From: Tubulanus polymorphus
Lineage: Eukaryota > Animalia > Nemertea
Reading direction: 5' to 3'
DNA: 64,000 nt
Assembly: GCF_964204645.1 (NCBI RefSeq)
Contig: NC_134028.1
Span: 12,881,263 to 12,945,262 of the forward strand
How positions within the stretch are numbered: position 1 is the stretch's first letter; each line of letters starts with the position of its first letter. The notes under the pieces are model-generated. The model saw only the letters and a program-made list of their open reading frames with translations, did not search any database and was not told the DNA's origin. Positions 1 through 64,000 of the stretch are shown here, in pieces. The position numbers and the translations under genes are program-made.

Positions 1-393
1 CTATCTAGGAATGATTTATTGTTCTCACTGTGTACTTGTTTACTCTCCATTTAAATATATAATTTTTTATTAAAATTGCTTTCATTAATATTAATATAAT
101 ATTCATAAATATGATATTCATATATATGGAATAACCTAGTAAGTGTAGTTAGGTCGTTTCAGGTCAGAGGTTGAAATAAGAGTGAATAAAGTGTGAATAA
201 GAGTGAATAAAGAAAACAAATATAAAAAGTAATTTTACTTTCTAACTATAATATATATTCATAGTCGTGTGTATTCCTAGGTAATAATTATCAGAATAAA
301 TTAATATAATTAGAATAGATTTAATTATTTAAATCTATTCTATTGTGTATTGAAATTAAATCAGTTGAAAGCGGAGCAATTGATTTAATTGAT
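1..393 (-). mobile_element. Fragment D of a related Polinton-like element: 5' end of the MESKQ gene (ATG at 48-50, minus strand) next to a diverged, half-truncated terminal hairpin (138-390)
   Basis: 1-50 is the reverse complement of MESKQVHSENNKSFLD. 138-390 resembles the inner arm and apex (GCGGAGC at 371) of the hairpins at 27152 and 61880. Confidence 0.65.
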
Positions 394-504
394 CTCATTT
401 ATCATTCGAAAGGGAATATTAAAGAGACACGTATTTTGACCTATTTACAACTATTGTGACATGATACGTGTGTGTGTGCGTCTGTGCCCGCGTGTGCGTG
501 TATC

Positions 505-582
505 TAGGAGGGAATTGTGAGGAGAAAAGCCATTATCTAAATCGGGACTAATATCTGAGTGACGAGTAATTTGGGCAGACTC
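505..582 (-). mobile_element. Short Penelope-like fragment cut off by a Polinton terminus
   Basis: Similar to about 1396-1470 (ctaatatctgagtgacgagtaatt.gggcagactc); the match ends exactly at the AGT at 583. Confidence 0.7.
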
Positions 583-870
583 AGTAATAGGGAATATGGG
601 GGTTCAGGCCAAAGGTCGAAGGGTCGAGCTCATAAGAAATGAAAAATAAATTCTCCCACGCTCGAATTTATTTTTTTTTACTCACTCACCCCTTTAACCT
701 GAACCCCCATATTCCCTATTACTCCTAATAATTTCATATAAATGAATATTTTATAAATGAATAACTTCTAAAATCAATTTTAATAAAAAATTTGATATTA
801 AAATGGAAGCAAATAAGAAGTACTACTGTCCAACATGTAAAAAAGAAATACATAAATGTGATACAACTGA
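583..870 (+). mobile_element. Fragment E: Polinton left end with a 141-bp hairpin (583-723) and a pPolB start stub (ATG 803, MEANKKYYCPTC)
   Basis: agtaatagggaatatgggggttcagg...cctgaacccccatattccctattact; same apex type as element C; followed by the leader seen upstream of pPolB. Confidence 0.85.
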
Positions 871-1238
871 CACAGGCCTAACATTCACCAAGAATCTTAG
901 TGTCTGATGTACCACATGATGTTGGTTACACTAGGATCGTTAGAGCGACGGAGATCACAGGTGGAGACAACCACTGCCAGTGCTGGGTGAAGCCTAACAC
1001 TGTTTGTCAACTGTCTGTGTATTTCGTAGTAGGCTATCGATAATCACCTGATACTTTTCTGTTGTTTCTTTTCTCTCTGAATGTAGTCGAACGTAATTCT
1101 AGTGGCCACCCGCGACTCAACGACCTTGATTAAAACTTGATCAATTCAAAATGTATTTTAAGATAAAATCCCACTATTTTACAGATTAAAAGAATTTAAA
1201 AACCAGAATTTATTTATTCAATCAAAAATATATAAAAG

Positions 1239-1280
1239 ACACGACGTTTCGATCTCACCCTAGAGATCATCGTCAGGTGT
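1239..1280 (-). ncRNA. Minimal type I hammerhead ribozyme (Penelope-associated)
   Basis: Minus strand reads ACAC-CUGACGA-U-GAUCUC-UAGGGU-GAGAUC-GAAAC-GUC-GUGU: core boxes, stems I and II, and a loopless palindromic stem III. Confidence 0.85.
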
Positions 1281-1290
1281 GAGATTAAGA

Positions 1291-1800
1291 TTAAAAACGG
1301 GGGTATATATACAGAGGAGGACAGGTTAATTGAGTAAATTGGTGAGTGAGTAAATAATTAGTGTTTGGCAAGGCATGAAGTAATATACTTAGAAAGAAGG
1401 GAATTATGCGTAGAAAGCCATTATTTAAATTGGTACTAATATCTGAGTGACGAGTAATTAGGGCAGACTCAACTATGTGGCGTTTAGTGTAATTGCTGGA
1501 AGTATAAATAATTTCGGCTTTATCAAAATTAAAACGATGACCAGTGTTCCAAACGTGATTGGCTACGCCACTAGCCGGTTTTTGATTTATTATATCCTTT
1601 TTGTGTTCCGAAATTTGAGTTTTTAAACGACCAGTTTCTCCAAAGTAAATTTTATCACAGCCAAAAAAAGGAATTTTGTAAACTCCGCAGTCCATAGGTT
1701 TAGATTGATTGTTTTTAACCAAAGTCTTACTAATTTTGTTTTCATGCGTGAAAATGATTTGTTTATCCAATAAAGGGAGAGAGTGACGAAACTTTTCCAA
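1291..1800 (-). pseudogene. Penelope-like retroelement GIY-YIG endonuclease, 5'-truncated
   Basis: GVYKIP..CDKIYFGETGR..SEHKKDI..SGVANH..GHRFNF..ESALI motifs; adjacent hammerhead. Confidence 0.85.
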
Positions 1801-2594
1801 AACAGGTACATACGGAACTAAAATGAACTCTGAAATGTGTTTTTTATTTTCTGGAGGTTTAGAATTGAATAACCATTATAAAAACATAATCACGAACGGT
1901 ACCATCACTCCCCATTACTGACTGTCACTGCATTATGAGAATGCCGGTGTGCTAGCGTATGTATTTAACACCCGTATTGCTCGGGTTAATTTTACTACGA
2001 ACGGGTGGCGCTGTATGTAAATTTCACATAAATCAATGACTTTCGGCTATTAGCGGTACTTAAGACCACTTGAAAACATCATAGTCAATTACGTAGTGAA
2101 AATAAAAAGTTACAGTTTGGTGTACAGCACCATAGCATCCATATAATACCACATAATTTTTATTCAGACTAAGGACTATTAGTTAACACCGATCTTCATT
2201 TCCATTAATTAATGATCTGTTGAATTAATTAGTAATCCAGTCTTTCGGTGTTCGAGATAAAATGCCCGCAAAATTAGAACTAACGAACCAGGGCTGACCA
2301 CAAATTGTCCAACAGATAAATTTATGGAAACGACACAATCATGCTTAGTATCAAATAACTCGTGGCGTGGACCTTGGTCTATTAACTGACCAATGCATGA
2401 CCAGTACTGGCTATATAGTAAATTATCTGTTTTGCAAACAATTAAGTTGTTTGGTGTCAAATAACTAGATATGATGTGGACATTAAACTAAAAATTGTTT
2501 AACTGACCAATGCTTGACCAGTACTGACCAGTTACCACCAACTAGAACCCACCATAAGTAATTCATATGTTTAGTAAAGCAATAAAATCGTAAG

Positions 2595-2989
2595 AGTAAT
2601 AGGGATAATAGGCTTTCAAGCCAAAGGTCGAACGGTCGAGCTCATTAAAAAACAAAACATTAAAAGTAATTTAAAACTATAATATATTTTCATATTTATT
2701 ATTAATATTATTTTATATTATAACTAAATATTTATTCTAAGATATCAATAATTTAAAAAGCATATTGTATTAAATCAATTGGTCGCTACCGCTCCGCGAC
2801 CAATTGATTTATTTACAATACACAAATTCATATAATCAAATATATTCAAATAATAATAATTATTCTATTATTCAACTGAAATACACACGGTTATGAAAAT
2901 ATATTATAGTTTTAAATTACTTTTAATATTTGTTTTTAATGAACTCGACCATTCAACCTTTAACCTGAAAGCCTATTATCCCTATTACT
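2595..2989. repeat. A left terminal hairpin (type I)
   Basis: Imperfect palindrome agtaatagggataatagg...cctattatccctattact with apex ggtcgc...gcgacc. Confidence 0.95.
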
Positions 2990-3191
2990 CTTAAAATATT
3001 CATGTAAATGAATAACATTTAGATTGACAGATTATTCAATATAAAAGTGTATATTTACAACATTATTTCAATATTTATATTTGTGTGAGTTAGATTTTAA
3101 ACATTAAAAGTGTTAGTAAAGTGTGATTGAAATAATGCATGATATAAATAATTGAACTTCTAAAATCAATCTTAAAAAATTTAGTATTAAA

Positions 3192-6100
3192 ATGGAAGCA
3201 AATAAGTACTTCTGCCCAACATGTAATATCAATATAGATAAATCCCAAAAAGCAAGACACAATAAAACTAAAACACATTTAGAGAATCAATTGAAACTAG
3301 AATATAAAGATGATATATTAGAAACTAAATTAGATGAATTAAAGAATGAAAAAGAAACATACAAATGTGATACATGTAATCAATCATTCAGTGATAAAAG
3401 ATATTATAATGAACATTTAAAATCTAAAAGTCATATTAGAAATAAGAATAATGATATTTTAGGTGAGGATTATTTTGATGAAGATAACGATAAGAAACAT
3501 AAGACAATTAAAAGAATAAGAAATAAATTAAACAATAAAAGACCATACATGGAAGATGTAAGAAAATATATTAATTCATTAGATAATAAAAAAGATATAG
3601 AGATAACCGAAGCATTTAAAAGTGATATTGGTCCAGCAGCTATCGAGTTTAAATTTCATAAAGGAAAAACATTAGAAGAAAATAAAAAACATTTAGAAAA
3701 TATGAAAAATATTATAAAAATAATTACTGATGTTGAATATCCTAAAATTAGTATATCAGTTAAAGTTAAATTCATAAAATCTGAAAATAAACCAATATAT
3801 AATATAAATTCTCATTCACAACATATTATTTCAAAACAACATATAGATGATAAATTAGATAAATGTTATAATGAAGTAAAAACTAAAATAGAAGAGAAAT
3901 ATTTTGAAGGGTCTGGTTTAATATTTGATGAGATAATATTTATGACTTAACATGTTTATAACACAAAATATAATAAGTTAACTAAATCAAAACCAATTGA
4001 TGAAAATAATGTATCATATTATAAAGAACCAGATATTGAAGCATCCAGTTATATTAAACTACCACTTAAAACTAATGCTGTTATAATTGTACAAATTGAA
4101 GATGATAAATGTTTTCTATGGGCTATAATTAGTTGTTTACACCCAGTTGAAGATTATAAACAACATAGTTTTAGATTAACTCATTATAAACAATTTGAAA
4201 ATAATTATAAGATAGATAATTATCCTGTTATAATTAAAAACGTCCCAAAAATAGAAAGAGATAATAATTTAAGAATAAATGTATCTGAGTTAATCAAATT
4301 ACCAAATACAAAAGGTAACAACATAAAACATTATACATTAGAACCTTTATATCTATCAAAAGATTATGATTCAAATGATGTTATAGATATACTATATTAT
4401 GAGAATCATTACATGAGGATTAAACAAATAGATTTATTCTTTAGAACAGAAAGTGATCACCATAATAAAATATATCTATGTAGAAAATGTTTACATAGAT
4501 TCAGTAATGAAAGTACATTATTTAATCATAAACAATTATGTGAAAATCATGATTATTGTAAATTAGTTTTACCAAATGAAAAGGATAAAATATTAGAATT
4601 CAAAAAATATGATTACAAAAATAAAGTACCATTTGTAATATATGGAGATTTTGAATCATTAAATAAAGAATTAACTGATCAAGAAAGAAAAGAAATATAT
4701 TATAAAAGAAAGAAATTAAATTCTAATGAAAATGATTTTTCAGATGAACCACCAAAAACAAATACTATTAAAAAGATTCATCAATCAGCTGCAGCTTTCG
4801 GGTTATATATAAAATCTGATTATCCGGAACTAATTAAAAGTGAATATTATCATTATAGAAATGAAAATGTTATCAATCATTTTTTGTGACTTATTAATTG
4901 AATATGAAATAAGATTTAGTAAATTATTGAATACAAATATAGAAATTATAATGACAGAAGAAGATAAAGAAGAATTTGCGTTTGCAGATAAATGTTATTA
5001 TTGTGAAAAGATATTTAATTATAAAGATAAAAAAGTAAGAGACCATGATCATTTGAATGGAAAGTTTAGAGGCGCTGCACATGAGAATTGTAATTTACAA
5101 GCTAAGAAAATTAATTTTGTGCCAGTTATATTTCATAATCTATCAGGATATGATGCACATTTATTTATCAAACAGTTATGCCATAAAATAGAAGAAATTA
5201 ATAATGAAATAGAAAGATTAAATTCAAATAGATCAAGAGATAAAATACCAACTTATAAATTTAAAATGTTAGCTAAAGCATCTGAGAATTATATATCATT
5301 CCAATTTGGTTGCCTAAGATTTATAGATTCATATAGATTTTTAAATAGTTCATTAGATAACTTATCAAAATCATTAGTTGATGATGAATTAAAAATATTA
5401 AAACAACACTACCCAAATAATGATGACTTTAAATTAATGAGATATAAAGGAGCAATTCCATATTCTTTCTATAAAAATCATAATGATTTCAATATAACTG
5501 AATTATTAAAAGAACAATTCTATGATGAATTAAAAAATGAATATGTTAAAGATGAAGTCTATAATAGAACATTGAATATTTGGAATCATTTCAAAATAGA
5601 AAATCATGGGCAATTAGTAGATATATATTTAAAATCAGATGTATTATTATTATCGGATATATTCGAAAGGTTTAGAGATGTAAACCTAAAATATTTCAAT
5701 ATTGATCCTTGTCATTGTTATTCTAGTCCAGGTTTAACATGGGATTGTGGTTTAGAATTTACAGATATAAAAATGGATTTGTTAACAAATATAGATCAAT
5801 TACTATTATTTGAAAAATCTATAAGAGGAGAAGTTTCAGGTGTATTAGGTGATAGATATTTCAATGTAAATGATAACCCTGGATATAAGTTATTATACAT
5901 TAGATGCAAATAATCTATATGGTTGGGCAATGATGGAACCACAACCTTATGGAGTATTTGAAATAAGTGAAGTTTTACAACATGAAAATAATGATAAATT
6001 TGATTGGAAGAAAAGAATCCTAGATATTGCAGATGATTCAGAGACTGGTTACTTCTTTGTTGTAGACTTGGAATATCCTGAAGATGAAAAATTTAAATCT

Positions 6101-6534
6101 AGAAATCTAGCTTACTGTCCCGAACATAAAACTGTAACTCATGAAGAATTATCAAATTATCAAAAAAGAATTAAACCCGAAAATCATATTCATACAGAAA
6201 AGTTAATGGTAACTCAGGAAGATAAATATAATTATGTAGTACATTATAGAATGTTAAAGTTTTATTTGAATCAAGGAATGATTCTAAAAAAAGTACATAG
6301 ATATATTTCATTCAGTCAATCTAAGTGGTTAGAAAAATATATAGATTTTAACACCAAACAGAGAACTGAAGCTAAAACTGATTTCGAGAAAGATTTCTTC
6401 AAGTTAATGAATAATGCATTCTATGGTAAGACTTGTGAAAATATTAGAAATAGAAATGATATTGAGTTAGTTAGTAATGGCAAAAGGATAAGGCATTTAC
6501 AATCATATCCTAAGTTTTTAGGTAACAGAATATA
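3192..6534 (+). pseudogene. A protein-primed DNA polymerase B, 5' part (stop and frameshifts; interrupted by B)
   Basis: Fragments align with 23397-27071: C2H2 fingers, YGDFES, DANNLYG, KLMNNAFYGK. Confidence 0.95.
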
Positions 6535-6939
6535 AGTAATAGGGGTAATGGGCTTTCAGATCAAAGGTCGAACGGTCGAGCTCATTAAAAAACAAAACAT
6601 TAAAAGTAATTAAAAACTATAATATATTTTCATAACCGTGTGCATTTTATATTAAAAACTAAATATTTATTCTAAGATATCAATAATCTAAAAAGCATAT
6701 TGTATTAAATCAATTGGTCGCTCCACTTCGCCACCGCTCCGCTCCGCGACCAATTGATTTATTTACAATACACAAATTCATATAATCAAATATATTCAAA
6801 TAATAATAATTATTCTATTATTCAACTGAAATACACACGGTTATGAAAATATATTATAGTTTTTAATTACTTTTAATATTTGTTATTAATGAAATCGACC
6901 ATTTAACCTTTGATCTGAAAGCCTATTATCCCTATTACT
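6535..6939. repeat. B terminal hairpin (type I)
   Basis: Imperfect palindrome AGT...ACT. Confidence 0.95.
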
Positions 6940-7019
6940 CTTAAAATATTCATATAAATGAATAACATTTAAATCATTGAACTTCTAAAATCAATTTTAA
7001 TAAAAAATTTAGTGTTAAA

Positions 7020-7271
7020 ATGGAAGCAAATAAGTATTACTGCCGAACATGTAATATCAATGTAGATAAATCCCAAAAAGCAAGACACAATAAAACTAAA
7101 ACACATTTAGAGAATAAATTGAAATTAGAGTATTTACAGTTATATTCAGAACAGTTAACAAAAGCAAAGAAATTTATTGAATTATGGAATAATGATCCAA
7201 ATAATGAACAATACGTTGAGGAATTTGATGTCAAGGAATCGAAACAATTTATCAAAAGCAGCGAGGAGTGA
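7020..7271 (+). CDS. Chimeric mini-ORF: pPolB N-terminal Zn finger fused to an HNH-protein C-terminal tail
   Basis: First 38 aa match the pPolB start; LQLYSEQLTKAKKFIELWNN matches the HNH tail. Confidence 0.55.
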   Translation: MEANKYYCRTCNINVDKSQKARHNKTKTHLENKLKLEYLQLYSEQLTKAKKFIELWNNDPNNEQYVEEFDVKESKQFIKSSEE

Positions 7272-7348
7272 AAAAGGATGAAGTTGGTCGAAGAAATGGA
7301 AGAGGATTCTAAAATATTAACCAATTTAGTAAAAAATACATATAATAA

Positions 7349-8025
7349 ATGGAACCAGAACAACCGCAAATTATTAATATTACAAATAACACTGGCGTTA
7401 TAAACATATACTACAAGAAGTGTTCTAAATGTGAATTAGATAAATCATTAACAGAATTTAGTAAGCGTAAGATTAGCAAAGATGGTTTTCAATATTGCTG
7501 TAAAACTTGTACTAAACTATATACCAAACAATATCGAGATAAGATAATATAGAACATTATAATTATTATATGGCAGAATATATGAGAGAACGATATCAAA
7601 CAGATCTTAATTTTAGATTAAAACGATGTTTACGGTCTAGATTAACACAATTATTCAACAAAGAAACACATTCAGAAACACTATCTAATCTATTGGGTTG
7701 TTCAGATGAATTCTTAAAATCATGGATAATATATCAATTCGACGATAAAATGAATATAGATAATTATGGGGATTATTACCATATTGATCATACGTTACCG
7801 ATTTCTAAATTTAACATGAATGATGAATACAATAAAAAACTTATTTCGAATTGGAAGAATTTAAGACCTTTAGAAAATAAGGAAAACATAATTAAATCTA
7901 ATAAACTAGATTTACAGTTATATTTAGATCAACTGGATAAAGCAAAGACATTTGTTGATCAATGGAACAATAATCCAAATAATGAACGATACGTTGAGGA
8001 ATTTATTATCGAGAATCCGAAATGA
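7349..8025 (+). pseudogene. B Zn-finger/HNH endonuclease, frameshifted
   Basis: Two ORFs that join to match 51829-52503. Confidence 0.85.
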
Positions 8026-8296
8026 CTTATCTGGACAGTTATAATTACTGCTCCTAATAGATAGACAATAGTAGTGAGATAATCTAAATCCTAATTTAAA
8101 TAAAAAGTATTAAAAATTACATATCTTCAACTAGCTAGTATTAGTTATTGTTCTTTTTAATACTTTCTTTTCAAAAAGAATACTTTATATCACAATAAAA
8201 AATACTAAAAAAACAATAACTAATACTAAAATTCTTTACCTGGTATCATTTGAAGAATATTTATAATATTTTTTTTGCTTTTTTCCTCTAATATAA

Positions 8297-8905
8297 ATGT
8301 CAAAGAAATCGAGTAAGAATAATATTGATATTGAAAAAACATTAGATGATTTGGGCATTAGTGATAATAAGGATATTCCAACCAAAATTGAAAATAATAT
8401 TCAAGTTAATTGTAATATAGATTATGAATACTATTTATATTGTAAGCATCATCTTGAACTATTGATTGCTGGAGGGAAATCTAAGGATTTCTTGGGAAAA
8501 ATAATAACTTTTCAAGAATTAGATGCTATGAAACCAGATAAAGTAATAAAATATTTTAAGATTTATGAAGAGGCAAGATTAGCTAAAATAAATGATTCTA
8601 TTTCGAATGGTATTGTCAAATGTTATTCTAAGTTATGTAACCAGTTAATACCAATTAATGATGGAAATAAATTATATAGTGATTTGAAAAATGACTACTT
8701 AGTTATGACTGAATTACAAAAATGGGTTGGTTATGCTTCATTTCAATTAGGATCGGTTATGACATTAATTTCTACTGGTGTCATAACATTTTCGAACATC
8801 AAGCCTATGGAATATAAATCAGGTAAGAACGAAACAGATGTACTACAACCAAACGTCGAAACAGAAAATGAATCGGAACAAAAATTAACTAAAATAAATA
8901 AGTGA
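8297..8905 (+). CDS. B hypothetical protein (MSKKS family)
   Basis: Conserved in all three elements. Confidence 0.85.
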   Translation: MSKKSSKNNIDIEKTLDDLGISDNKDIPTKIENNIQVNCNIDYEYYLYCKHHLELLIAGGKSKDFLGKIITFQELDAMKPDKVIKYFKIYEEARLAKINDSISNGIVKCYSKLCNQLIPINDGNKLYSDLKNDYLVMTELQKWVGYASFQLGSVMTLISTGVITFSNIKPMEYKSGKNETDVLQPNVETENESEQKLTKINK

Positions 8906-9257
8906 TACCGTTAAGAAAAAGGCTAGATCCGAGAAACATATTAAATGGGCAAGAGAATTAGGTAAAAGATCTTCAGAATTAAAAAAAGCTAAGAAAAAGA
9001 AATTAACCGATATAAATGAATTATCTGATATTGATTCAAATAATAATCCATCTGATTCTTCTAATGCTGGAAGTAATTATAAATTATATATTACAATTGG
9101 ATTAGTAACAGTTATTATATTATCTGGTGTAATATATAAATCAAAATTCAAATCTGATGATAAATATGATTCCAATGACAGTAAACCTATCATACCAGAA
9201 AATAAGTCAAATGATAAAGTCATTGAAAATAAATCTAAATTATTATTAATGGATTAA
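8899..9257 (+). pseudogene. B basic single-TM protein (MSDGV family), start codon lost
   Basis: Aligns with 50547-50930; ataaataagtgat replaces ataaatgagtgat. Confidence 0.7.
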
Positions 9258-9263
9258 AATAAG

Positions 9264-10366
9264 ATGAAAAAAGAACAATATTTAAGAGATTTATATTATA
9301 ACCCAGAGAGTGAAGTATCATATTCTAACGTTTCAGAATTATGGAATAAAATTAGATCTGATAATGAAAATGGTAATATAAAATATAGTGAATTAAAATC
9401 ATGGTTACAAAATCAACCAACATATCAAATCCACAAGAAAATGAATAAAACTTATTTAACAAGAAAAGTTATGGTTTCATATATCGATCAACAATGGCAA
9501 GCAGATTTAATTGACATGAAGAACTTAGAGGAATACAACAAAGGATATTTCTGGATATTAAATGTTATAGATATATTCAGTAGATACGCATGGTCAATTC
9601 CAATCAAAAATAAAACTGGTATAGAAGTAACAAATGCTTTTAAATCTATATTTAAAGAAGCTATTCCAGATAAGATACAATTTGATGAAGGTAAGGAATT
9701 TTATAACAAACATTTCAAAAAACTATTATCTGATAACGATGTAGACTATTTTTCAATACACTCAGATAAAAAAGCATCTATTATAGAAAGATTTAATAAA
9801 ACATTGAAAACTAGAATGTGGAAATACTTTACTGCTAATGAAACATATAAATATATCGATGAGTCTATAATTATATTAGATGATTTAGTGAAAGGTTATA
9901 ATAATTCTAAACATAGTTCTATAAATATGAAACCTATACAAGCTAGAAAAGAAGATAATTCAGAAATAGTTTGGAATAATTTATATGAAGCGTTTGTTAC
10001 ACATGATTTCGGTGAACCTAGATTCAAAATTGGACAACACGTAAGAATATCTAACTAAGAAAAACATTTTATAAAGGTTATACCCCTAATTTTACAGAAG
10101 AAATATTCAAGATTAAAAAGATAATATTAACTAAACCTTTTGTTTATAAACTAGAAGATCTAAAAGATGAAGAAATATCAGGTTATTTCTATGAACAAGA
10201 ATTATCACTTGTACCAAACCCAGATGAAATAGAATACAAAATAGAAAAAGTATTGAAAACAAAAACTCTTAAAGGGAAAAAGTATTCTTTGGTGAAATAT
10301 AAAGGATACGATGATAAATTTAATGAATGGATTTTATCTAGTAAAATTAAAAGAATAAATGAATAA
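9264..10366 (+). pseudogene. B retroviral-type integrase with C-terminal chromodomain; 1-nt deletion gives a stop at 10056-10058
   Basis: WQADLID, QFDEGKEF, IERFNKTLK; chromodomain in another frame. Confidence 0.92.
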
Positions 10367-10976
10367 AGATTTATTTTTATTTATATTTGAACCGCATAAT
10401 ATGTTAGTTACTGGTGTAACCAATTGTGGTAAAACACATTTCATATTTGATTTGTTAGAAACTATTTATAAGAATCATTTTGATAATATAATATTATTCT
10501 GTCCTACTTATGAAATGAATAAAACATATAACAGAGATATAGTTAAGATAAAAAAGTTTATTATATTAAATCCTAAAACAGTAAAAGAAAATTTAGATAA
10601 TTGTATTAAAATAGCAATTGATATTTATAAAGGATCAAATACATTATTCATTGTAGATGATTGCGCAAATTTACATGATTCAAAAGTTAGAGGAAGTGAG
10701 TTATGTTATTTAGCTTTCTCTGGGAGACATTTCGGGATAACAACATGGGATTTAAATCAAAAATATAATTCAATTGTTAAAGACTTTAGAGAAAACATTA
10801 GATTTCTAGTTTTATTTTATAACAAAAATAAAAAATCTATGCAACAATCATTGGAAGAAAATCAAATTATACCTACTGAATTACATGATGAATATATGAA
10901 TAAATTAAAGAATAATAAAGGTTCAAAATTATTACTGAGACTACAATTTCCCTATGAATATAAATTTATAAAATAA
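10359..10976 (+). CDS. B A32/FtsK-like packaging ATPase
   Basis: Walker A GVTNCGKT, Walker B FIVDD, GRH motif. Confidence 0.92.
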   Translation: MNKDLFLFIFEPHNMLVTGVTNCGKTHFIFDLLETIYKNHFDNIILFCPTYEMNKTYNRDIVKIKKFIILNPKTVKENLDNCIKIAIDIYKGSNTLFIVDDCANLHDSKVRGSELCYLAFSGRHFGITTWDLNQKYNSIVKDFRENIRFLVLFYNKNKKSMQQSLEENQIIPTELHDEYMNKLKNNKGSKLLLRLQFPYEYKFIK

Positions 10977-10993
10977 CTATTTGTATGACTATG

Positions 10994-11100
10994 TATTAGA
11001 TACCCTAATACCTGATACCCCATTAGATACCCTAATACCTGATACCCTTATACCTGATACCCTATTAGATACCTTAAATACTTAAAACCCCCTTTTTTAT
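10994..11100. repeat. Short tandem repeats (GATACCC/TAATACCT) between convergent genes
   Basis: Directly visible; homologous at 48735-48835 and 57015-57090. Confidence 0.85.
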
Positions 11101-11162
11101 TTACTATTATTTTATACAATTTTCAACTAATATTATTATTTGAGTTAAATATAATTAATATC

Positions 11163-11969
11163 TTAATCACTTTCACTATCACTCTCCAATTCACTATCAG
11201 ACCCTAACAATTTATTCAAATGCTCTACCGAATCTACATCAATAGTTGTTTTATTTTTATACTTATTCTTCGCCTTTTTTACCGCATCATCAATAGTTGT
11301 TTCATTGTTATGCTTATTCATCCAATCAAAGTTATCATTATTTTCTACTTTATGTTTCATAGAATCTTTATTAGTGTTTGCTCCTAATATTTCATTTACA
11401 GTGTTTGATTCTAATATTTCATTAGCATCGGTTAGATCTAATTCATCTTTATTAGGTGTTGCTAATAATAAATCTTTATATAATTCTTTACCATTTACTT
11501 TTTGATTTGAAACAAACTTTGTAACATATCTAAATGGGTGTTCTATAAATTCTTTTTTGCCAACACGTTCTATAACATTATTTATATGTACCTTTGTATT
11601 CATATGTTTATTCCAATTTGATGGAGCGTTTGAAAATTCACCTTTACAATAATCACAATAATTTCTATTTTTACTAACATTTAATATTATTGCATTATTA
11701 TATGTAGAAGGTATTACATTATTAGATGTAGTAGGTATTACTGTAGTAGGTATTACTGTAGAAGGTATTACATTATTATCAATTACATTACTTAAATTAT
11801 CAACAACTTCACTTTTATTATTATCGATTTCTATTAGTTTAGTTTTATAAATTTTGAAAATAGGATCAAATATCAAAGCTATATTACAAGGTATTACATA
11901 ATATAAACCATCATTATTTTCATGTGTATCGATGTATGGAATATGTTTATATACTTTACCTCCTTCCAT
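11163..11969 (-). CDS. B Zn-finger protein with VIPST repeats (MEGGK family)
   Basis: CDYC...H...H motif; conserved in A and C. Confidence 0.85.
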   Translation of the reverse strand: MEGGKVYKHIPYIDTHENNDGLYYVIPCNIALIFDPIFKIYKTKLIEIDNNKSEVVDNLSNVIDNNVIPSTVIPTTVIPTTSNNVIPSTYNNAIILNVSKNRNYCDYCKGEFSNAPSNWNKHMNTKVHINNVIERVGKKEFIEHPFRYVTKFVSNQKVNGKELYKDLLLATPNKDELDLTDANEILESNTVNEILGANTNKDSMKHKVENNDNFDWMNKHNNETTIDDAVKKAKNKYKNKTTIDVDSVEHLNKLLGSDSELESDSESD

Positions 11970-12001
11970 TTATTATATATATTTTTATTAAAGTTAAAAT
12001 T

Positions 12002-13249
12002 TTAATACATAACACTATCTAATTGTGAATTTACAATATTTAATTGCGCGTCAGATATAATATAAATATGCATTTTAAAATTTTTGATTCCTTTATTCTT
12101 TGTCATGAATAATTGTATTCCATCTTTAGTGTTTTGTAGTTTTTTTCCAGAACCATGTAATGAATTATCCTCTGTTGTTCTAAAATCTAACCATAATGCA
12201 TATTTATTACCGGTATAATAATCAATTTGATTAATATTACAATTTTCAGATGATTTTACTTTTTCATTCATAAAATGTTTTCTAATTTCTGGCCATTGAT
12301 CAATCATTCTCATTCCTTGACAAAATATTTTATTTGCTATTCCTTCGATAGTTATTTCTACTTTTGTTATTTCAGGATTATAATAATTATCAACATTTAT
12401 TGCGCCATTAGTATATGTTGCAATGGTAAAAAATATTAATATGCCTTTAATAGATCTTCTTGGGAAGTTAATATTCTCATTAATTATTTCATCATTTGCA
12501 TTAATAGTTACGGTTTTGAATTTATCAATATAATCATATAATAATGAAAATCCTTGATTGTATTTAGTTTGAATTAAACTTGAAATATTTTCATCAGTTA
12601 CTGTATCATATTCTTAACATATATTCGATAATTTATAACTCATATCTTTAACAACGCTAGATAATACAATTTCATTTACAGGAGCAAATGTTATTTCGAA
12701 TATAACGTCTTCTTGAATTGCGTATTTATATAAAGGTGCATTATTATTTATCAATTCAAAGTCTAATGGAATTTTATATTTGCTTCCATAAATCTTTTTT
12801 ATCAAATTATCTACAGCATTAGTTACTACTGCATTATTGGCTTCAGATCTTAATTTATTTTGGTTTTCTGATTGGATGCCTTGAAATATCATATTATTTC
12901 TATTTTCTTTAGTTAACCATAAATCTTTATAATGCATAAATAAATTATAATCATCTAATGAGAAAACTGTTTCTGGACCAATCTTTATTGTTAACTTTTT
13001 AATCAAATATCTTCCAACATTATCAACAACATAATTATTATTATTACCGGTTACTTTTATATCGGCCGATAAATGAATACTATTTGGAACATAAAAAGTA
13101 TTTTGTGTTAATCGAGGGATTCTAACGTATAAAGTTTCATCGGGATTAATATTTGAAGGGTTATTAGTAATTATATGATGTGATCTTTCTGCTTTAATAG
13201 CATTAGATATTCTATGATTCTTAGAAGGATTGATATAACTCCCACTCAT
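12002..13249 (-). pseudogene. B major capsid protein (double jelly-roll), disrupted
   Basis: About 415 beta-rich codons; aligns with 46425-47672; break near 12614. Confidence 0.8.
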
Positions 13250-14423
13250 TTATTTAACAAAAAAATTAATTATTTATTTTTGATCATGGTTACTTGATAT
13301 TTTTTGATATCATATTTACTAACCCAAAATAATAGCACTTACAACTGTAATTAAAAATAAAATGATATGTTCAGCAGCAAAGTTAATTATGTTTCCTGCA
13401 GATTTCAATATAAAACCAACAATTGATGCAATAACTCCTGGCAATGCTGCAGCAGATTTCTTTGATAGTTCCCATAAATATTTTGCTAATTTTTAGGCCA
13501 GCCGTAGGCTGAGCCTATTACTATACAAATGGAGCGAATTTAAATAACATGGTTTCCACACAAAAGGCTCTTTTGCTTGCCAAGTGAGGGCATATTCGAA
13601 CAAATCACGTATTTAAGCGTAATCCATTCTCGGAATCGTAGCGAGCAGAATTTTGAAATAGGCTTTCATAAAAATGTTTTCTGCATTTTTCACGAAAGTA
13701 AAATCGGGAAAATTTCAATTTTTATCAGCCAATCAGGAAGTTGTGTCTTCCCTGTGATTGGTTTATCTAAAAATATCAGCAGCTGTTCACGTGAATTATC
13801 GTGATTTCATTACTGGCGCTTTTGCGCATGACGTCATGTATCAACACGCGACAATACTTCCGCGTTCGCTACGTGTTCGCTGATTGGCCCATTTACTGGG
13901 AAATTCCACAGAAGCCTAATGTGGTTTGTTACAAGCGCTGTGATTGGCCCGACCCGATTCTGGCACGGCTTTAGCTTAGTGGGTTCGAATCCCTTGACGG
14001 GAGAAGATGATGGATCCTATCGATGCTATCAACAAATAAGTTTCCCGGTTGGGCAGCTGCGTATATCTACCGAAAGTGTTGCGGTTCGATATTTCGAGGT
14101 TTCTTTGAATTTTGGAGTGATATTGAAATCCGGTAAACACCGGCGGTAGATTGTGAAAACCCATTGCTTGATATTTGTATTACTTAATCAACGAAAAGCG
14201 TCGGGGCCGCGCCAGGAGTTTTCGCGATTCAAGTAGCTCAATATCCTACTTCTTCGTGTTCGTCCACCTCCGCAATTTTCACTCCGCCGATCTCTGACAC
14301 GGCTCTGTCGCCGTCGGCGCTGTAATTGCACTATTCGTACCACCAAAATTTTTTATTTCTATATCAGGGAGGTCTGGAGAAAAAAAAAGTCAAAATTTGG
14401 ATATCACATAGGCCTGATTTCAT

Positions 14424-15709
14424 GCAAAAGGTAGAAAGTTTCTAATGTCCGATCGACAGTACCGGTAGCGCCGCTACTTAGCAATAATAAGAACTAATGT
14501 TATTGACGATGTTTTGTTAAGTGGAAAGACGCCGAGTACCAGTATATATCCGATAGGTTCGAATCCCCAATTTCTTCGGGATGATTTGATTTTAAAATAG
14601 CGATCGTTTTAATAGATTTGGTGTACCTTATTAAACTTACCCACCGTCAACACACCTGCCGGATGTGAAACAGGGGACGTCCTATTCCAATGACGCTAAA
14701 GATTTTGTGTGAATTTTATGGTACTGTAACGGCGGTATGAATTAAATTCAGCTTAGACTGAGAGTAAAGTATTTTAAGGCAAACTCTAATGGGCTAACTG
14801 CACATCGTCGAAAGACTTCTCATCCATCGATACTTGATAAAAATGAAATAAAACATCTAGTTCCAATTATCTCATGTAAGCATAACATTTATTTTGAAAA
14901 TCTCAACCATACATCAAAACATTTTAAAGCCTTCTATATCAAATGCAATCTTTTGCTAACATAAACAATAGACAAATGGCCATATCTCTATCATATTAAT
15001 TATATCACGAATGCTAAATATTGCGATATTAATTGAAATCGTTCAACCAACAAATGAATTTAGTTAATAATATCATCACAAACCATTCATATCCTTGGCA
15101 AAGGACTTATAAGCTTTTAGAATATCCAAACAGGAAAACTTGAGTCTCATTTCTATGCGAGTAGAAATACATAATCATTATCTTTGCATTATATATAACA
15201 TCCATATCTGTGCATTATATATATGTTTATAATGTCATATCTCTTAATAATAATCAATCCAATAATTAGATTAATAATACTAATTTATTTATAAATTAAT
15301 AATTGGTAATTAAACTATCAACTCTGCTATAATTGAGTTACACATGAGGTAAAAAAATTATGACATAAAAACTCCTGTCAGAGTAATAGAAGTAACTGTC
15401 TAATACATGAAATAACACATTTTATACAATGAACTGAGCTCTGAATCTGATGAAAATATTCAATCTGAGATCTTACGAATGATGTTATTTTAGCCCTCTA
15501 CTTCTGAAAACTGAATAGCGCGCTGTGAACTTCAACTTCAAAACAAATTTGTTGAACAGCAGTGTATCGAAAAACTGTACGTACAGTGTACCGCGAACTG
15601 AACGCGGCGTCTTCTCACTTTAGAAAATTATCGACTTGACAGATTAGTTCGATTTTCGACCGCAGCGGCGCTATACGACATTGGACAAAAGAAACTTTCT
15701 ACCTTTTGC
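14424..15709. mobile_element. Non-autonomous TIR transposon, Mutator-like
   Basis: TIR gcaaaaggtagaaagtttct; 10-bp TSD CTGATTTCAT; empty site in copy 2 near 31359. Confidence 0.85.
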
Positions 15710-16273
15710 CTGATTTCATCGAATAAGTCGACCATGGTCGTTACGTTTCCGTACTAATTACCACCTAAAACCGTCTCAACAATTTTGTCACAACCAACAT
15801 TTCGTTTACAGAAATCAGGTGTTCACGTGAACCCGCGGTATCGTCTATTGTTTTACTTCCGGGTTTTATTTTAAGATTTAAAATCGTATTTCAAGATCGA
15901 TTTCTATGAAATCTTTAGTTGATTTGGTGTTTGGGAGGAATTTATATTTGCTCTACAGAAAATTCATCCTTGACAATTGCGCAAGGTTCGCAAAAAATTG
16001 CTTTTCCCAAATCGAGTGTATGAACTTGATATGCTAATTAGCCATGTGCTCGAATTGCAAATTCAATCAAATTTTATTCTGCCAAAAAAATGTTAAATCC
16101 AATTCGCTTTCCGAGAGTTAATGGTATGCTGCATGGAACAAAGTTGTTTTGAGATGGGTCTTGAAGCTATTGAGTCGAGAGATAACCATCTAGATAGTTC
16201 GTAAGAGTTCCAAAGATTTGAAGACGCTTCAAGGTAATGTCTTGATATCTGGTTTATACGTGTATCTACCCTT

Positions 16274-16769
16274 GTCTGTCACACATGCTCTTCGTGCGAC
16301 GTTTTGGTCCGTAGTTTCGTTAATAATCGGTTGATCTGTAAATATTATGCATCAATTTGTTCAGTAAGGAATTTGCATTCAGAAATAAATCATGAACTGG
16401 CAGAAATTTGTTTGTGTTTTCTTCTATCAGCAATAGTTTACCTAGCATACGCTCGCGTAATGCTGAAAAACGGCTTTCATGGCCCGTCACGTGGCGCCAC
16501 CTACTGTATTTTGATATGCTAATGAGCAGGTGATGACGTCACTGTAACGTTTCCGAGCGTCCGCGGAGCGTATTTTTCAGCATTACGCGAGCGTATGCTG
16601 AGTAAACTATCGCTCATAAATGAAAACAAAAACAACTTAAGTGAAAATTGTTGTTTATTTCTGAATGCAAATTCCTCACTGAACAAATTGATGCATAATA
16701 AAGGTAGATAAACCGATTATTAACGAAATTACGGACCAAAACGTCGCACGGAGAGTAGGTGTGACACAG
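16274..16769. mobile_element. Fold-back MITE with about 190-bp TIRs, probable TA target
   Basis: Long inverted arms; absent from copy 2 at ccc-TA-gacac (31921). Confidence 0.8.
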
Positions 16770-17233
16770 TAGACACATCTTCAGGCCAAAAACTGGCCCT
16801 GTCAGATTCAAGATGGCCGACTGGCAGCCATTGTTGTTCGCCAAAATCAGCACTTTTTACACATTTTAGAACTTTTTGAGGGAAATTTTGAAGACACTTT
16901 TATCAATAACCTTGATAGTTCGTATATATTTGTATCCCCCAAGGGCCCATCGGCATGAGAAAAATTGGGTCGATCGGACTCAAGATGGCCGTCCTGTGAC
17001 CTTTTTTGTTCCCAAAAATGTTAATTTTGGCCTGAATTCTGAGTCCTGTAGCTTTCTAATGGTGTGCAATTTTTCATTGCAATTTGTAATGGGTATTCTT
17101 TGGAAAGGGATCTTTTATATCCGAGAGGGTATTTTTGACCAGGCAATTATGACGTAATTGGCGGCCATCTTGGGGTCATCAGTACTCATTCGTAGGTGGA
17201 AAAAAAGTTTTGCCACATCATTTTGATACTTTA

Positions 17234-17534
17234 GCATATTTTGCTACCATAATTAATTGGAAAGTCGTAGCTCATGACATGTTCTATGATTGAGGTGAGT
17301 TTCAAGCTCATTGGTTTTTGTTTATGGCCACCAGGGGGCGTTGAACAATACAATAACTTAGTATTTCTATATTACATTCGTACCTATGCATATTTTGCTA
17401 CCACAATCAATTGGAAAGTTGTAGCTCATGACATGGTCTATGATCTTGGTGAGTTTCAAGCTCATTGGTTTTTGTATATGGCCACCAGGGGCGTTGAACA
17501 ATACAATAACTTAGTATTTCTATATTACATTCGT
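17234..17534. repeat. Two tandem copies of about 150 bp inside the HINE (also 32385-32684)
   Basis: gcatattttgctacca...tattacattcg repeated. Confidence 0.9.
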
Positions 17535-18973
17535 TCCTGTTGTCTGTGTTAACACACGATTGTACTATGTAAATGACATTGAGCAGGGAGTGTATATTGA
17601 TAAATATAACCCACAGATTACATCATTTATAAAAAGCAAATCTGACAGGCTGGCCATTGTGCCCCTTGGGGCTCTTGTTTTAAACCATCCTTAACTTTAT
17701 CTTGTATAGAATTATTATCATTCGGGGGTTTATCTGGTTTATTGGGAGTAGGAGTAGATTTCAAAGCATTTGATATAGCTAAACCTATTGTTGTAAATAA
17801 CATAGTTACAGCTGTTAGAATTGAAAGAATTGTTATTCCTTCAAACTTAAATAATAATTTTATTCTATCTTTCAATGATATGTCAGAATTTGGTTTTAGT
17901 ATTAACTCTTTAACAACAACTTTAAATCTATTAATACAATAATCATATGATTTTAATAATAATTTCATTTTTTCTTTCTGAAATTCTGTGTTATATTCTA
18001 AATCATCAATTTCTTTTTCTAAATATGCATTTCTTTTTTTAAATTCAATTTCTTCAATAACTTTAAATTCTCTATCTAATTTTAATTGTTCTAATTCTTT
18101 TCTGGTGTCAAATAATTTATTTTCTAAAGGTTTAATTTTATTATATCTAATATGTTTTTCGCGCGCAATTTTATCGGCTTCATTTCGTATACTTATTATT
18201 TCTCTAATTGTTTTTTTAGAAAACATACTTAAAGCTTCTATTTCTTGACCTGTTGCATCAAGTAATCCATTCGGTAAAAGTTTTTCAGTTTGAACTTCAG
18301 TGTTTGATTTAAGTTTACTAGTTTTTGAAGTTTTATTCTGTTCAGAAGTTGTTTCTGTTTCTGGATTATCTTTGATTGTTTCAAATAACTTATTAATTCT
18401 TTGTTTAAATACTCTTTTATTTTTATCAGTTAATAATTCTTGTGTTACATCTTCTATTTCATTACCATTTCTTATTATTTTAATTCTAGATAGTAATGAG
18501 TGAGACTTAAGCAAAGTTGATTTTGCTACTATTTTGTCTTCATTTTTATTAGAGATATCAATATAATAATCATCTTTCAAATGATAATAATATTCACAAT
18601 CTAAAAACTTTAATTTTTTTACTAAAAATCTGGCGACTTTATCATTTATATTATATCCAGATTCTTTAAATACATGTTGAAATTCATACGTAAATTCATA
18701 ATTTTCTAAATTTTCTCTTTCTAAACCTGGATTTAAATTTTCAGTAGGTATTCTCGATCTTGTTCTTCTATCAAATTTATCTGTTGATGGGGCTTTAGAA
18801 CCACTATCTGCTATATTAGAATTATATGCTGATTCATCATCATTATCAATATTAGTTTCATTAAAATTAGCACCTGCATCATTATAATCATCATCAATAT
18901 ATCCTTCATTATCCTTCCCCTGTTTTCCATTGGAAAATCTTCTCCACCTTCTGCCATTTACATAATACAAAAA

Positions 18974-20357
18974 TTAAAATTTAAAATATAATATTCCTCC
19001 GATTACAATTCCTATACAAGTTATAGCTAATTTAGTATTTTCATGGGATTTATTATCATCATTAGTTTTAATTATATCATGTTGAATAATATCAGTTCTA
19101 TTATTTTCTGATGTATTGTAATCTTTTATTTTAGAATCATTATTTAATTTAATATTATTAGTTTTAGTTTCAGTTGATTGAATGTGTTTTTTATTTTTTT
19201 CACCTTCCATTAATTTTGGAGCAGTGATAATCTTTTTATTTATATCATTCAATCCAAATGAATTATTTATTGTTGCAGTTTTAATTAGATTATTATAACC
19301 AATTATGTTTCCCATCTTTAATACTAAATCATTAGAAATAATTAATAGATTAGGGCCTATACAATAATTAAGCCTTACATGAGATTTATCTAAATAATTT
19401 TGATATCTTATTTTCTGGAATCGATCTATTTTTATCATTATGAATTGAATCTTCAAATAAAACTTTAAATTGTTTTTGTGTATCGAATGATGTATTCAAA
19501 TTTCCAATTATCGGTGATCTTGTTTCAACTTGTGATCCTAGAATACAAATCAAATAAGTTCTAATAGATTGATTTATTCTTTCTATACCTGATTTTGTAA
19601 AACCTTCACTATTTTCTAAAATAAAATAAACCCAACCATTATTGTTTTCTTGTTTTAAATGATCATAAAATTTCGGTAATTTATTGAAATGTAATGTTTC
19701 TAAATCCTTAGTTTCTATTTTACCATAACCTAATTTATTATTATAGATATTATAAAAACTATTAGATGGTATGGGAAGTGCACAATATTCTGCAATCTTT
19801 TTAGGGCAAGGAAGTGATCTTATTGTTCCAATTTTTGTTCTAAAATCAGAATTATTTATATCTATATTAAATTCATTACAAATTTTATAAAACTTTGATA
19901 AATTAATATTATTATCTAATTCTTTAAAATATCTAGATCGTGGTAAAGCGCACTCTAATTCATTTAATATTATTCTGATTTGAAAGTATGTATGAAATCT
20001 AAATAAACTTTGAATTAGTTTATATTTAGAATTATTCAAATGATCATTCCAACTAATTCCACAACCTGTTGTTGAACAATAAACAGCAAAATTTAATTGG
20101 TTCTGCCAATACTTCATATTAGATTTTAATAACCATTGTTTTTCATCTTTCAATTTTTTAAAATTAATTAAATATACATGAAATATATTTTCCATCTTTG
20201 CATTAAAATTATTAGTTTCAGTAACATAAATTTCTAAATTAGTTAATGAATTTAAAACTTCATTTCTATATGTAATATCTTTATTAAAATCTATTGCTGG
20301 AATATTATATTTAATTGATTTATTATATTGGAAAGCTTTTGGAAAACTATCTACCAT
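18974..20357 (-). pseudogene. B conserved virus protein with C-terminal TM (WQNQLNFAVYC family), frameshifted
   Basis: Aligns with 43310-44698. Confidence 0.85.
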
Positions 20358-20373
20358 TTATATAATTAAAAAA

Positions 20374-20817
20374 TTAATAATTTATTAATTCTTTTAATAC
20401 TTTAATGCTTAAATCTTGTTCTTCAACTGTTATATGACCATTTAAACTTATGATATAATCTAGTGTGTTCTTTAATTTATTAATTTCTTTTATATTAGTT
20501 TTAATTTTTTCTTTATTACTTTTTATATTTAATTTTGAACTTATACCGGTTAAAACACTTGAACTTAATCCTAACACACCAATTGATATAGCTAAAGGTG
20601 TTAATGGGCTGAATATTGCTAGAAATATTATTACAGAACTAATTGTAACCGAACCATTTATAATCAAATAATATATAATTTTAGATTTTAAATATTTTTT
20701 CTTTTTTATCTTTAAATCACTTTCAAATTATAATATTTGTTTTTCTAAATATGTTTTTAATTTAGTTTTATTTATATCACGAGGAATAATATCAATACTA
20801 TCAACTTTATCTTCCAT
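20374..20817 (-). pseudogene. B two-TM coiled-coil protein (MEDKV family), internal stop
   Basis: Aligns with 42859-43293. Confidence 0.8.
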
Positions 20818-20837
20818 TTATTTAGAAAAAAAAATTA

Positions 20838-21260
20838 CTAATTAGTAAACTTATAAGCAACAAATATAACAATAACTGTTCCACCTAAAATCCATATTAT
20901 TTCATATTTCTTCTGTTCATTACTTGGGGTATAATAATCTGATAATTTAGGTTTGTATAGATGTAATTTTTCTTTATTGGTTACTGCGTTATATAAACTC
21001 ATTGCATCATCAACTGATTGAAAATCTCTATGTGAATTCTTCTGATTATATAATTCTTTATTGATGTAATCCATATAGTTTTGTCTCTTTTCTCTATATT
21101 CTTCCACAGCTTTATTATATTTCTCTAATGCTAAATTATGTCTTCTTTGTTCTCCTAATGAACTATTTTTATCAATATGTTTAAATAAATAACCACCACC
21201 AGTAAATGTTAAAGCGTTAACAATTGCCGATCCTATAATAGTTATAATTGCAGAAGCCAT
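20838..21260 (-). CDS. B membrane protein (MASAII family)
   Basis: Hydrophobic N- and C-termini; three conserved copies. Confidence 0.85.
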   Translation of the reverse strand: MASAIITIIGSAIVNALTFTGGGYLFKHIDKNSSLGEQRRHNLALEKYNKAVEEYREKRQNYMDYINKELYNQKNSHRDFQSVDDAMSLYNAVTNKEKLHLYKPKLSDYYTPSNEQKKYEIIWILGGTVIVIFVAYKFTN

Positions 21261-21284
21261 TTATTTAGCAAAAAAATTATGTAT

Positions 21285-21506
21285 TTATATGGGAGGAATA
21301 TATTTTTGTTTTTCTAAATAATCAATAGTTAAATTAGATAAAGTAACTGCTAATGTTAATTTTAAAATATCATTTATATCAAATCTATCAACATTAACAC
21401 TTCCCATTTTAAATACTTTTTTTAATACCATTGAATAACCAACAGTTCCAACTGATAGTAATGCTCCATTATATAATCCAGTTATTATCCACTTATTATC
21501 ACTCAT
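21285..21506 (-). CDS. B 73-aa hydrophobic protein (MSDNK family)
   Basis: Identical protein in A, B and C. Confidence 0.85.
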   Translation of the reverse strand: MSDNKWIITGLYNGALLSVGTVGYSMVLKKVFKMGSVNVDRFDINDILKLTLAVTLSNLTIDYLEKQKYIPPI

Positions 21507-21863
21507 TTATTTATCAAAAAAATTACTATCATCAAAATATTTAGTTATCTTATTTATGATTAATTCAACATTTATTTCATTACTAGTTTCATTTGTATAT
21601 ATTTCAATTATTATTTTTTTAATATCATCGATGATAAAATCTTCATCTAATTCATAAAATCTTAAAGATTCTCTAATTAAATTAGTAATCTTTTCTACAT
21701 TTAAAGTTTCTTTATCTATTGTTGTTTCATACTCAAATGTTGTTTCATTAGAAAATGCAATATTTTTAATATGTGTAATTACATCATTAATGTTAAATTT
21801 CATTTCTTTCTCACGTTTAAAATCAAACCCAAAACTTATACTCGGTCCAACAGTTATATTCAT
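21507..21863 (-). CDS. B acidic hypothetical protein (MNITV family, 118 aa)
   Basis: Three conserved copies. Confidence 0.8.
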   Translation of the reverse strand: MNITVGPSISFGFDFKREKEMKFNINDVITHIKNIAFSNETTFEYETTIDKETLNVEKITNLIRESLRFYELDEDFIIDDIKKIIIEIYTNETSNEINVELIINKITKYFDDSNFFDK

Positions 21864-21879
21864 TTATATAATGAAAAAA

Positions 21880-22638
21880 TTACTCTTTACATCTTATAAC
21901 TAATTCATATATTACAGGAAAGTTATTCAAATCAAGTAAATAACCATTATGATTTCTTATTTCTAATTTAAAATTATTAAATTGAGGAATACAAGGTTTG
22001 AAATCACATTCAGTTAAATTATAATTTATTTGCGTTCCAAATTGTTTAACATTTTTCAGCGGTAAAATATTTAATATACTAGAATTACATGTTGTATCTT
22101 TAGTTGCTTCAAATGTTTTTGTAGGATCAATTAAATTGCAATCAATATAAAAGTGTGTAAAAGGTATTATATTTGAAATGCCTTCTACGTTTACTGTAAC
22201 AACATCTGGTTCAATTCCTAGCAATTTAGCTATAGGTTTTTTTACTATAAATGCATGTTGACTTTCATCAAATACCTTTATTTTAATTCTATTTGAGCTA
22301 TCACTTTTTATAAATCTAATTAAAAATTTATCATCTTTTCTAATTTTCAACCGTGCTCTACGATTAATTTCTTGAGATAATGTTTCTAAATTATATAATC
22401 CTGGTCTTAGATAAAGATGAAACCATTTATTTATATTTCTAATATGAATTGAAAAAGTATTATGTTCAATAGTTTTATTCGATATATTGTAAAAAGAATT
22501 ACATAAACTTATATTAACTAATTTTAAATCTACGCAATTTTTATATTCTCTATCTAATTGTACTAATAAATTATGTGATTTATAATTTGTAAGTTTTCTA
22601 GTCTCTACAAATATTCTGTATTCTTTTAATTCCGCCAT
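21880..22638 (-). CDS. B minor capsid (penton) protein
   Basis: NSFYNI..PGLYN..FYIDCNLI..LEIRNHNG.LLDLN..IYELVI pattern of Polinton pentons. Confidence 0.8.
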   Translation of the reverse strand: MAELKEYRIFVETRKLTNYKSHNLLVQLDREYKNCVDLKLVNISLCNSFYNISNKTIEHNTFSIHIRNINKWFHLYLRPGLYNLETLSQEINRRARLKIRKDDKFLIRFIKSDSSNRIKIKVFDESQHAFIVKKPIAKLLGIEPDVVTVNVEGISNIIPFTHFYIDCNLIDPTKTFEATKDTTCNSSILNILPLKNVKQFGTQINYNLTECDFKPCIPQFNNFKLEIRNHNGYLLDLNNFPVIYELVIRCKE

Positions 22639-22655
22639 TTATTTTACATATTTTC

Positions 22656-23009
22656 TCATTCGAAATCTATTTCATGGTGCCCTTTTTCATTCCTACCTTT
22701 GTATACGAAATAGAAATCTCCAGAACATAATTCTTCTAAATCTTCACTTGATAATCTATGAAATCTATCCGGTAAATATGTTCTGAATTTATATGTATTT
22801 CCTTTTAATCCTTCATATTCTAAGTGTATAACTAATTTATCTCCATAGTTATTAGTAACTGTATCAATATTTGTAATTAGATATTTCTTATGGATTGTTA
22901 ATTCTGTTAACTTTTTGAATTTATAATCTACAGATTTTACATTTGTAGTATATTTAATTCTATCTAGAAATGATTTGTTGTTCTCACTGTGCGCTTGTTT
23001 ACTCTCCAT
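22656..23009 (-). CDS. B putative OB-fold nucleic-acid-binding protein (MESKQ family)
   Basis: FKKLTEL..KKYLI..NYGDKLVIHL..YLPDRF; fold inferred; sits next to pPolB. Confidence 0.65.
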   Translation of the reverse strand: MESKQAHSENNKSFLDRIKYTTNVKSVDYKFKKLTELTIHKKYLITNIDTVTNNYGDKLVIHLEYEGLKGNTYKFRTYLPDRFHRLSSEDLEELCSGDFYFVYKGRNEKGHHEIDFE

Positions 23010-23038
23010 TTAAATAACATATTTTTATTAAAATTTGA

Positions 23039-26000
23039 TTAACACGTTAGAATTCTTTTCATTATCTCGTTCTCTTTTGTTTCTTCTCTTTTAAATTTTA
23101 AGTATTCATCTAAATTACAACCATAAGCAACTGTATGAATTCCATCATCTAAAATATATCTTTTATCATCAAATGGGTTTAGACTTATCTTTTCAATTTC
23201 TTATAATAAATATTTCATGATCTTCAGATCTTAAACATCTCATCTTATGTTTTCTAACTTCTTCATTGAATATACAATTGATGTAATCTTTGAAATGAAT
23301 ATTCTTTTCTACTACACTTTTGGTTATTCCTTTTAACTTTTTAGCTTCATGTTCTTTAGTTTTATATGAATACATTTTAGATCTAATACCAATGAATTAA
23401 ATCATTTCTTCACCACCTAATTCATCTTTGAATTTACCGGGAACTTTTTTATTATCATTGCTAAACAATTCATGAGCTTTAGGATAATTACTAAAATCAA
23501 AATGATGTTTTAATGTTTTTAAATCATCAGTTATGTTATCAGTTTTTATCTTTAATATGTAAGAAACTGTATCAAAATATAATATTTCTATATGTTTTTC
23601 TCCAAAAAGTGGTTGTAATACATTATAATAGAATTCATACATTACTAATTTTGATAATTCTAAAACTGAAGCGCCAACATAGATTGGTTTATTAAATTTC
23701 ATTGATGCTCTTCTCATTTTAACTGCGGCTAAATTTTCATCAAATATTCTGTTACCAATGAACTTAGGATATGATTGTAAATGTCTAATTCTTTTACCAT
23801 TACTGACTAACTCAATATCATTTCTATTTCTAATATTTTCACAAGTCTTACCATAGAATGCTTTATTCATTAACTTGAAGAAATCTTTCTCGAAATCAGT
23901 TTTAGCTTCAGTTCTCTGTTTGGTGTTAAAATCTATATATTTTTCTAACCACTTAGATTGACTAAATGAAATATATCTATGTACTTTTTTTAGAATCATT
24001 CCTTGATTCAAATAGAATTTTAACATTCTATAATGTACTACATAATTATATTTATCTTCTTGAGTTACCATTAACTTTTCTGTATGAATATGATTTTCGG
24101 GTTTAATTCTTTTTTGATAATTTGATAATTCTTCATGAGTTACAGTTTTATGTTCTGGACAGTAAGCTAGATTTCTAGATTTAAATTTAATATGTTCAGG
24201 ATATTCTAAATCTACAACAAAAAAGTAACCAGTATCTGAATCATCTGCAATATCTAGAATTCTTTTCTTCCAATCAAATTTATCATTAATTTCATTCTGT
24301 AAAACTTCACTTATTTCAAATACTCCATAAGGTTGTGGTTCCATCATTGCCCAACCATACAAATTATTTGCATCTATATGTAATAACTTATATCCAGGGT
24401 TATCATTTACATTGAAATATCTATCACCTAATACACCTGAAACACCTCCTCTTATAGATTTTTCAAATAATAATAATTGATCTATATTTGTTAACAAATC
24501 CATTTTTATATCTGTAAATTTTAATCCACAATCCCATGTTAATCCTGGTGATGAATAACAATGGCAAGGATCAATATTAAAATATTTTAGGTTTACATCT
24601 CTAAACCTTTCGAATATATCGGTTAATAATAATACATCTGATTTTAAATATAAATCTACTAATTGCCCATGATTTTCTATTTTGAAATGATTCCAAATAT
24701 TCAATGTTCTATTATAGACTTCATCTTTAACATATTCATTTTTTAATTCATCATAAAATTGTTCTTTTAATAATTCAGTTATGTTAAAATCATTATGTGA
24801 TTTATAAAATGAATATGGAATTGCTCCTTTATATCTCATTAATTTGAAATCATCAATATTTGCGTAATGTTGCTTTAATATCTTTAATTCATCATCAACT
24901 AATGATTTTGATAAGTTATCTAATGAACTATTTAAAAATCTATATGAATCTATAAATCTTAAACACCCAAATTGGAATGATATATAATTCTCAGATGTTT
25001 TAGCTAACATTCTAAATTTATAAGTTGGTATTTTATCTTTTGATCTATTTGAATTTAATATTTCTATTTCATTATTAATTTCTTCTATTATATAGCATAA
25101 CTGTTTGATAAATAAATGTGCATCATATCCTGATAGATTATGAAATATAACTGGTACAAAGTTAATTTTCTTAGCTTGTAAGTTACAATTCTTATGTGCA
25201 GCGCCTCTAAACTTTCCGTTCAAATGATCATGGTCTCTTACTTTTTTATCTTTATAATTAAATATCTTTTCACAATAATAACATTTACCTGCAAACGCAA
25301 ATTCTTCTTCATCTTTTTCTGTCATTATAATTTCTATATTTTTATTTAACTTTTCATTAAATCTTATTTCATATTCAATAAATAAGTCACAAAAATGAGT
25401 GATAACATTTTCATTTCTATAATTATAATATTCACTTTTAATTAGTTCTGGATAATCAGATTTAATATATAACCCGAAAGCAGCAGCTGATTGATGAATC
25501 TTTTTAATGGTATTTGTTTTTGGTGGTTCATCTGAAAAATCATTTTCATTAGAATTTAATTTCTTTCTTTTATAATATATTTCTTTTCTATCTTGATCAG
25601 TTAGTTCTTTATTTAATGATTCAAAATCTCCATATATTACGAATGGTACTTTATTTTTGTAATCATATTTTTTGAATTCTAATATTTTATCCTTTTCATT
25701 TGGTAAAACTAATTTACAATAATCATGATTTTCACATAATTGTTTATGATTTAATAACGTACTTTCATTACTGAATCTATGTAAACATTTTCTACATAGA
25801 TATATTTTATGGTGATCATTTTCTGATTTAAAAAATAAATCGATTTGTTTAATCCACATATAATGATTCTCATAATATAGTATATCTATAACATCGTTTG
25901 AATCATAATCTTTTGATAGATATAAAGGTTCTAATGTATAATGTTTTATATTGTTACCTTTTGTATTTGGTAATTTGATTAAATCAAATACATTTATCTT

Positions 26001-27071
26001 TATATTATTATCTCTTTCTATTTTTGGGACGTTTTTAATTATAACAGGATACTTATCTATCTTATAATTATTTTTAAATGGTTTATAATGAGTTAATCTA
26101 CAAATATTATAAGTTGCAGGATGTAAACAACTTATTATAGCCCATAGAAAACATTTATTATCAAAATTTTGTACATTTATTACATCATTAGTTTTAAATG
26201 GTAGTTTAATATAACTTGTTCCATTTATACTATCATCTTTATAATATGATAAATTATTTTCATCAATTGGTTTTGATTTAGTTAACTTATTATATTTTGT
26301 GTTATAAACATGTAAAGTTATAAATATTATCTCATCAAATATTAAACCAGATCCTTCAAAATATTTCTCTTCTATTTTAGTTTTTACTTCATTATAACAT
26401 TTATCTAATTTATCATCTATATGTTGTTTAGATATAATATGTTGTGAATGAGAATTTATATTATATATTGGTTCATCTTCAGATTTTATAAACTTTACTT
26501 TAACTGATATACTAATTTTAGGATATTCAACATCAGTAATTATTTTTATAATATTTTTCATATTTTCTAAATGTTTTTTATTTTCTTCTAATGTTTTTCC
26601 TTTATGAAATTTAAACTCGATAGCTGCTGGACCAATATCACTTTTAAATGCTTCGGTTATCTCTATATCTTTTTTATTATCTAATGAATTAATATAATTT
26701 CTTACATCTTCCATGTATGGTCTTTTATTGTTTAATTTATTTTTTATGCTTTTAATTGTCTTCTGTTTCTTATCGTTATCATTATCAAAATAATCTTCAC
26801 CTAAAATATCATTATTCTTATTTCTAATATGACTTATAGATTTTAAATGTTCTTTATAATATCTTTTATCACTGAATGATTGATTACATGTATCACATTT
26901 GTATGTTTCTTTTTCATTCTTTAATTCATCTAATTTAGATTCTAATATATCATCTTCATATTCTAGTTTCAATTTATTCTCTAAATGTGTTTTAGTTTTA
27001 TTGTGTCTTGCTTTTTGGGATTTATCTATATTGATATTACATGTTGGACAGTAGTACTTATTTGCTTCCAT
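23039..27071 (-). pseudogene. B pPolB, nearly full length (1224-aa ORF); catalytic DTD changed to DTV and C-terminal frameshifts
   Basis: Zn fingers, OTU-like DNKCFLW..HY, exonuclease motifs, EndoVII-like CYYC..DHDH..H.NCN, polymerase motifs. Confidence 0.95.
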
Positions 27072-27151
27072 TTTAATACTAAATTTTTTATTAAAATTGA
27101 TTTTAGAAGTTCAATGATTTAAATGTTATTCATTTATATGAATATTTTAAG

Positions 27152-27555
27152 AGTAATAAGGATAATAGGCTTTCGGGTTAAAGGTTGAATGGTCGAGTTC
27201 ATTAAAAACATATATTAAATGTAATTAAAAACTATAATATATTTTCATAACCGTGTGTATTTCAGTTGAATAATAGAATAATTATTATTATTTGAATATA
27301 TTTGATTATATGAATTTGTGTATTGTAAATAAATCAATTGGTCGCGGAGCGGAGCGGTAGCGAAGTGGAGCGACCAATTGATTTAATACAATATGCTTTT
27401 TAAATTATTGATATCTTAGAATAAATATTTAGTTTTAATATAAAATACACACTGTTATGAAAATATATTATAGTTTTTAATTACTTTTAATATTTTGTTT
27501 TTTAATGAGCTCGACCCTTCGACCTTTGATCTGAAAGCCTATTATCCCTATTACT
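27152..27555. repeat. B terminal hairpin (type I)
   Basis: Imperfect palindrome; inverted copy of 6535-6939. Confidence 0.95.
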
Positions 27556-28237
27556 AATATTTGATGAAAATTTAGCTGCAGTTAAGATGAGGAGAACATC
27601 AATGAAATTTAATAAACCAATCTATGTTGGCGCTTCAGTTTTAGAATTATCAAAATTACTAATGTTTGAATTCTATTATAATGTATTACAACCACTTTTT
27701 GGAGAAAAACATATAGAAATATTATATTTTGATACTGACAGTTACATATTAAAGATAAAAACTGATAACATAACTGATGATTTAAAAACATTAAAACATC
27801 ATTTTGATTTCAGTAATTATCCTAAAAATCATGAATTGTTTAGCAATGATAATAAAAAAGTTCCTGGTAAATTCAAAGATGAATTAGGCGGTGAAGAAAT
27901 GATTGAATTCATTGGTATTAGATCTAAAATGTATTCATATAAAACTAAAGAACATGAAGCTAAAAAGTTAAAAGGAATAACCAAAAGTGTAGTAGAAAAG
28001 AATATTCATTTCAAAGATTACATCAATTGTATATTCAATGAAGAAGTTAGAAAACATAAGATGAGATGTTTAAGATCTGAAGATCATGAAATGTATAAAA
28101 GATATATGATAAAAGATATATTCTGGATGATGGAATTCATACAGTTGCTTATGGTTGCAATTTAGATGAATACTTAAAATTTAAAAAGAGAAGAAACAAA
28201 AGAGAACGAGATAATGAAAAGAATTCTAACGTGTTAA
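27556..28237 (+). pseudogene. A pPolB, 3' part
   Basis: YFDTDS, GKFKDE, SKMY, KGI motifs; internal deletion near 28095. Confidence 0.93.
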
Positions 28238-28266
28238 TCAAATTTTAATAAAAATATGTATTATAA

Positions 28267-28608
28267 ATGGAGAGTAAACAAACACACAGTGAGAACAACA
28301 AATTATTTCTAGATAGAATTAAAGATATCACAAATGTAAAATCTGTAGATTATAAATTCAAAAAGTTAACAGAATTAACAATTCATAAGAAATATCTAAT
28401 TACAAATATTGATACAGTTACTAATAACTATGGAGATAAATTAGTTATACACTTAGAATATGAAGGATTAAAAGGAAATACATATAAATTCAGAACATAT
28501 TTACCAGATAGATTTCATAGATTATCAAGTGAAGACTTAGAAGAATTATGTTCTGGAGATTTCTATTTCGTATACAAGGTAAGAATGAAAAAGGGCACCA
28601 TGAAATAG
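28267..28608 (+). CDS. A MESKQ-family protein (frameshift near end)
   Basis: Homolog of 22656-23009. Confidence 0.7.
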   Translation: MESKQTHSENNKLFLDRIKDITNVKSVDYKFKKLTELTIHKKYLITNIDTVTNNYGDKLVIHLEYEGLKGNTYKFRTYLPDRFHRLSSEDLEELCSGDFYFVYKVRMKKGTMK

Positions 28609-28636
28609 ATTTCGAATAAGAAAATATGTAAAATAA

Positions 28637-29389
28637 ATGGCGGAATTAAAAGAATACAGAATATTTGTTGATTCTAGAAAACTTACAAATTATAAATCAC
28701 ATAATTTATTTGTACAATTAGATAGAGAATTCAAGAATTGTGTTGATTTAAAATTAGTTAATATAAGTTTATGTAATTCTTTTCATATTGTATCGGATAA
28801 AAGTTTTGATCATAGAATGTTTATGATTCATGATAAAAATATGGATAAATTTTATCATCTATTTCTAAGACCAGGATTATATAATTTAGAAACATCTCAA
28901 GAAATTAATAGAAGAGCTCGGTTAAAAGTGGGTGAATCTGTTGGGTTTAACATTAAATTTAATAAAATTGATAGTACTAATTAAATAAGAATAAAGTTAA
29001 CTAATGAACAATATAAATTCATAGTAAGAAAACCATTAAATAAAATGCTAGGAGTTAATCCAAATAAAGTTTATTCAAATGTTGATACTACGCCAAATAT
29101 AATACCTTTTACGCACTTCTATATTAATTGTAATTTAATTGATCCTACAAAAACATTCGAAGCAACTAAAGATAAAACTTGCAATTCTAGTATACTATAT
29201 ATTTTACCATTAAAAAATGTCAAACAATTTGGAACTCAAATAAATTATAATTTAACAGAATGTGATTTTAAACCTTGCATTCCTAAATTTAATAATTTTG
29301 AATTAGAAATAAGAAATCATAATGGATATTTAATTGATTTGAATAACTTTCCTGTAATTTATGAATTAGTTATAAGATGTAACGAGTAA
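28637..29389 (+). pseudogene. A penton, internal stop at 28982-28984
   Basis: Two ORFs aligning with 41040-41795. Confidence 0.8.
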
Positions 29390-29405
29390 TTTTTTCACTA
29401 TATAA

Positions 29406-29708
29406 ATGAATATAACTGTTGGGCCGAGTATATGTTTTGGGTTTGATTTTAAACATGAGAAAGAAATGAAATTTAACGTTAATGATGTAATTCCACATAT
29501 CAAAAATATTACATTTTCTAATGAAACAACATTTGAGTATGAAACAACAATAGATAAAGAAACTTTAAATGTAGAAAAGATTACTAATTTAATTAGAGAA
29601 TCTTTAAGATTTTATGAATTAGATGAAGATTTTATCATCGATGATATTAAAAAAATAATAATTGAAATATATACAAATGAAACTAGTAATGAAATAAATG
29701 TTGATTGA
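29406..29708 (+). CDS. A MNITV-family protein (100-aa allele)
   Basis: Homology to B and C copies. Confidence 0.75.
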   Translation: MNITVGPSICFGFDFKHEKEMKFNVNDVIPHIKNITFSNETTFEYETTIDKETLNVEKITNLIRESLRFYELDEDFIIDDIKKIIIEIYTNETSNEINVD

Positions 29709-29762
29709 ATCATCACTAAGATAACTAAATATTTTGATGATAGTAATTTTTTTGATAAATAA

Positions 29763-29984
29763 ATGAGTGATAATAAGTGGATAATAACTGGATTATATAA
29801 TGGCGCATTACTATCAGTTGGAACTGTTGGTTATTCAATGGTATTAAAAAAAGTATTTAAAATGGGAAGTGTTAATGTTGATAGATTTGATATAAATGAT
29901 ATTTTAAAATTAACGTTAGCAGTTACTTTATCTAATTTAACTATTGATTATTTGGAAAAACAAAAATATATTCCTCCCATATAA
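29763..29984 (+). CDS. A MSDNK-family protein
   Basis: Identical to B and C copies. Confidence 0.85.
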   Translation: MSDNKWIITGLYNGALLSVGTVGYSMVLKKVFKMGSVNVDRFDINDILKLTLAVTLSNLTIDYLEKQKYIPPI

Positions 29985-30008
29985 ATGCGTAATTATTTTG
30001 CTAAATAA

Positions 30009-30431
30009 ATGGCTTCTGCAATTATAACTATTATAGGATCGGCAATTGTTAACGCTTTAGCATTTACTGGTGGTGGTTATTTATTCAAGCATATTGATAA
30101 AAATGGTTCATTAACAGAACAAAAAAGACATAACTTAGCATTAGAGAAATATAATAAAGCAGCAGAAGAATATAGAGAAAAGAGGCAAAACTATATGGAT
30201 TATATTAACAAGGAATTATATGATCAGAAGATTTCACATATAGATTTTCAATCAGTCGATGATGCAATGAGTTTGTATAACGCGGTAACCAATAAAGAAA
30301 AATTACATCTACATAAACCTACAATATCAGATTATTATACCCCAAGTAATGAACAGAAGAAATATGAAATAATATGGATTTTAGGCGGAACTGTTATTGT
30401 TATATTTGTTGCTTATAAGTTTACTAATTAG
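30009..30431 (+). CDS. A MASAII-family membrane protein
   Basis: Homology to B and C copies. Confidence 0.85.
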   Translation: MASAIITIIGSAIVNALAFTGGGYLFKHIDKNGSLTEQKRHNLALEKYNKAAEEYREKRQNYMDYINKELYDQKISHIDFQSVDDAMSLYNAVTNKEKLHLHKPTISDYYTPSNEQKKYEIIWILGGTVIVIFVAYKFTN

Positions 30432-30439
30432 TAATTTTT

Positions 30440-32828
30440 AGGCCAGCCGTAGGCTGAGCCTATTACTATACAAATGGAGCGAATTTAAATGACATGGTTT
30501 CCACACAAAAGGCTCTTTTGCTTGCCAAGTGACGGCATATTCGAACAAATCACGTATTTAAGCGTAATCCATTGTCGGAATCGTAGCGAGCAGAATTTTG
30601 AAATAGGCTTTCATAAAAATGTTTTCTGCATGTTTCACGAAAATAAAATCGGGAAAATTTCAACTTTTATCAGCTAATCAGGAAGTTGTGTCTTCCCTGT
30701 GATTGGTTTATCTAAAAATATCAGCAGCTGTTCACGTGAATTATCGTGATTTCATTACTGGCGCTTTTGCGCATGACGTCATGTATCAACACGCGACAAT
30801 ACTTCCGCGTTCGCTACGTGTTCGCTGATTGGCCCATTTACTGGGAAATTCCACAGAAGCCTAATGTGGTTTGTTACAAGCGCTGTGATTGGCCCCACCC
30901 GATTCTGGCACGGCTTTAGCTTAGTGGGTTCGAATCCCTTGACGGGAGAAGATGATGGATCCTATCGATGCTATCAACAAATAAGTTTCCCGGTTGGGCT
31001 GCTGCGGTTATCTACCGAAAGTGTTGCGGTTCGATATTTCGAGGTTTCTTTGAATTTTGGAGTGATATTGAAATCCGGTAAATACCAGCGGTAGATTGTG
31101 AACACCCATTGCTTGATATTTGTACTACTTAATCAACGAAAAGCGTCGGGGCCGCGCCAGGAGTTTTCGCGATTCAAGTAGCTCAATAGCCTACTTCTTC
31201 GTGTTCGTCCACCTCCGCAATTTTCACTCCGCCGATCTCTGACACGGCTCTGTCGCCGTCAGCGCTGTGATTGCACTATTCGTACCACCAAAATTTTTTA
31301 TTTCTATATCAGGGAGGTCTGGAGAATAAAAAAGTCAAAATTTGGATATCACATAGGCCTGATTTCATCGAATAAGTCGACCATGGTCGTTACGTTTCCG
31401 TACTTATTACCACCTAAAACCGTCTGAACAATTTTGTCACAACCAACATTTCGTTTACAGAAATCAGGTGTTCACGTGAACCCGCGGTATCGTCTATTGT
31501 TTTACTTCCGGGTTTTATTTTAAGATTTAAAATCGTATTTCAAGATCGATTTCTATGAAATCTTTTGTTGATTTGGTGTTTGGGAGGAATTTTTATTTGC
31601 TCTACAGAAAATTCATCCTTGACAATTGCGCAAGGTTCGCAAAAAATTTCTTTTCCCAAATCGAGTGTATGAACTTGATATGCTAATTAGCCATGTGCTC
31701 GAATTGCAAATTCAATCAAATTTTATTCTGCCAAAAAAATGTTAAATCCAATTCGCTTTCCGAGAGTTAATGGTATGCTGCATGGAACAAAGTTGTTTTG
31801 AGATGGGTCTTGAAGCTATTGAGTCGAGAGATAACCATCTAGATAGTTCATGAGAGTTCCAAAGTTTTGAAGACGCTTCAAGGTAATGTCTTGATATTTG
31901 GTTTATACGTGTATCTACCCTAGACACATCTTCAGGCCAAAAACTGGCCCTATCAGATTCAAGATGGCCGACTGGCAGCCATTGTTGTTCGCCAAAATCA
32001 GCACTTTTTACACATTTTAGAAGTTTTCGAGGGAAATTTTGAAGACACTTTTATCAATAACCTTGATCATTCGTATATATTTGTATCCCCCAAGGTCCCA
32101 TGGGCATGAGAAAAATTGGGTCGATCGGACTCAAGATGGCCGTCCTGTGACCTTTTTTGTTCCCAAAAATGTTAATTTTGGCCTGAATTCTGAGTCCTGT
32201 AGCTTTCTAATGGTGTGTCATTTTTCATTGCAATTTGTAATGGGTATTCTTTGGAAAAGGATCTTTTATATCCGAGAGGGTATTTTTGACCAGGCAATTA
32301 TGACGCAATTGGCGGCCATCTTGGGGTCATCAGTACTCATTCATAGGTGGAAAAAAAGTTTTGCCACATCATTTTGATACTTAAGCATATTTTGCTACCA
32401 TAATTAATTGGAAAGTTGTAGCTCATGACATGTTCTATGATTGAGGTGAGTTTCAAGCTCATTGGTTTTTGTTTATGGCCACCAGGGGGCGTTGAACAAT
32501 ACAATAACTTAGTATTTCTATATTACATTCGTACCTATGCATATTTTGCTACCACAATCAATTGGAAAGTTGTAGCTCATGACATGGTCTATGATCTTGG
32601 TGAGTTTCAAGCTCATTGGTTTTTGTATATGGCCACCAGGGGCGTTGAACAATACAATAACTTAGTATTTCTATATTACATTCGCTCCTGCTGTCTGTGT
32701 TAACACACGATTGTACTATGTAAATGACATTGAGCAGGGAGTGTATATTGATAAATATAACCCACAGATTACATCATTTATAAAAAGCAAATCTGACAGG
32801 CTGGCCATTGTGCCCCTTGGGGCTCTTG
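30440..32828 (+). mobile_element. Non-autonomous Helentron-type element, copy 2
   Basis: Same termini as copy 1; inserted in the intergenic T-run that is intact at about 42843 in C. Confidence 0.8.
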
Positions 32829-32842
32829 TTTTTGCTAAATAA

Positions 32843-33268
32843 ATGGATGATAATATTGATATTATTCCTCATGATATAAATAAAACTAAATTGAAAATAT
32901 ATTTAGAAAAACAAATATTAGAATTTGAAAGTGATTTAAAGATAAAAAAGAAAAAATATTTAAAAAGTAAAATTATATATTATCTTATTATTAGTGGTTC
33001 GGTTACAATTAGTTCTGTAATAACATTTTTAGCAATATTCAGTCCATTAACACCTTTAGCTATATCAATTGGTGTATTAGGATTAAGTTCAAGTGTTTTA
33101 ACTGGTATAAGTTCAAAATTAAATATAGAAAGTAATAAAGAAAAAATTAAAACTAATATAAAAGAAATTAATAAATTAAAGAATACACTAGATTATATAA
33201 TAAGTTTAAATGGCCATATAACAGTTGAAGAACAAGATAAATTATTAAAAGAATTAGTTAATTATTAA
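32843..33268 (+). CDS. A two-TM coiled-coil protein
   Basis: Homolog of 42859-43293. Confidence 0.85.
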   Translation: MDDNIDIIPHDINKTKLKIYLEKQILEFESDLKIKKKKYLKSKIIYYLIISGSVTISSVITFLAIFSPLTPLAISIGVLGLSSSVLTGISSKLNIESNKEKIKTNIKEINKLKNTLDYIISLNGHITVEEQDKLLKELVNY

Positions 33269-33284
33269 TTTTTTAATTATATAA

Positions 33285-34586
33285 ATGGGGTTTCCAAAAG
33301 CTTTCCAATATAATAAATCAATTAAATATAATATTCCTGCAATAGATTTTAAGAAAAATATTACATATAAAAATGTAGTTTTAAATTCATTAACTAATTT
33401 AGAAATTTATGTTACTGAATCACAGTTTTTTATTTCTAAAATGGAAAATATATTTAATACATATGAAGTTACTTTTACTCGAGATGAATACCATATATAT
33501 AAAGTAAAATCTAATATGAAATATTGGCAGAATCAATTAAATTTTGCTGTTTATTGTGCAACAACAGGATGTGGAATAAGTTGGAATGATCATTTAAATA
33601 ACTTAGATAAAAATTTGAAGTATTCTGATTTAAAATTAATTCACACAATATTTAGATTTCACACATATTTTCAAATCAGAATAATATTAAATGAATTAGA
33701 ATGTCCTTTACCCGGGTCTAAATATTTTAAAGAATTGGATAATAATATTAATCTATCTAAGTTTTATAAAATATGTAATGAATTTAATATAAATACTAAT
33801 TCCGATTTTAGAGCGCATGGTAAATTGCAAGGTATTGGTGAACAGTATGAAATAAAAAGAATTGATTATATGCATAGAATTGGAGCTTATCATAATTATA
33901 AAATTGATAATAATAATGGTTGGGTTAATTTCATTTTAGAAAATGGTGAAGGTTTTACAAAATCAGGTATACAAAGAATAAATCAATCTATTAGAACTTA
34001 TTTGATATGTATTTTAGGTGCGCACGTTGAAACAAGATCCCCAATAATTGGAAATGATAACACTTCATTCGATGCGCAGAAACAATTTAAAGTATTATTT
34101 GAAGATTCAATTCATAATGATAAAAATAGATCGATTCCAGAAAACATTGTAAGATATCAAAATTATTTAGATAAATCACATATTAGATTAAATTATTGTA
34201 TAGGCCCTAATCTATTTATTATTTCTAATGATTTAGTATTAAAGATGGGAAACATAATTGGTTATAATAATCTAATTAAAACTGCAACAATAAATAATTC
34301 ATTTGGATTAAATGATATAAATAAAAAGATTTTCACTGCTCCAAAATTAATGGAAGGTGAAAAAAATAAAAAACATATTCAATCAACTGAAACTAAAACT
34401 AATAATATTAACTTAAATAATGATTCTAAAATAAAAGATTACAATACATCAGAATATATTAAAACTGATATTATTCAACATGATATAATTAAAACTGATA
34501 ATGATAATAAATCCCATGAAAATGCTAAATTAGCTATAACTTGTATAGGAATTGTAATCGGAGGAATATTATATTTTAAATTTTAA
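33285..34586 (+). CDS. A WQNQLNFAVYC-family protein
   Basis: Intact 433-aa ORF with C-terminal TM. Confidence 0.85.
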   Translation: MGFPKAFQYNKSIKYNIPAIDFKKNITYKNVVLNSLTNLEIYVTESQFFISKMENIFNTYEVTFTRDEYHIYKVKSNMKYWQNQLNFAVYCATTGCGISWNDHLNNLDKNLKYSDLKLIHTIFRFHTYFQIRIILNELECPLPGSKYFKELDNNINLSKFYKICNEFNINTNSDFRAHGKLQGIGEQYEIKRIDYMHRIGAYHNYKIDNNNGWVNFILENGEGFTKSGIQRINQSIRTYLICILGAHVETRSPIIGNDNTSFDAQKQFKVLFEDSIHNDKNRSIPENIVRYQNYLDKSHIRLNYCIGPNLFIISNDLVLKMGNIIGYNNLIKTATINNSFGLNDINKKIFTAPKLMEGEKNKKHIQSTETKTNNINLNNDSKIKDYNTSEYIKTDIIQHDIIKTDNDNKSHENAKLAITCIGIVIGGILYFKF

Positions 34587-34605
34587 TTAATTTTTTATTA
34601 TGTAA

Positions 34606-36258
34606 ATGGCAGAAGGTGGAGAAGATATTCCAATGGATCCTTTAGATGAACCTGGTATAAGTGATGAACAACCACCTGATTTTAGTGAAACAAGTTTTAG
34701 TTATGATAATAAAACAGAATATAATACTAATTTAGGTGAAGATGATGATTATGATGATGATTATGATGGAATTAATTCCGAATTACGTGAAAAATTAATT
34801 AAATATTTACAAGCTCCTGAAAGTGGTAGAATTTCAACTAGAACAGAAAGAAAAGAATTTATGGAACTATTAGTAGAACAACAAGAAAAATATCCTGATA
34901 AACATATGGAATTATATAAAATGAAATCTAGATTAACAGATACAATTGTTAACGAATTATTACCAAAAGTTGTAATAGATGAAATTGATACTGAAGATGT
35001 TGTAGAACAAATTTTTAAAGATGACCCATATTTCACGAATGATTTAGAATTTAAAAATGATTCATGGTATTATAATCTTGAATTAAATAGGAATACTGTA
35101 TCAATTCAATTATCTAGAATGGGTCAAGAAAATATTTTTGAACCTGGAATGCGAGCATTATCTACAATTGAAGGTTCAAAAGGTGGTAGAGAATTTCTCA
35201 GAATTATATGGAATGCACTCGACAGAATAAATAAAGAAGAACCAATTCCTAATATTGATATTAACAAATATTCACCATTTAAAAATCCAAATCCAAATCC
35301 TACTGATGTTGATCCAGAAACTGATGAAGATTTTGCAAATCGATTAGATAAATTAAGAACTTCAACACCAGAAACATCGAGAAGAGACACTCAACCAATT
35401 GTTAATGGTGCAAGTCAATTACAATTAACATTAGAAAAACAAATTGATAGTTTAAGAGATTCAGAAGAAGAGATGAATAGTATATCAGATACATCTGGTT
35501 CTGAAATTGGAATAAATTGAATACAATCTTTACTAGAAAAAGGATTACTTGATTTAACTGAAGAACAATTACAAATATTACCTGAAAAAGCACGTAGAGA
35601 AATTAAAGGTGTACAAATATCAGCTGGTGAAATTGCTAATATTAAGATGAGATTTTCTAAAATAACCATGTTAGAAAAAGAATTAGCTAATGCAAATGAA
35701 GAATTAAGACAATTAGAATTAAATAAAAATCTTCAAGTAATAGAGGAAGCTGATTATGAAAGCAGAAAATTAGCTTTAGTAAAAAAAATAGATGATTTAG
35801 AATATAACATAGAATTACAAAAAGAAGAAAGAGATACATTATTAAAATCATATGATCTTAATCATATTAAAAAATTAAAAGTTATTTTTAAAGATTTGTT
35901 GATAAAACCAAATTCTAAAATATCATTGAAAGATAGAATAAGATTGTTATTTAAATTAGAAGGAATCACAATTCTTTCAATTCTAACAGCTGTTACTATG
36001 GTATTCACAACAATAGGTTTAGCAATATCAAATGCTTTAAAATCTACTCCTACTCCAAATAAACCGGATAAACCCCCAGGTAATAATTCTATACAAGATA
36101 AAGTTAAAGATGGTTTAAAGAAATTAGCAAAATATTTATGGGAACTTTCAAAGAAATCTGCTGCAGCTTTACCAGGAATTATTGCATCAATTGTTGGTTT
36201 TATATTGAAATTTGCAGGAAACATTATTAACTTTGCTGCTGAACATATTATTTTATGA
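34606..36258 (+). pseudogene. A MAEG-family protein (stop at 35520, C-terminal deletion)
   Basis: Aligns with 44715-46400. Confidence 0.85.
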
Positions 36259-36271
36259 ATGAGTGGGAGTT

Positions 36272-36537
36272 AGTAATAGGGGTAATAGGCTTTCAGGCCA
36301 AAGGTCGAACGGTCGAGCTCGTAAAAATGAAAAACATAAAAATAATAACAATTTCTACTTGAATTACTCGCGAAACTCATAAAAATGAAAAATAAATTCT
36401 CACACGCTCGAATTTATTTTTCATTTTCATGAGTTTCACTCCTAATTCAAGTAGAAATTGTAATTATTTTTATGTTTTTCATTTTTACTCACCCGCCCGT
36501 TCAACCTTTAACCTGAAAGCCTATTACCCCTATTACT
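36272..36537. repeat. C left terminal hairpin (type II, 266 bp)
   Basis: Near-complete fold-back with apex aataaattc-tcacacgctc-gaatttatt. Confidence 0.95.
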
Positions 36538-36617
36538 CTTAAAATATTCATATATATGAATAACATTTAAATCATTGAACTTCTAAAATCAATTTTAATA
36601 AAAAATATAGTATTAAA

Positions 36618-39600
36618 ATGGAAGCAAATAAGTACTACTGCCCAACATGTAATATCGATATAGACAAGTCTCAAAAAGCAAGACACAATAAAACTAGAAC
36701 ACATTTAGAGAATAAATTGAAACTAGAATATAAAGATGATATATTAGAAACTAAATTAGAAGAATTAAAGAATGAAAAGGAAACATACAAATGTGATATA
36801 TGTAATCAATCATTCAGTGATAAAAGATATTATAAAGAACATTTAAAATCTATAAGTCATATTAGAAATAAGAATAATGATATTTTAGGTGAAGATTATT
36901 TTGATAATGATAACGATAAGAAACAGAACACAATTAAAAGAATAAAAAATAAATTAAACAATAAAAGACCATACATGGAAGATGTAAGAAATTATATTAA
37001 TTCATTAGATAATAAAAAAGATATAGAGATAACCGAAGCATTTAAAAGTGATATTGGTCCAGCAGCTATCGAGTTTAAATTTCATAAAAGTTAAACAATA
37101 GAAGAAAATAAAAAACATTTAGAAAATATGAAAGAAATAATAAAAATAATTACAGATGTTGAATATCCTAAAATTAGTATATCAGTTAAAGTAAAGTTTA
37201 TAAAATCTGAAGATAAACCAATATATAATATAAATTCTCATTCACAACATATTATATCTAAACAACATATAGATGATAAATTAAATAAATGTTATAATGA
37301 AATAAAAACTAAAATAGAAGAGAAATATTTTGAAGGATCTGGTTTAATATTTGATGAGATAATATTTATAACTTTACATGTTTATAACACAAAATATAAT
37401 AAGTTAACTAAATCAAAACCAATTGATGAAAATAATTTATCATATTATAAAGATGATAGTATAAATGGAACAAGTTATATTAAATTACCATTTAAAACTA
37501 ATGGTGTAATAAATATACAAAATGAAGATGATAAATGTTTTCTATGGGTTATAATAAGTTGTTTACATCCAGTTGAAGATTATAATAAACATACTTATAG
37601 ATTAACTCATTATAAACAATTTGAAAATAATTATAAGATAGATAAGTATCCTGTTAGAATTAAAAATATTCCAAAAATAGAAAGAGATAATAATCTTAAA
37701 ATAAATGTATTTGATTTAATTAAATTACCAAATACAAAAGGAAATAATATTAAACATTAAACATTAGAACCTTTATACCTATCAAAAGATTATGATTCAA
37801 ATAATGTTATAGATATACTATATTATGAGAATCATTATATGTGGATTAAACAAATCGATTTATTTTTTAGAACAGAAAGTGATCACCATAATAAAATATA
37901 TCTATGTAGAAAATGTTTACATAAATTTAGTAATGAAAGTACATTATTAAATCATAAACAACTATGTGATAATCATGATTATTGTAAATTAGTTTTACCA
38001 AATGAAAAAGATAAAATATTAGAATTCAAAAAATATGATTACAAAAATAAAGTACCATTTGTAATATATGGAGATTTTGAATCATTGAATAAAGAATTAA
38101 CAGATAAAGATAGAAAAGATATATATTATAAAAGAAAGAAATTAAATTCTAATGAAAGTGATTTTTCAGAAGAACCGCCAAAAACAAATACTATAAAAAA
38201 AAGATTCACCAATCAGCTGCAGCTTTCGGGTTATATATTAAATCTGATTATCCAGAACTAATTGAAAGTGAATATTATCAGTATAGAAATGAAAATGTTA
38301 TTAATCATTTTTGTGACTTATTAATTGAATATGAAATAAGATTTAGTAAATTATTGAATACAAATATAGAAATAATTATGACAGAAGAAGATAAAGAAGT
38401 ATTTGAGTTTGCAGATAAATGTTATTATTGTGAAAAGATATTTAATTATAAAGATAAAAAAGTAAGAGACCATGATCATTTGAATGGAAAGTTTAGAGGT
38501 GCAGCGCATGAGGCTTGCAATTTACAAGCCAAAAAAGTAAATTTTGTCCCCATTATATTTCACAATTTATCGGGGTATGACGCGCATTTATTCATTAAGC
38601 AACCTTGTCATAAAATAGAAGAAATTAATAATGAAATAGAAATATTAAATTCAAATAAATCAAAAGATAAAATACCAACTTATAAATTTAGAATGTTAGC
38701 TAAAACATCTGAGAATTATATATCATTCCAATTTGGTTGTTTAAGATTTATAGATTCATATAGATTTTTAAATAGTTCATTAGATAACTTATCAAAATCA
38801 TTAGTTGATGATGAATTAAAGATATTAAAAGAATATTACCCAAATTATGATGATTTTAAATGAATGAGATATAAAGGTGCAATTCCATATTCTTTCTATA
38901 AAAATCATAATGATTTTAAAATAACTGAATTATTGAAAGAACAATTCTATGATGAATTAAAAAATGAATATGTTAAAGATGAAGTCTATAATAGAACATT
39001 GAATATTTGGAATCATTTCAAAATAGAAAATCATGGACAATTAGTAGATTTATATTTAAAATCAGATGTATTATTATTAACCGATATATTTGAAAGGTTT
39101 AGAGATGTAAACCTAAAATATTTCAATATTGATCCTTGTCATTGTTATTCATCGCCAGGATTAACATGGGATTGTGGATTAAAATTTACAGATATAAAAA
39201 TGGATTTGTTAACAAATATAGATCAATTACTATTATTTGAAAAATCTATAAGAGGAGGTGTTTCAGGTGTATTAGGTGATAGATATTTCAATGTAAATGA
39301 TAATCCTGGATATAAATTATTATACATAGATGCAAATAATCTTTATGGTTGGGCAATGATGGAACCACAACCTTATGGGATGTTTGAAATAACTGAAGTT
39401 TTACAAATTGATAAATTTGATTGGAAGAAAAGAATCCTAGATATTGCAGATGATTCAGATATTGGTTACTTCTTTGTTGTAGATTTAGAATACCCTGAAA
39501 ATATTAAATTCAAATCTAGAAATCTAGCATATTGTCCCGAACATAAAATTGTTAAACATGAAGAATTATCAAATTATCAAAAAAGAATTAAACCCGATAA

Positions 39601-40652
39601 TCATATTCATACAGAAAAGTTAATGGTAACTCAAGAAGATAAATATAATTACGTTGTGCATTATAGAATGTTAAAATTCTATTTGAATCAAGGAATGATA
39701 TTAAAAAAAGTACATAGATATATTTCATTTAATCAATCTAAGTGGTTAGAAAAATATATAGATTTTAATACTACACAGAGAACTGAAGCTAAAACTGATT
39801 TTGAGAAGGATTACTTTAAACTGATGAATAATGCGTTCTATGGAAAAACATGTGAAAACATAAGAAATAGAAATGATATTGAGTTAGTTAGTAATGGTAA
39901 AAGAATTAGACATTTGCAATCGTATCCGAAATTCATAGGTAACAGAATATTCGATGAAAATTTAGCAGCAGTTAAATTAAAAGAACTTCTATGAAGTTCA
40001 ATAAACCTATTTATGTTGGAGCATCAGTTTTAGAAATTTCAAAGCTATTGATGTATGAATTCTATTATAATGTATTGCAACCCCATTTTGGGGAAAAAAT
40101 ATAGAAATCTTATATCTAGATACAGATTCTTACATATTAAAGATAAAAAGTGATAACATAACTGATGATTTAAAAATATTAAATCATCATTTTGATTTCA
40201 GTAACTATCCCAAAGATCATGAATTGTTTAGCAATGATAATGAAAAAGTTCCCGGGAAGTTTAAAGATGAATTAGGTGGTGAAGAAATGATAGAGTTCAT
40301 AGGTATTAGATCTAAAATGTATTCATATAAAACTAAAGAACATGAAGCTAAAAAGTTAAAAGGAATTACCAAAAGTGTAGTAGAAAAGAATATTCATTTT
40401 AAAGATTACATCAATTGTATATTTAATGAAGAAGTTAGAAAACATAAGATGAAATGTTTAAGATCTGAAGATCATGAAATGTATATTGAAGAGATAGAGA
40501 AGATAAGTCTAAACCCATTTGATGATAAAAGATATATTTTAGATGATGGAATCCACACAGTCGCGTATGGTTGCAATTTAGATGAATATATAAAATTCAA
40601 AAGAGAAGAAACAAAAGAAAATGAGATTATGAAAAGGATTCTAACGTGTTAA
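36618..40652 (+). pseudogene. C pPolB, multiple stops and frameshifts
   Basis: Six ORF fragments collinear with B pPolB. Confidence 0.95.
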
Positions 40653-40680
40653 TTAATTTCAATAAAAATGTGTATAATAA

Positions 40681-41022
40681 ATGGAGAGTAAACAAGTACA
40701 CAGTGAATTCTTAGATAGAATTAAAGATACCACAAATGTAAAATCTGTAGATTATAAATTCAAAAAACTAACTGAGTTAACAATTCACAAGAAATATTTA
40801 ATTACAAATATTGTTACAGTTACTAACAAATATGGAGATAAATTAGTTATACACTTAGAATATGAAGGATTAAAAGGAAATACACATAAATTCAGAACTT
40901 ATTTACCAGATAGATTTCATAGATTATCAAGTGAAGATTTAGAAGAATTATGTTCTGGAGATTTCTATTTCGTATACAAAGGTAAGAATGAAAAAGGGCA
41001 CCATGAAATAGATTTCGAATAA
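40681..41022 (+). CDS. C MESKQ-family (OB-fold-like) protein
   Basis: Homology to A and B copies. Confidence 0.7.
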   Translation: MESKQVHSEFLDRIKDTTNVKSVDYKFKKLTELTIHKKYLITNIVTVTNKYGDKLVIHLEYEGLKGNTHKFRTYLPDRFHRLSSEDLEELCSGDFYFVYKGKNEKGHHEIDFE

Positions 41023-41039
41023 GAAAATATGTAAAATAA

Positions 41040-41795
41040 ATGGCGGAATTAAAAGAATATAGAATATTTGTTGATTCTAGAAAACTTACAAATTATAGAT
41101 CACATAATTTACTAGTACAATTAGACAGAGAATTTAAGAATTGTGTAGATTTAAAATTAGTAAATATAAGTTTATGTAATTCTTTTTATAATATATCAGA
41201 TAAAACTTTTAAACATAGAGGGTTTATGATTTATATGAGAAATAAAGATAAATGGTTTCATATATTTTTAAAACCAGGATTATATAATTTAGATACATTA
41301 GCGCAGGAAATTAATAGAAGAGCTCGGTTGAAAATCGGGGGTACTTCTGTATTTGAAATTAAATTTAATAAAATTGATAGTACTAATAAAATAAGAATAA
41401 AGATATCTAATGAACAACATAAATTTATGGTAAACAAACCACTGGCTAAAATGTTAGGAATTAAACCTCTTACAGTTACTGGAAACGCAGAAGGCAGCTC
41501 AAATATAATACCTTTTACACACTTTTATATTTATTGCAATTTAATCGAGCCTACAAAAACTTTCGAAGCAACTAAAGAAACAATTTGTAGTTCTAGTATA
41601 CTAAATATTTTACCGCTAAAAAATGTTAAACAATTTGGAACTCAAATAAATTATAATTTAACAGATTGTGATTTCAAACCTTGTATTCCAAAATTTAATA
41701 ATTTTAAGTTAGAAATAAGAAATCACAATGGATACTTAATTGATTTGAATAATTTCCCTGTAATTTATGAATTAGTTATAAGATGTAGAGAGTAA
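41040..41795 (+). CDS. C penton
   Basis: Same motifs as 21880-22638. Confidence 0.8.
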   Translation: MAELKEYRIFVDSRKLTNYRSHNLLVQLDREFKNCVDLKLVNISLCNSFYNISDKTFKHRGFMIYMRNKDKWFHIFLKPGLYNLDTLAQEINRRARLKIGGTSVFEIKFNKIDSTNKIRIKISNEQHKFMVNKPLAKMLGIKPLTVTGNAEGSSNIIPFTHFYIYCNLIEPTKTFEATKETICSSSILNILPLKNVKQFGTQINYNLTDCDFKPCIPKFNNFKLEIRNHNGYLIDLNNFPVIYELVIRCRE

Positions 41796-41813
41796 TTTTT
41801 TTTTACTATATAA

Positions 41814-42116
41814 ATGAATATAACTGTTGGACCGAGTATATGTTTTGGGTTTGATTTTAAACGTGAGAAAGAAATGAAATTTAACATTAATGATGTAATT
41901 ACACAAATCAAAAATGTTGTATTTTCTAATGAAACAAAATTTGAGTATGAAACAACAATAGATAAAGAAACTTTAAATGTAGAAAAGATTACTAATTTAA
42001 TTAGAGAATCTTTAAGATTTTATGAATTAGATGAAGATTTTATCATCGATGATATTAAAAAAATAATAATTGAAATATATACAAATGAAACTAGTAATGA
42101 AATAAATGTTGATTGA
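41814..42116 (+). CDS. C MNITV-family protein
   Basis: Homology; same early TGA as in A. Confidence 0.75.
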   Translation: MNITVGPSICFGFDFKREKEMKFNINDVITQIKNVVFSNETKFEYETTIDKETLNVEKITNLIRESLRFYELDEDFIIDDIKKIIIEIYTNETSNEINVD

Positions 42117-42170
42117 ATCATCACTAAGATAACTAAATATTTTGATGATAGTAATTTTTTTGATAAATAA

Positions 42171-42392
42171 ATGAGTGATAATAAGTGGATAATAACTGGA
42201 TTATATAATGGCGCATTACTATCAGTTGGAACTGTTGGTTATTCAATGGTATTAAAAAAAGTATTTAAAATGGGAAGTGTTAATGTTGATAGATTTGATA
42301 TAAATGATATTTTAAAATTAACATTAGCAGTTACTTTATCTAATTTAACTATTGATTATTTGGAAAAACAAAAATATATTCCTCCCATATAA
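42171..42392 (+). CDS. C MSDNK-family protein
   Basis: Identical to A and B copies. Confidence 0.85.
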   Translation: MSDNKWIITGLYNGALLSVGTVGYSMVLKKVFKMGSVNVDRFDINDILKLTLAVTLSNLTIDYLEKQKYIPPI

Positions 42393-42416
42393 ATGCATAA
42401 TTTTTTTGTTAAATAA

Positions 42417-42839
42417 ATGGCTTCTGCAATTATAACTATTATAGGATCAGCAATTGTTAACGCTTTAGCATTTACTGGTGGTGGATATTTATTTAAACAT
42501 ATTGATAAAAATAGTTCATTAGGAGAACAAAGAAGACATAACTTAGCGTTAGAGAAATACAATAAAGCTGCAGAAGAATATAGAGAAAAGAGACAAAACT
42601 ATATGGATTACATCAATAAAGAATTATATGATCAGAAGATTTCACATAGAGATTTTCATTCAGTTGATGATGCAATGAGTTTATATAACACAGTAACAAA
42701 TAAAGAAAAATTACATCTATACAAACCTAAATTATCAGATTATTATACCCCAAGTAAAGAACAACAGAAATATGAAATAATATGGATTTTAGGTGGAACA
42801 GTTATTGTTATATTTGTTGCTTATAAGTTTACTAATTAG
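42417..42839 (+). CDS. C MASAII-family membrane protein
   Basis: Homology to A and B copies. Confidence 0.85.
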   Translation: MASAIITIIGSAIVNALAFTGGGYLFKHIDKNSSLGEQRRHNLALEKYNKAAEEYREKRQNYMDYINKELYDQKISHRDFHSVDDAMSLYNTVTNKEKLHLYKPKLSDYYTPSKEQQKYEIIWILGGTVIVIFVAYKFTN

Positions 42840-42858
42840 TAATTTTTATTCTAAATAA

Positions 42859-43293
42859 ATGGAAGATAAAGTTGATAGTATTGATATTATTCCTCATGAT
42901 ATAAATAAAACTAAATTAAAAACATATTTAGAAAAACAAATATTAGAATTTGAAAGTGACTTAAAGATAAAAAAGAAAAAATATTTAAAAAGTAAAATTA
43001 TATATTATTTGATTATAAGTGGTTCGGTTACAATTAGTTCTGTAATAACATTTTTAGCAATATTCAGCCCATTAACACCTTTAGCCATATCAATTGGTGT
43101 GTTAGGATTAAGTTCAAGTGTTTTAACTGGTATAAGTTCAAAATTAAATATAAAAAGTAATAAAGAAAAAATCAAAACTAATATAAAAGAAATTAATAAA
43201 TTAAAGAACACACTAGATTATATAATAAGTTTAAATGGTCATATAACAGTTGAAGAACAAGATAAATTATTAAAAGAATTAATAAATTATTAA
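42859..43293 (+). CDS. C two-TM coiled-coil protein
   Basis: Central hydrophobic hairpin flanked by Lys-rich helices. Confidence 0.85.
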   Translation: MEDKVDSIDIIPHDINKTKLKTYLEKQILEFESDLKIKKKKYLKSKIIYYLIISGSVTISSVITFLAIFSPLTPLAISIGVLGLSSSVLTGISSKLNIKSNKEKIKTNIKEINKLKNTLDYIISLNGHITVEEQDKLLKELINY

Positions 43294-43309
43294 TTTTTTT
43301 GTTATATAA

Positions 43310-44698
43310 ATGGTAGATAGTTTTCCAAAAGCTTTCCGATATAATAAATCAATTAAATATAATATTCCAGCAATAGATTTTAATAAAGATATTACATATA
43401 GAAATGAAGTTTTAGATTCATTAACTAATTTAGAAATTTATGTTACTGAAACTAATAATTTTAATGCAAAGATGGAAAATATATTTCATGTATATTTGAT
43501 TAATTTTAAAAAATTGAAAGATGAAAAACAATGGTTATTAAAATCTAATATGAAGTATTGGCAGAATCAATTAAATTTTGCTGTTTATTGTGCAACAACA
43601 GGATGTGGAATTAGTTGGAATGATCATTTGAATAATTCTAAATATAAACTAATTCAAAGTTTATTTAGATTTCATACATACTTTCAAATCAGAATAATAT
43701 TAAATGAATTAGAGTGCGCTTTACCAGGATCTAGATATTTTAAAGAATTAGATAATAATATTAATTTATCAAAGTTTTATAAAATTTGCAATGAATTTAA
43801 TATAGATATAAATAATTCTGATTTTAGAACAAAAATTGGAACAATAAGATCACTTCCTTGCCCTAAAAAGATTGCAGAATATTGTGCACTTCCCATACCA
43901 TCTAATAGTTTTTATAATATCTATAATAATAAATTAGGTTATGGTAAAATAGAAACAAAGGATTTAGAAACATTAAATTTCAATAAATTACCAAAATTTT
44001 ATGATAATTTAAAACAAGAAAACAATAATGGTTGGGTTTATTTTATTTTAGAAAATAGTGAAGGTTTTACTAAATCAGGTATAGAAAGAATAAATCAATC
44101 TATTAGAACTTATTTGATTTGTATTCTAGGATCACAAGTTGAAACAAGATCACCGATAATTGGAAATTTGAATACATCATTCGATACACAAAAACAATTT
44201 AAAGTTTTATTTGAAGATTCAATTCATAATGATAAAAATAGATCGATTCCAGAAAACATTATAAGATATCAAAATTATTTAGATAAATCTCATGTAAGAC
44301 TTAATTATTGTATAGGCCCTAATCTATTAATTATTTCTAATGATTTAGTATTAAAGATGGGAAATATAATTGGTTATAATAATCTAATTAAAACTGCAAC
44401 AATAAATAATTCATTTGGATTGAATGATATAAATAAAAAGATAATTACTGCTCCAAAATTAATGGAAGGTGAAAAAAATAAAAAACATATTCAATCAACA
44501 GAAACTAAAACTAAGAATATTAAATTGGATAATGATTCCAAAATAAAAGATTACAATACTACAGAAAATAATAGAACTGATAAAATTCAACATGATATAA
44601 TTAAACTAAATGATGATAATAAATCCCATGAAAATACTAAATTAGCTATAACTTGTATAGGAATTGTAATCGGAGGAATATTATATTTTAGATTTTAA
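43310..44698 (+). CDS. C WQNQLNFAVYC-family protein, C-terminal TM
   Basis: Intact 462-aa ORF. Confidence 0.88.
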   Translation: MVDSFPKAFRYNKSIKYNIPAIDFNKDITYRNEVLDSLTNLEIYVTETNNFNAKMENIFHVYLINFKKLKDEKQWLLKSNMKYWQNQLNFAVYCATTGCGISWNDHLNNSKYKLIQSLFRFHTYFQIRIILNELECALPGSRYFKELDNNINLSKFYKICNEFNIDINNSDFRTKIGTIRSLPCPKKIAEYCALPIPSNSFYNIYNNKLGYGKIETKDLETLNFNKLPKFYDNLKQENNNGWVYFILENSEGFTKSGIERINQSIRTYLICILGSQVETRSPIIGNLNTSFDTQKQFKVLFEDSIHNDKNRSIPENIIRYQNYLDKSHVRLNYCIGPNLLIISNDLVLKMGNIIGYNNLIKTATINNSFGLNDINKKIITAPKLMEGEKNKKHIQSTETKTKNIKLDNDSKIKDYNTTENNRTDKIQHDIIKLNDDNKSHENTKLAITCIGIVIGGILYFRF

Positions 44699-44714
44699 TT
44701 TTTTTATTATGTAA

Positions 44715-46400
44715 ATGGCAGAAGGTGTAGAAGATATTCCATTGGATGACATGGGAAATGATAATGAAGGATATATTGATGATGATTATAATGATGCAGG
44801 TGCTAATATTGATAATAATGATGAATCAGCATATAATACTAATTTAGGTGAAGATGATGATGATGATGTTCCCGAATCACGTGAAAAAATAAAAAAATAT
44901 TTAGAAGCTCCTGAAAGGGGTATAATTACAACTAGAAGAGAAAGAAAAGATTTAATGAATAGATTAGTAAATACAACTGATCCTGAATTGAAAGAAGATT
45001 TATATTTAATGAAATCTAGAGTAACAGATACAATTGTTAACGAATTATTACCATCAGTTGTAACAGATGAAATTGATACTGAAGATGTTGTAGAACAAAT
45101 TTTTAAAGATGACCCATATTTCACAAATAATTTAGAATTTAAAAATGATGCATGGTATTATAATCTTGATTTAAATAGGAATATTGTAACAATTCAATTA
45201 TCTAAAATGGGTCAAGAAAATATTTTTGAACCTGAAATGCGAGCAACATCTACAATTGAAAATTCAAAAGGTGGTAGAGAATTTCTCAGAATTATATGGA
45301 ATGCACTCGATAGAATAAATGAAGAAGAACCAATTCCTAAAATTAATATAAACAAATATTCACCATTTAAAAATCCAAATCCTACTGATTTTGATCCAGA
45401 AATGGAAGAGAATAGAAATCGATTAGATAGATTGAGATCTTCAACACCCGAAACATCGAGAAGAGACACTCAACAAATTGATAATTATTCAAGTAAATTA
45501 CAATTAGAAAAACAAATTGATAGATTAAGAGATTCAGAAGAACTGATGAATAGTATATCAGATACATCTGGTTCTGAAACTGGAATAAATCGACTGCAAT
45601 ATTTACTAGAAAAAGGATTTCTTAATTTAACCGATGAAGAATTAGAAGCATTTCCTGAACAAATACGTAGAGAAATTAAAGGTATACAAGTATCAGCTGA
45701 TGAAATTGCTAATATTAAGATGAGATTTTCTAAAATAACCATATTAGAAAAAGAATTAGTTAATGTAGATGAAGAATTAAAACAATTAGAATTAAATAGA
45801 AATCATCAAGTAATTTATGAAGCTGATTTTGAAAGCAGAAAGTTAGCTTTAGTAAAAGAAATAGATGATTTAGAATATAACATAAAATTACAAAAAGAAG
45901 AAAGAGATATATTATTAAAATCATATGATCTTAATCATATTAAAAAATTAAAAGTTATTTTTAAAGATTTGTTGATTAAACCAGATTCTGAAATATCATT
46001 AAAAGATAGAATAAGATTGTTATTTAAATTAGAAGGAATAACAATTCTTTCAATTCTAACAGGTGTAACTATGGTATTTACAACAATTGGTTTAGCAATA
46101 TCAAATGCTTTAAAATCTATTCCTACTCCAAATAAACCAGATAAACCTCCAGGTAATAATTCTATACAAGATAAAGTTAAAGATGGTTTAAAGAAATTAG
46201 CAAAATATTTATGGGAACTATCTAAAAAATCTGCTGCAGCATTACCAGGAGTTATTGCTTCAATTGTTGGTTTTATATTGAAATCTGCAGGAAACATTAT
46301 TAACTTTGCTGCTGAACATATTATTTTATTCTTAATTACAGTTGTAAGTGCTATTATTTTTGGTTTAGTAAATATGATATCAAAAAATATCAAAAAATAA
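44715..46400 (+). CDS. C MAEG-family acidic/coiled-coil membrane protein
   Basis: Intact 561-aa ORF with several C-terminal hydrophobic segments. Confidence 0.88.
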   Translation: MAEGVEDIPLDDMGNDNEGYIDDDYNDAGANIDNNDESAYNTNLGEDDDDDVPESREKIKKYLEAPERGIITTRRERKDLMNRLVNTTDPELKEDLYLMKSRVTDTIVNELLPSVVTDEIDTEDVVEQIFKDDPYFTNNLEFKNDAWYYNLDLNRNIVTIQLSKMGQENIFEPEMRATSTIENSKGGREFLRIIWNALDRINEEEPIPKININKYSPFKNPNPTDFDPEMEENRNRLDRLRSSTPETSRRDTQQIDNYSSKLQLEKQIDRLRDSEELMNSISDTSGSETGINRLQYLLEKGFLNLTDEELEAFPEQIRREIKGIQVSADEIANIKMRFSKITILEKELVNVDEELKQLELNRNHQVIYEADFESRKLALVKEIDDLEYNIKLQKEERDILLKSYDLNHIKKLKVIFKDLLIKPDSEISLKDRIRLLFKLEGITILSILTGVTMVFTTIGLAISNALKSIPTPNKPDKPPGNNSIQDKVKDGLKKLAKYLWELSKKSAAALPGVIASIVGFILKSAGNIINFAAEHIILFLITVVSAIIFGLVNMISKNIKK

Positions 46401-46424
46401 ATAATTAATTTTTTTGTTAAATAA

Positions 46425-47672
46425 ATGAGTGGGAGTTATATCAATCCTTCTAAGAATCATAGAATATCCAATGCTATTAAAGCAGAAAGATCACATCATA
46501 TAATTACTCATAACCCTTCAAATATTAATCCCGATGAAACTTTATACGTTAGAATTCCTCGATTAACACAAAATACTTTTTATGTTCCAAATAGTATTTA
46601 TTTATCAGCTGATATAAAAGTAATCGGTAATAATAATAATTATGTTGTTGATAATGTTGGAAGATATTTGATTAAAAAGTTAACAATAAAGATTGGTCCA
46701 GAAACAGTTTTCTCATTAGATGATTATAATTTATTTATGCACTATAAAGATTTATGGTTAACTAAAGAAAATAGAAATAATATGATATTTCAAGGAATTC
46801 AATCAGAAAACCAAAATAAATTAAGATCAGAAGCTAATAGCGCAATATTAACAAATGATGTAGATAAATTGATAAAAAGTATATATGGAAGCAAATATAA
46901 AATTCCATTAGACTTTGAATTGATAAATAATAATGCACCTTTATATAAATACGCAATTCAAGAAGATGTTATATTTGAGATAACATTTGCTCCTGTAAAT
47001 GAAATTGTAATATCTAGCGTTAATAAAGATATGAGTTATAAATTATCGAATATATGTTTAGAATATGATACAGTAACTGATGAAAATATTTCAAGTATAA
47101 TTCAAACTCAATACAATCAAGGATTTTCATTATTATATGATTATATTGATAAATTTAAAACTGTAACTATTAATGCAAATGATGAAATAATAAATGAGAA
47201 TATTAACTTCCCTAGAAGATCTATTAAAGGTATATTGATATTTTTTACTATTGGAACGTATACTAATGGCGCAATAAATGTTGACAATTATTATAATCCT
47301 GAAATAACAAAAGTAGAAATAACTATCGAAGGAATAGCAAATAAAATATTTTGTCAAGGAATGAGAATGATAGATCAATGAATAGAAATTAAAAAACATT
47401 TTATGAATGAAAAAGTAAAATCATTTGAAAATTGTAACATTAATCAAATTGATTATTATACCGGCAATAAATATGCATTATGGTTAGATTTTAGAACAAC
47501 TGAAGATAACTTATTACATGGTTCTGGGAAAAAATTACAAAATACAAAAGATGGAATACAATTATTTATGACAAAGAAAAAGGGAATCAAAAATTTTAAA
47601 ATGCATATTTATATTATATCTGACGCGCAATTAAATATTGTAAATTCACAATTAGATAGTGTTATGTATTAA
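46425..47672 (+). pseudogene. C major capsid protein, single nonsense codon at 47379-47381
   Basis: DQW changed to DQ*; otherwise collinear with A and B. Confidence 0.82.
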
Positions 47673-47704
47673 AATTTTAACTTAAATAAAAATGTATATA
47701 ATAA

Positions 47705-48637
47705 ATGGAAGGAGGTAAAGTATATAAACATATTCCATACATCGATACATATGAAAATAATGATGGTTTATATTATGTAATACCTTGTAATATAGCTTTG
47801 ATATTTGATCCTATTTTTAAAAATTATAAAACTAAACTGATAGAAATCGATAATAATAAAAATGGTGTTGTTAATAATAGTGTAATTGATAATAATGTAA
47901 TACCTACTACTACATCTGTAATACCTACTACTACATCTGTAATACCTTCTACATCTAATAATGTAATACCTTCTACATCTAATAACATAATACCTTCTAC
48001 ATCTGTAATACCCTCTACATCAAATAATATAATACCTTCTACATATAATAATGCAATAATATTAAATGTTAGTGAAAATAGAAATTATTGTGATTATTGT
48101 AATGGCGAATTTTCAAACGCTCCATCAAATTGGAATAAACATATGAATACAAATTCACATATTACTAATGTTATAGAACGTGTTGGTTTAAGAGAATTTA
48201 TAGAACACCCATTTAGATATGTTACAAAATTTGTTTCAAATAAAAAAGTAAATGGTGAAAAAATATATGAAGATTTATTATTAGCAACACCTAATAAAGA
48301 TGAATTAGATTTAACCGATGCTAATGAAATATTAGGATCAAACACTGTAAATGAAATATTAGGAGCAAACACTAATAAAGATGATAATGAAAATGGTGCC
48401 ATACACCCACATGATGATATAGTTACAGTTAAACATATTGATAATAAAGATTCTATAAAACTTAAAGTAGAAAATAATAATAAATTTGATTGGAAGAATA
48501 AGTTTAAAAATGAAACAACTATTGATGATTTAGTAAAAAATATGAAAAAGGTAAAAAAGGTGAAAAAGGTGAAAAAGGTGAAAAAGGTGAAAAATAATAA
48601 ACCAATTATTTATGAAGATACGGTAGCATTTAAATAA
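47705..48637 (+). CDS. C MEGGK-family Zn-finger protein with expanded VIPSTS and KKV repeats
   Basis: ORF and homology to A and B copies. Confidence 0.82.
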   Translation: MEGGKVYKHIPYIDTYENNDGLYYVIPCNIALIFDPIFKNYKTKLIEIDNNKNGVVNNSVIDNNVIPTTTSVIPTTTSVIPSTSNNVIPSTSNNIIPSTSVIPSTSNNIIPSTYNNAIILNVSENRNYCDYCNGEFSNAPSNWNKHMNTNSHITNVIERVGLREFIEHPFRYVTKFVSNKKVNGEKIYEDLLLATPNKDELDLTDANEILGSNTVNEILGANTNKDDNENGAIHPHDDIVTVKHIDNKDSIKLKVENNNKFDWKNKFKNETTIDDLVKNMKKVKKVKKVKKVKKVKNNKPIIYEDTVAFK

Positions 48638-48850
48638 ATTGTTAGCGTCTGATAGTGAAAGTGATTCAGAAATTGATTATCTAAAACTTGAATAATAAAG
48701 GTTAAAAATTGTATAAAATAATAGTAAATAAAAAAGGGGTTTAAATTATTTAAGGTATCTAATAGGGTATCAGGTATTAGGGTATTAGGTATTAGGGTAT
48801 CTAATAGGGTATCAGGTATTAGGGTATCTAATACATAGGTATACAATTAG

Positions 48851-49462
48851 TTATTTTATAAATTTATATTCATATGGAAATTGTAATCTCATAAGTAATT
48901 TTGAACCTTTATTATTCTTTAATTTATTCATATATTCATCATGTAATTCAGTAGGTATAATTTGATTTTCTTCTAATGATTGTTGCATAGATTTTTTATC
49001 TTTGTTATAAAATAAAACTAGAAATCTTATATTCTCTCTAAAATCTTTCACAATTGAATTATATTTCTGATTTAAAACCCAAGTTGTTATCCCAAAATGT
49101 CTACCAGAGAAAGCTAAATAACATAACTCACTTTCTCTAATTTTAGAATCATGTAAATTTGCGCAATCATCAATAATAAATAATGTATTTGATCCTTTAT
49201 AAATATCTAATGCAATTTATATACAATTATCTAAATTTTCTTTTACTGTTTTAGGGTCTAATATAATAAACTTTTTTATCTTAACTATATCTCTATTATA
49301 TGTTTCATTCATTTCATAAGTAGGACAGAATAATATTATATTATCAAAATGATTTTTATAAATAGTTTCTAATAAATCTAATATGAAGTGTGTTTTACCA
49401 CAATTTGTAACTCCAGTAACTAACATATTATGCGGTTCAAATATAAATAAATCTTTATTCAT
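48851..49462 (-). pseudogene. C packaging ATPase, stop at 49217
   Basis: Aligns with 10359-10976. Confidence 0.9.
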
Positions 49463-50543
49463 TTATTCTTTTAATTTTACTAGATAAAATCCATTCATTA
49501 AATTTATCATCATATCCTTTATATTTCACCAAAGAATACTTTTTTCCTTTAAGAGTTTTTGTTTTCAATACTTTTCCTATTTTGTATTCTATTTCATCTG
49601 GATTTGGTACTAATGATAATTCTTGTTCATAAAAATAACCTAATATTTCTTCATCTTTTAAATCAAACAATTTATAAACAAATGGTTTAGTTAATATTAT
49701 CTTTTTAATTTTAAATATTTCTTCTGTAAAATTTGGGGTATAACCTTTATAAAATGTTTTTCGTTATTTAGAAATTCTAACATGTTGTCCTATTTTAAAT
49801 TTAGGTTCTCCAAAATCATGTGTAACAAATGCTCCATATAAATTATTCCAAACTATTTCTGAATTTTCTTCTTTTCTAGCTTGTATAGGTTTCATATTTA
49901 TAGAACTATGTTTAGAATTATTATAACCTTTAACTAAATCATCTAACACATCGATATATTTATATGTTTCATTAGCGGTGAAATATTTCCACATTCTAGT
50001 TTTCAATGTTTTATTAAATCTTTCTATAACAGATGCTTTTTTATCTGAATGTGTTGAAAAATATTCTACATCGTTATCAGATAATAGTTTTTTGAAATGT
50101 TTGTTATAAAATTCCTTACCTTCATCAAATTGTATCTTATCTGGAATAGCTTCTTTAAATATAGATTTAAAAGCATTTGTTACTTCTATACCAGTTTTAT
50201 TTTTAATCGGGATACTCCATGCGTATCTACTGAATATATCTATAACATTTAGTATCCAAAAATATCCTTTGTTGTATTCTTCTAAGTTTTTCATGTCAAT
50301 TAAATCTGCTTGCCATTGTTGATCGATATATGAAACCATAACTTTTCTTGTTAAATATTTTTTATCCATCTTTTTATGAATTTTATATGTTGGTTGATTT
50401 TGTAACCATGATTTTAATTCACTATATTTTATTTTTTCTTTATCAGATTTAATTTTATTCCATAATTCCGAAACACTTGAATATGAAACTTCACTTTCTG
50501 GGTTATAATATAAATCTCTTAAATATTGTTCTTTTTTCATCAT
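49455..50543 (-). pseudogene. C integrase-chromodomain, in-frame TAA at 49764-49766
   Basis: DDE core followed by EYKIGKVL..LVKYKGY..NEW. Confidence 0.92.
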
Positions 50544-50546
50544 ATT

Positions 50547-50930
50547 TTAATCCATTAATAATATTTTAGATTTAGTTTCATTTGATTTATTTTCTAGTAT
50601 GATAGGTTTATTATCATTGGAATCATCTTTATCATCGGATTTGAATTTTGATTTATATATTACACCGGATAATATAATAATTGTGATTAACCCAATTGTA
50701 ATATATAAGTAATTATTTCTTCTACTATTAGAAGAATTAGATGGATTATTATTTGAATCAATACCACCGTGTGGGTGCCGTACGGCATCATCAGATAATT
50801 TCTGTGATTCATTTATATCAGTTAATTTCTTTTTCTTAGCTTTTTTTAATTCTGATGATCTTTTACCTAATTCTCTTGCCCATTTAATTTGTTTCTCGGA
50901 TCTAGCCTTTTTCTTAACTCCATCACTCAT
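50547..50930 (-). CDS. C basic single-TM protein (MSDGV family)
   Basis: Lys-rich N-terminus plus one hydrophobic segment. Confidence 0.8.
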   Translation of the reverse strand: MSDGVKKKARSEKQIKWARELGKRSSELKKAKKKKLTDINESQKLSDDAVRHPHGGIDSNNNPSNSSNSRRNNYLYITIGLITIIILSGVIYKSKFKSDDKDDSNDNKPIILENKSNETKSKILLMD

Positions 50931-51525
50931 TTATTTTAGTTAATTTTTGTTCTGATTCATTTTCTGTTTCGACGTTTTGTTGTAGTACATCTGTTTCGTT
51001 CTTACCTGATTTATATTCCATAGGTTTGATGTTCGAAAATGTTATAACTCCAGTAGAAATCAATGTCATAACCGATCCTAATTGAAATGAAGCATAACCA
51101 ACCCATTTTTGTAATTCAGTCATAACTAAGTAGTCATTTTTCAAATCACTATATAATTTATTTTCATCATCAATTGGTATTAACTGGTTACATAACTTAG
51201 AATAACATTTGACAATACCATCACTTATAGAGTCGTTTATTCTAGCTAATCTTGACTCTTCATAAATCTTAAAATATTTTATTACTTTATCGGGTTTCAT
51301 AGAGTCTAGTTCTTGAAAAGTTATTATTTTTCCTAAGAAGTCCTTAGATTTCCCGCCAGCAATTAATAATTCAAGATGATGCTTACAATATAAATAGTAT
51401 TCATAATCTATATTGTTATTAACTTGAGCACAATTAGTTGCAACTGTATCTTTATTATCACTTATACCCAAATCATCTAATGTTTTTTCAATATCAATAC
51501 TATTCTTAGTAGATTTCTTTGACAT
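50923..51525 (-). CDS. C MSKKS-family protein
   Basis: Homology to A and B copies. Confidence 0.85.
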   Translation of the reverse strand: MSKKSTKNSIDIEKTLDDLGISDNKDTVATNCAQVNNNIDYEYYLYCKHHLELLIAGGKSKDFLGKIITFQELDSMKPDKVIKYFKIYEESRLARINDSISDGIVKCYSKLCNQLIPIDDENKLYSDLKNDYLVMTELQKWVGYASFQLGSVMTLISTGVITFSNIKPMEYKSGKNETDVLQQNVETENESEQKLTKINE

Positions 51526-51828
51526 TTATATTAAAGAAAAAAAGCAAAAAAAAATATTATAAGTATTCTTCAAATGATATTAGATAGTTAAAGTTAAAGA
51601 ACTCTAGTATTGACTACTGATACTAGCTATTTGAATTTAAAGAATTTCTATTCGGATCTATTCAAAATATAAAGTATTCTCTTCTTGAAAAGAAAATATT
51701 AAAAATATAACAGAATTCACTAGCAGTTGAAGTTATTGTTTTTTTAATATATTTTATTTGAATTCTATTTGATATCTCACTACTATTGTCTATCTATTAG
51801 GAGCAGTAACTATAACTGTCCAGATAAG

Positions 51829-52503
51829 TCATTTCGGATCCTTGATATCAAATTCCTCAACATATTGTTCATTCTGTGGGTTACTATTCCACCAATCAAT
51901 AAATTTCCTTGCTTTATTCAACTGTTCCAAATATAATTGTAAATCTAGTTTATTAGATTTGGTTTGATTTTCTTTCTTTTCTAAAGGCCTTAAATTTTTC
52001 CAACCCCAAATAAGTTTTTTATTGTATTCATCATTCATGTTAAATTTAGATATTGGTAACACGTGATCAATGTGGTAATAATCCCCATAATTATCTATAT
52101 TCATTTTATCATCGAATTGAAATATTATCCATGATTTGAGAAATTCATCTGAACAACCCAATAAATTAGATAGTGTTTCTGAATGCGTTTCTTTGTTGAA
52201 TAATTGTGTTAATCTAGACCTTAAGCATTGTTTCAATCTAAAATTAAGATCTGTTTGATATCTTTCTCTCATATATTTTGTCATATAATAATTATAATGT
52301 TTTATATTATCTTCTCGATATTGTTTGGTGTATAGTTTAGTACAAGTTTTACAACAATATTGAAAACCATCTTTGCTAATCTTACGCTTACTAAATTCTG
52401 TTAATGATTTATCTAATTCACATTTAGAACATTTCTTGTAATATATGTTTATAACGCCAGTGTTATTTGTAATATTGATAGTTTGTGGTTGTTCTGGTTC
52501 CAT
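51829..52503 (-). CDS. C Zn-finger/HNH endonuclease
   Basis: CSKC..CKTC; HIDHVLP..NLRPL...N..K.N. Confidence 0.85.
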   Translation of the reverse strand: MEPEQPQTINITNNTGVINIYYKKCSKCELDKSLTEFSKRKISKDGFQYCCKTCTKLYTKQYREDNIKHYNYYMTKYMRERYQTDLNFRLKQCLRSRLTQLFNKETHSETLSNLLGCSDEFLKSWIIFQFDDKMNIDNYGDYYHIDHVLPISKFNMNDEYNKKLIWGWKNLRPLEKKENQTKSNKLDLQLYLEQLNKARKFIDWWNSNPQNEQYVEEFDIKDPK

Positions 52504-52645
52504 TTATTATACATATTTTTTTACTAAAACTGATTTATTTTTGTTTGAAATCTATGTGCTGCTCTTTTCCATTCCTTGTTCTTTTTCATTCCTCGCCGCC
52601 GTAGTTGATAAATCATTTCGATTCCTTGATATCAAAATCATACAA

Positions 52646-53215
52646 GCGGCCGGCCATTTATGGCCGGTTTTGCTTAATGCGCATGCGTTAAACATAATTA
52701 TATATTCATTCTATAAATTCTGTAAAATAGAAACGACCGACATGAAATATCAAAACGTGTTCGCATTAGGCAAAACCGCTCTTATTGGAGCGTTTTTGCT
52801 TAATGCGCATGCGCTAATCATAATTATATATTCATTCTATAAATTCTGTAAAATAGAAACAACACATGTGTTACATGTATCACTTGCGGCCATTTATGGC
52901 CGGTTTTGCTTAATGCACATGTGTTAATCATAATTATATATTCATTCTATAAATTCTGTAAAATAGAAACAACATATGCGTTACATGCGTTGCATGCGTT
53001 ACATGCAGCCATTTGTGGCCGGTTTTGCTTAATGTATATGTGTTAATCATAATTATATATTCATTCTATAAATTCTGTAAAATAGAAACAACTGAACATA
53101 GAAAATTCAAACGCATTCATGTCTGCGTCACATGCGTTACATGTGTTACATGCGGCCATTTATGGCCGGTTTTGCTTAATGCGTATGTGTTAAACATAAT
53201 AGAAACGACTGAACA
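52646..53215. repeat. About five degenerate tandem units of 120-140 bp
   Basis: ggccatttatggccggttttgcttaatg...aattctgtaaaatagaaac recurs. Confidence 0.85.
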
Positions 53216-53717
53216 TAAAAATTCACAAATCAGATTTACACAATACATTATACAAGTTGTTCAGTCATTTCTTCTAATACATCATTTGATTTCTATAAAT
53301 ACAATTTATAATTACAAACATTTTTTCAATTGCTGGTAAATATTTAACTACATCAACAAATGATAAACTTAATCATTGGAGTCTCAATGTTTTTGAAATT
53401 CTTATATTTCTTCTTCGATCTTTTGGTGATTCTATTGGTTTGATATCCATTGTTGTTGATTCCTCAGTCAGAAAGAGTATCTTGAGTTTCTCTATCGCTT
53501 CTTGATGTGTATGATGTTTTATTAATCTAAAAGATATTAGCGGCAACTCTAACTATCTAAAAGATATACTAAATACACTTAAATATATCTAAAGGTTTCA
53601 TATTTAATAGCTCTAATAACTACAACAAACAGTACTTACATTTAGATTTATAATTGTAAACTATAAACTCCTAATTTCGTTTCGAAAGATAGAATATCCT
53701 GAGCACAATATTACAGC

Positions 53718-53835
53718 GTATATCCATTTCCGGGGCGATTTCTAGAATGACACGTCGTTGATTATACCACGTCATCTAGTTCCGGCGCGCCTTTCTAGAA
53801 TATTCTACACGTTTCTGATTATGACGTGTCATAAT
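53718..53835 (-). promoter_or_regulatory. Candidate stress-responsive Pol II promoter (HSE, UPRE/CRE-like, ETS-like motifs)
   Basis: TTCtaGAAtaTTC 53793-53805; TTCTAGAA 53740-53747; CCACGTCA 53767-53774; ATGACGTGTCAT 53821-53832; TTCCGG twice. Confidence 0.45.
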
Positions 53836-54158
53836 ATCTCGTTGTTATAGTAACAACCGTAACAGCTGCGAATTTATAGATTTATTCTATAGCTCTGTAC
53901 ATTGAATGTATATAGGCTCAAATAGAATCATGTTTTAGTATAAACATCTAGAACAAGCGTGTTGAGACTTGTAAATTATGAGATTTGTGATTCGCTAACG
54001 TTCGCCGTATACACAACGCGTTGAAGTTGAAAAAAATCAATAATAAAAGCATTTAGATCAATGAAATTAATTAACTCTTTACAATTGAAATATAAGGTGG
54101 TAATATATGTTTACTAGAGTTAATACAACCAACTATATAGCTGAGTATTATCGGGTGT

Positions 54159-54332
54159 TTATAACGATTCAACGTATTTTTCACTATGTGTTGAGTTCCT
54201 TAATTCGATAAATGTTTTTGCTTTAACCAACTGGACTAAAAACAAATGTGTTCTAGTTTTATTGTGTCTTGCTTTTTGAGACTTGTCTATATCGATATTA
54301 CATGTTGGGCAGTAGTACTTATTTGCTTCCAT
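54159..54332 (-). CDS. Chimeric mini-ORF (57 aa): pPolB Zn finger fused to HNH tail
   Basis: Manual translation MEANKYYCPTC...KTRTHL-FLVQLVKAKTFIELRNSTHSEKYVESL*. Confidence 0.45.
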   Translation of the reverse strand: MEANKYYCPTCNIDIDKSQKARHNKTRTHLFLVQLVKAKTFIELRNSTHSEKYVESL

Positions 54333-54412
54333 TTTAATACTATATTTTTTATTAAAATTGATTTTAGAAGTTCAATGATTTAAATGTTATTCATATATAT
54401 GAATATTTTAAG

Positions 54413-54678
54413 AGTAATAGGGGTAATAGGCTTTCAGGTTAAAGGTTGAACGGGCGGGTGAGTAAAAATGAAAAACATAAAAATAATTACAATTTCTACT
54501 TGAATTAGGAGTGAAACTCATGAAAATGAAAAATAAATTCGAGCGTGTGAGAATTTATTTTTCATTTTTATGAGTTTCGCGAGTAATTCAAGTAGAAATT
54601 GTTATTATTTTTATGTTTTTCATTTTTACGAGCTCGACCGTTCGACCTTTGGCCTGAAAGCCTATTACCCCTATTACT
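54413..54678. repeat. C right terminal hairpin (type II)
   Basis: Inverted copy of 36272-36537. Confidence 0.95.
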
Positions 54679-55914
54679 GGAGTTATATAAGTCCTTCTAA
54701 GATTTCTAGAATATCTAATGCTATTAAAGCAGAAAGATCACATCATATAATTACACATAATCCTTCAAATATTAATCCCGATGAAACTTTATATGTTAGA
54801 ATTCCTAGATTAACACAAAATACTTTTTATGTTCCAAATAGTATTTATTTATCTGCCGATATAAAAGTAATCGGTAATAATAATAATTATGTTGTTGATA
54901 ATGTTGGAAGATTAAAAATTAAAATTTTTTAATTTGATTAAAAAGTTAACTATAAAGATTGGTCCAGAAACATTAGATGATTATAATTTATTTATGCATT
55001 ATAAAGATTTATGGTTAACTAAAGAAAATAGAAATAATATGATATTTCAAGGCATCCAATCAGAAAACCAAAATATATTAAGATCAGAAGCTAATAGCAC
55101 AATATTAACTAATGCTGTAGATAAATTGATAAAAAGTATATATGGAAGCAAATATAAAATTCCATTAGACTTTGAATTGATAAATAACAATGCGCCTTTA
55201 TATAAATACGCAATTCAAGAAGATGTTATATTCGAAATAACATTTGCTCCTGTTAATGAAATTGTAATATCTAGCGTTATTAAAGATATGGGTTATAAAT
55301 TATCGAATATATGTTTAGAATATGATACAGTAACTGATGAAAATATTGCAAGTATAATTCAAACTCAATACAATCAAGGATTTTCATTATTATATGATTA
55401 TATTGATAAATTTAAAACTGTAACTATTAATGCAAATGATGAAATAATTAATGAGAATATTAACTTCCCAGGTATATTAATATTTTTTACCATTGCAACA
55501 TATACTAATGGCGCAATAAATGTTGATAATTATTATAATCCTGAAATAACAAAAGTAGAAATAACTATCGAAGGAATAGCAAATAAAATATTTTGTCAAG
55601 GAGTGATATTGATTGATCAATGGCCAGAAATTAGAAAACATTTTATGAATGAAAAAGTAAAATCATCTGAAAATTGTAACATTAATCAAATTGATTATTA
55701 TACCGGCAATAAATATGCATTATGGTTAGATTTTAGAACAACAGAGGATAATTCATCACATGGTCCTGGAAAAAAACTACAGAACACTACAGATGGAATA
55801 CAATTATTCATGACAAAGAATAAAGGAATCAAAAATTTCAAAATGCACATTTATATTATATCTGACGCGCAATTAAATATTGTAAATTCTCAATTAGATA
55901 GTGTTATGTATTAA
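54679..55914 (+). pseudogene. A major capsid protein (first codons at 36259-36271), disrupted
   Basis: Aligns with C capsid; small indels. Confidence 0.82.
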
Positions 55915-55946
55915 AATTTTAACTTTAATAAAAATTTATATAATAA

Positions 55947-56714
55947 ATGGAAGGAGGTAAAGTATATAAACATATTCCATACATCGATACACATGAAAAT
56001 AATGATGGTTTATATTATGTAATACCTTGTAATATAGCTTTGATATTTGATCCTATTTTCAAAATTTATAAAACTAAACTAATAGAAATCGATAATAATA
56101 AAAGGGGTGTTGTTGATAATTTAAGTAATGTAATTGATAATAATGTAATACCTTCTACATCTAATAATGTAATACCTTCTACATCAAATAATGTAATAGT
56201 GAAAATAGAAATTATTGTGATTATTGTAAAGGCGAATTTTCAAACGCTCCATCAAATTGGAATAAACATATGAATACAAGGGTACATATAAATAATGTTA
56301 TAGAACGTGTTGGTTTAAAAGAATTTATAGAACACCCATTTAGATATGTTACAAAGTTTGTTTCAAATCAAAAAGTAAATAGTAAAGAATTATATAAAGA
56401 TTTATTATTAGCAACACCTAATAAAGATGAATTAGATTTAACCGATGCTAAGAAAATATTAGAATCAAACACTGTAAATGAAATATTAGGAGCAAACACT
56501 AATAAAGATAATAATGAAAATACAGGAAAGCGCATTGATGATAAAGATTCTATGAAACTTAAATCAGAAAATAAAGATATAGTTTAGATGACTAATAAGT
56601 ATATCAATAAACCAATTATTTATGAAGATACGGTAGAGCATTTGAATAAATTATTAGGGTCTGATGATGAATTGGAGAGTGATGATGAAAGTGATTCAGA
56701 AAGTAATTATCTAA
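55947..56714 (+). pseudogene. A MEGGK-family protein, frameshift and stop
   Basis: Homology to B and C copies. Confidence 0.8.
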
Positions 56715-57254
56715 CACTCAAAAAGTAATAAAGGTTGAAAATTGTATAAAATAATAGTAAATAAAAAAGGGGGTTTTAAGTATTAAGGTATCTAATACGT
56801 ATTTAATACATATCTAATACATATCTAATACATATCTAATACATATCGAATACAATCTAATACATAAAATATCTTATTTTATAAACTGATATTCATATGG
56901 AAATTGAATCCTCAGTAATAATAAATAACCTTTATTATTTTCAAACTAATTCATATATTAGTTGAAAAAATAAAAATAAATTGGTTGAAAATTGTATAAA
57001 TAATATTTATTTTTAAAAAGGGGGTTTTAAGTAATTAAGGTATCTAATAGGGTATCAGGTATTAGGGTATCTAATAGGGTATCTAATACATAGGTATATT
57101 TTAAACATATTTCAATATTTATATTTGTATGAGTTAGATTTTTAAACATTAAAAGTGTTAGTAAAGTTTTATTGAAATAATTCATATATATTCATGAATA
57201 ACATATTAATGAATAACTTCTAAAATCAATTTAGTAAAAAAATATGTATAATAA

Positions 57255-57908
57255 ATGGAACCAGAACAACCACAAACTATAAATATTACAAATAACACTG
57301 GTGTCATAAACATATACTACAAGAGGTGTTCTAAATGTGAATTAGATAAATTAGCTTTAACAGAATTTAGTAAGCGTAAGATTAGCAAAGATGGTTTTCA
57401 ATATTGCTGTAAAACTTGTACTAAACTATATACCAAACAATATCGAGAGGATAATATAGAACATTTTATTTATTATATGGCAGAATATATGAGAGAAAGA
57501 TATCAAACAGATCTTAATTTTAGATTGAAACAATGCTTAAGATCTAGATTAACACAATTATTCAACAAAGAAACGCATTCAGAAACACTTTCTAATTTAT
57601 TGGGTTGTACAGATGAATTTTTCATATCATGGATAATATATCAATTCGATGATAAAATGAATATAGATAATTATGGTGAATACTTTCATATTGATCATGT
57701 GTTGCCGATTTCTAAATTTAACATGAATGATGAATACAATAAAAAACTTATTTGGAGTTGGAAAAATTTAAGGCCTTTAGAAAAGAAGGAAAACATAATT
57801 AAATCTAATAAACTAGATATACAGTTATATTTAGATCAACTGGATAAAGCAAAGACATTTGTTGAATTATGGAACTCAACACATAATGAAAAATACGTTG
57901 AATGTTAA
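57255..57908 (+). CDS. A Zn-finger/HNH endonuclease
   Basis: Same motifs as C; last codons displaced by insert 57901-58733. Confidence 0.85.
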   Translation: MEPEQPQTINITNNTGVINIYYKRCSKCELDKLALTEFSKRKISKDGFQYCCKTCTKLYTKQYREDNIEHFIYYMAEYMRERYQTDLNFRLKQCLRSRLTQLFNKETHSETLSNLLGCTDEFFISWIIYQFDDKMNIDNYGEYFHIDHVLPISKFNMNDEYNKKLIWSWKNLRPLEKKENIIKSNKLDIQLYLDQLDKAKTFVELWNSTHNEKYVEC

Positions 57909-59085
57909 ACGCTTAGAAAACCGGTTACTCTCGATCTATGTCAAACCGCCTGTATGTAATTGTATTAGGTTGTTTACAAAAGCATCTGTCGCACGTTATA
58001 TTCAGTTGAATAGGGTGTATCTCACTTGAATATTGATCGAATGTGCTATTTCAGTTGAAAAGGATTGATCAATTATATTACAAAGGAAGGAACATCTGTT
58101 GCACCAGATAGTATTTAGCTAGTGAATAACTGGCAGTTATAAACGCGCAGCACATAAGCATAGGAACGTATAGGATATTCTCTCTATAAACACAATTTTA
58201 GGAGTTTACAGTTATAAATGTAAGTACTGTTTTTGTTGTTATTAAGGCGTTGGAAAACGCTAAACATGTAAAAATTATCCTGGTAAGATGCGCCACAAAA
58301 TGGTCATGTTTAAGTGTTGTAATTAATATTTTACAACTACAACTTCAAGTTAGTTTTATTCTACGCTAGATATTTGTCTTTTAGATAACAAAATGAAGAC
58401 CATTGAATCAAGAAAGTGAAGATAGATGGATGTGGAATCAGAAATAATGGATATTTCAACTCATGAGACTGTAGCAGTTTAGCCATACTGTATAGGCTTC
58501 CAATGCATTACGTTTGTCGGAATTTCAATTCCGTCATTAAGCTGTTGTTAATGACACACAGTGACAAATGTTGTATTATACTTTATTGATTCCTGCATTC
58601 CACGCATAACTTACCGGGCCTGAGTGGAGCGGCTTGGAATGTGGAAATCGATAATGATTGTAGAATTAAATATATGTGTGTTTATGAAATAGTATTTCCA
58701 CCAGTCGTTTCTTTGAATTTATTTTCAGTTTTAGGATTTATTATCAAGAATCCGAAATGACTTATCTGGACAGTTATAATTACTGCTCCTAATAGATAGA
58801 CAATAGTAGTGAGATAATCTAAATCCTAATTTAAATAAAAAGTATTTAAAAAACAATAACTTCAACAAGCTAGTGAATTCTATTATATTTTTAATACTTT
58901 CTTTTCAAAAAGAATACTTTATATTTTGAATAGATTCAAATAGAAATTCTTTAAATTCAAATAGCTAGTATCAGTAGTCAATACTAGAATTCTTTAACTT
59001 TAACTATCTAGTATTAATCTAAAGAGATACTGGTATCATTTTATAATACTTATAATATTTTTCTTATTAAATTTCTCTAATATAA

Positions 59086-59742
59086 ATGTCAAAGAAATCG
59101 AGTAAGAATAGTATTGATATTGAAAAAACATTAGATGATTTAGGTATTAGTGATAATAAGGATCCAGTTGTTTCTAATTCTATTCAAGTTAATAACAATA
59201 TTGATTATGAATACTATTTATATTGTAAACACCATCTTGAGTTACTAATTGCTGGCGGGAAATCTAAACAATTTTTAACTAAGACCATTACTTTTCAAGA
59301 ACTAGACTCTATGAAACCAGATAAAGTAATAAAATATTTTAAGATTTATGAAGAAGCTAGATTGGCCCGAATAAATGATTCTATTTCAGATGGTATTGTC
59401 AAATGTTATTCTAAGTTACGTAACCGGTTGATACCAATTGATGATGAAAATAAATTATATAGTGATTTGAAAAATGACTATTTAGTTATGACTGAATTAC
59501 AAAAATGGGTTGGTTATGCTTCATTTCAATTAGGATCGGTTATGACATTAATTTCTACTGGCGTCATAACATTTTCGAACATCAAACCTATGGAATATAA
59601 ATCAGGTAAGAACGAAACAGATGTACTACAACCAAACGTCGAAACAGAAAATGAATCAGAACAAAAATTAACAAATAAATGTGTGATGGAGTTAAAAAAA
59701 AGGTTAAATCCGAGAAACAAATTAAATGGGCAAGAGAATTAG
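59086..59742 (+). CDS. A MSKKS-family protein (extended by frameshift)
   Basis: Homology to B and C copies. Confidence 0.78.
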   Translation: MSKKSSKNSIDIEKTLDDLGISDNKDPVVSNSIQVNNNIDYEYYLYCKHHLELLIAGGKSKQFLTKTITFQELDSMKPDKVIKYFKIYEEARLARINDSISDGIVKCYSKLRNRLIPIDDENKLYSDLKNDYLVMTELQKWVGYASFQLGSVMTLISTGVITFSNIKPMEYKSGKNETDVLQPNVETENESEQKLTNKCVMELKKRLNPRNKLNGQEN

Positions 59743-60073
59743 GTAAAAGATCTTCAGAATTGAAAAAAGCTAAGAAAAAGAAATTAACTGATATAAATGA
59801 ATCACAGAAATTATCTGATATTGATTCGAATGATAATCCATCTGATTCTTCTAATGCTGGAATTATAATATATAAATTATAATTATATTTAATTATAAAT
59901 TATATATTACAATTGGATTAGTAACAGTTATTATATTATCCGGTGTAATATATAAATCAAAATTCAAATCTGATGATAAATATGATTCCAATGACAATAA
60001 ACCTATTATACCAGAAAATAAGTCAAATCATAAAGTCATTGAAATTAAATCTAAATTATTATTAATGGATTAA
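59679..60073 (+). pseudogene. A MSDGV-family protein, disrupted
   Basis: Homology; stop at 59882. Confidence 0.75.
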
Positions 60074-60081
60074 AATAGAAA

Positions 60082-61173
60082 ATGAAAAAAGAACAATATT
60101 TAAGAGATTTATATTATAACCCAGAAAGTGAAGTATCATATTCTAGCGTTACAGAAGTATGGAATAAAATAAAATCTGATAATGAAAATGGTAATATAAA
60201 ATATAGTGAATTAAAATCATGGTTACAAAATCAACCAACATATCAAATACACAAGAAAATGGATAAAACTTATTTAACAAGGAAAGTTATGGTTTCATAT
60301 ATCGATCAACAATGGCAAGCAGATTTAATTGACATGAAGAACTTAGAAGAATACAACAAATGATATTTCTGGATACTGAATGTTATAGACATACTCAGTC
60401 GATACGCATGGTCAATTCCAATCAAAAATAAAACTGGTATAGAAGTTACAAATGCTTTTAAATCTATATTTAAAGAAGCTATTCCAGATAAGATACAATT
60501 TGATGAAGGTAAGGAATTCTATAACAAACATTTTAAAAAACTATTATCTGATAACGATGTAGATTATTTTTCAACACATTCAGATAAAAAAGCATCTATT
60601 ATAGAAAGATTTAATAAAACATTGAAAACTAGAATGTGGAAATATTTTACTGCTAATGAAACATATAAATATATCGATGTGTTAGATGATTTAGTGAAAG
60701 GTTATAATAATTCTAAACATAGTTCTATAAATATGAAACCTATACAAGCTAGAAAAGAAGATAATTCGGAAATAGTTTGGAATAATTTGTATGGTGTGTT
60801 TGTTACACATGATTTCGGTGAACCTAAATCTAAAATAGGACAACACGTAAGAATATCTAAATATAGAAAAACATTTTATAAAGGTTATACCCCTAATTTT
60901 ACAGAAGAAATATTCAAGATTAAAAAGATAATATTAACTAAACCTTTTGTTTATAAACTAGAAGATCTAAAAGATGAAGAAATATTAGGTTATTTCTATG
61001 AACAAGAATTATCACTTGTACCAAATCCAGATGAAATAGAATACAAAATAGAAAAAGTATTGAAATCAAAAACTCTTAAAGGAAAAAAGTATTCTTTGGT
61101 GAAATATAAAGGATATGATGATAAATTTAATGAATGGATTTTATCTAGTAAAATTAAAAGAATAAATGAATAA
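60082..61173 (+). pseudogene. A integrase-chromodomain, nonsense at 60361-60363
   Basis: GGA changed to TGA; C-terminal half intact through the chromodomain. Confidence 0.92.
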
Positions 61174-61789
61174 AGATTTATTTATATTTGAACCGCATAA
61201 TATGTTAGTTACTGGTGTAACCAACTGTGGTAAAACACATTTCATATTAGATTTGTTAGAAACTATTTATAAGAATCATTTTGATAATATAATAATATTT
61301 GATAATATATTTTGTCCTACTTATGAAATGAATAAAACATATAATAGAGATATAGTTAAGATGAAAAAGTTTATTATATTAAATCCTAAAACAGTAAAAG
61401 AAAATTTAGATAATTGTATAAAAATAGCAATTGATACTTATTAAGGATCAAATACATTATTCATTGTAGATGATTGCGCAAATTTACATGATTCAAAAGT
61501 GAGAGAAAGTGAGTTATGTTATTTAGCTTTCTCTGGGAGACATTTTGGGATAACAACATGGGTTTTAAATCAAAAATATAATTCAATTGTTAAAGACTTT
61601 AGGGAGAATATAAGATTTTTAGTTTTATTTTATAACAAAGATAAAAAATCTATGCAACAATCATTGGAAGAAAATCAAATTATACCTACTGAATTACATG
61701 ATGAATATATGAATAAATTAAAGAATAATAAAGGTTCAAAATTATTACTGAGACTACAATTTCCCTATGAATATAAGTTTATAAAATAA
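61166..61789 (+). pseudogene. A packaging ATPase, stop at 61442-61444
   Basis: Walker A and GRH fragments. Confidence 0.9.
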
Positions 61790-61879
61790 CTATTTATATA
61801 TCTATTCTATAAGAGCTTACACTTTTATATTGAATAATCTGTCAATTTAAATATTATTCATTTACATGAATATTTTAAG

Positions 61880-62271
61880 AGTAATAGGGATAATAGGCTT
61901 TCAGGTTAAAGGTTGAATGGTCGAGTTCATTAAAAACAAATATTAAAAGTAATTTAAAACTATAATATATTTTCATAACCGTGTGTATTTCAGTTGAATA
62001 ATAGAATAATTATTATTATTTGAATATATTTGATTATATGAATTTGTGTATTGTAAATAAATCAATTGGTCGCGGAGCGGTAGCGAAGTGGAGCGACCAA
62101 TTGATATAATACAATATGCTTTTTAAATTATTGATATCTTAGAATAAATATTTAGTTATAATATAAAATACACACAAAATATATTATAGTTTTAAATTAC
62201 TTTTAATGTTTTGTTTTTTAATGAGCTCGACCGTTCGACCTTTGGCTTGAAAGCCTATTATCCCTATTACT
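61880..62271. repeat. A right terminal hairpin (type I)
   Basis: Inverted copy of 2595-2989. Confidence 0.95.
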
Positions 62272-64000
62272 GTCGAGCTACTAGATACGGTGCGGGCTAT
62301 GATCTAACAACTATTTAACTGACCAATTTTGACCAATACTGAGCTTAAAGTAATTTGTCTATTCTAGAAGCAACACAGTCGTGTTTTGTATCAAATAATT
62401 CGAAATGGTGTGGGCTTTCATCTAACAACTATTCAACTGACCAAATCTTGACCACTACTGACCACATATTATAGCTATATTTATCTGTTTCGGAAACAAC
62501 TTTATCAGTTGTATTCATCATTCGAACCCACAATTTTCCTTATCCTATGAATATGGAGACCCATCCTCGTATGAGAATGAATATAATGTGATTTCAATTA
62601 AAGATGACACATGGCCTCATATCATTACGTTATGTTTTTTAACAGGTGGGCGAGAATATATTCTTATGTTTATGTTTCTCTGAATGTTGCTATATTTAAG
62701 AGTTAAATAATTTCAGTCTACCAAACAAAGGATTTTTCTGTATATGTTTCGTGTCCTGTTTTTCCATAACCCTAGGACTGCATTTTAGGTATTTTTCGCG
62801 GATGACCGAAAGCTGCTGTCCCTTTCTAGTAATTTGATGATATCTGTCGAAATCTAAATTTTAAAAAAGAATCAGGCATATCTCCTTGTTTGACTAAGTA
62901 TGAACTCAACTTTAAGGGACACTCCCTTAAAGGCGCCGAAGTAAAATCATGTGTCGAGTGGAGATGATATTGTGTCAGAAACTAGTGTCAACCAGATGTG
63001 TTCCCATTAAACGAACCGACCGCGAGCCGAGTCGATGTGAGATGTGGCCTACACTGAAAATCTCAAGCGCTACCACTGGTTTTTAGGTGCCTCTGAATGT
63101 CGGCCGTTAAAAATCTAAACAATTGCCATTTGGAAAGGACCTAGTTAGAGAAAATGCTAGATGTGTATATCGTGTGATACAGGCTCCATATTTCAGGTGC
63201 GTTTGGAATTTAACCTTGTTTATAACGAAACACACGTGTTCTTATCTATTTTAGAAGAGCGCATGATAGTGCAATAAAGAACTGACAATGAAAAAGGGGT
63301 GACAGGTGACAGATATCACACCGAATTTCAATTCCTATGAACACTTTTCATATAGTGAATTCTATACAAGAGTTTAAAAAAAACTTGAAATATTAACGAA
63401 ACAGTTTTTTGACGGACAAATCGTTACCCTCAAATTTACCTCCAATTTGTAATGTATGTGATGTATAAACTGACTTTAGACCGTTTAATATCGATGATAA
63501 CAAGGTATCACCGACGCTGACATTTTCTGACGCTAACTATTATGACCCGGACCGATTCAATTCAATTAAGAAAACGCGTTCCGATACAGTAAATAAACAT
63601 ACCGCTGTTGATTTTTCGAAGTATTGATATCCACGAACAAAACTATACTATTATAGAATGTTTTAAAGGAACTGCTTTTAATAACAGCATGAATAAACTT
63701 ACTTCACAAACAAGGAAGTACATTTTTAAGTTGTGAACGGTCGAACACCAGTTATTCACAGTAACCTGTGATTTGGATATTCTCGGAGCATTCCTTCTTT
63801 ATTTATTTATGAAATGACGTCACAAACTTTCAGATTCGCGCCAGTATGCGCGCCATGATTGATGATTGCTACTTCCACGGGTGTAATCTTTAAGTAACTT
63901 CAAGTTTAAAATAGGAAGCACAGTACATCCATAGAAACTACGCGCAGAAATTATTATCAGAGTTTAACATTTCGTTTCAAAGTTATTAGTAGTCAAATCT

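Follow-up and report, generated by a model that had tools for sequence, protein, structure and literature searches.

The seven complete termini of a cluster of nested Polinton copies, located in the 64,000-nt stretch of DNA analysed here (the window), all start with AGT, finish with ACT and form a fold-back that is flush with the element end. The sequence-only reading had described these termini as self-complementary from the terminal AGT to an internal ACT, and sequence comparison together with folding confirms this in seven of seven cases. The sequences indicate that the hairpins are maintained: the interiors differ between hairpin types yet remain self-complementary, letters covary between the two arms and the G·T mismatches are one-sided.

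A Nested Polinton Cluster and Its Genes

The window carries the Polintons A, B and C, a truncated fourth copy and the remains of an older end (Table 1). Self-comparison shows two interruptions of A: B lies within its pPolB, and C where its major capsid gene begins. B and C have each landed in a core gene of an older copy of their own family, which makes this a nested Polinton cluster. The TSDs of B and C had been taken to confirm that the outer AGT/ACT is the true element end; this holds perfectly for C and nearly so for B, and A has no matching TSD. The flanks of A (2340-2594 and 62272-62480) resemble by eye the same host repeat, yet without a TSD; recombination between two insertions may have produced A.

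Table 1. Nested elements, terminal fold-backs and genes of the window, and fold-back ends of two relatives (window positions unless a locus is named).
Feature	Position	Strand	Remarks
Outer Polinton A	2595..62271	+	TIR 457 nt, 93.8%; no matching TSD
Left terminal fold-back of A, ~400-nt type	2595..2989	+	sequence, folding and reads
Right terminal fold-back of A, ~400-nt type	61880..62271	-	sequence and folding
Nested Polinton B	6535..27555	-	TIR 599 nt, 95.8%; TSD 5/6
Terminal fold-back of B	6535..6939	+	inner-arm positions 26-28 match outer arm, likely converted
Terminal fold-back of B, pPolB side	27152..27555	-	
Nested Polinton C	36272..54678	+	TIR 435 nt, 100%; perfect 6-bp TSD
Terminal fold-back of C, 266-nt type	36272..36537	+	
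Terminal fold-back of C	54413..54678	-	identical to the left one
Shortened fold-back of truncated fourth copy	583..723	+	private letters at positions 11-20 in both arms
Degenerate older (eighth) end	32..377	-	inner arm and centre only; 68% to the end of B
pPolB of B, longest open frame, 1224 aa	23397..27071	-	
rve integrase of C	49764..50543	-	PF00665, E 1e-9
rve integrase of B	9264-10058		second copy, PF00665
Packaging ATPase of B	10359..10976	+	Pox_A32, E 2e-9
Major capsid protein of C	46425..47381	+	Capsid_N E 0.001-0.006, below cut-off; 29-36% to four relatives
Stand-alone HNH/EndoVII-like nuclease of C	51829..52503	-	phrog_1035, E 4e-18
Stand-alone HNH/EndoVII-like nuclease of A	57255-57908		
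Terminal fold-back of L118, 129 nt, AGTAGT...ACTACT	L118:5614-5742		flush palindrome, z -10.3 and -12.8
Plausible end of L080	L080:292-456		inverted tip copy 16/20 nt, 165 nt inside; weak third case

The Polinton identity proposed for these elements is supported by a pPolB (Pfam DNA_pol_B_2) with TP and vOTU domains, an rve integrase, an A32 packaging ATPase and a capsid protein, and at the ends by TIRs of 435-599 nt, AGT termini and a 6-bp TSD (6/6 in C). Polintons/Mavericks, as presented in the available text of 10.1101/2024.03.18.585575 and PMC8097293, share the TP-vOTU-pPolB, rve, A32 ATPase, capsid, TIRs, AGT and 6-bp TSD. The window elements differ in that their TIR starts with a palindrome made by an internal repeat and in that no maturation protease was found. 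Neither Pfam/NCBIfam nor motif searches gave a match to an adenain/Ulp1 protease inside A-C, where several ORFs are without assignment, and none is evident among the ORFs of the partial relatives L011, L025 and L035, which have the same gene set. The window elements and these three loci possibly form a protease-less subgroup. HUH Rep/NS1 proteins and protelomerases gave no Pfam match in 46 of the 48 ORFs of at least 120 aa, the other two being short antisense ORFs.

The pPolB of B comprises zinc fingers, a terminal-protein-like domain, a vOTU domain, an EndoVII-like insert, an exonuclease and a polymerase. It ends early and one of its catalytic motifs is altered; the pPolB genes of A and C are in pieces, all three window copies being damaged. 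The right-hand TIRs of B and C contain the first pPolB codons (7020-7130 and 54244-54332), so that the same putative promoter region points inward at both ends of these elements.

Geometry and Folding of the Termini

The TIR of each of A-C opens with a palindrome of 266-405 nt that repeats the terminal sequence internally, and the hairpins lie, as had been claimed, within the longer TIRs. Folding the TIR ends as ssDNA, a check proposed at the outset, gave -39.5 to -113.2 kcal/mol for the seven termini, far below the shuffle means of -12.6 to -27.2 (15 shuffles each). In the predicted folds 74-91% of the bases are paired, the first base pairs with the last, and the 3′-terminal T is placed flush on the internal template at seven of seven ends. 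The minus strand of 2595-2989 has a z of -20.2, and none of 100 shuffles matches its energy. A window-wide scan for 24-nt inverted repeats at most 450 nt apart returned eight matches, the seven termini and one unrelated MITE-like insert. The scan and the shuffle tests together rule out chance folding of low-complexity DNA. Insertion of a MITE at the ends is ruled out as well: all seven termini continue inward into the same body sequence, fewer than 329 reads pass from the inner ACT into other DNA, and the fold-back behaves neither as a unit with its own TSD nor as one with solo copies.

There are two hairpin types, one of ~400 nt (at 2595, 6535, 27152 and 61880) and one of 266 nt (at 36272 and 54413); the fold-back at 583-723 is a shortened relative of the 266-nt type that lost part of its inner arm. 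The two types have the first ~50 nt in common and differ in their interiors, each of which is self-complementary. Within one copy, the two arms scarcely differ over their first ~24 bp. The hairpins are nevertheless imperfect, the ~400-nt type pairing only over approximately the outer 100 bp and a central stem. In five of the seven ends the hairpin is situated ~80 nt upstream of the pPolB start. An Rfam search of the hairpin ends gave no match, and a sigma-70 scan, whose bacterial consensus is irrelevant to a eukaryotic element, stayed at chance level.

Raw-Read Support

Raw reads, another proposed test of the hairpins, came from an Illumina DNA run labelled with the same species (X5; 150-nt reads, ~12% of the run read). 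They cover the tip, the centre and the inner junction of the hairpin, although no 150-nt read links both arms. At the end of A, where 30 of 30 bins are covered, 1,947 + 453 reads extend past the tip, and the flanking DNA they enter is heterogeneous (agreement 0.34-0.35). At the end of C 1,898 reads do so, with a depth of ~800 in the body and ~2,500 in the outer arm. Many insertion sites therefore have the tip as the real element end. In X5 reads, molecule ends did not pile up at either of these termini. The raw-read support, four elements and two sequence types rule out an assembly artefact.

The depth of the inner arm is 0.62-0.74 of that of the outer arm at positions 11, 16 and 25; put the other way, the outer arm (2595-2650) is ~1.4-1.6x deeper than the inner arm (2935-2989). 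Some genomic ends may thus be devoid of an inner arm, and the candidates for the outer-arm excess are such ends, a sister family or fully palindromic derivatives. The earlier claim that every end of the family is a hairpin stands for all complete ends of the window; genome-wide it applies to most ends and, given the inner-arm deficit, probably not to all. The reads also contain further deletion variants and strand-switch joints. Among them, 81 reads (52 starts) change strand just beyond the centre of the 266-nt hairpin (36419/36427), representing either a re-folded variant or a library chimera.

Orientation, Arm Coupling and Strand Bias

The central loop and the arm asymmetries point one way in seven of seven ends, a count that covers four elements and two hairpin types and includes pairs of ends from one element, which are not independent of each other. 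In the reads, a flipped end would bring letters of the inner type beside host DNA and leave loose ends behind the inner ACT (2989); this site is not among the six listed, which sets it below 329 reads against 2,400 at the tip and the share of the opposite (flop) form at ~12% or less. The changes at positions 35 and 39, which tell the arms apart, do not appear in 40 of 100 rows, each with a share of at least ~19%; the limit that this sets assumes a ranking of the rows by share. In vaccinia, according to the available text of PMC8956199, flip and flop forms are equal after resolution. The fixed orientation disfavours symmetric nick-and-transfer or Holliday-junction resolution, since these predict both forms, and weakens self-priming, which keeps a low probability because some parvovirus ends exist in a single form only, as the available part of PMC8242256 reports.

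The letters of the two arms vary together. In the reads variants have similar shares in outer and inner arms (55/59% at position 11, 52/47% at position 16 and 23/19% at position 25), and the 583 copy carries its private letters in both arms. In B, the variant at positions 26-28 is present in both outer arms but in one inner arm only, and position 26 is altered in 43% of outer versus 29% of inner reads. This one window copy and the read shares suggest that the outer arm is the source and the inner arm the recipient of copied letters. Both hairpin types have the mismatches at positions 27, 28, 35 and 47 in common, and outer-type letters occur in inner-anchored reads at 32% for position 28 and 20% for position 47.

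Each of the 13 distinct transition mismatches that are established puts a G·T pair on the 3′-terminal strand (p = 2e-4). Seven of them are found in at least two ends of the ~400-nt type, three more belong to the 266-nt type (two identical ends) and three to the relative L118; the sites are not fully independent. Six private singleton mismatches divide into two that favour the 3′-terminal strand and four that favour the opposite one, bringing the total to 15/19 (p = 0.02). The 3′-terminal strand is lower in energy in eight of eight hairpins, one of them by only 0.4 kcal/mol. Selection for folding and strand-specific cytosine deamination would both give such a bias, and since both imply that the 3′-terminal strand is single-stranded or folded, this strand would be singled out in either case.

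Fold-Back Ends in Relatives

Three scans yielded 149 related loci (80 of 559 metagenome matches, 23 viral and 46 genome-bin). Most of them stop before the element ends, including the closest ones, L001 (75%) and L002 (59%). Nine loci have a plausible terminus, chosen by the AGTAGT motif and its position, and both TIRs are present only in L040. The best inverted match of the first 20 nt covers 19/20 positions in L118, 16 in L080 and 10-14 in the other seven (L114 with an N gap). Seven of the nine plausible ends thus lack a fold-back, in agreement with the view that hairpins are not routine in this group.

In L118, host-like DNA is followed by the flush palindrome and, 150 nt inside, by a pPolB that is 34% identical to that of the window and has an unbroken frame of 1248 aa. 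Its 3′-terminal strand also folds better (-42.8 vs -33.5). The genome bin carries only one end of the element; the contig, filed in an archaeal MAG, probably represents host contamination. Strong hairpins near, but not flush with, ends or pPolB starts are found at L040:250-415, L033:134-192, L073:1045-1216, L018:1-90 and L109:8186-8344; subterminal hairpins look commoner than flush ones.

A quick pPolB tree of 42 rows, omitting L100 and L140 that have no unbroken frame, places the window, L118 and L080 in separate starred groups. Fold-back ends do not cluster on it (3 changes vs 2.7 when shuffled), a scatter that fits repeated gain or repeated loss. Judged from these loci, the flush fold-back design is neither routine nor unique. 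In viral contigs, end-motif searches returned no match in one case and two matches in another, and integrase and capsid queries led to no confirmed loci.

The pPolB Domains and Possible Protein Priming

A structure model of pPolB residues 110-460, built with 51 sequences (pLDDT 83.9), led to two domain assignments with middling fold-match Z values of 6-8. Residues ~130-260 match the little-finger/PAD fold of Y-family polymerases (Foldseek E 3e-3; Z 8.1, rmsd 2.8, 104 aligned), and residues ~292-410 match viral OTU proteases (Z 6.3, rmsd 2.7, 93 aligned). These matches are those described for the Polinton TP and vOTU domains in the available text of 10.1101/2024.03.18.585575, where the predicted linking residue is placed between helix 2 and strand 4. 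In the model, Ser241 lies in the loop between these two elements and is kept in 49/51 rows, while Cys307 and His403 of the vOTU domain are each kept in 50/51 rows. Because the polymerase has kept the TP domain, including the predicted linking Ser, as well as the vOTU residues Cys and His, protein priming looks available to it according to the model.

The EndoVII-like domain had been put forward as a candidate hairpin resolvase. It lost its value as a marker: the motif is general to homologs, with 109 of the 120 top ones and 64 of 103 loci carrying it (many loci being incomplete), and the aligned domain is also present in L040 and L033, neither of which has a terminal fold-back. Nuclease domains are already known in nematode pPolB2, as stated in the available part of 10.1101/2023.08.22.554363.

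Replication Model and Alternatives

Strand-displacement replication by pPolB systems frees a full single strand. In adenovirus the displaced strand pairs both genome ends in the ITR panhandle and provides a duplex origin for TP priming. The elements described here would be alike in regenerating a duplex origin from a displaced strand; adenovirus pairs two genome ends, whereas each end of these elements would rely on its own local, inverted origin copy. The hypothesis that we prefer, at somewhat less than an even chance, is that the folded 3′ end of the displaced strand mimics a duplex origin for protein priming. This 3′ end would fold onto the inner arm 130-400 nt away, and the resulting stem would equal the normal duplex end over its first ~24 bp, rebuilding the origin. 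The TP-fused pPolB would prime the next strand there and copy the outer arm, the loop, the inner arm and the body. The local hairpin would replace or back up the long-range TIR panhandle of adenovirus-type replication. Copying from the tip inward would preserve orientation and require no resolvase. Now and then, template switching at the fold-back would carry letters near the tip into the inner arm from the outer one, and extension of the paired 3′-OH would at times yield by-products, namely snap-back dimers or foldback defectives.

The steps that we infer here are the single-stranded intermediate and the primer chosen. The origin-mimic model would explain the duplicated origin core and the better-folding 3′ strand, and the flush geometry, fixed orientation, strand bias, arm coupling, kept TP/vOTU residues and recurrence in L118 all speak for it. 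Its weak point is that the 3′-OH, paired flush, would itself readily serve as a primer. Moreover, the TP and vOTU domains are general to such polymerases and their retention may fit initiation at open duplex ends only; the G·T bias could have arisen through strand-specific cytosine deamination instead of selection; and the fact that most relatives with a visible end (7/9) do without a fold-back, as well as the absence of a molecule-end pile-up in the reads, count against the model.

That paired 3′-terminal T had suggested self-priming to the sequence-only reading, within a hybrid hairpin/pPolB replicon. In its developed form, which we consider unlikely, the 3′ hairpin would self-prime and protein priming at the open end would give a head-to-head dimer that is cut on one arm only; the cutter, putatively the integrase, the HNH nuclease or the EndoVII-like domain, would be guided by the fixed mismatches, and one orientation would be integrated. 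The flush geometry, present in 7/7 ends, holds, and the 3′-terminal strand is the better folder. The fixed mismatches flanking an identical core are reminiscent of the bubble at the left end of parvoviruses, and the outer-type letters in inner-anchored reads could include head-to-head junctions. Both hairpin-ended elements bear a stand-alone HNH gene, the two belonging to different families. The ends of MVM are resolved asymmetrically. An outcome in one orientation has its parallel in the single-form parvovirus termini mentioned in the available part of PMC8242256. What speaks against self-priming is the absence of flip/flop, the apparent availability of protein priming, the missing match to an HUH Rep or protelomerase (46/48 ORFs) and the generality of the EndoVII-like motif (109/120 homologs, and the domain in the fold-back-less L040 and L033); the scheme also requires an additional, unobserved asymmetric step. 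Its extension to several animal-type Polinton lineages, with self-priming from the 3′ hairpin, restart by the TP and one-arm resolution by integrase or HNH, appears improbable to a like degree.

The two other explanations dispense with a priming role. One copy-back event could have duplicated the terminus in inverted form, the palindrome persisting as a selfish or neutral relic with no replication job; we find this quite unlikely, and have equally little confidence in its persistence through hairpin-driven template switching and TIR homogenisation. Such a relic would account for the free turnover of interiors, which show two types in the window and, in the reads, deletion variants along with strand-switch joints, and for the patchy distribution on the quick pPolB tree, but the mismatches at 27, 28, 35 and 47 shared by both types imply that arm correction is not pervasive, and neither the one-sided G·T bias nor the exact flush design in L118 is predicted. 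The hairpins could alternatively protect the 3′ ends of single strands, serve packaging, integrase action or excision, or act as RNA in outward or antisense transcripts, where G·U pairs would form. This too has a low probability in our estimation. It is consistent with the same strand bias and conservation and with the hairpin upstream of the pPolB start in 5/7 ends, and mismatches of vaccinia telomeres serve virion maturation in the account available from PMC8956199; by itself it demands neither flush pairing of the last base nor an inner-arm copy of the origin core, and Rfam gave no match.

Relation to Known Systems

The sequence-only reading knew of no description of such a replicon for integrase-bearing Polintons. 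The idea of tip palindromes with hairpin priming is, however, already in print, in a July 2026 preprint, for integrase-bearing protist virophages and PLVs mostly lacking pPolB. In Halocafeteria seosinensis, TIR palindromes lie beside the TSD in virophage subtypes 1, 2, 5 and 6 as well as PLV subtype 4; they go with RVE integrases and, by preference, with replication genes other than pPolB, and hairpin priming has been proposed (available text of 10.64898/2026.07.28.741278). The window elements resemble this type in the palindrome inside the TIR next to the TSD and in the RVE integrase. They differ in belonging to an animal rather than a protist, in hairpins 5-8x longer than the 52 nt of the example available from that source, and in being pPolB Polintons with a TP domain, a fixed orientation and strand-biased mismatches.

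For animal pPolB Polintons, no description of flush terminal fold-backs was found in the literature searched, which excluded subscription journals and Repbase reports, nor was any earlier description of the orientation and strand-bias evidence for such ends. The word "hairpin" is missing from the main text of 10.1101/2024.03.18.585575 and PMC8097293, and "palindrome" from PMC8097293. The available parts of PMC12721341, PMC8502044, PMC6431247, PMC11296320 and 10.1101/2023.08.22.554363 do not treat Polinton terminal hairpins, and the hairpins in the available text of 10.1101/2022.05.25.493380 are protein beta-hairpins. Internal palindromes in casposon TIRs are mentioned in the portion of the literature available.

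Parvovirus ends are alike in their imperfect terminal palindrome of 130-400 nt, flush 3′ pairing and fixed bubbles (available part of PMC8242256); the window elements differ from them by having no HUH Rep/NS1, their own protein-primed polymerase, an integrase with TSD and no flip/flop. Poxvirus telomeres share AT-rich mismatched fold-back ends, but they are covalently closed, with equal flip and flop after Holliday-junction resolution (available part of PMC8956199), whereas here integrated copies have open duplex ends in one orientation. As putative counterparts of the poxvirus junction resolvase, sequence analysis points to the EndoVII-like domain, which is general to these polymerases, and the HNH gene.

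Polinton replication has so far been modelled, never observed. The internal inverted copy of the origin and the folding bias of the 3′ strand constitute sequence-level evidence for a single-stranded intermediate. As a substrate the hairpin end is short and defined, and the predictions that protein priming and self-priming make for it are opposite. Its recurrence in L118 and in protist virophages/PLVs suggests a recurrent end design overlooked by TIR annotation. If the hybrid replicon were true, protein-primed and hairpin-primed replication would be united in one genome, opening a path by which hairpin-ended DNA viruses and foldback defective elements could have arisen from Polintons.

Other Features of the Cluster

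A ~2.4-kb non-coding insertion, 98% identical between its copies, is found at different places in B (13487-17681) and A (30432-32832). The copy in B hosts two inserts: one at 14424-15707 with inverted ends and a 12-nt direct repeat, the other, at 16273-16769, a ~0.5-kb MITE-like element. In C, the non-coding part near the right TIR contains tandem units of ~119 nt (52650-53200).

Follow-up and report, generated by a model that had tools for sequence, protein, structure and literature searches.

Fourteen of the 16 genes of an integrated Polinton-type element in the nemertean Tubulanus polymorphus begin at the hexamer TAAATG, and upstream of these starts lies either a T-run or an A-run, the former in the layout of the poxvirus late promoter. 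With moderate confidence, we read this element (copy C) as a virophage-like parasite that would rely on a pox-type helper's RNA polymerase for the cytoplasmic transcription of its genes. The window, i.e., the whole stretch of 64,000 nucleotides analysed (NC_134028.1, positions 12,881,263 to 12,945,262, forward strand), contains three nested Polinton-type copies, designated A, B, and C (Table 1).

The Polinton hallmarks are present in copy C: pPolB, an rve integrase, an A32 ATPase, a double-jelly-roll (DJR) capsid, terminal inverted repeats, and a 6-bp target duplication. The polymerase, which we take to be pPolB from the family-B motifs recognised in its sequence, is 31–37% identical to the pPolBs of Mavericks and virophages and is intact as a 1224-aa ORF in copy B; no Pfam polymerase match was found for it. 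The integrase matches PF00665 (E 1e-9), and the packaging ATPase matches Pox_A32 (E 2e-9). A capsid model, built for a 79%-identical relative (pLDDT 87.5), matches NCLDV capsids with E 3e-19; the capsid sequence itself gives a weak Capsid_N match, and the penton-like gene, a putative single-jelly-roll minor capsid gene, gives only a weak match to DUF5901. Neither a PF21738 capsid match nor a C5 (adenovirus-type) protease was detected in copy C, whereas the control loci match both or one of them, PF21738 being matched by three Mavericks among the controls. The element capsid does not match the Sputnik MCP family, which control L006 matches at E 4e-41, and a capsid search of phages and viral contigs gave no match.

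Table 1. Copies, ends, and genes of the Polinton-type elements; positions are those of the window.
Feature	Position	Strand	Remarks
Copy A, outer element	2595..62271	.	Contains copies B and C; same starts
Copy B	6535..27555	-	Inside copy A pPolB gene; same starts
Copy C, integrated Polinton-type element, 18,407 bp, 24.5% GC	36272..54678	.	Sits in copy A major capsid gene
Target-site duplication of copy C, left, GGAGTT, 6 bp	36266..36271	+	Second copy 54679-54684
Left terminal inverted repeat, copy C, 435 nt	36272..36706	+	
Right terminal inverted repeat, copy C	54244..54678	-	100% complementary to left repeat
pPolB, several broken frames in copy C	36618..40652	+	TAAAATG start, A-run ending at -13
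MESKQ, 113 aa, predicted OB-fold single-strand binding protein (PRD1/phi29 type)	40663..41022	+	A-class, TAAATG 40678
251-aa gene, penton (minor capsid) in the original prediction	41022..41795	+	A-class, TAAATG 41037
MNITV, 100 aa	41796..42116	+	T-class, TAAATG 41811, T9
MSDNK, 73 aa, hydrophobic	42153..42392	+	T-class, TAAATG 42168, T7
MASAI, 140 aa, hydrophobic ends	42399..42839	+	T-class, TAAATG 42414, T7
MEDKV, 144 aa, likely two membrane helices	42841..43293	+	T-class, TAAATG 42856, T5
MVDSF, 462 aa, unnamed conserved family (144 relatives), hydrophobic C-end	43292..44698	+	T-class, TAAATG 43307, T7
MAEGV, 561 aa, acidic variable N-part, hydrophobic C-part	44697..46400	+	T-class, TAAATG 44712, T7
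DJR major capsid, stop after 318 codons (copy C)	46407..47672	+	T-class, TAAATG 46422, T7
MEGGK, 310 aa, zinc-finger-like motif, low-complexity repeats	47687..48637	+	A-class, TAAATG 47702
A32-type packaging ATPase, interrupted after 81 codons (copy C)	48851..49480	-	A-class, TAAATG 49465
rve integrase, chromodomain at C-terminus, interrupted after 259 codons	49455..50543	-	Without TAAATG
MSDGV, 127 aa, basic N-part, one hydrophobic stretch	50547..50948	-	A-class, TAAATG 50933
MSKKS, 200 aa, unnamed family (243 relatives)	50923..51543	-	T-class, TAAATG 51528
HNH / endonuclease VII-like, 224 aa	51829..52521	-	A-class, TAAATG 52506

The target duplications of copy B match at 5/6 positions, and none was found for copy A. 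The outer 266 nt of the left repeat of copy C (36272–36537) form an imperfect palindrome, which recurs at 54413–54678 in the right repeat; the latter also contains a duplicate of the pPolB start. In this integrated DNA, the palindrome arms have one orientation at all six ends in the window. The ends that the original prediction called hairpins are present as palindromes, but the view that they and the AT-richness fit a pox link was not borne out. AT-richness is no evidence of such a link because the AT-rich control L026 (22% GC) is without the motif (1/11), and hairpin ends were rejected as its sign because terminal palindromes have also been reported for protist virophages as well as Polinton-like viruses (PLVs).

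TAAATG occurs at 45 of the 733 other ATGs of the element on both strands (6.1%; Fisher p 8e-15), and at 9.3% of simulated first ATGs following an in-frame stop at 88% A+T, the composition of the upstream regions (p 4e-13). Across three backgrounds, p ranges from 1e-13 to 1e-15; thus, in the composition-matched comparison proposed with the original prediction, the gene starts stand far above background. All the starts listed in that prediction were found at their positions, and the two exceptions are those it named, pPolB and the integrase; within the interval it covered, the count is 14/15, the pPolB start (36618) lying outside. Instead of TAAATG, the integrase of copy C has TAAAAT a few bases upstream of its start. 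The pattern is mirrored in copies A and B, with TAAATG at 39/46 of the starts examined in the three copies together; the seven others are three pPolB starts, three integrase starts, and one MSDGV copy with a lost ATG. The copies are close relatives and, for this reason, are not independent. The division into two upstream classes also held: each of the 14 TAAATG starts has a run of at least five T (8 genes) or at least four A (6 genes), while such runs accompany one and six, respectively, of the 45 non-start TAAATG sites.

In the eight T-class genes of copy C, the T-run ends at -10 from the ATG in six cases and at -12 in two, and in all 15 tandem gene pairs examined it ends at -9 to -12. The distance of the T-runs from the upstream stop, by contrast, varies from -11 to +312; their position is tied to the ATG over spacers of 3–325 bp. 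The vaccinia late promoter is described as a T-rich core, a gap of 5–7 bp, and TAAAT(G/A) (PMC5294985), and it has, ten bases ahead of TAAAT, a conserved T (PMC11980589). The usual gap between T-run and TAAATG here is 6 bp, and a T stands ten bases before TAAAT in 21/22 T-class regions, where only the position is informative, the class having been chosen by T content. Motif and spacing thus agree with the published late promoter, with which the original prediction had equated the T-run plus TAAATG: TAAAT(G) covers the start codon in 14/16 genes of copy C, and a T-rich core with the appropriate spacing precedes 8 of its 14 TAAATG genes. In the literature searched, the combination of a T-run, a 6-bp gap, and TAAATG is described for poxviruses only. 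The assignment of capsid and membrane genes to this class stands for the major capsid and most hydrophobic proteins; however, the genes for the penton-like protein and the packaging ATPase belong to the A-class, and the T-class also takes in MNITV and MSKKS, which are without known function.

The A-run was found at the four starts for which it had been claimed (MESKQ, penton, MEGGK, and HNH) and also at those of the ATPase and MSDGV, previously left unclassified, so that in copy C it precedes six TAAATG genes plus pPolB. Counted from the first A of TAAA, it occupies about -16 to -11, and in 18/21 A-class regions the A-rich stretch is followed by T at -12. In the vaccinia G8R intermediate promoter, as described in PMC12917281, the core spans -26 to -13, the sequence ends in TAAAATG, and it is the viral polymerase itself that reads the TAAA; the pPolB start has the same TAAAATG ending. 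The likeness to intermediate promoters, in which an AT-rich core lies about 12 bp upstream of a TAAA initiator, was also part of the original prediction and is less sure: TAAA is present, but the A-run lies closer than the G8R core, a loose form of the arrangement occurs in ordinary Mavericks, and two genes, those of the single-strand binding protein and MNITV, switch class in the relative L001. TAAA near the ATG was found in 11/16, 10/14, and 14/16 starts of the Mavericks L009, L017, and L021, and an upstream A5 in 7/16, 8/14, and 8/16, respectively; the A-class is therefore not special to the family of the window element.

Four relatives with a capsid identity of 74–77% have TAAATG at 28/34 ORFs, including those of genes absent from the window (a deoxynucleoside kinase gene and a 125-aa gene). 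The integrase of the relative L002 starts with TAAATG, whereas those of the three window copies and of L004 do not. The distant Polinton L008 (38% GC, pPolB 31% identical) has TAAATG at 6/6 starts and a fixed T-run at 0/6, and L005, which shares the capsid and MVDSF families at 32–35% identity, has TAAAATG at 2/2. The 24 other pPolB-bearing loci have TAAATG at 16/259 starts, and no enrichment was observed in the AT-rich control loci L026 and L011. In the pPolB tree, the window pPolB pairs with L008 with a support of 86 (22 rows, with a long-branch warning and the careful search unfinished), and a FastTree repeat on the C-terminal part of 19 rows, excluding L018, L027, and L029, gives a support of 85; the window pPolB groups with the Mavericks L009, L017, and L021 (support 98). 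With these supports, and with the integrase tree leaving the pairing open, a common origin of the motif in the window family and L008 is no more than suggested.

As originally claimed, no RNA polymerase was detected in the 55 frames of at least 60 aa, nor was a transcription factor; matches to TBP, TFIIB, and late factors were absent both from these frames and from profile searches of solved structures. MVDSF, MSKKS, MNITV, and the extra gene of L001 gave only weak, unrelated matches to solved structures. Poxviral transcription factors are described as found by structure only, sequence searches missing such factors (PMC12917281), and a function-unassigned protein of the element could be an unrecognised transcription factor. 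Scanning of viral contigs for the T-class pattern revealed 56 loci with a single chance match and none with at least three TAAATG starts, and therefore no helper candidate. Among viruses, the L001 kinase has its nearest relative in L087 (37%), on a contig with 49% GC and TAAATG at 2/18 listed ORFs. One sequencing run presumed to be RNA gave two short partial pieces, which speak neither for nor against transcription. The early-promoter word AAAANTGAAAA occurs eight times in the window; it was discounted as evidence of early promoters, since six of the eight occurrences are in the terminal repeats of copy C and none in those of A and B.

If a pox-type helper transcribes the element, TAAAT would act as the initiator, and RNA synthesis would begin at the A's of this motif, with slippage adding a poly(A) leader directly joined to the AUG; the T at -3 would therefore be absent from the transcript. 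A T-run would denote late genes, i.e., those of the major capsid and most hydrophobic proteins, and the A-run would mark, less surely, an earlier, intermediate-like class comprising pPolB, the single-strand binding protein, the nuclease, and the ATPase. From one infection by the helper to the next, chromosomal copies produced by the integrase would maintain the element. Against this reading speak the chromodomain of the integrase and the many chromosomal copies, which point to a nuclear phase, as well as the A-run spacing, the class switches in L001, and the deviating starts of L005, L008, and the integrase. Precedents are provided by virophages sharing promoters with their helpers (mavirus) and by PLVs in entomopoxvirus occlusion bodies (PMC11296320).

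It is possible, though unlikely, that the motif is a compact promoter or translation context specific to this family and that host RNA polymerase II reads it in the nucleus, aided by host factors or by a so far unrecognised one of the element; the pox likeness would then be convergence on AT-rich DNA. The looser A-run and TAAA of ordinary Mavericks would fit this explanation, the chromodomain integrase and high copy number suit nuclear life, and TBP-like genes of related viruses appear in a figure legend of PMC8502044. It is opposed by the lack of TBP and TFIIB matches in the searches described above, and by the motif overlapping the ATG, hence without a leader, between genes separated by spacers of 16–54 bp (10 pairs). 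AATAAA on the sense strand favours early cleavage in the animal nucleus. The sense strands carry 71 AATAAA in 13.7 kb, which is not below the 65 expected from codon shuffles; this argument is weak because most control loci also show no depletion.

A pox-like polymerase of another source, either another large DNA virus (for instance, an egovirus or a relative of the asfarviruses) or a linear element of the cytoplasm with a reduced polymerase, like yeast pGKL, is somewhat less probable still. The yeast elements are described as having a TAAAN initiator, poly(A) leaders made by slippage, and a polymerase of their own (PMC6211774); egoviruses have been described as the nearest poxvirus kin, and AAAAT or TAAAT upstream motifs are reported in some iridoviruses. 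However, the late motifs known for other groups differ (TATATA in pacmanvirus and ASFV), the yeast ATNTGA box was not seen as a common feature in the aligned upstream regions, and the T-class layout is, as noted, described for poxviruses only.

We regard it as very improbable that the T-run is a terminator of the upstream gene and TAA-ATG a stop-to-start translational coupling. The T-run of the tandem array often starts 1–9 bases after the upstream stop, and T-rich terminators are known in asfarvirus relatives, but no such run occurs where an A-class gene follows, and the TAA of TAAATG is the upstream stop in 0/10 pairs; coupling was rejected given the anchoring of the T-run to the ATG. TTTTTNT is mildly depleted on the coding strands (5 vs 10.7), as it also is in control loci L011, L020, and L021, and neither the AATAAA nor the TTTTTNT counts separate the family of the element from the control loci. 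Chance in a 76% A+T sequence, aided by ORF calling, has a negligible probability: ATGs of the element are indeed preceded by TAA more often than by any other triplet, but the three backgrounds, the AT-rich controls lacking the motif, and L008, which has it at 38% GC, led us to reject a composition artefact.

With vaccinia, the element shares TAAATG over the start codon, a T-rich core 5–7 bp upstream, the T ten bases before TAAAT, the TAAAATG variant, and a second class with an A-rich stretch followed by T. It differs in that the motif is carried by an 18-kb integrating element without a detected polymerase and in an A-run nearer the initiator than the G8R core. Mavirus-type virophages, endogenous virophages, and transpovirons, which share promoters with a giant-virus helper, are similar in having pPolB and an rve integrase, host integration, one helper-type motif before most genes, and no polymerase (bioRxiv 10.64898/2026.07.28.741278, PMC11788076, PMC11464507); here the motif is pox-type rather than that of CroV or mimivirus, there are two upstream classes, the capsid is not of the virophage family, and the host is an animal. 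Entomopoxvirus PLVs are likewise small and were proposed as poxvirus parasites, but they come from occlusion bodies, 4/4 encode an adenovirus-type protease, and two are without a known integrase (Barth et al. 2024, PMC11296320); the window element carries an integrase, and no protease was detected in it. No mention of promoters or motifs was found in the text of that paper. Its supplement contains two TAAATG matches, in repeat tables.

Mavericks or adintoviruses (PMC8502044) and coral polintoviruses (PMC11131425) share pPolB, the rve integrase, the A32 ATPase, the DJR capsid, terminal inverted repeats beginning with AG, and the 6-bp target duplication. In contrast to them, the capsid here has no PF21738 match and no protease was detected, and strict TAAATG and the T-class are absent from the control Mavericks. 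The yeast elements pGKL1/2 are not known to integrate or to carry a capsid. They resemble the window element in being linear and AT-rich, with a pPolB-type polymerase and a pox-like TAAAN initiator, and differ in having their own RNA polymerase and the ATNTGA box (PMC6211774).

Mavirus is known to share promoters with its helper, and PLVs associated with poxviruses are known too, while no description of pox-type promoters in a Polinton was found in the literature searched. The finding bears on the transcription of animal Polintons and on whether these live as free viruses or parasitise larger ones; a promoter signature would name the kind of helper. We propose tentatively, as a conceivable reading somewhat short of probable, that an integrating lineage of animal Polintons copied the poxvirus post-replicative cascade, with intermediate-like promoters at replication genes and late ones at capsid genes, and that its many chromosomal copies document, like fossils, a pox-type virus of this host group and perhaps serve as an inducible defence against it. 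In the boldest form, the loose A-run and TAAA of ordinary Mavericks may be the same initiator, and many animal Polintons may be helper-dependent. If the pox-type reading is true, the mavirus-type relationship would be extended to poxviruses, with sequence evidence that the text of PMC11296320 lacks; a pox-type virus would be predicted in this host group, and the share of TAAATG starts would be a cheap screen for sorting Polintons by helper.

The TAAATG start that the original prediction assigned to most genes of copy C, the studied copy of the Polinton-type element, was found at 14/16 gene starts compared with 45/733 other ATGs (p 8e-15), and simulated ORF calling yields it at 6.9–9.3%. Taking the three copies together, TAAATG is present at 39 of the 46 starts examined. 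The start of the integrase gene deviates from TAAATG, and pPolB begins with TAAAATG behind an A-run. The possibility that TAA is the stop codon of the upstream gene was rejected (0/10 pairs). The predicted division into two upstream classes is also supported: all 14 TAAATG starts are preceded by a run, which is a T-run in eight genes (T-class) and an A-run in six (A-class), versus 7/45 non-start TAAATG sites. In six of the eight genes the last base of the T-run is at -10 relative to the ATG, and in the other two at -12. Across 15 tandem gene pairs, drawn from copy C and the close metagenome relative L001, it ends at -9 to -12 with spacers of 3–325 bp; since this position is constant whatever the spacer, the T-run belongs to the downstream start.

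According to the available parts of the cited texts, vaccinia late promoters contain TAAAT, usually followed by G and overlapping the start codon, with a T-rich core 5–7 bp upstream (PMC5294985), and the tenth base before TAAAT is a conserved T (PMC11980589). The T-class matches all three features, which agrees with the proposed likeness to late promoters. Intermediate promoters are described in the accessible text of PMC11980589 as having TAAA without that T, and an AT-rich stretch with a T after it. The suggested likeness of the A-class to them is weaker: TAAA is present, and A's at -18 to -13 are followed by T at -12 in 18/21 regions; however, the core of the vaccinia intermediate promoter G8R, which spans -26 to -13 relative to the start site in the part of PMC12917281 available, lies farther out than the A-run, genes change class in L001, and ordinary Mavericks look similar.

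In four metagenome loci with capsid identity of 74–77%, TAAATG is found at 28 of 34 ORFs of at least 90 aa; the misses are mostly cut or broken ORFs, and one is the integrase of L004. TAAATG also precedes genes that are absent from the window, namely one for a deoxynucleoside kinase, where the T7 run is complete, and one of 125 aa, so new genes have been fitted with the motif. The genes changing class in L001 are those of the single-strand binding protein and MNITV (genes are labelled by their first residues). Among 25 pPolB-bearing viral loci, the distant Polinton L008 has TAAATG at 6/6 starts with 38% GC, versus 16/259 in the other 24; it groups with the window pPolB in two trees with modest support. 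A 35% relative, L005, has TAAAATG at 2/2 starts. In three ordinary Mavericks (L009, L017, and L021), TAAA lies near 35/46 starts and an A5 run precedes 23/46, an enrichment overstated by scoring against all other ATGs, which are mostly coding, while T5 at -16 to -12 precedes only 1/46. Thus, given these counts, strict TAAATG is special to the element family of the window and L008, and the fixed T-run to that family, whereas the A-class may be shared by Mavericks more widely. The 503-aa integrase of L008 (L008:2740-4251) carries an N-terminal extension of about 150 residues, which resembles a protease by eye and has no Pfam match.

A single AT-rich element is present in 2595-62271 as three copies nested in one another. 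The nesting looks like either a pile-up through self-targeting or a hot spot for insertion into AT-rich DNA.

Copies of the element and their palindromic ends (window positions)
Copy	Positions	Palindromic ends	Remarks
C	36272-54678	36272-36537, 54413-54678	435-nt terminal inverted repeats and 6-bp target duplication; sits in capsid gene of copy A
A	2595-62271	2595-2989, 61880-62271	Outer copy, hosts B and C
B	6535-27555	6535-6939, 27152-27555	Sits in pPolB gene of copy A

All six ends are imperfect palindromes of 266–405 bp. In each of them, the fold of the strand bearing the 3' end has 5–9 G-T pairs versus 0–2 on the opposite strand, which may point to a hairpin of the single-stranded 3' end. 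A 141-bp stand-alone palindrome built of element end sequence (583-723) lies among other scrambled element fragments. Nearby, a GIY-YIG-like fragment (1294-1875, minus strand) without a Pfam match resembles Penelope-type retroelements by eye; it is the single hint in the window of an animal host, which is likely on this basis.

In copy A, the block running from HNH to ATPase (56877-61786) has the opposite orientation to that in B and C, and a residual ATPase tail lies at the breakpoint. A different, non-coding insertion is present twice, in copy B (13487-17680) and in copy A (30432-32831), with about 98% similarity between the two; both lie at T-runs, and the one in A splits the T-run before MEDKV. 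A stretch of about 1.7 kb (52540-54240), found only in copy C among the copies, contains an 87-base repeat five times; three of the five units include a minus-strand TAAATG that heads no long ORF.

Depth in a DNA run of 1934 million letters was about 270–1380 in 25 of the 30 bins of the stretch examined, and 1675 reads ran from the left end into differing flanks; the family is therefore inserted at many sites, about 260 for each gigabase of genome as computed at depth 500. Fifty reads of run X6 connect the start regions of pPolB (36615) and MESKQ (40679), skipping 4063 bases with seven letters fitting both sides; in part of the copies, pPolB seems to have been deleted between these two A-class sites, which resemble each other. 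The N-part of MAEGV (44731-45963), where depth drops about tenfold and A, B, and C diverge strongly, is a hypervariable domain.

The genes include pPolB, a chromodomain-bearing rve integrase, an A32 ATPase, and an HNH-type nuclease; in copy C, the reading frames of pPolB, capsid, ATPase, and integrase are broken. For the double-jelly-roll capsid, the model of a 79% relative (pLDDT 87.5) has NCLDV capsids as best matches. For the predicted single-strand binding protein, the best match is PRD1 P12 (E 4e-3) among solved structures and a phage SSB (E 4e-5) among viral proteins. No function is assigned to the remaining genes. In line with the original description of the element as having no RNA polymerase, neither Pfam (55 frames of at least 60 aa overlapping copy C) nor PHROGs (14 proteins) nor any of four solved-structure searches detected a polymerase subunit, TBP, TFIIB, late factor, or protease.

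On balance, the element is probably transcribed by the pox-type polymerase of a helper. This polymerase would initiate on the A's of TAAAT in the cytoplasmic factory of the helper, giving a message that begins with poly(A); genes behind a T-run would be expressed late and those behind an A-run earlier. Such a mechanism would account for the absence of a leader and for the T at -3. Free DNA in a poxvirus factory can undergo intermediate and late transcription but not early, which fits the absence of a common early motif. As far as the available texts go, TAAA is recognised by the viral polymerase itself (PMC12917281), and slippage at such an initiator yields 5' poly(A) leaders (PMC6211774). Reading of the motif by polymerase II in the host nucleus appears unlikely, and its reading by a pox-like polymerase from another source is rather improbable. 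Transcription by a helper polymerase is what we infer from the motif, its spacing, conservation, and specificity, and the gene content.

In the portions of the sources available, virophages and transpovirons are established as sharing promoters with their helper (bioRxiv 10.64898/2026.07.28.741278; PMC11788076; PMC11464507), PLVs are reported in entomopoxvirus occlusion bodies (PMC11296320), and a late-factor homologue and an entomopoxvirus-like gene are noted in coral polintoviruses (PMC11131425). The available text of PMC11296320 contains neither "promoter" nor "motif", and that of PMC8502044 does not contain "promoter". No report of pox-type promoters in Polintons was found in the literature searched, whose scope leaves aside most subscription papers and polinton-supergroup reviews. 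Judged from sequence, the TAAATG signal is real, specific, and conserved, and it yields a testable prediction.

What the first reader, a model, noticed from the sequence alone, without database searches (positions are those of the whole stretch)
61880..62271. Hairpin mismatches are strand-biased G-T wobbles and the arms co-vary
Seen: the outer arm ttcaagccaaaggtcgaacggtcgagctc differs from the inner arm ttcaggttaaaggttgaatggtcgagttc only by transitions. These give G-T pairs on the strand carrying the 3' end and A-C mismatches on the other. The same holds at B right (cgggtt vs gatctg) and for cc/tt in C and E. Arms change together between elements: GGGATAATAGG in A, GGGGTAATAGG in C, GGGAATATGGGGG in E, each with a matching partner. 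B left has two exceptions. Inference: selection for folding of one specific single strand rather than a passive inverted duplication.
Basis: partly seen in the sequence, partly recalled or inferred. Interest (0 to 1): 0.75.

Follow-up and report, generated by a model that had tools for sequence, protein, structure and literature searches.

The report
Strand-polarised end hairpins of a Polinton
Each end of this virus-like mobile element (a Polinton/Maverick) is a long fold-back sequence whose two halves change together and whose inherited mismatches are all of the stable, G-containing kind on one particular DNA strand, so that strand likely folds on itself and is likely recopied while the element replicates.

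Summary
61880-62271 is the right tip of a Polinton/Maverick; each of 7 whole termini in the window begins with a 141-405 nt imperfect palindrome. On the strand carrying the 3' end, mismatches present at both ends of an element or in several elements are 9 G-T: 0 A-C (P=0.004), or 14 G-containing: 0 C-containing; mismatches private to one end are 3: 7. Genomic reads of the same species label show matching allele shares in both arms, including transversions, and unmatched transitions almost all G-T. CpG decay after insertion is ruled out. A second, distant family repeats the polarity (8:0, 6:0, 7:1; found post hoc, looser count); eight candidates pooled under the strict filter do not (23:24). 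The polymerase keeps a terminal-protein domain and the ends do not flip, so the best reading is a protein-primed element whose 3' strand folds back and is recopied from its partner arm; co-variation alone does not prove selection. Terminal palindromes are described for protist relatives (2026 preprint) and this scan noted Polinton end hairpins on other DNA; I found no report of the strand polarity.

The parts
61880..62271 (+). Terminal imperfect palindrome at the right end of element A; the + strand is the 3'-end strand and is the one with G-T pairs
61904..61941 (+). Inner-arm side of the seven inherited G-T pairs (61904, 61906, 61907, 61914, 61918, 61926, 61941)
62208..62247 (+). Outer-arm partners of those pairs (62247, 62245, 62244, 62237, 62233, 62225, 62208)
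62248..62271 (+). Terminal 24 bases, perfectly complementary to 61880-61903; ends flush at the 3' tip
62060..62105 (+). Central small stem with a G-rich loop on the 3'-end strand (11 G of 22 bases in 62070-62091); same orientation in all four A and B termini
61805..61879 (.). Rest of A's right terminal inverted repeat, inward of the palindrome (TIR about 467 aligned columns, 438 identical to A left)
2595..2989 (-). A left terminal palindrome (395 nt); same seven G-T pairs
6535..6939 (-). B left terminal palindrome (405 nt); mosaic, carries three A-C mismatches, two of them at common alleles
27152..27555 (+). B right terminal palindrome (404 nt); B (6535-27555) is inserted in A's polymerase gene, target duplication 5 of 6
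36272..36537 (-). C left terminal palindrome (266 nt); C (36272-54678) is inserted in A with a perfect 6-bp target duplication
54413..54678 (+). C right terminal palindrome (266 nt); identical to C left; 6 G-T and 5 G-G/G-A mismatches
583..723 (-). E left terminal palindrome (141 nt); relative to C it lacks about 60 nt from each arm at mirror positions; element body truncated
23397..27071 (-). Protein-primed B-family DNA polymerase of element B: terminal-protein-like domain, vOTU protease, HNH/endonuclease VII-like insert; the frame stops at residue 1224, short of its homologues
49764..50543 (-). Retroviral-type (rve) integrase, element C; B copy at 9264-10058; A's chromodomain part at 60634-61173
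10359..10976 (+). A32-like packaging ATPase, element B
46425..47381 (+). Probable major capsid protein, N-terminal part, element C (weak match only)
   Evidence: Capsid_N E 0.006, below cut-off; no structure match

Best explanation
These are the tips of a Polinton/Maverick, and the palindrome is likely a working end structure: during replication outside the chromosome the strand that carries the 3' end would be single-stranded for a time, fold back so that its tip pairs flush with the inner arm, and likely be trimmed and re-extended on that arm, while new strands are predicted to start from the terminal protein. Shown: the element type, the palindromes, the arm co-variation, the polarity of inherited mismatches, the single orientation, the intact predicted terminal-protein and vOTU motifs. 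Inferred: (1) strand-displacement synthesis or excision leaves the 3'-end strand unpaired; (2) it folds; (3) copying within the fold keeps the arms alike, which explains paired transversions and mirror-image deletions; (4) mismatches that kink or melt the fold (those with C) are removed by repair or selection, while G-T, G-G and G-A survive; (5) a few mismatches are kept for long times (columns 35 and 47 in every A, B and C end), probably because they tell outer from inner arm and weaken the cruciform in the host chromosome.
For: Inherited 9 G-T: 0 A-C and 14: 0 G- versus C-containing, private 3: 4 and 3: 7. Reads: paired allele shares at column 11 (37/33% on C, 62/54% on A), 16 (51/53%, 49/52%), 25 (G-C to T-A, 18/19%), 39 (C-G to G-C, 41/25%); unmatched transitions give G-T at columns 25, 26, 27, 28, 35, 45, 78, 110. 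5 of 57 pairs change on both sides among 5 distinct ends, 0 of 500 shuffles as high, slid controls 0-1 (the structure came from these sequences). E lacks mirror-image blocks from both arms. Second family with 33-34% polymerase identity to ours and a different stem sequence: 8:0, 6:0, 7:1, 3' strand 7-9 kcal/mol more stable. Polymerase N-terminus folds as a five-stranded sheet with two helices (pLDDT 87), best matches Y-family little-finger domains (E 0.002-0.01, none at 0.001), Ser241 in 61 of 65 and next Gly in 55 of 65 aligned proteins, Cys307 and His403 invariant, as described for the terminal protein and vOTU domains in 10.1101/2024.03.18.585575 (section 6 and passages). All 7 ends share one orientation (chance 1 in 64 under free flipping). 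G-G, G-A and G-T are the stiffest mismatches and C-containing the most flexible (PMC3834817, passages). Fold-back repair of 3' overhangs of a protein-primed replicon is documented in Streptomyces (PMC5449611, abstract).
Against: No direct evidence of a single-stranded or extrachromosomal form. Only 8-10 independent events in this family; 7 of the 14 inherited sites rest on element C alone, and reads show several of them polymorphic (columns 76, 96, 98, 110). I sorted sites into inherited and private by hand after seeing them. B left carries A-C at two common alleles, and 22% of reads show a change at column 117 of C that could be an A-C. Eight candidate hairpins upstream of distant polymerases pooled to 13 G-T: 11 A-C and 23: 24 under the strict filter; that filter passed only 15 columns of L108, and L117/L127 (98.7% alike, so one lineage) were found afterwards. 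Trimming from the 3' tip explains co-variation in the last 24 bases but not at columns 39 and 76-79, which lie among or behind conserved G-T pairs; an internal repair or selection step is needed. Read tables showed only 40 of 158 and 40 of 73 variant rows, unphased, with reads assigned to arms by best fit.
Confidence: 0.5

Rival explanations
1. Hairpin-primed replication: the flush 3' fold-back primes copying of the element as in parvoviruses, and the HNH/endonuclease VII-like domain in the polymerase (or the separate HNH-like gene) cuts the hairpin or dimer junction asymmetrically, with the conserved mismatches marking which arm is cut.
For: The folded strand is exactly the one whose 3'-OH points into the element body. 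The polymerase carries an Endonuclease_7-like insert (E 5e-5, 23.5 bits against cut-off 23.6; above cut-off in P0005). T4 endonuclease VII is reported to cut G-containing mismatches least (second-hand in PMC3834817, passage), which matches what survives. Hairpin priming was proposed for palindrome-ended virophages and PLVs (10.64898/2026.07.28.741278, section 7). Some parvovirus termini occur in one form only (PMC8242256, passage).
Against: Terminal-protein and vOTU motifs are conserved. No flipped end among 7, and flip-type alleles at columns 27 and 35 are absent from read tables whose lowest listed share is 17%. The HNH insert is shared by many polymerases with no hairpin seen, and has been read as a captured homing nuclease (10.1101/2023.08.22.554363 and 10.1101/2024.03.18.585575, passages).
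Confidence: 0.17
2. The filter acts on the other strand: the palindrome is kept for a duplex or protein-binding reason, and C-containing mismatches are favoured on the 5'-end (inward-transcribed) strand so that it forms poor double-stranded RNA or a poor cruciform in the host.
For: Same counts read from the other strand. RNA folding differs by 10-35 kcal/mol between strands. Extruding columns 1-50 as a cruciform costs about 41-43 kcal/mol.
Against: Does not explain why the arms are kept complementary through transversions and mirror deletions. The 5' strand still folds strongly (z -19), so it would hardly escape double-stranded RNA sensing.
Confidence: 0.13
3. Neutral mutation bias: the 3'-end strand is single-stranded more often and suffers C-to-T and A-to-G deamination, which yields G-T on that strand with no filter; arm conversion supplies the co-variation.
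For: Any G-T on that strand can be written as C-to-T or A-to-G. The non-palindromic part of C's repeat is T- and G-rich on that strand (106 of 169 bases).
Against: Five of the 14 inherited mismatches are G-G or G-A, which deamination does not make. Changes private to one of three copies show no strand bias next to either end (C-to-T 12 of 182 against G-to-A 16 of 293, P=0.69; 14 of 115 against 6 of 86, P=0.24; small numbers, diluted by host-era mutations). Unpaired loop CpGs are kept while paired C would have been lost. The same sites persist across subfamilies whose stems otherwise differ.
Confidence: 0.14
4. Passive inverted duplication that decayed by CpG deamination after insertion.
For: 3 of 9 inherited G-T sites are in a CpG context.
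Against: Sites are shared by both ends and by separate insertions; CpG decay strikes both strands and would give A-C as often; hairpin CpG is enriched; arms track each other family-wide.
Confidence: 0.03

Closest known systems
Polintons/Mavericks with a pPolB2-type polymerase carrying an HNH insert (10.1101/2023.08.22.554363, passages)
   Same: About 18-kb element, pPolB with HNH insert, rve integrase, A32 ATPase, TIRs of 435-600 bp, 6-bp target duplication
   Different: That paper's text has no occurrence of 'hairpin' or 'palindrom'; here every TIR starts with a 141-405 nt palindrome with polarised mismatches
Palindrome-ended endogenous virophages and PLVs of Halocafeteria seosinensis (10.64898/2026.07.28.741278, section 7 and passages)
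   Same: Palindrome at the TIR tip next to the target duplication; rve integrase; hairpin role in replication proposed
   Different: There 52 nt in the figured subtype and mostly with non-pPolB replication genes; here 3-8 times longer, with a pPolB that keeps its terminal-protein domain; no strand polarity in the passages I read
Streptomyces telomeres (Tap/Tpg end patching; PMC5449611, abstract)
   Same: Protein-primed linear replicon; palindromic 3' strand folds; truncated tips restored by extension on the fold-back
   Different: Bacterial, internal origin, several short palindromes and a dedicated primase; none of these genes was seen here. Works-like only
Parvovirus terminal hairpins (PMC8242256, passages; asymmetric junction resolution of MVM recalled)
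   Same: Imperfect terminal hairpins of 120-400 nt with a paired 3' end and conserved mismatches
   Different: No HUH Rep/NS1 found; own protein-primed polymerase; integrates with a target duplication; identical ends that do not flip
Poxvirus hairpin telomeres (PMC8956199, abstract)
   Same: Conserved mismatches in a terminal hairpin are functional (packaging)
   Different: Covalently closed flip-and-flop ends; both complementary forms exist, so no strand polarity

Membership tests
Polinton/Maverick | Protein-primed family B polymerase with terminal-protein and vOTU domains | tested here: met
   Exonuclease and polymerase motifs in alignment A1; N-terminal model and fold matches; conserved Ser, Cys, His. 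All three copies have broken frames
Polinton/Maverick | Retroviral-type integrase | tested here: met
   rve E 1e-9 above cut-off in two copies; chromodomain in the third
Polinton/Maverick | A32-like packaging ATPase | tested here: met
   Pox_A32 E 1.7e-9
Polinton/Maverick | Terminal inverted repeats of 100-1500 bp and 5-8 bp target duplication | tested here: met
   C: 435 of 435 identical, 6 of 6 duplication; B: 5 of 6; A: none
Polinton/Maverick | Double jelly-roll major capsid protein | tested here: inconclusive
   Capsid_N E 0.006, below cut-off; no PDB sequence match; not folded
Polinton/Maverick | Adenain-like maturation protease | tested here: inconclusive
   No Pfam match among 27 + 7 window ORFs scanned; a recalled motif search found no convincing hit
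Rolling-hairpin replicons (parvovirus type) | HUH Rep/NS1 initiator nuclease | tested here: not met
   No such match among the ORFs scanned; not all 60 ORFs were scanned, the rest being mostly copies
Rolling-hairpin replicons (parvovirus type) | Flip and flop forms at identical ends | tested here: not met
   7 of 7 ends in one orientation; flip alleles not among listed read variants, lowest listed share 17%
Rolling-hairpin replicons (parvovirus type) | 3' hairpin primes DNA synthesis | not testable with these tools
   Needs replication intermediates or biochemistry
Structured RNA family | Match to an Rfam model | tested here: not met
   0 matches at gathering score in 61500-62600

The most novel reading that the evidence does not exclude
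This Polinton lineage runs a hybrid replication: the 3' end primes itself on its own hairpin, and the endonuclease VII-like domain inside the polymerase edits or resolves that hairpin. The surviving mismatch spectrum (G-containing only, on the 3' strand) is then the footprint of the element's own nuclease, and the first sequence evidence for which strand of a Polinton end is single-stranded.
Probability: 0.17. Interest if true: 0.87.

Novelty: new variant of a known kind. Interest (0 to 1): 0.6.

Why it matters
How Polintons leave the chromosome and replicate is known only from models (the excised single-stranded 'racket' and the hairpin alternative are both drawn as proposals in 10.64898/2026.07.28.741278). 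A polarised mismatch spectrum is a fossil record of which strand is unpaired and folded. It gives a cheap test that can be run on any Polinton family with many copies, and it names specific bases for biochemistry. It may also give the nuclease insert of pPolB2 polymerases, so far read as a passenger, a candidate substrate.

Tried and rejected
No whole genome is held for this window, so further termini could not be read as sequences; reads gave unphased allele shares only. No RNA holder listed. Exact terminal motifs found 0 matches in viral contigs. The window hairpin has no BLAST match among 132 fetched loci, and the closest polymerase relative L004 (75%) has another gene upstream and no hairpin in its 727 upstream bases. 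Of 132 loci, 60 had an estimated 700 or more bases upstream of the polymerase and 33 had some inverted repeat of 45 bits or more; I inspected 14 and counted the 8 that lay upstream of the polymerase and looked like possible ends, leaving out 6 as downstream, internal, array-like or very AT-rich. Those 8 show no pooled bias and most are not proven ends. Read joints that change strand at mirror positions (11-45 reads each) were considered as flip-flop evidence and rejected as unproven: A right has a private 7-base gap that produces such joints. Fourfold-site composition along the genes showed no gradient and too few G and C to test. A polymerase search of solved structures by sequence found only zinc fingers. 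The capsid candidate was not confirmed. One parvovirus paper could not be read, so MVM's asymmetric resolution is recalled. Supplements of the bioRxiv preprints were not seen; the Halocafeteria tables may list mismatch details. A strict RNA reading was not favoured, since the 3'-end strand at the left end is antisense to the polymerase.

Full report
What the place is. The window is a nest of Polinton/Maverick elements. Self-comparison and ORF scans show three large copies: C (36272-54678, terminal repeats 435 of 435 identical, perfect 6-bp target duplication), B (6535-27555, inserted in A's polymerase gene, duplication 5 of 6) and A (2595-62271, split by B and C, no duplication), plus the left tip of a fourth, E (583-723). 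They encode an rve integrase, an A32-like ATPase, a weakly matched capsid protein and a family B polymerase whose named relatives are from insects and molluscs. The host is not established; it is probably an invertebrate (inference). The finding, 61880-62271, is the right tip of A. Every one of the 7 whole termini begins with an imperfect palindrome of 141-405 nt, so each terminal inverted repeat is itself a fold-back.

Checking the observation. I aligned inner arm against outer arm with scores that do not favour transitions, always on the strand that carries the element's 3' end. A right has 7 G-T and 0 A-C in its long stem; the 3' strand folds at -103.7 against -93.2 kcal/mol, and better in 7 of 7 ends. 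Because copies share history, I counted sites, not copies, and split them by hand into inherited (same at both ends of an element or in more than one element) and private. Inherited: 9 G-T: 0 A-C (P=0.004; 8: 0 with neighbours merged, P=0.008), and with C's G-G and G-A mismatches 14 G-containing: 0 C-containing, plus one T-T. Private: 3 G-T: 4 A-C, or 3: 7, plus three neutral (Fisher P=0.019 and 3.5e-4). E passed only 22 columns of the strict filter, without mismatch; its three G-T come from the looser count. A 490-nt inverted-repeat element of another kind gave 4: 4.

The larger sample. No genome was held, but raw genomic reads under the same species label (run X6, 12% read) cover many copies. 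Allele shares match between mirror positions at column 11 (37 and 33% on C; 62 and 54% on A), column 16 (51 and 53%; 49 and 52%), column 25 (G-C to T-A, 18 and 19%) and, less closely, column 39 (C-G to G-C, 41 and 25%). Where transitions are unmatched they make G-T: columns 25 (27%), 26 (about 27%), 27 (72%), 28 (79%), 35 (no variant listed), 45, 78 and 110. One change at column 117 (22%) could be an A-C. B left's A-C pairs at columns 11 and 16 are therefore not new mutations but a common outer-arm type joined to the other inner-arm type, a mosaic. Limits: only 40 of 158 and 40 of 73 variant rows were shown, the lowest listed share being 17%; shares are unphased; reads are placed by best fit. 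On 5 distinct ends, 5 of 57 pairs change on both sides, above all 500 shuffles and above the slid controls, and E lacks mirror-image blocks of about 60 nt from both arms relative to C.

Other families. Among 132 loci fetched by polymerase similarity, several have a long palindrome just upstream of the polymerase. Eight candidates pooled under the strict filter show no bias (13: 11 for transitions, 23: 24 overall), but they are single copies and mostly unproven ends. One of them, L108, starts with AGT like ours, and its hairpin found two relatives, L117 and L127 (98.7% alike to each other, 73% to L108). Their terminal stems differ in sequence yet pair, and over all aligned columns the 3' strand carries 8: 0, 6: 0 and 7: 1 G- versus C-containing mismatches and folds 7-9 kcal/mol better. 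This is an independent repeat of the polarity, but found after the fact and with a looser count. The polarity is thus shown for this family, likely for a second, and not shown to be general.

Mutation or filter. CpG decay after insertion fails: the sites predate insertion, 3 of 9 are in CpG context (column 64 by hand), and CpG observed/expected is 1.5-1.7 in the hairpins, 0.67 in C's body and 0.9-1.1 in the flanks. Strand-biased deamination before insertion is harder to exclude, but five inherited mismatches are G-G or G-A, loop CpGs survive, and changes private to one of three copies show no strand bias next to either end (P=0.69 and 0.24). What survives on the 3' strand is the class reported as stiffest, G-G and G-A, then G-T, with C-containing mismatches most flexible and most readily cut by T4 endonuclease VII (PMC3834817, passages; the 1993 source not seen). 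The same counts can be read as a preference for weak pairing on the 5' strand; the data cannot separate the two.

How it most likely works. The polymerase N-terminus (residues 130-440, modelled with 65 sequences, pLDDT 87) has the sheet-and-two-helix fold, best though sub-threshold matches to Y-family little-finger domains, a Ser-Gly in the loop before the last strand (61 and 55 of 65) and invariant Cys and His. These are the marks given for the terminal-protein and vOTU domains in 10.1101/2024.03.18.585575 (section 6 and passages), so protein priming is predicted. All 7 ends have one orientation (1 in 64 by chance) and flip-type alleles are not in the read tables, which argues against flip-flop terminal resolution. 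I therefore infer that the 3'-end strand is freed during strand-displacement replication (adenovirus model, recalled) or excision, folds with its tip flush, and is recopied from the inner arm, as truncated Streptomyces telomeres are restored on their fold-back (PMC5449611, abstract). Copying explains paired changes without two-step selection; repair or selection removes mismatches that weaken the fold; a few G-T pairs are kept, perhaps to distinguish the arms and to hinder cruciform formation (about 41-43 kcal/mol for columns 1-50). Steps from folding onward are inferred. Confidence 0.5. Rivals: hairpin priming with resolution by the polymerase's endonuclease VII-like insert (0.17), neutral deamination (0.14), avoidance of folding on the 5' strand (0.13), passive decay (0.03).

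What is known. Palindromes at the tips of the terminal repeats are described for virophages and PLVs of Halocafeteria, mostly without pPolB, with hairpin priming proposed (10.64898/2026.07.28.741278, section 7 and passages). The nematode pPolB2 paper has no occurrence of 'hairpin' or 'palindrom' (10.1101/2023.08.22.554363, passages). Parvovirus and poxvirus hairpins carry functional mismatches (PMC8242256, passages; PMC8956199, abstract). This scan noted end hairpins in other Polintons (e1-637947, e1-637854, e1-9976435; not checked here). In the listings of searches I saw no paper on strand-polarised mismatches in Polinton ends; the two papers listed were not opened, the library lacks most subscription papers, and preprint supplements were not seen.

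Verdict. A real feature of a known kind of element: a new variant, interest 0.6. The polarity is sound for this family and offers a sequence-only test of how Polinton ends behave; the mechanism remains inferred.

Noticed in passing
window 2595-62271: The elements are nested: B sits in A's polymerase gene and C in A's body. A's two ends have no matching target duplication, so they may come from different insertions or a flank was rearranged.
   Followed up: partly
window about 57000-61805: A's integrase-ATPase module is inverted relative to B and C; one breakpoint lies near a short tandem repeat also present at 10995-11064 and 48753-48842.
   Followed up: partly
window 132-377: A much more diverged right end of the same kind, with only the inner arm and loop left; it keeps the inner-arm T at the column-35 site and the same loop orientation.
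   Followed up: partly
window 13487-17681 and 30432-32832: The same unrelated insertion (98% alike) lies in B and in A; the B copy holds two further inserts, one of them a 490-nt inverted-repeat element at 16277-16766 that served as control.
   Followed up: partly
window 51829-52503 (-) and 57255-57908 (+): A separate gene with a weak HNH match (HNH_4 E 0.036 and 0.33, below cut-off): a second candidate nuclease.
   Followed up: no
window 52651-53239: Array of five 110-147 nt repeats with small internal palindromes near C's right end.
   Followed up: no
read tables: The family is abundant (depth about 400 in the body and 1300-3800 in the repeat from 1.9 billion letters) and shows many mirror or partial deletions of the hairpin interior; outer-arm depth is nearly twice inner-arm depth, unexplained.
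   Followed up: no
L060:1-253 and L059:1-99: Two contigs of 14.7-14.9 kb begin in a 250-nt palindrome next to a pPolB; they could be free, non-integrated genomes. No clear mismatch polarity (1:2).
   Followed up: partly
L101-L132: 32 pPolB2 loci were found in prokaryote genome bins; they are probably mis-binned eukaryotic or viral contigs.
   Followed up: no
L003:1991-2178: 188-nt palindrome starting AGT just upstream of a 31%-identical polymerase, with internal repeats; no polarity (3:2).
   Followed up: partly
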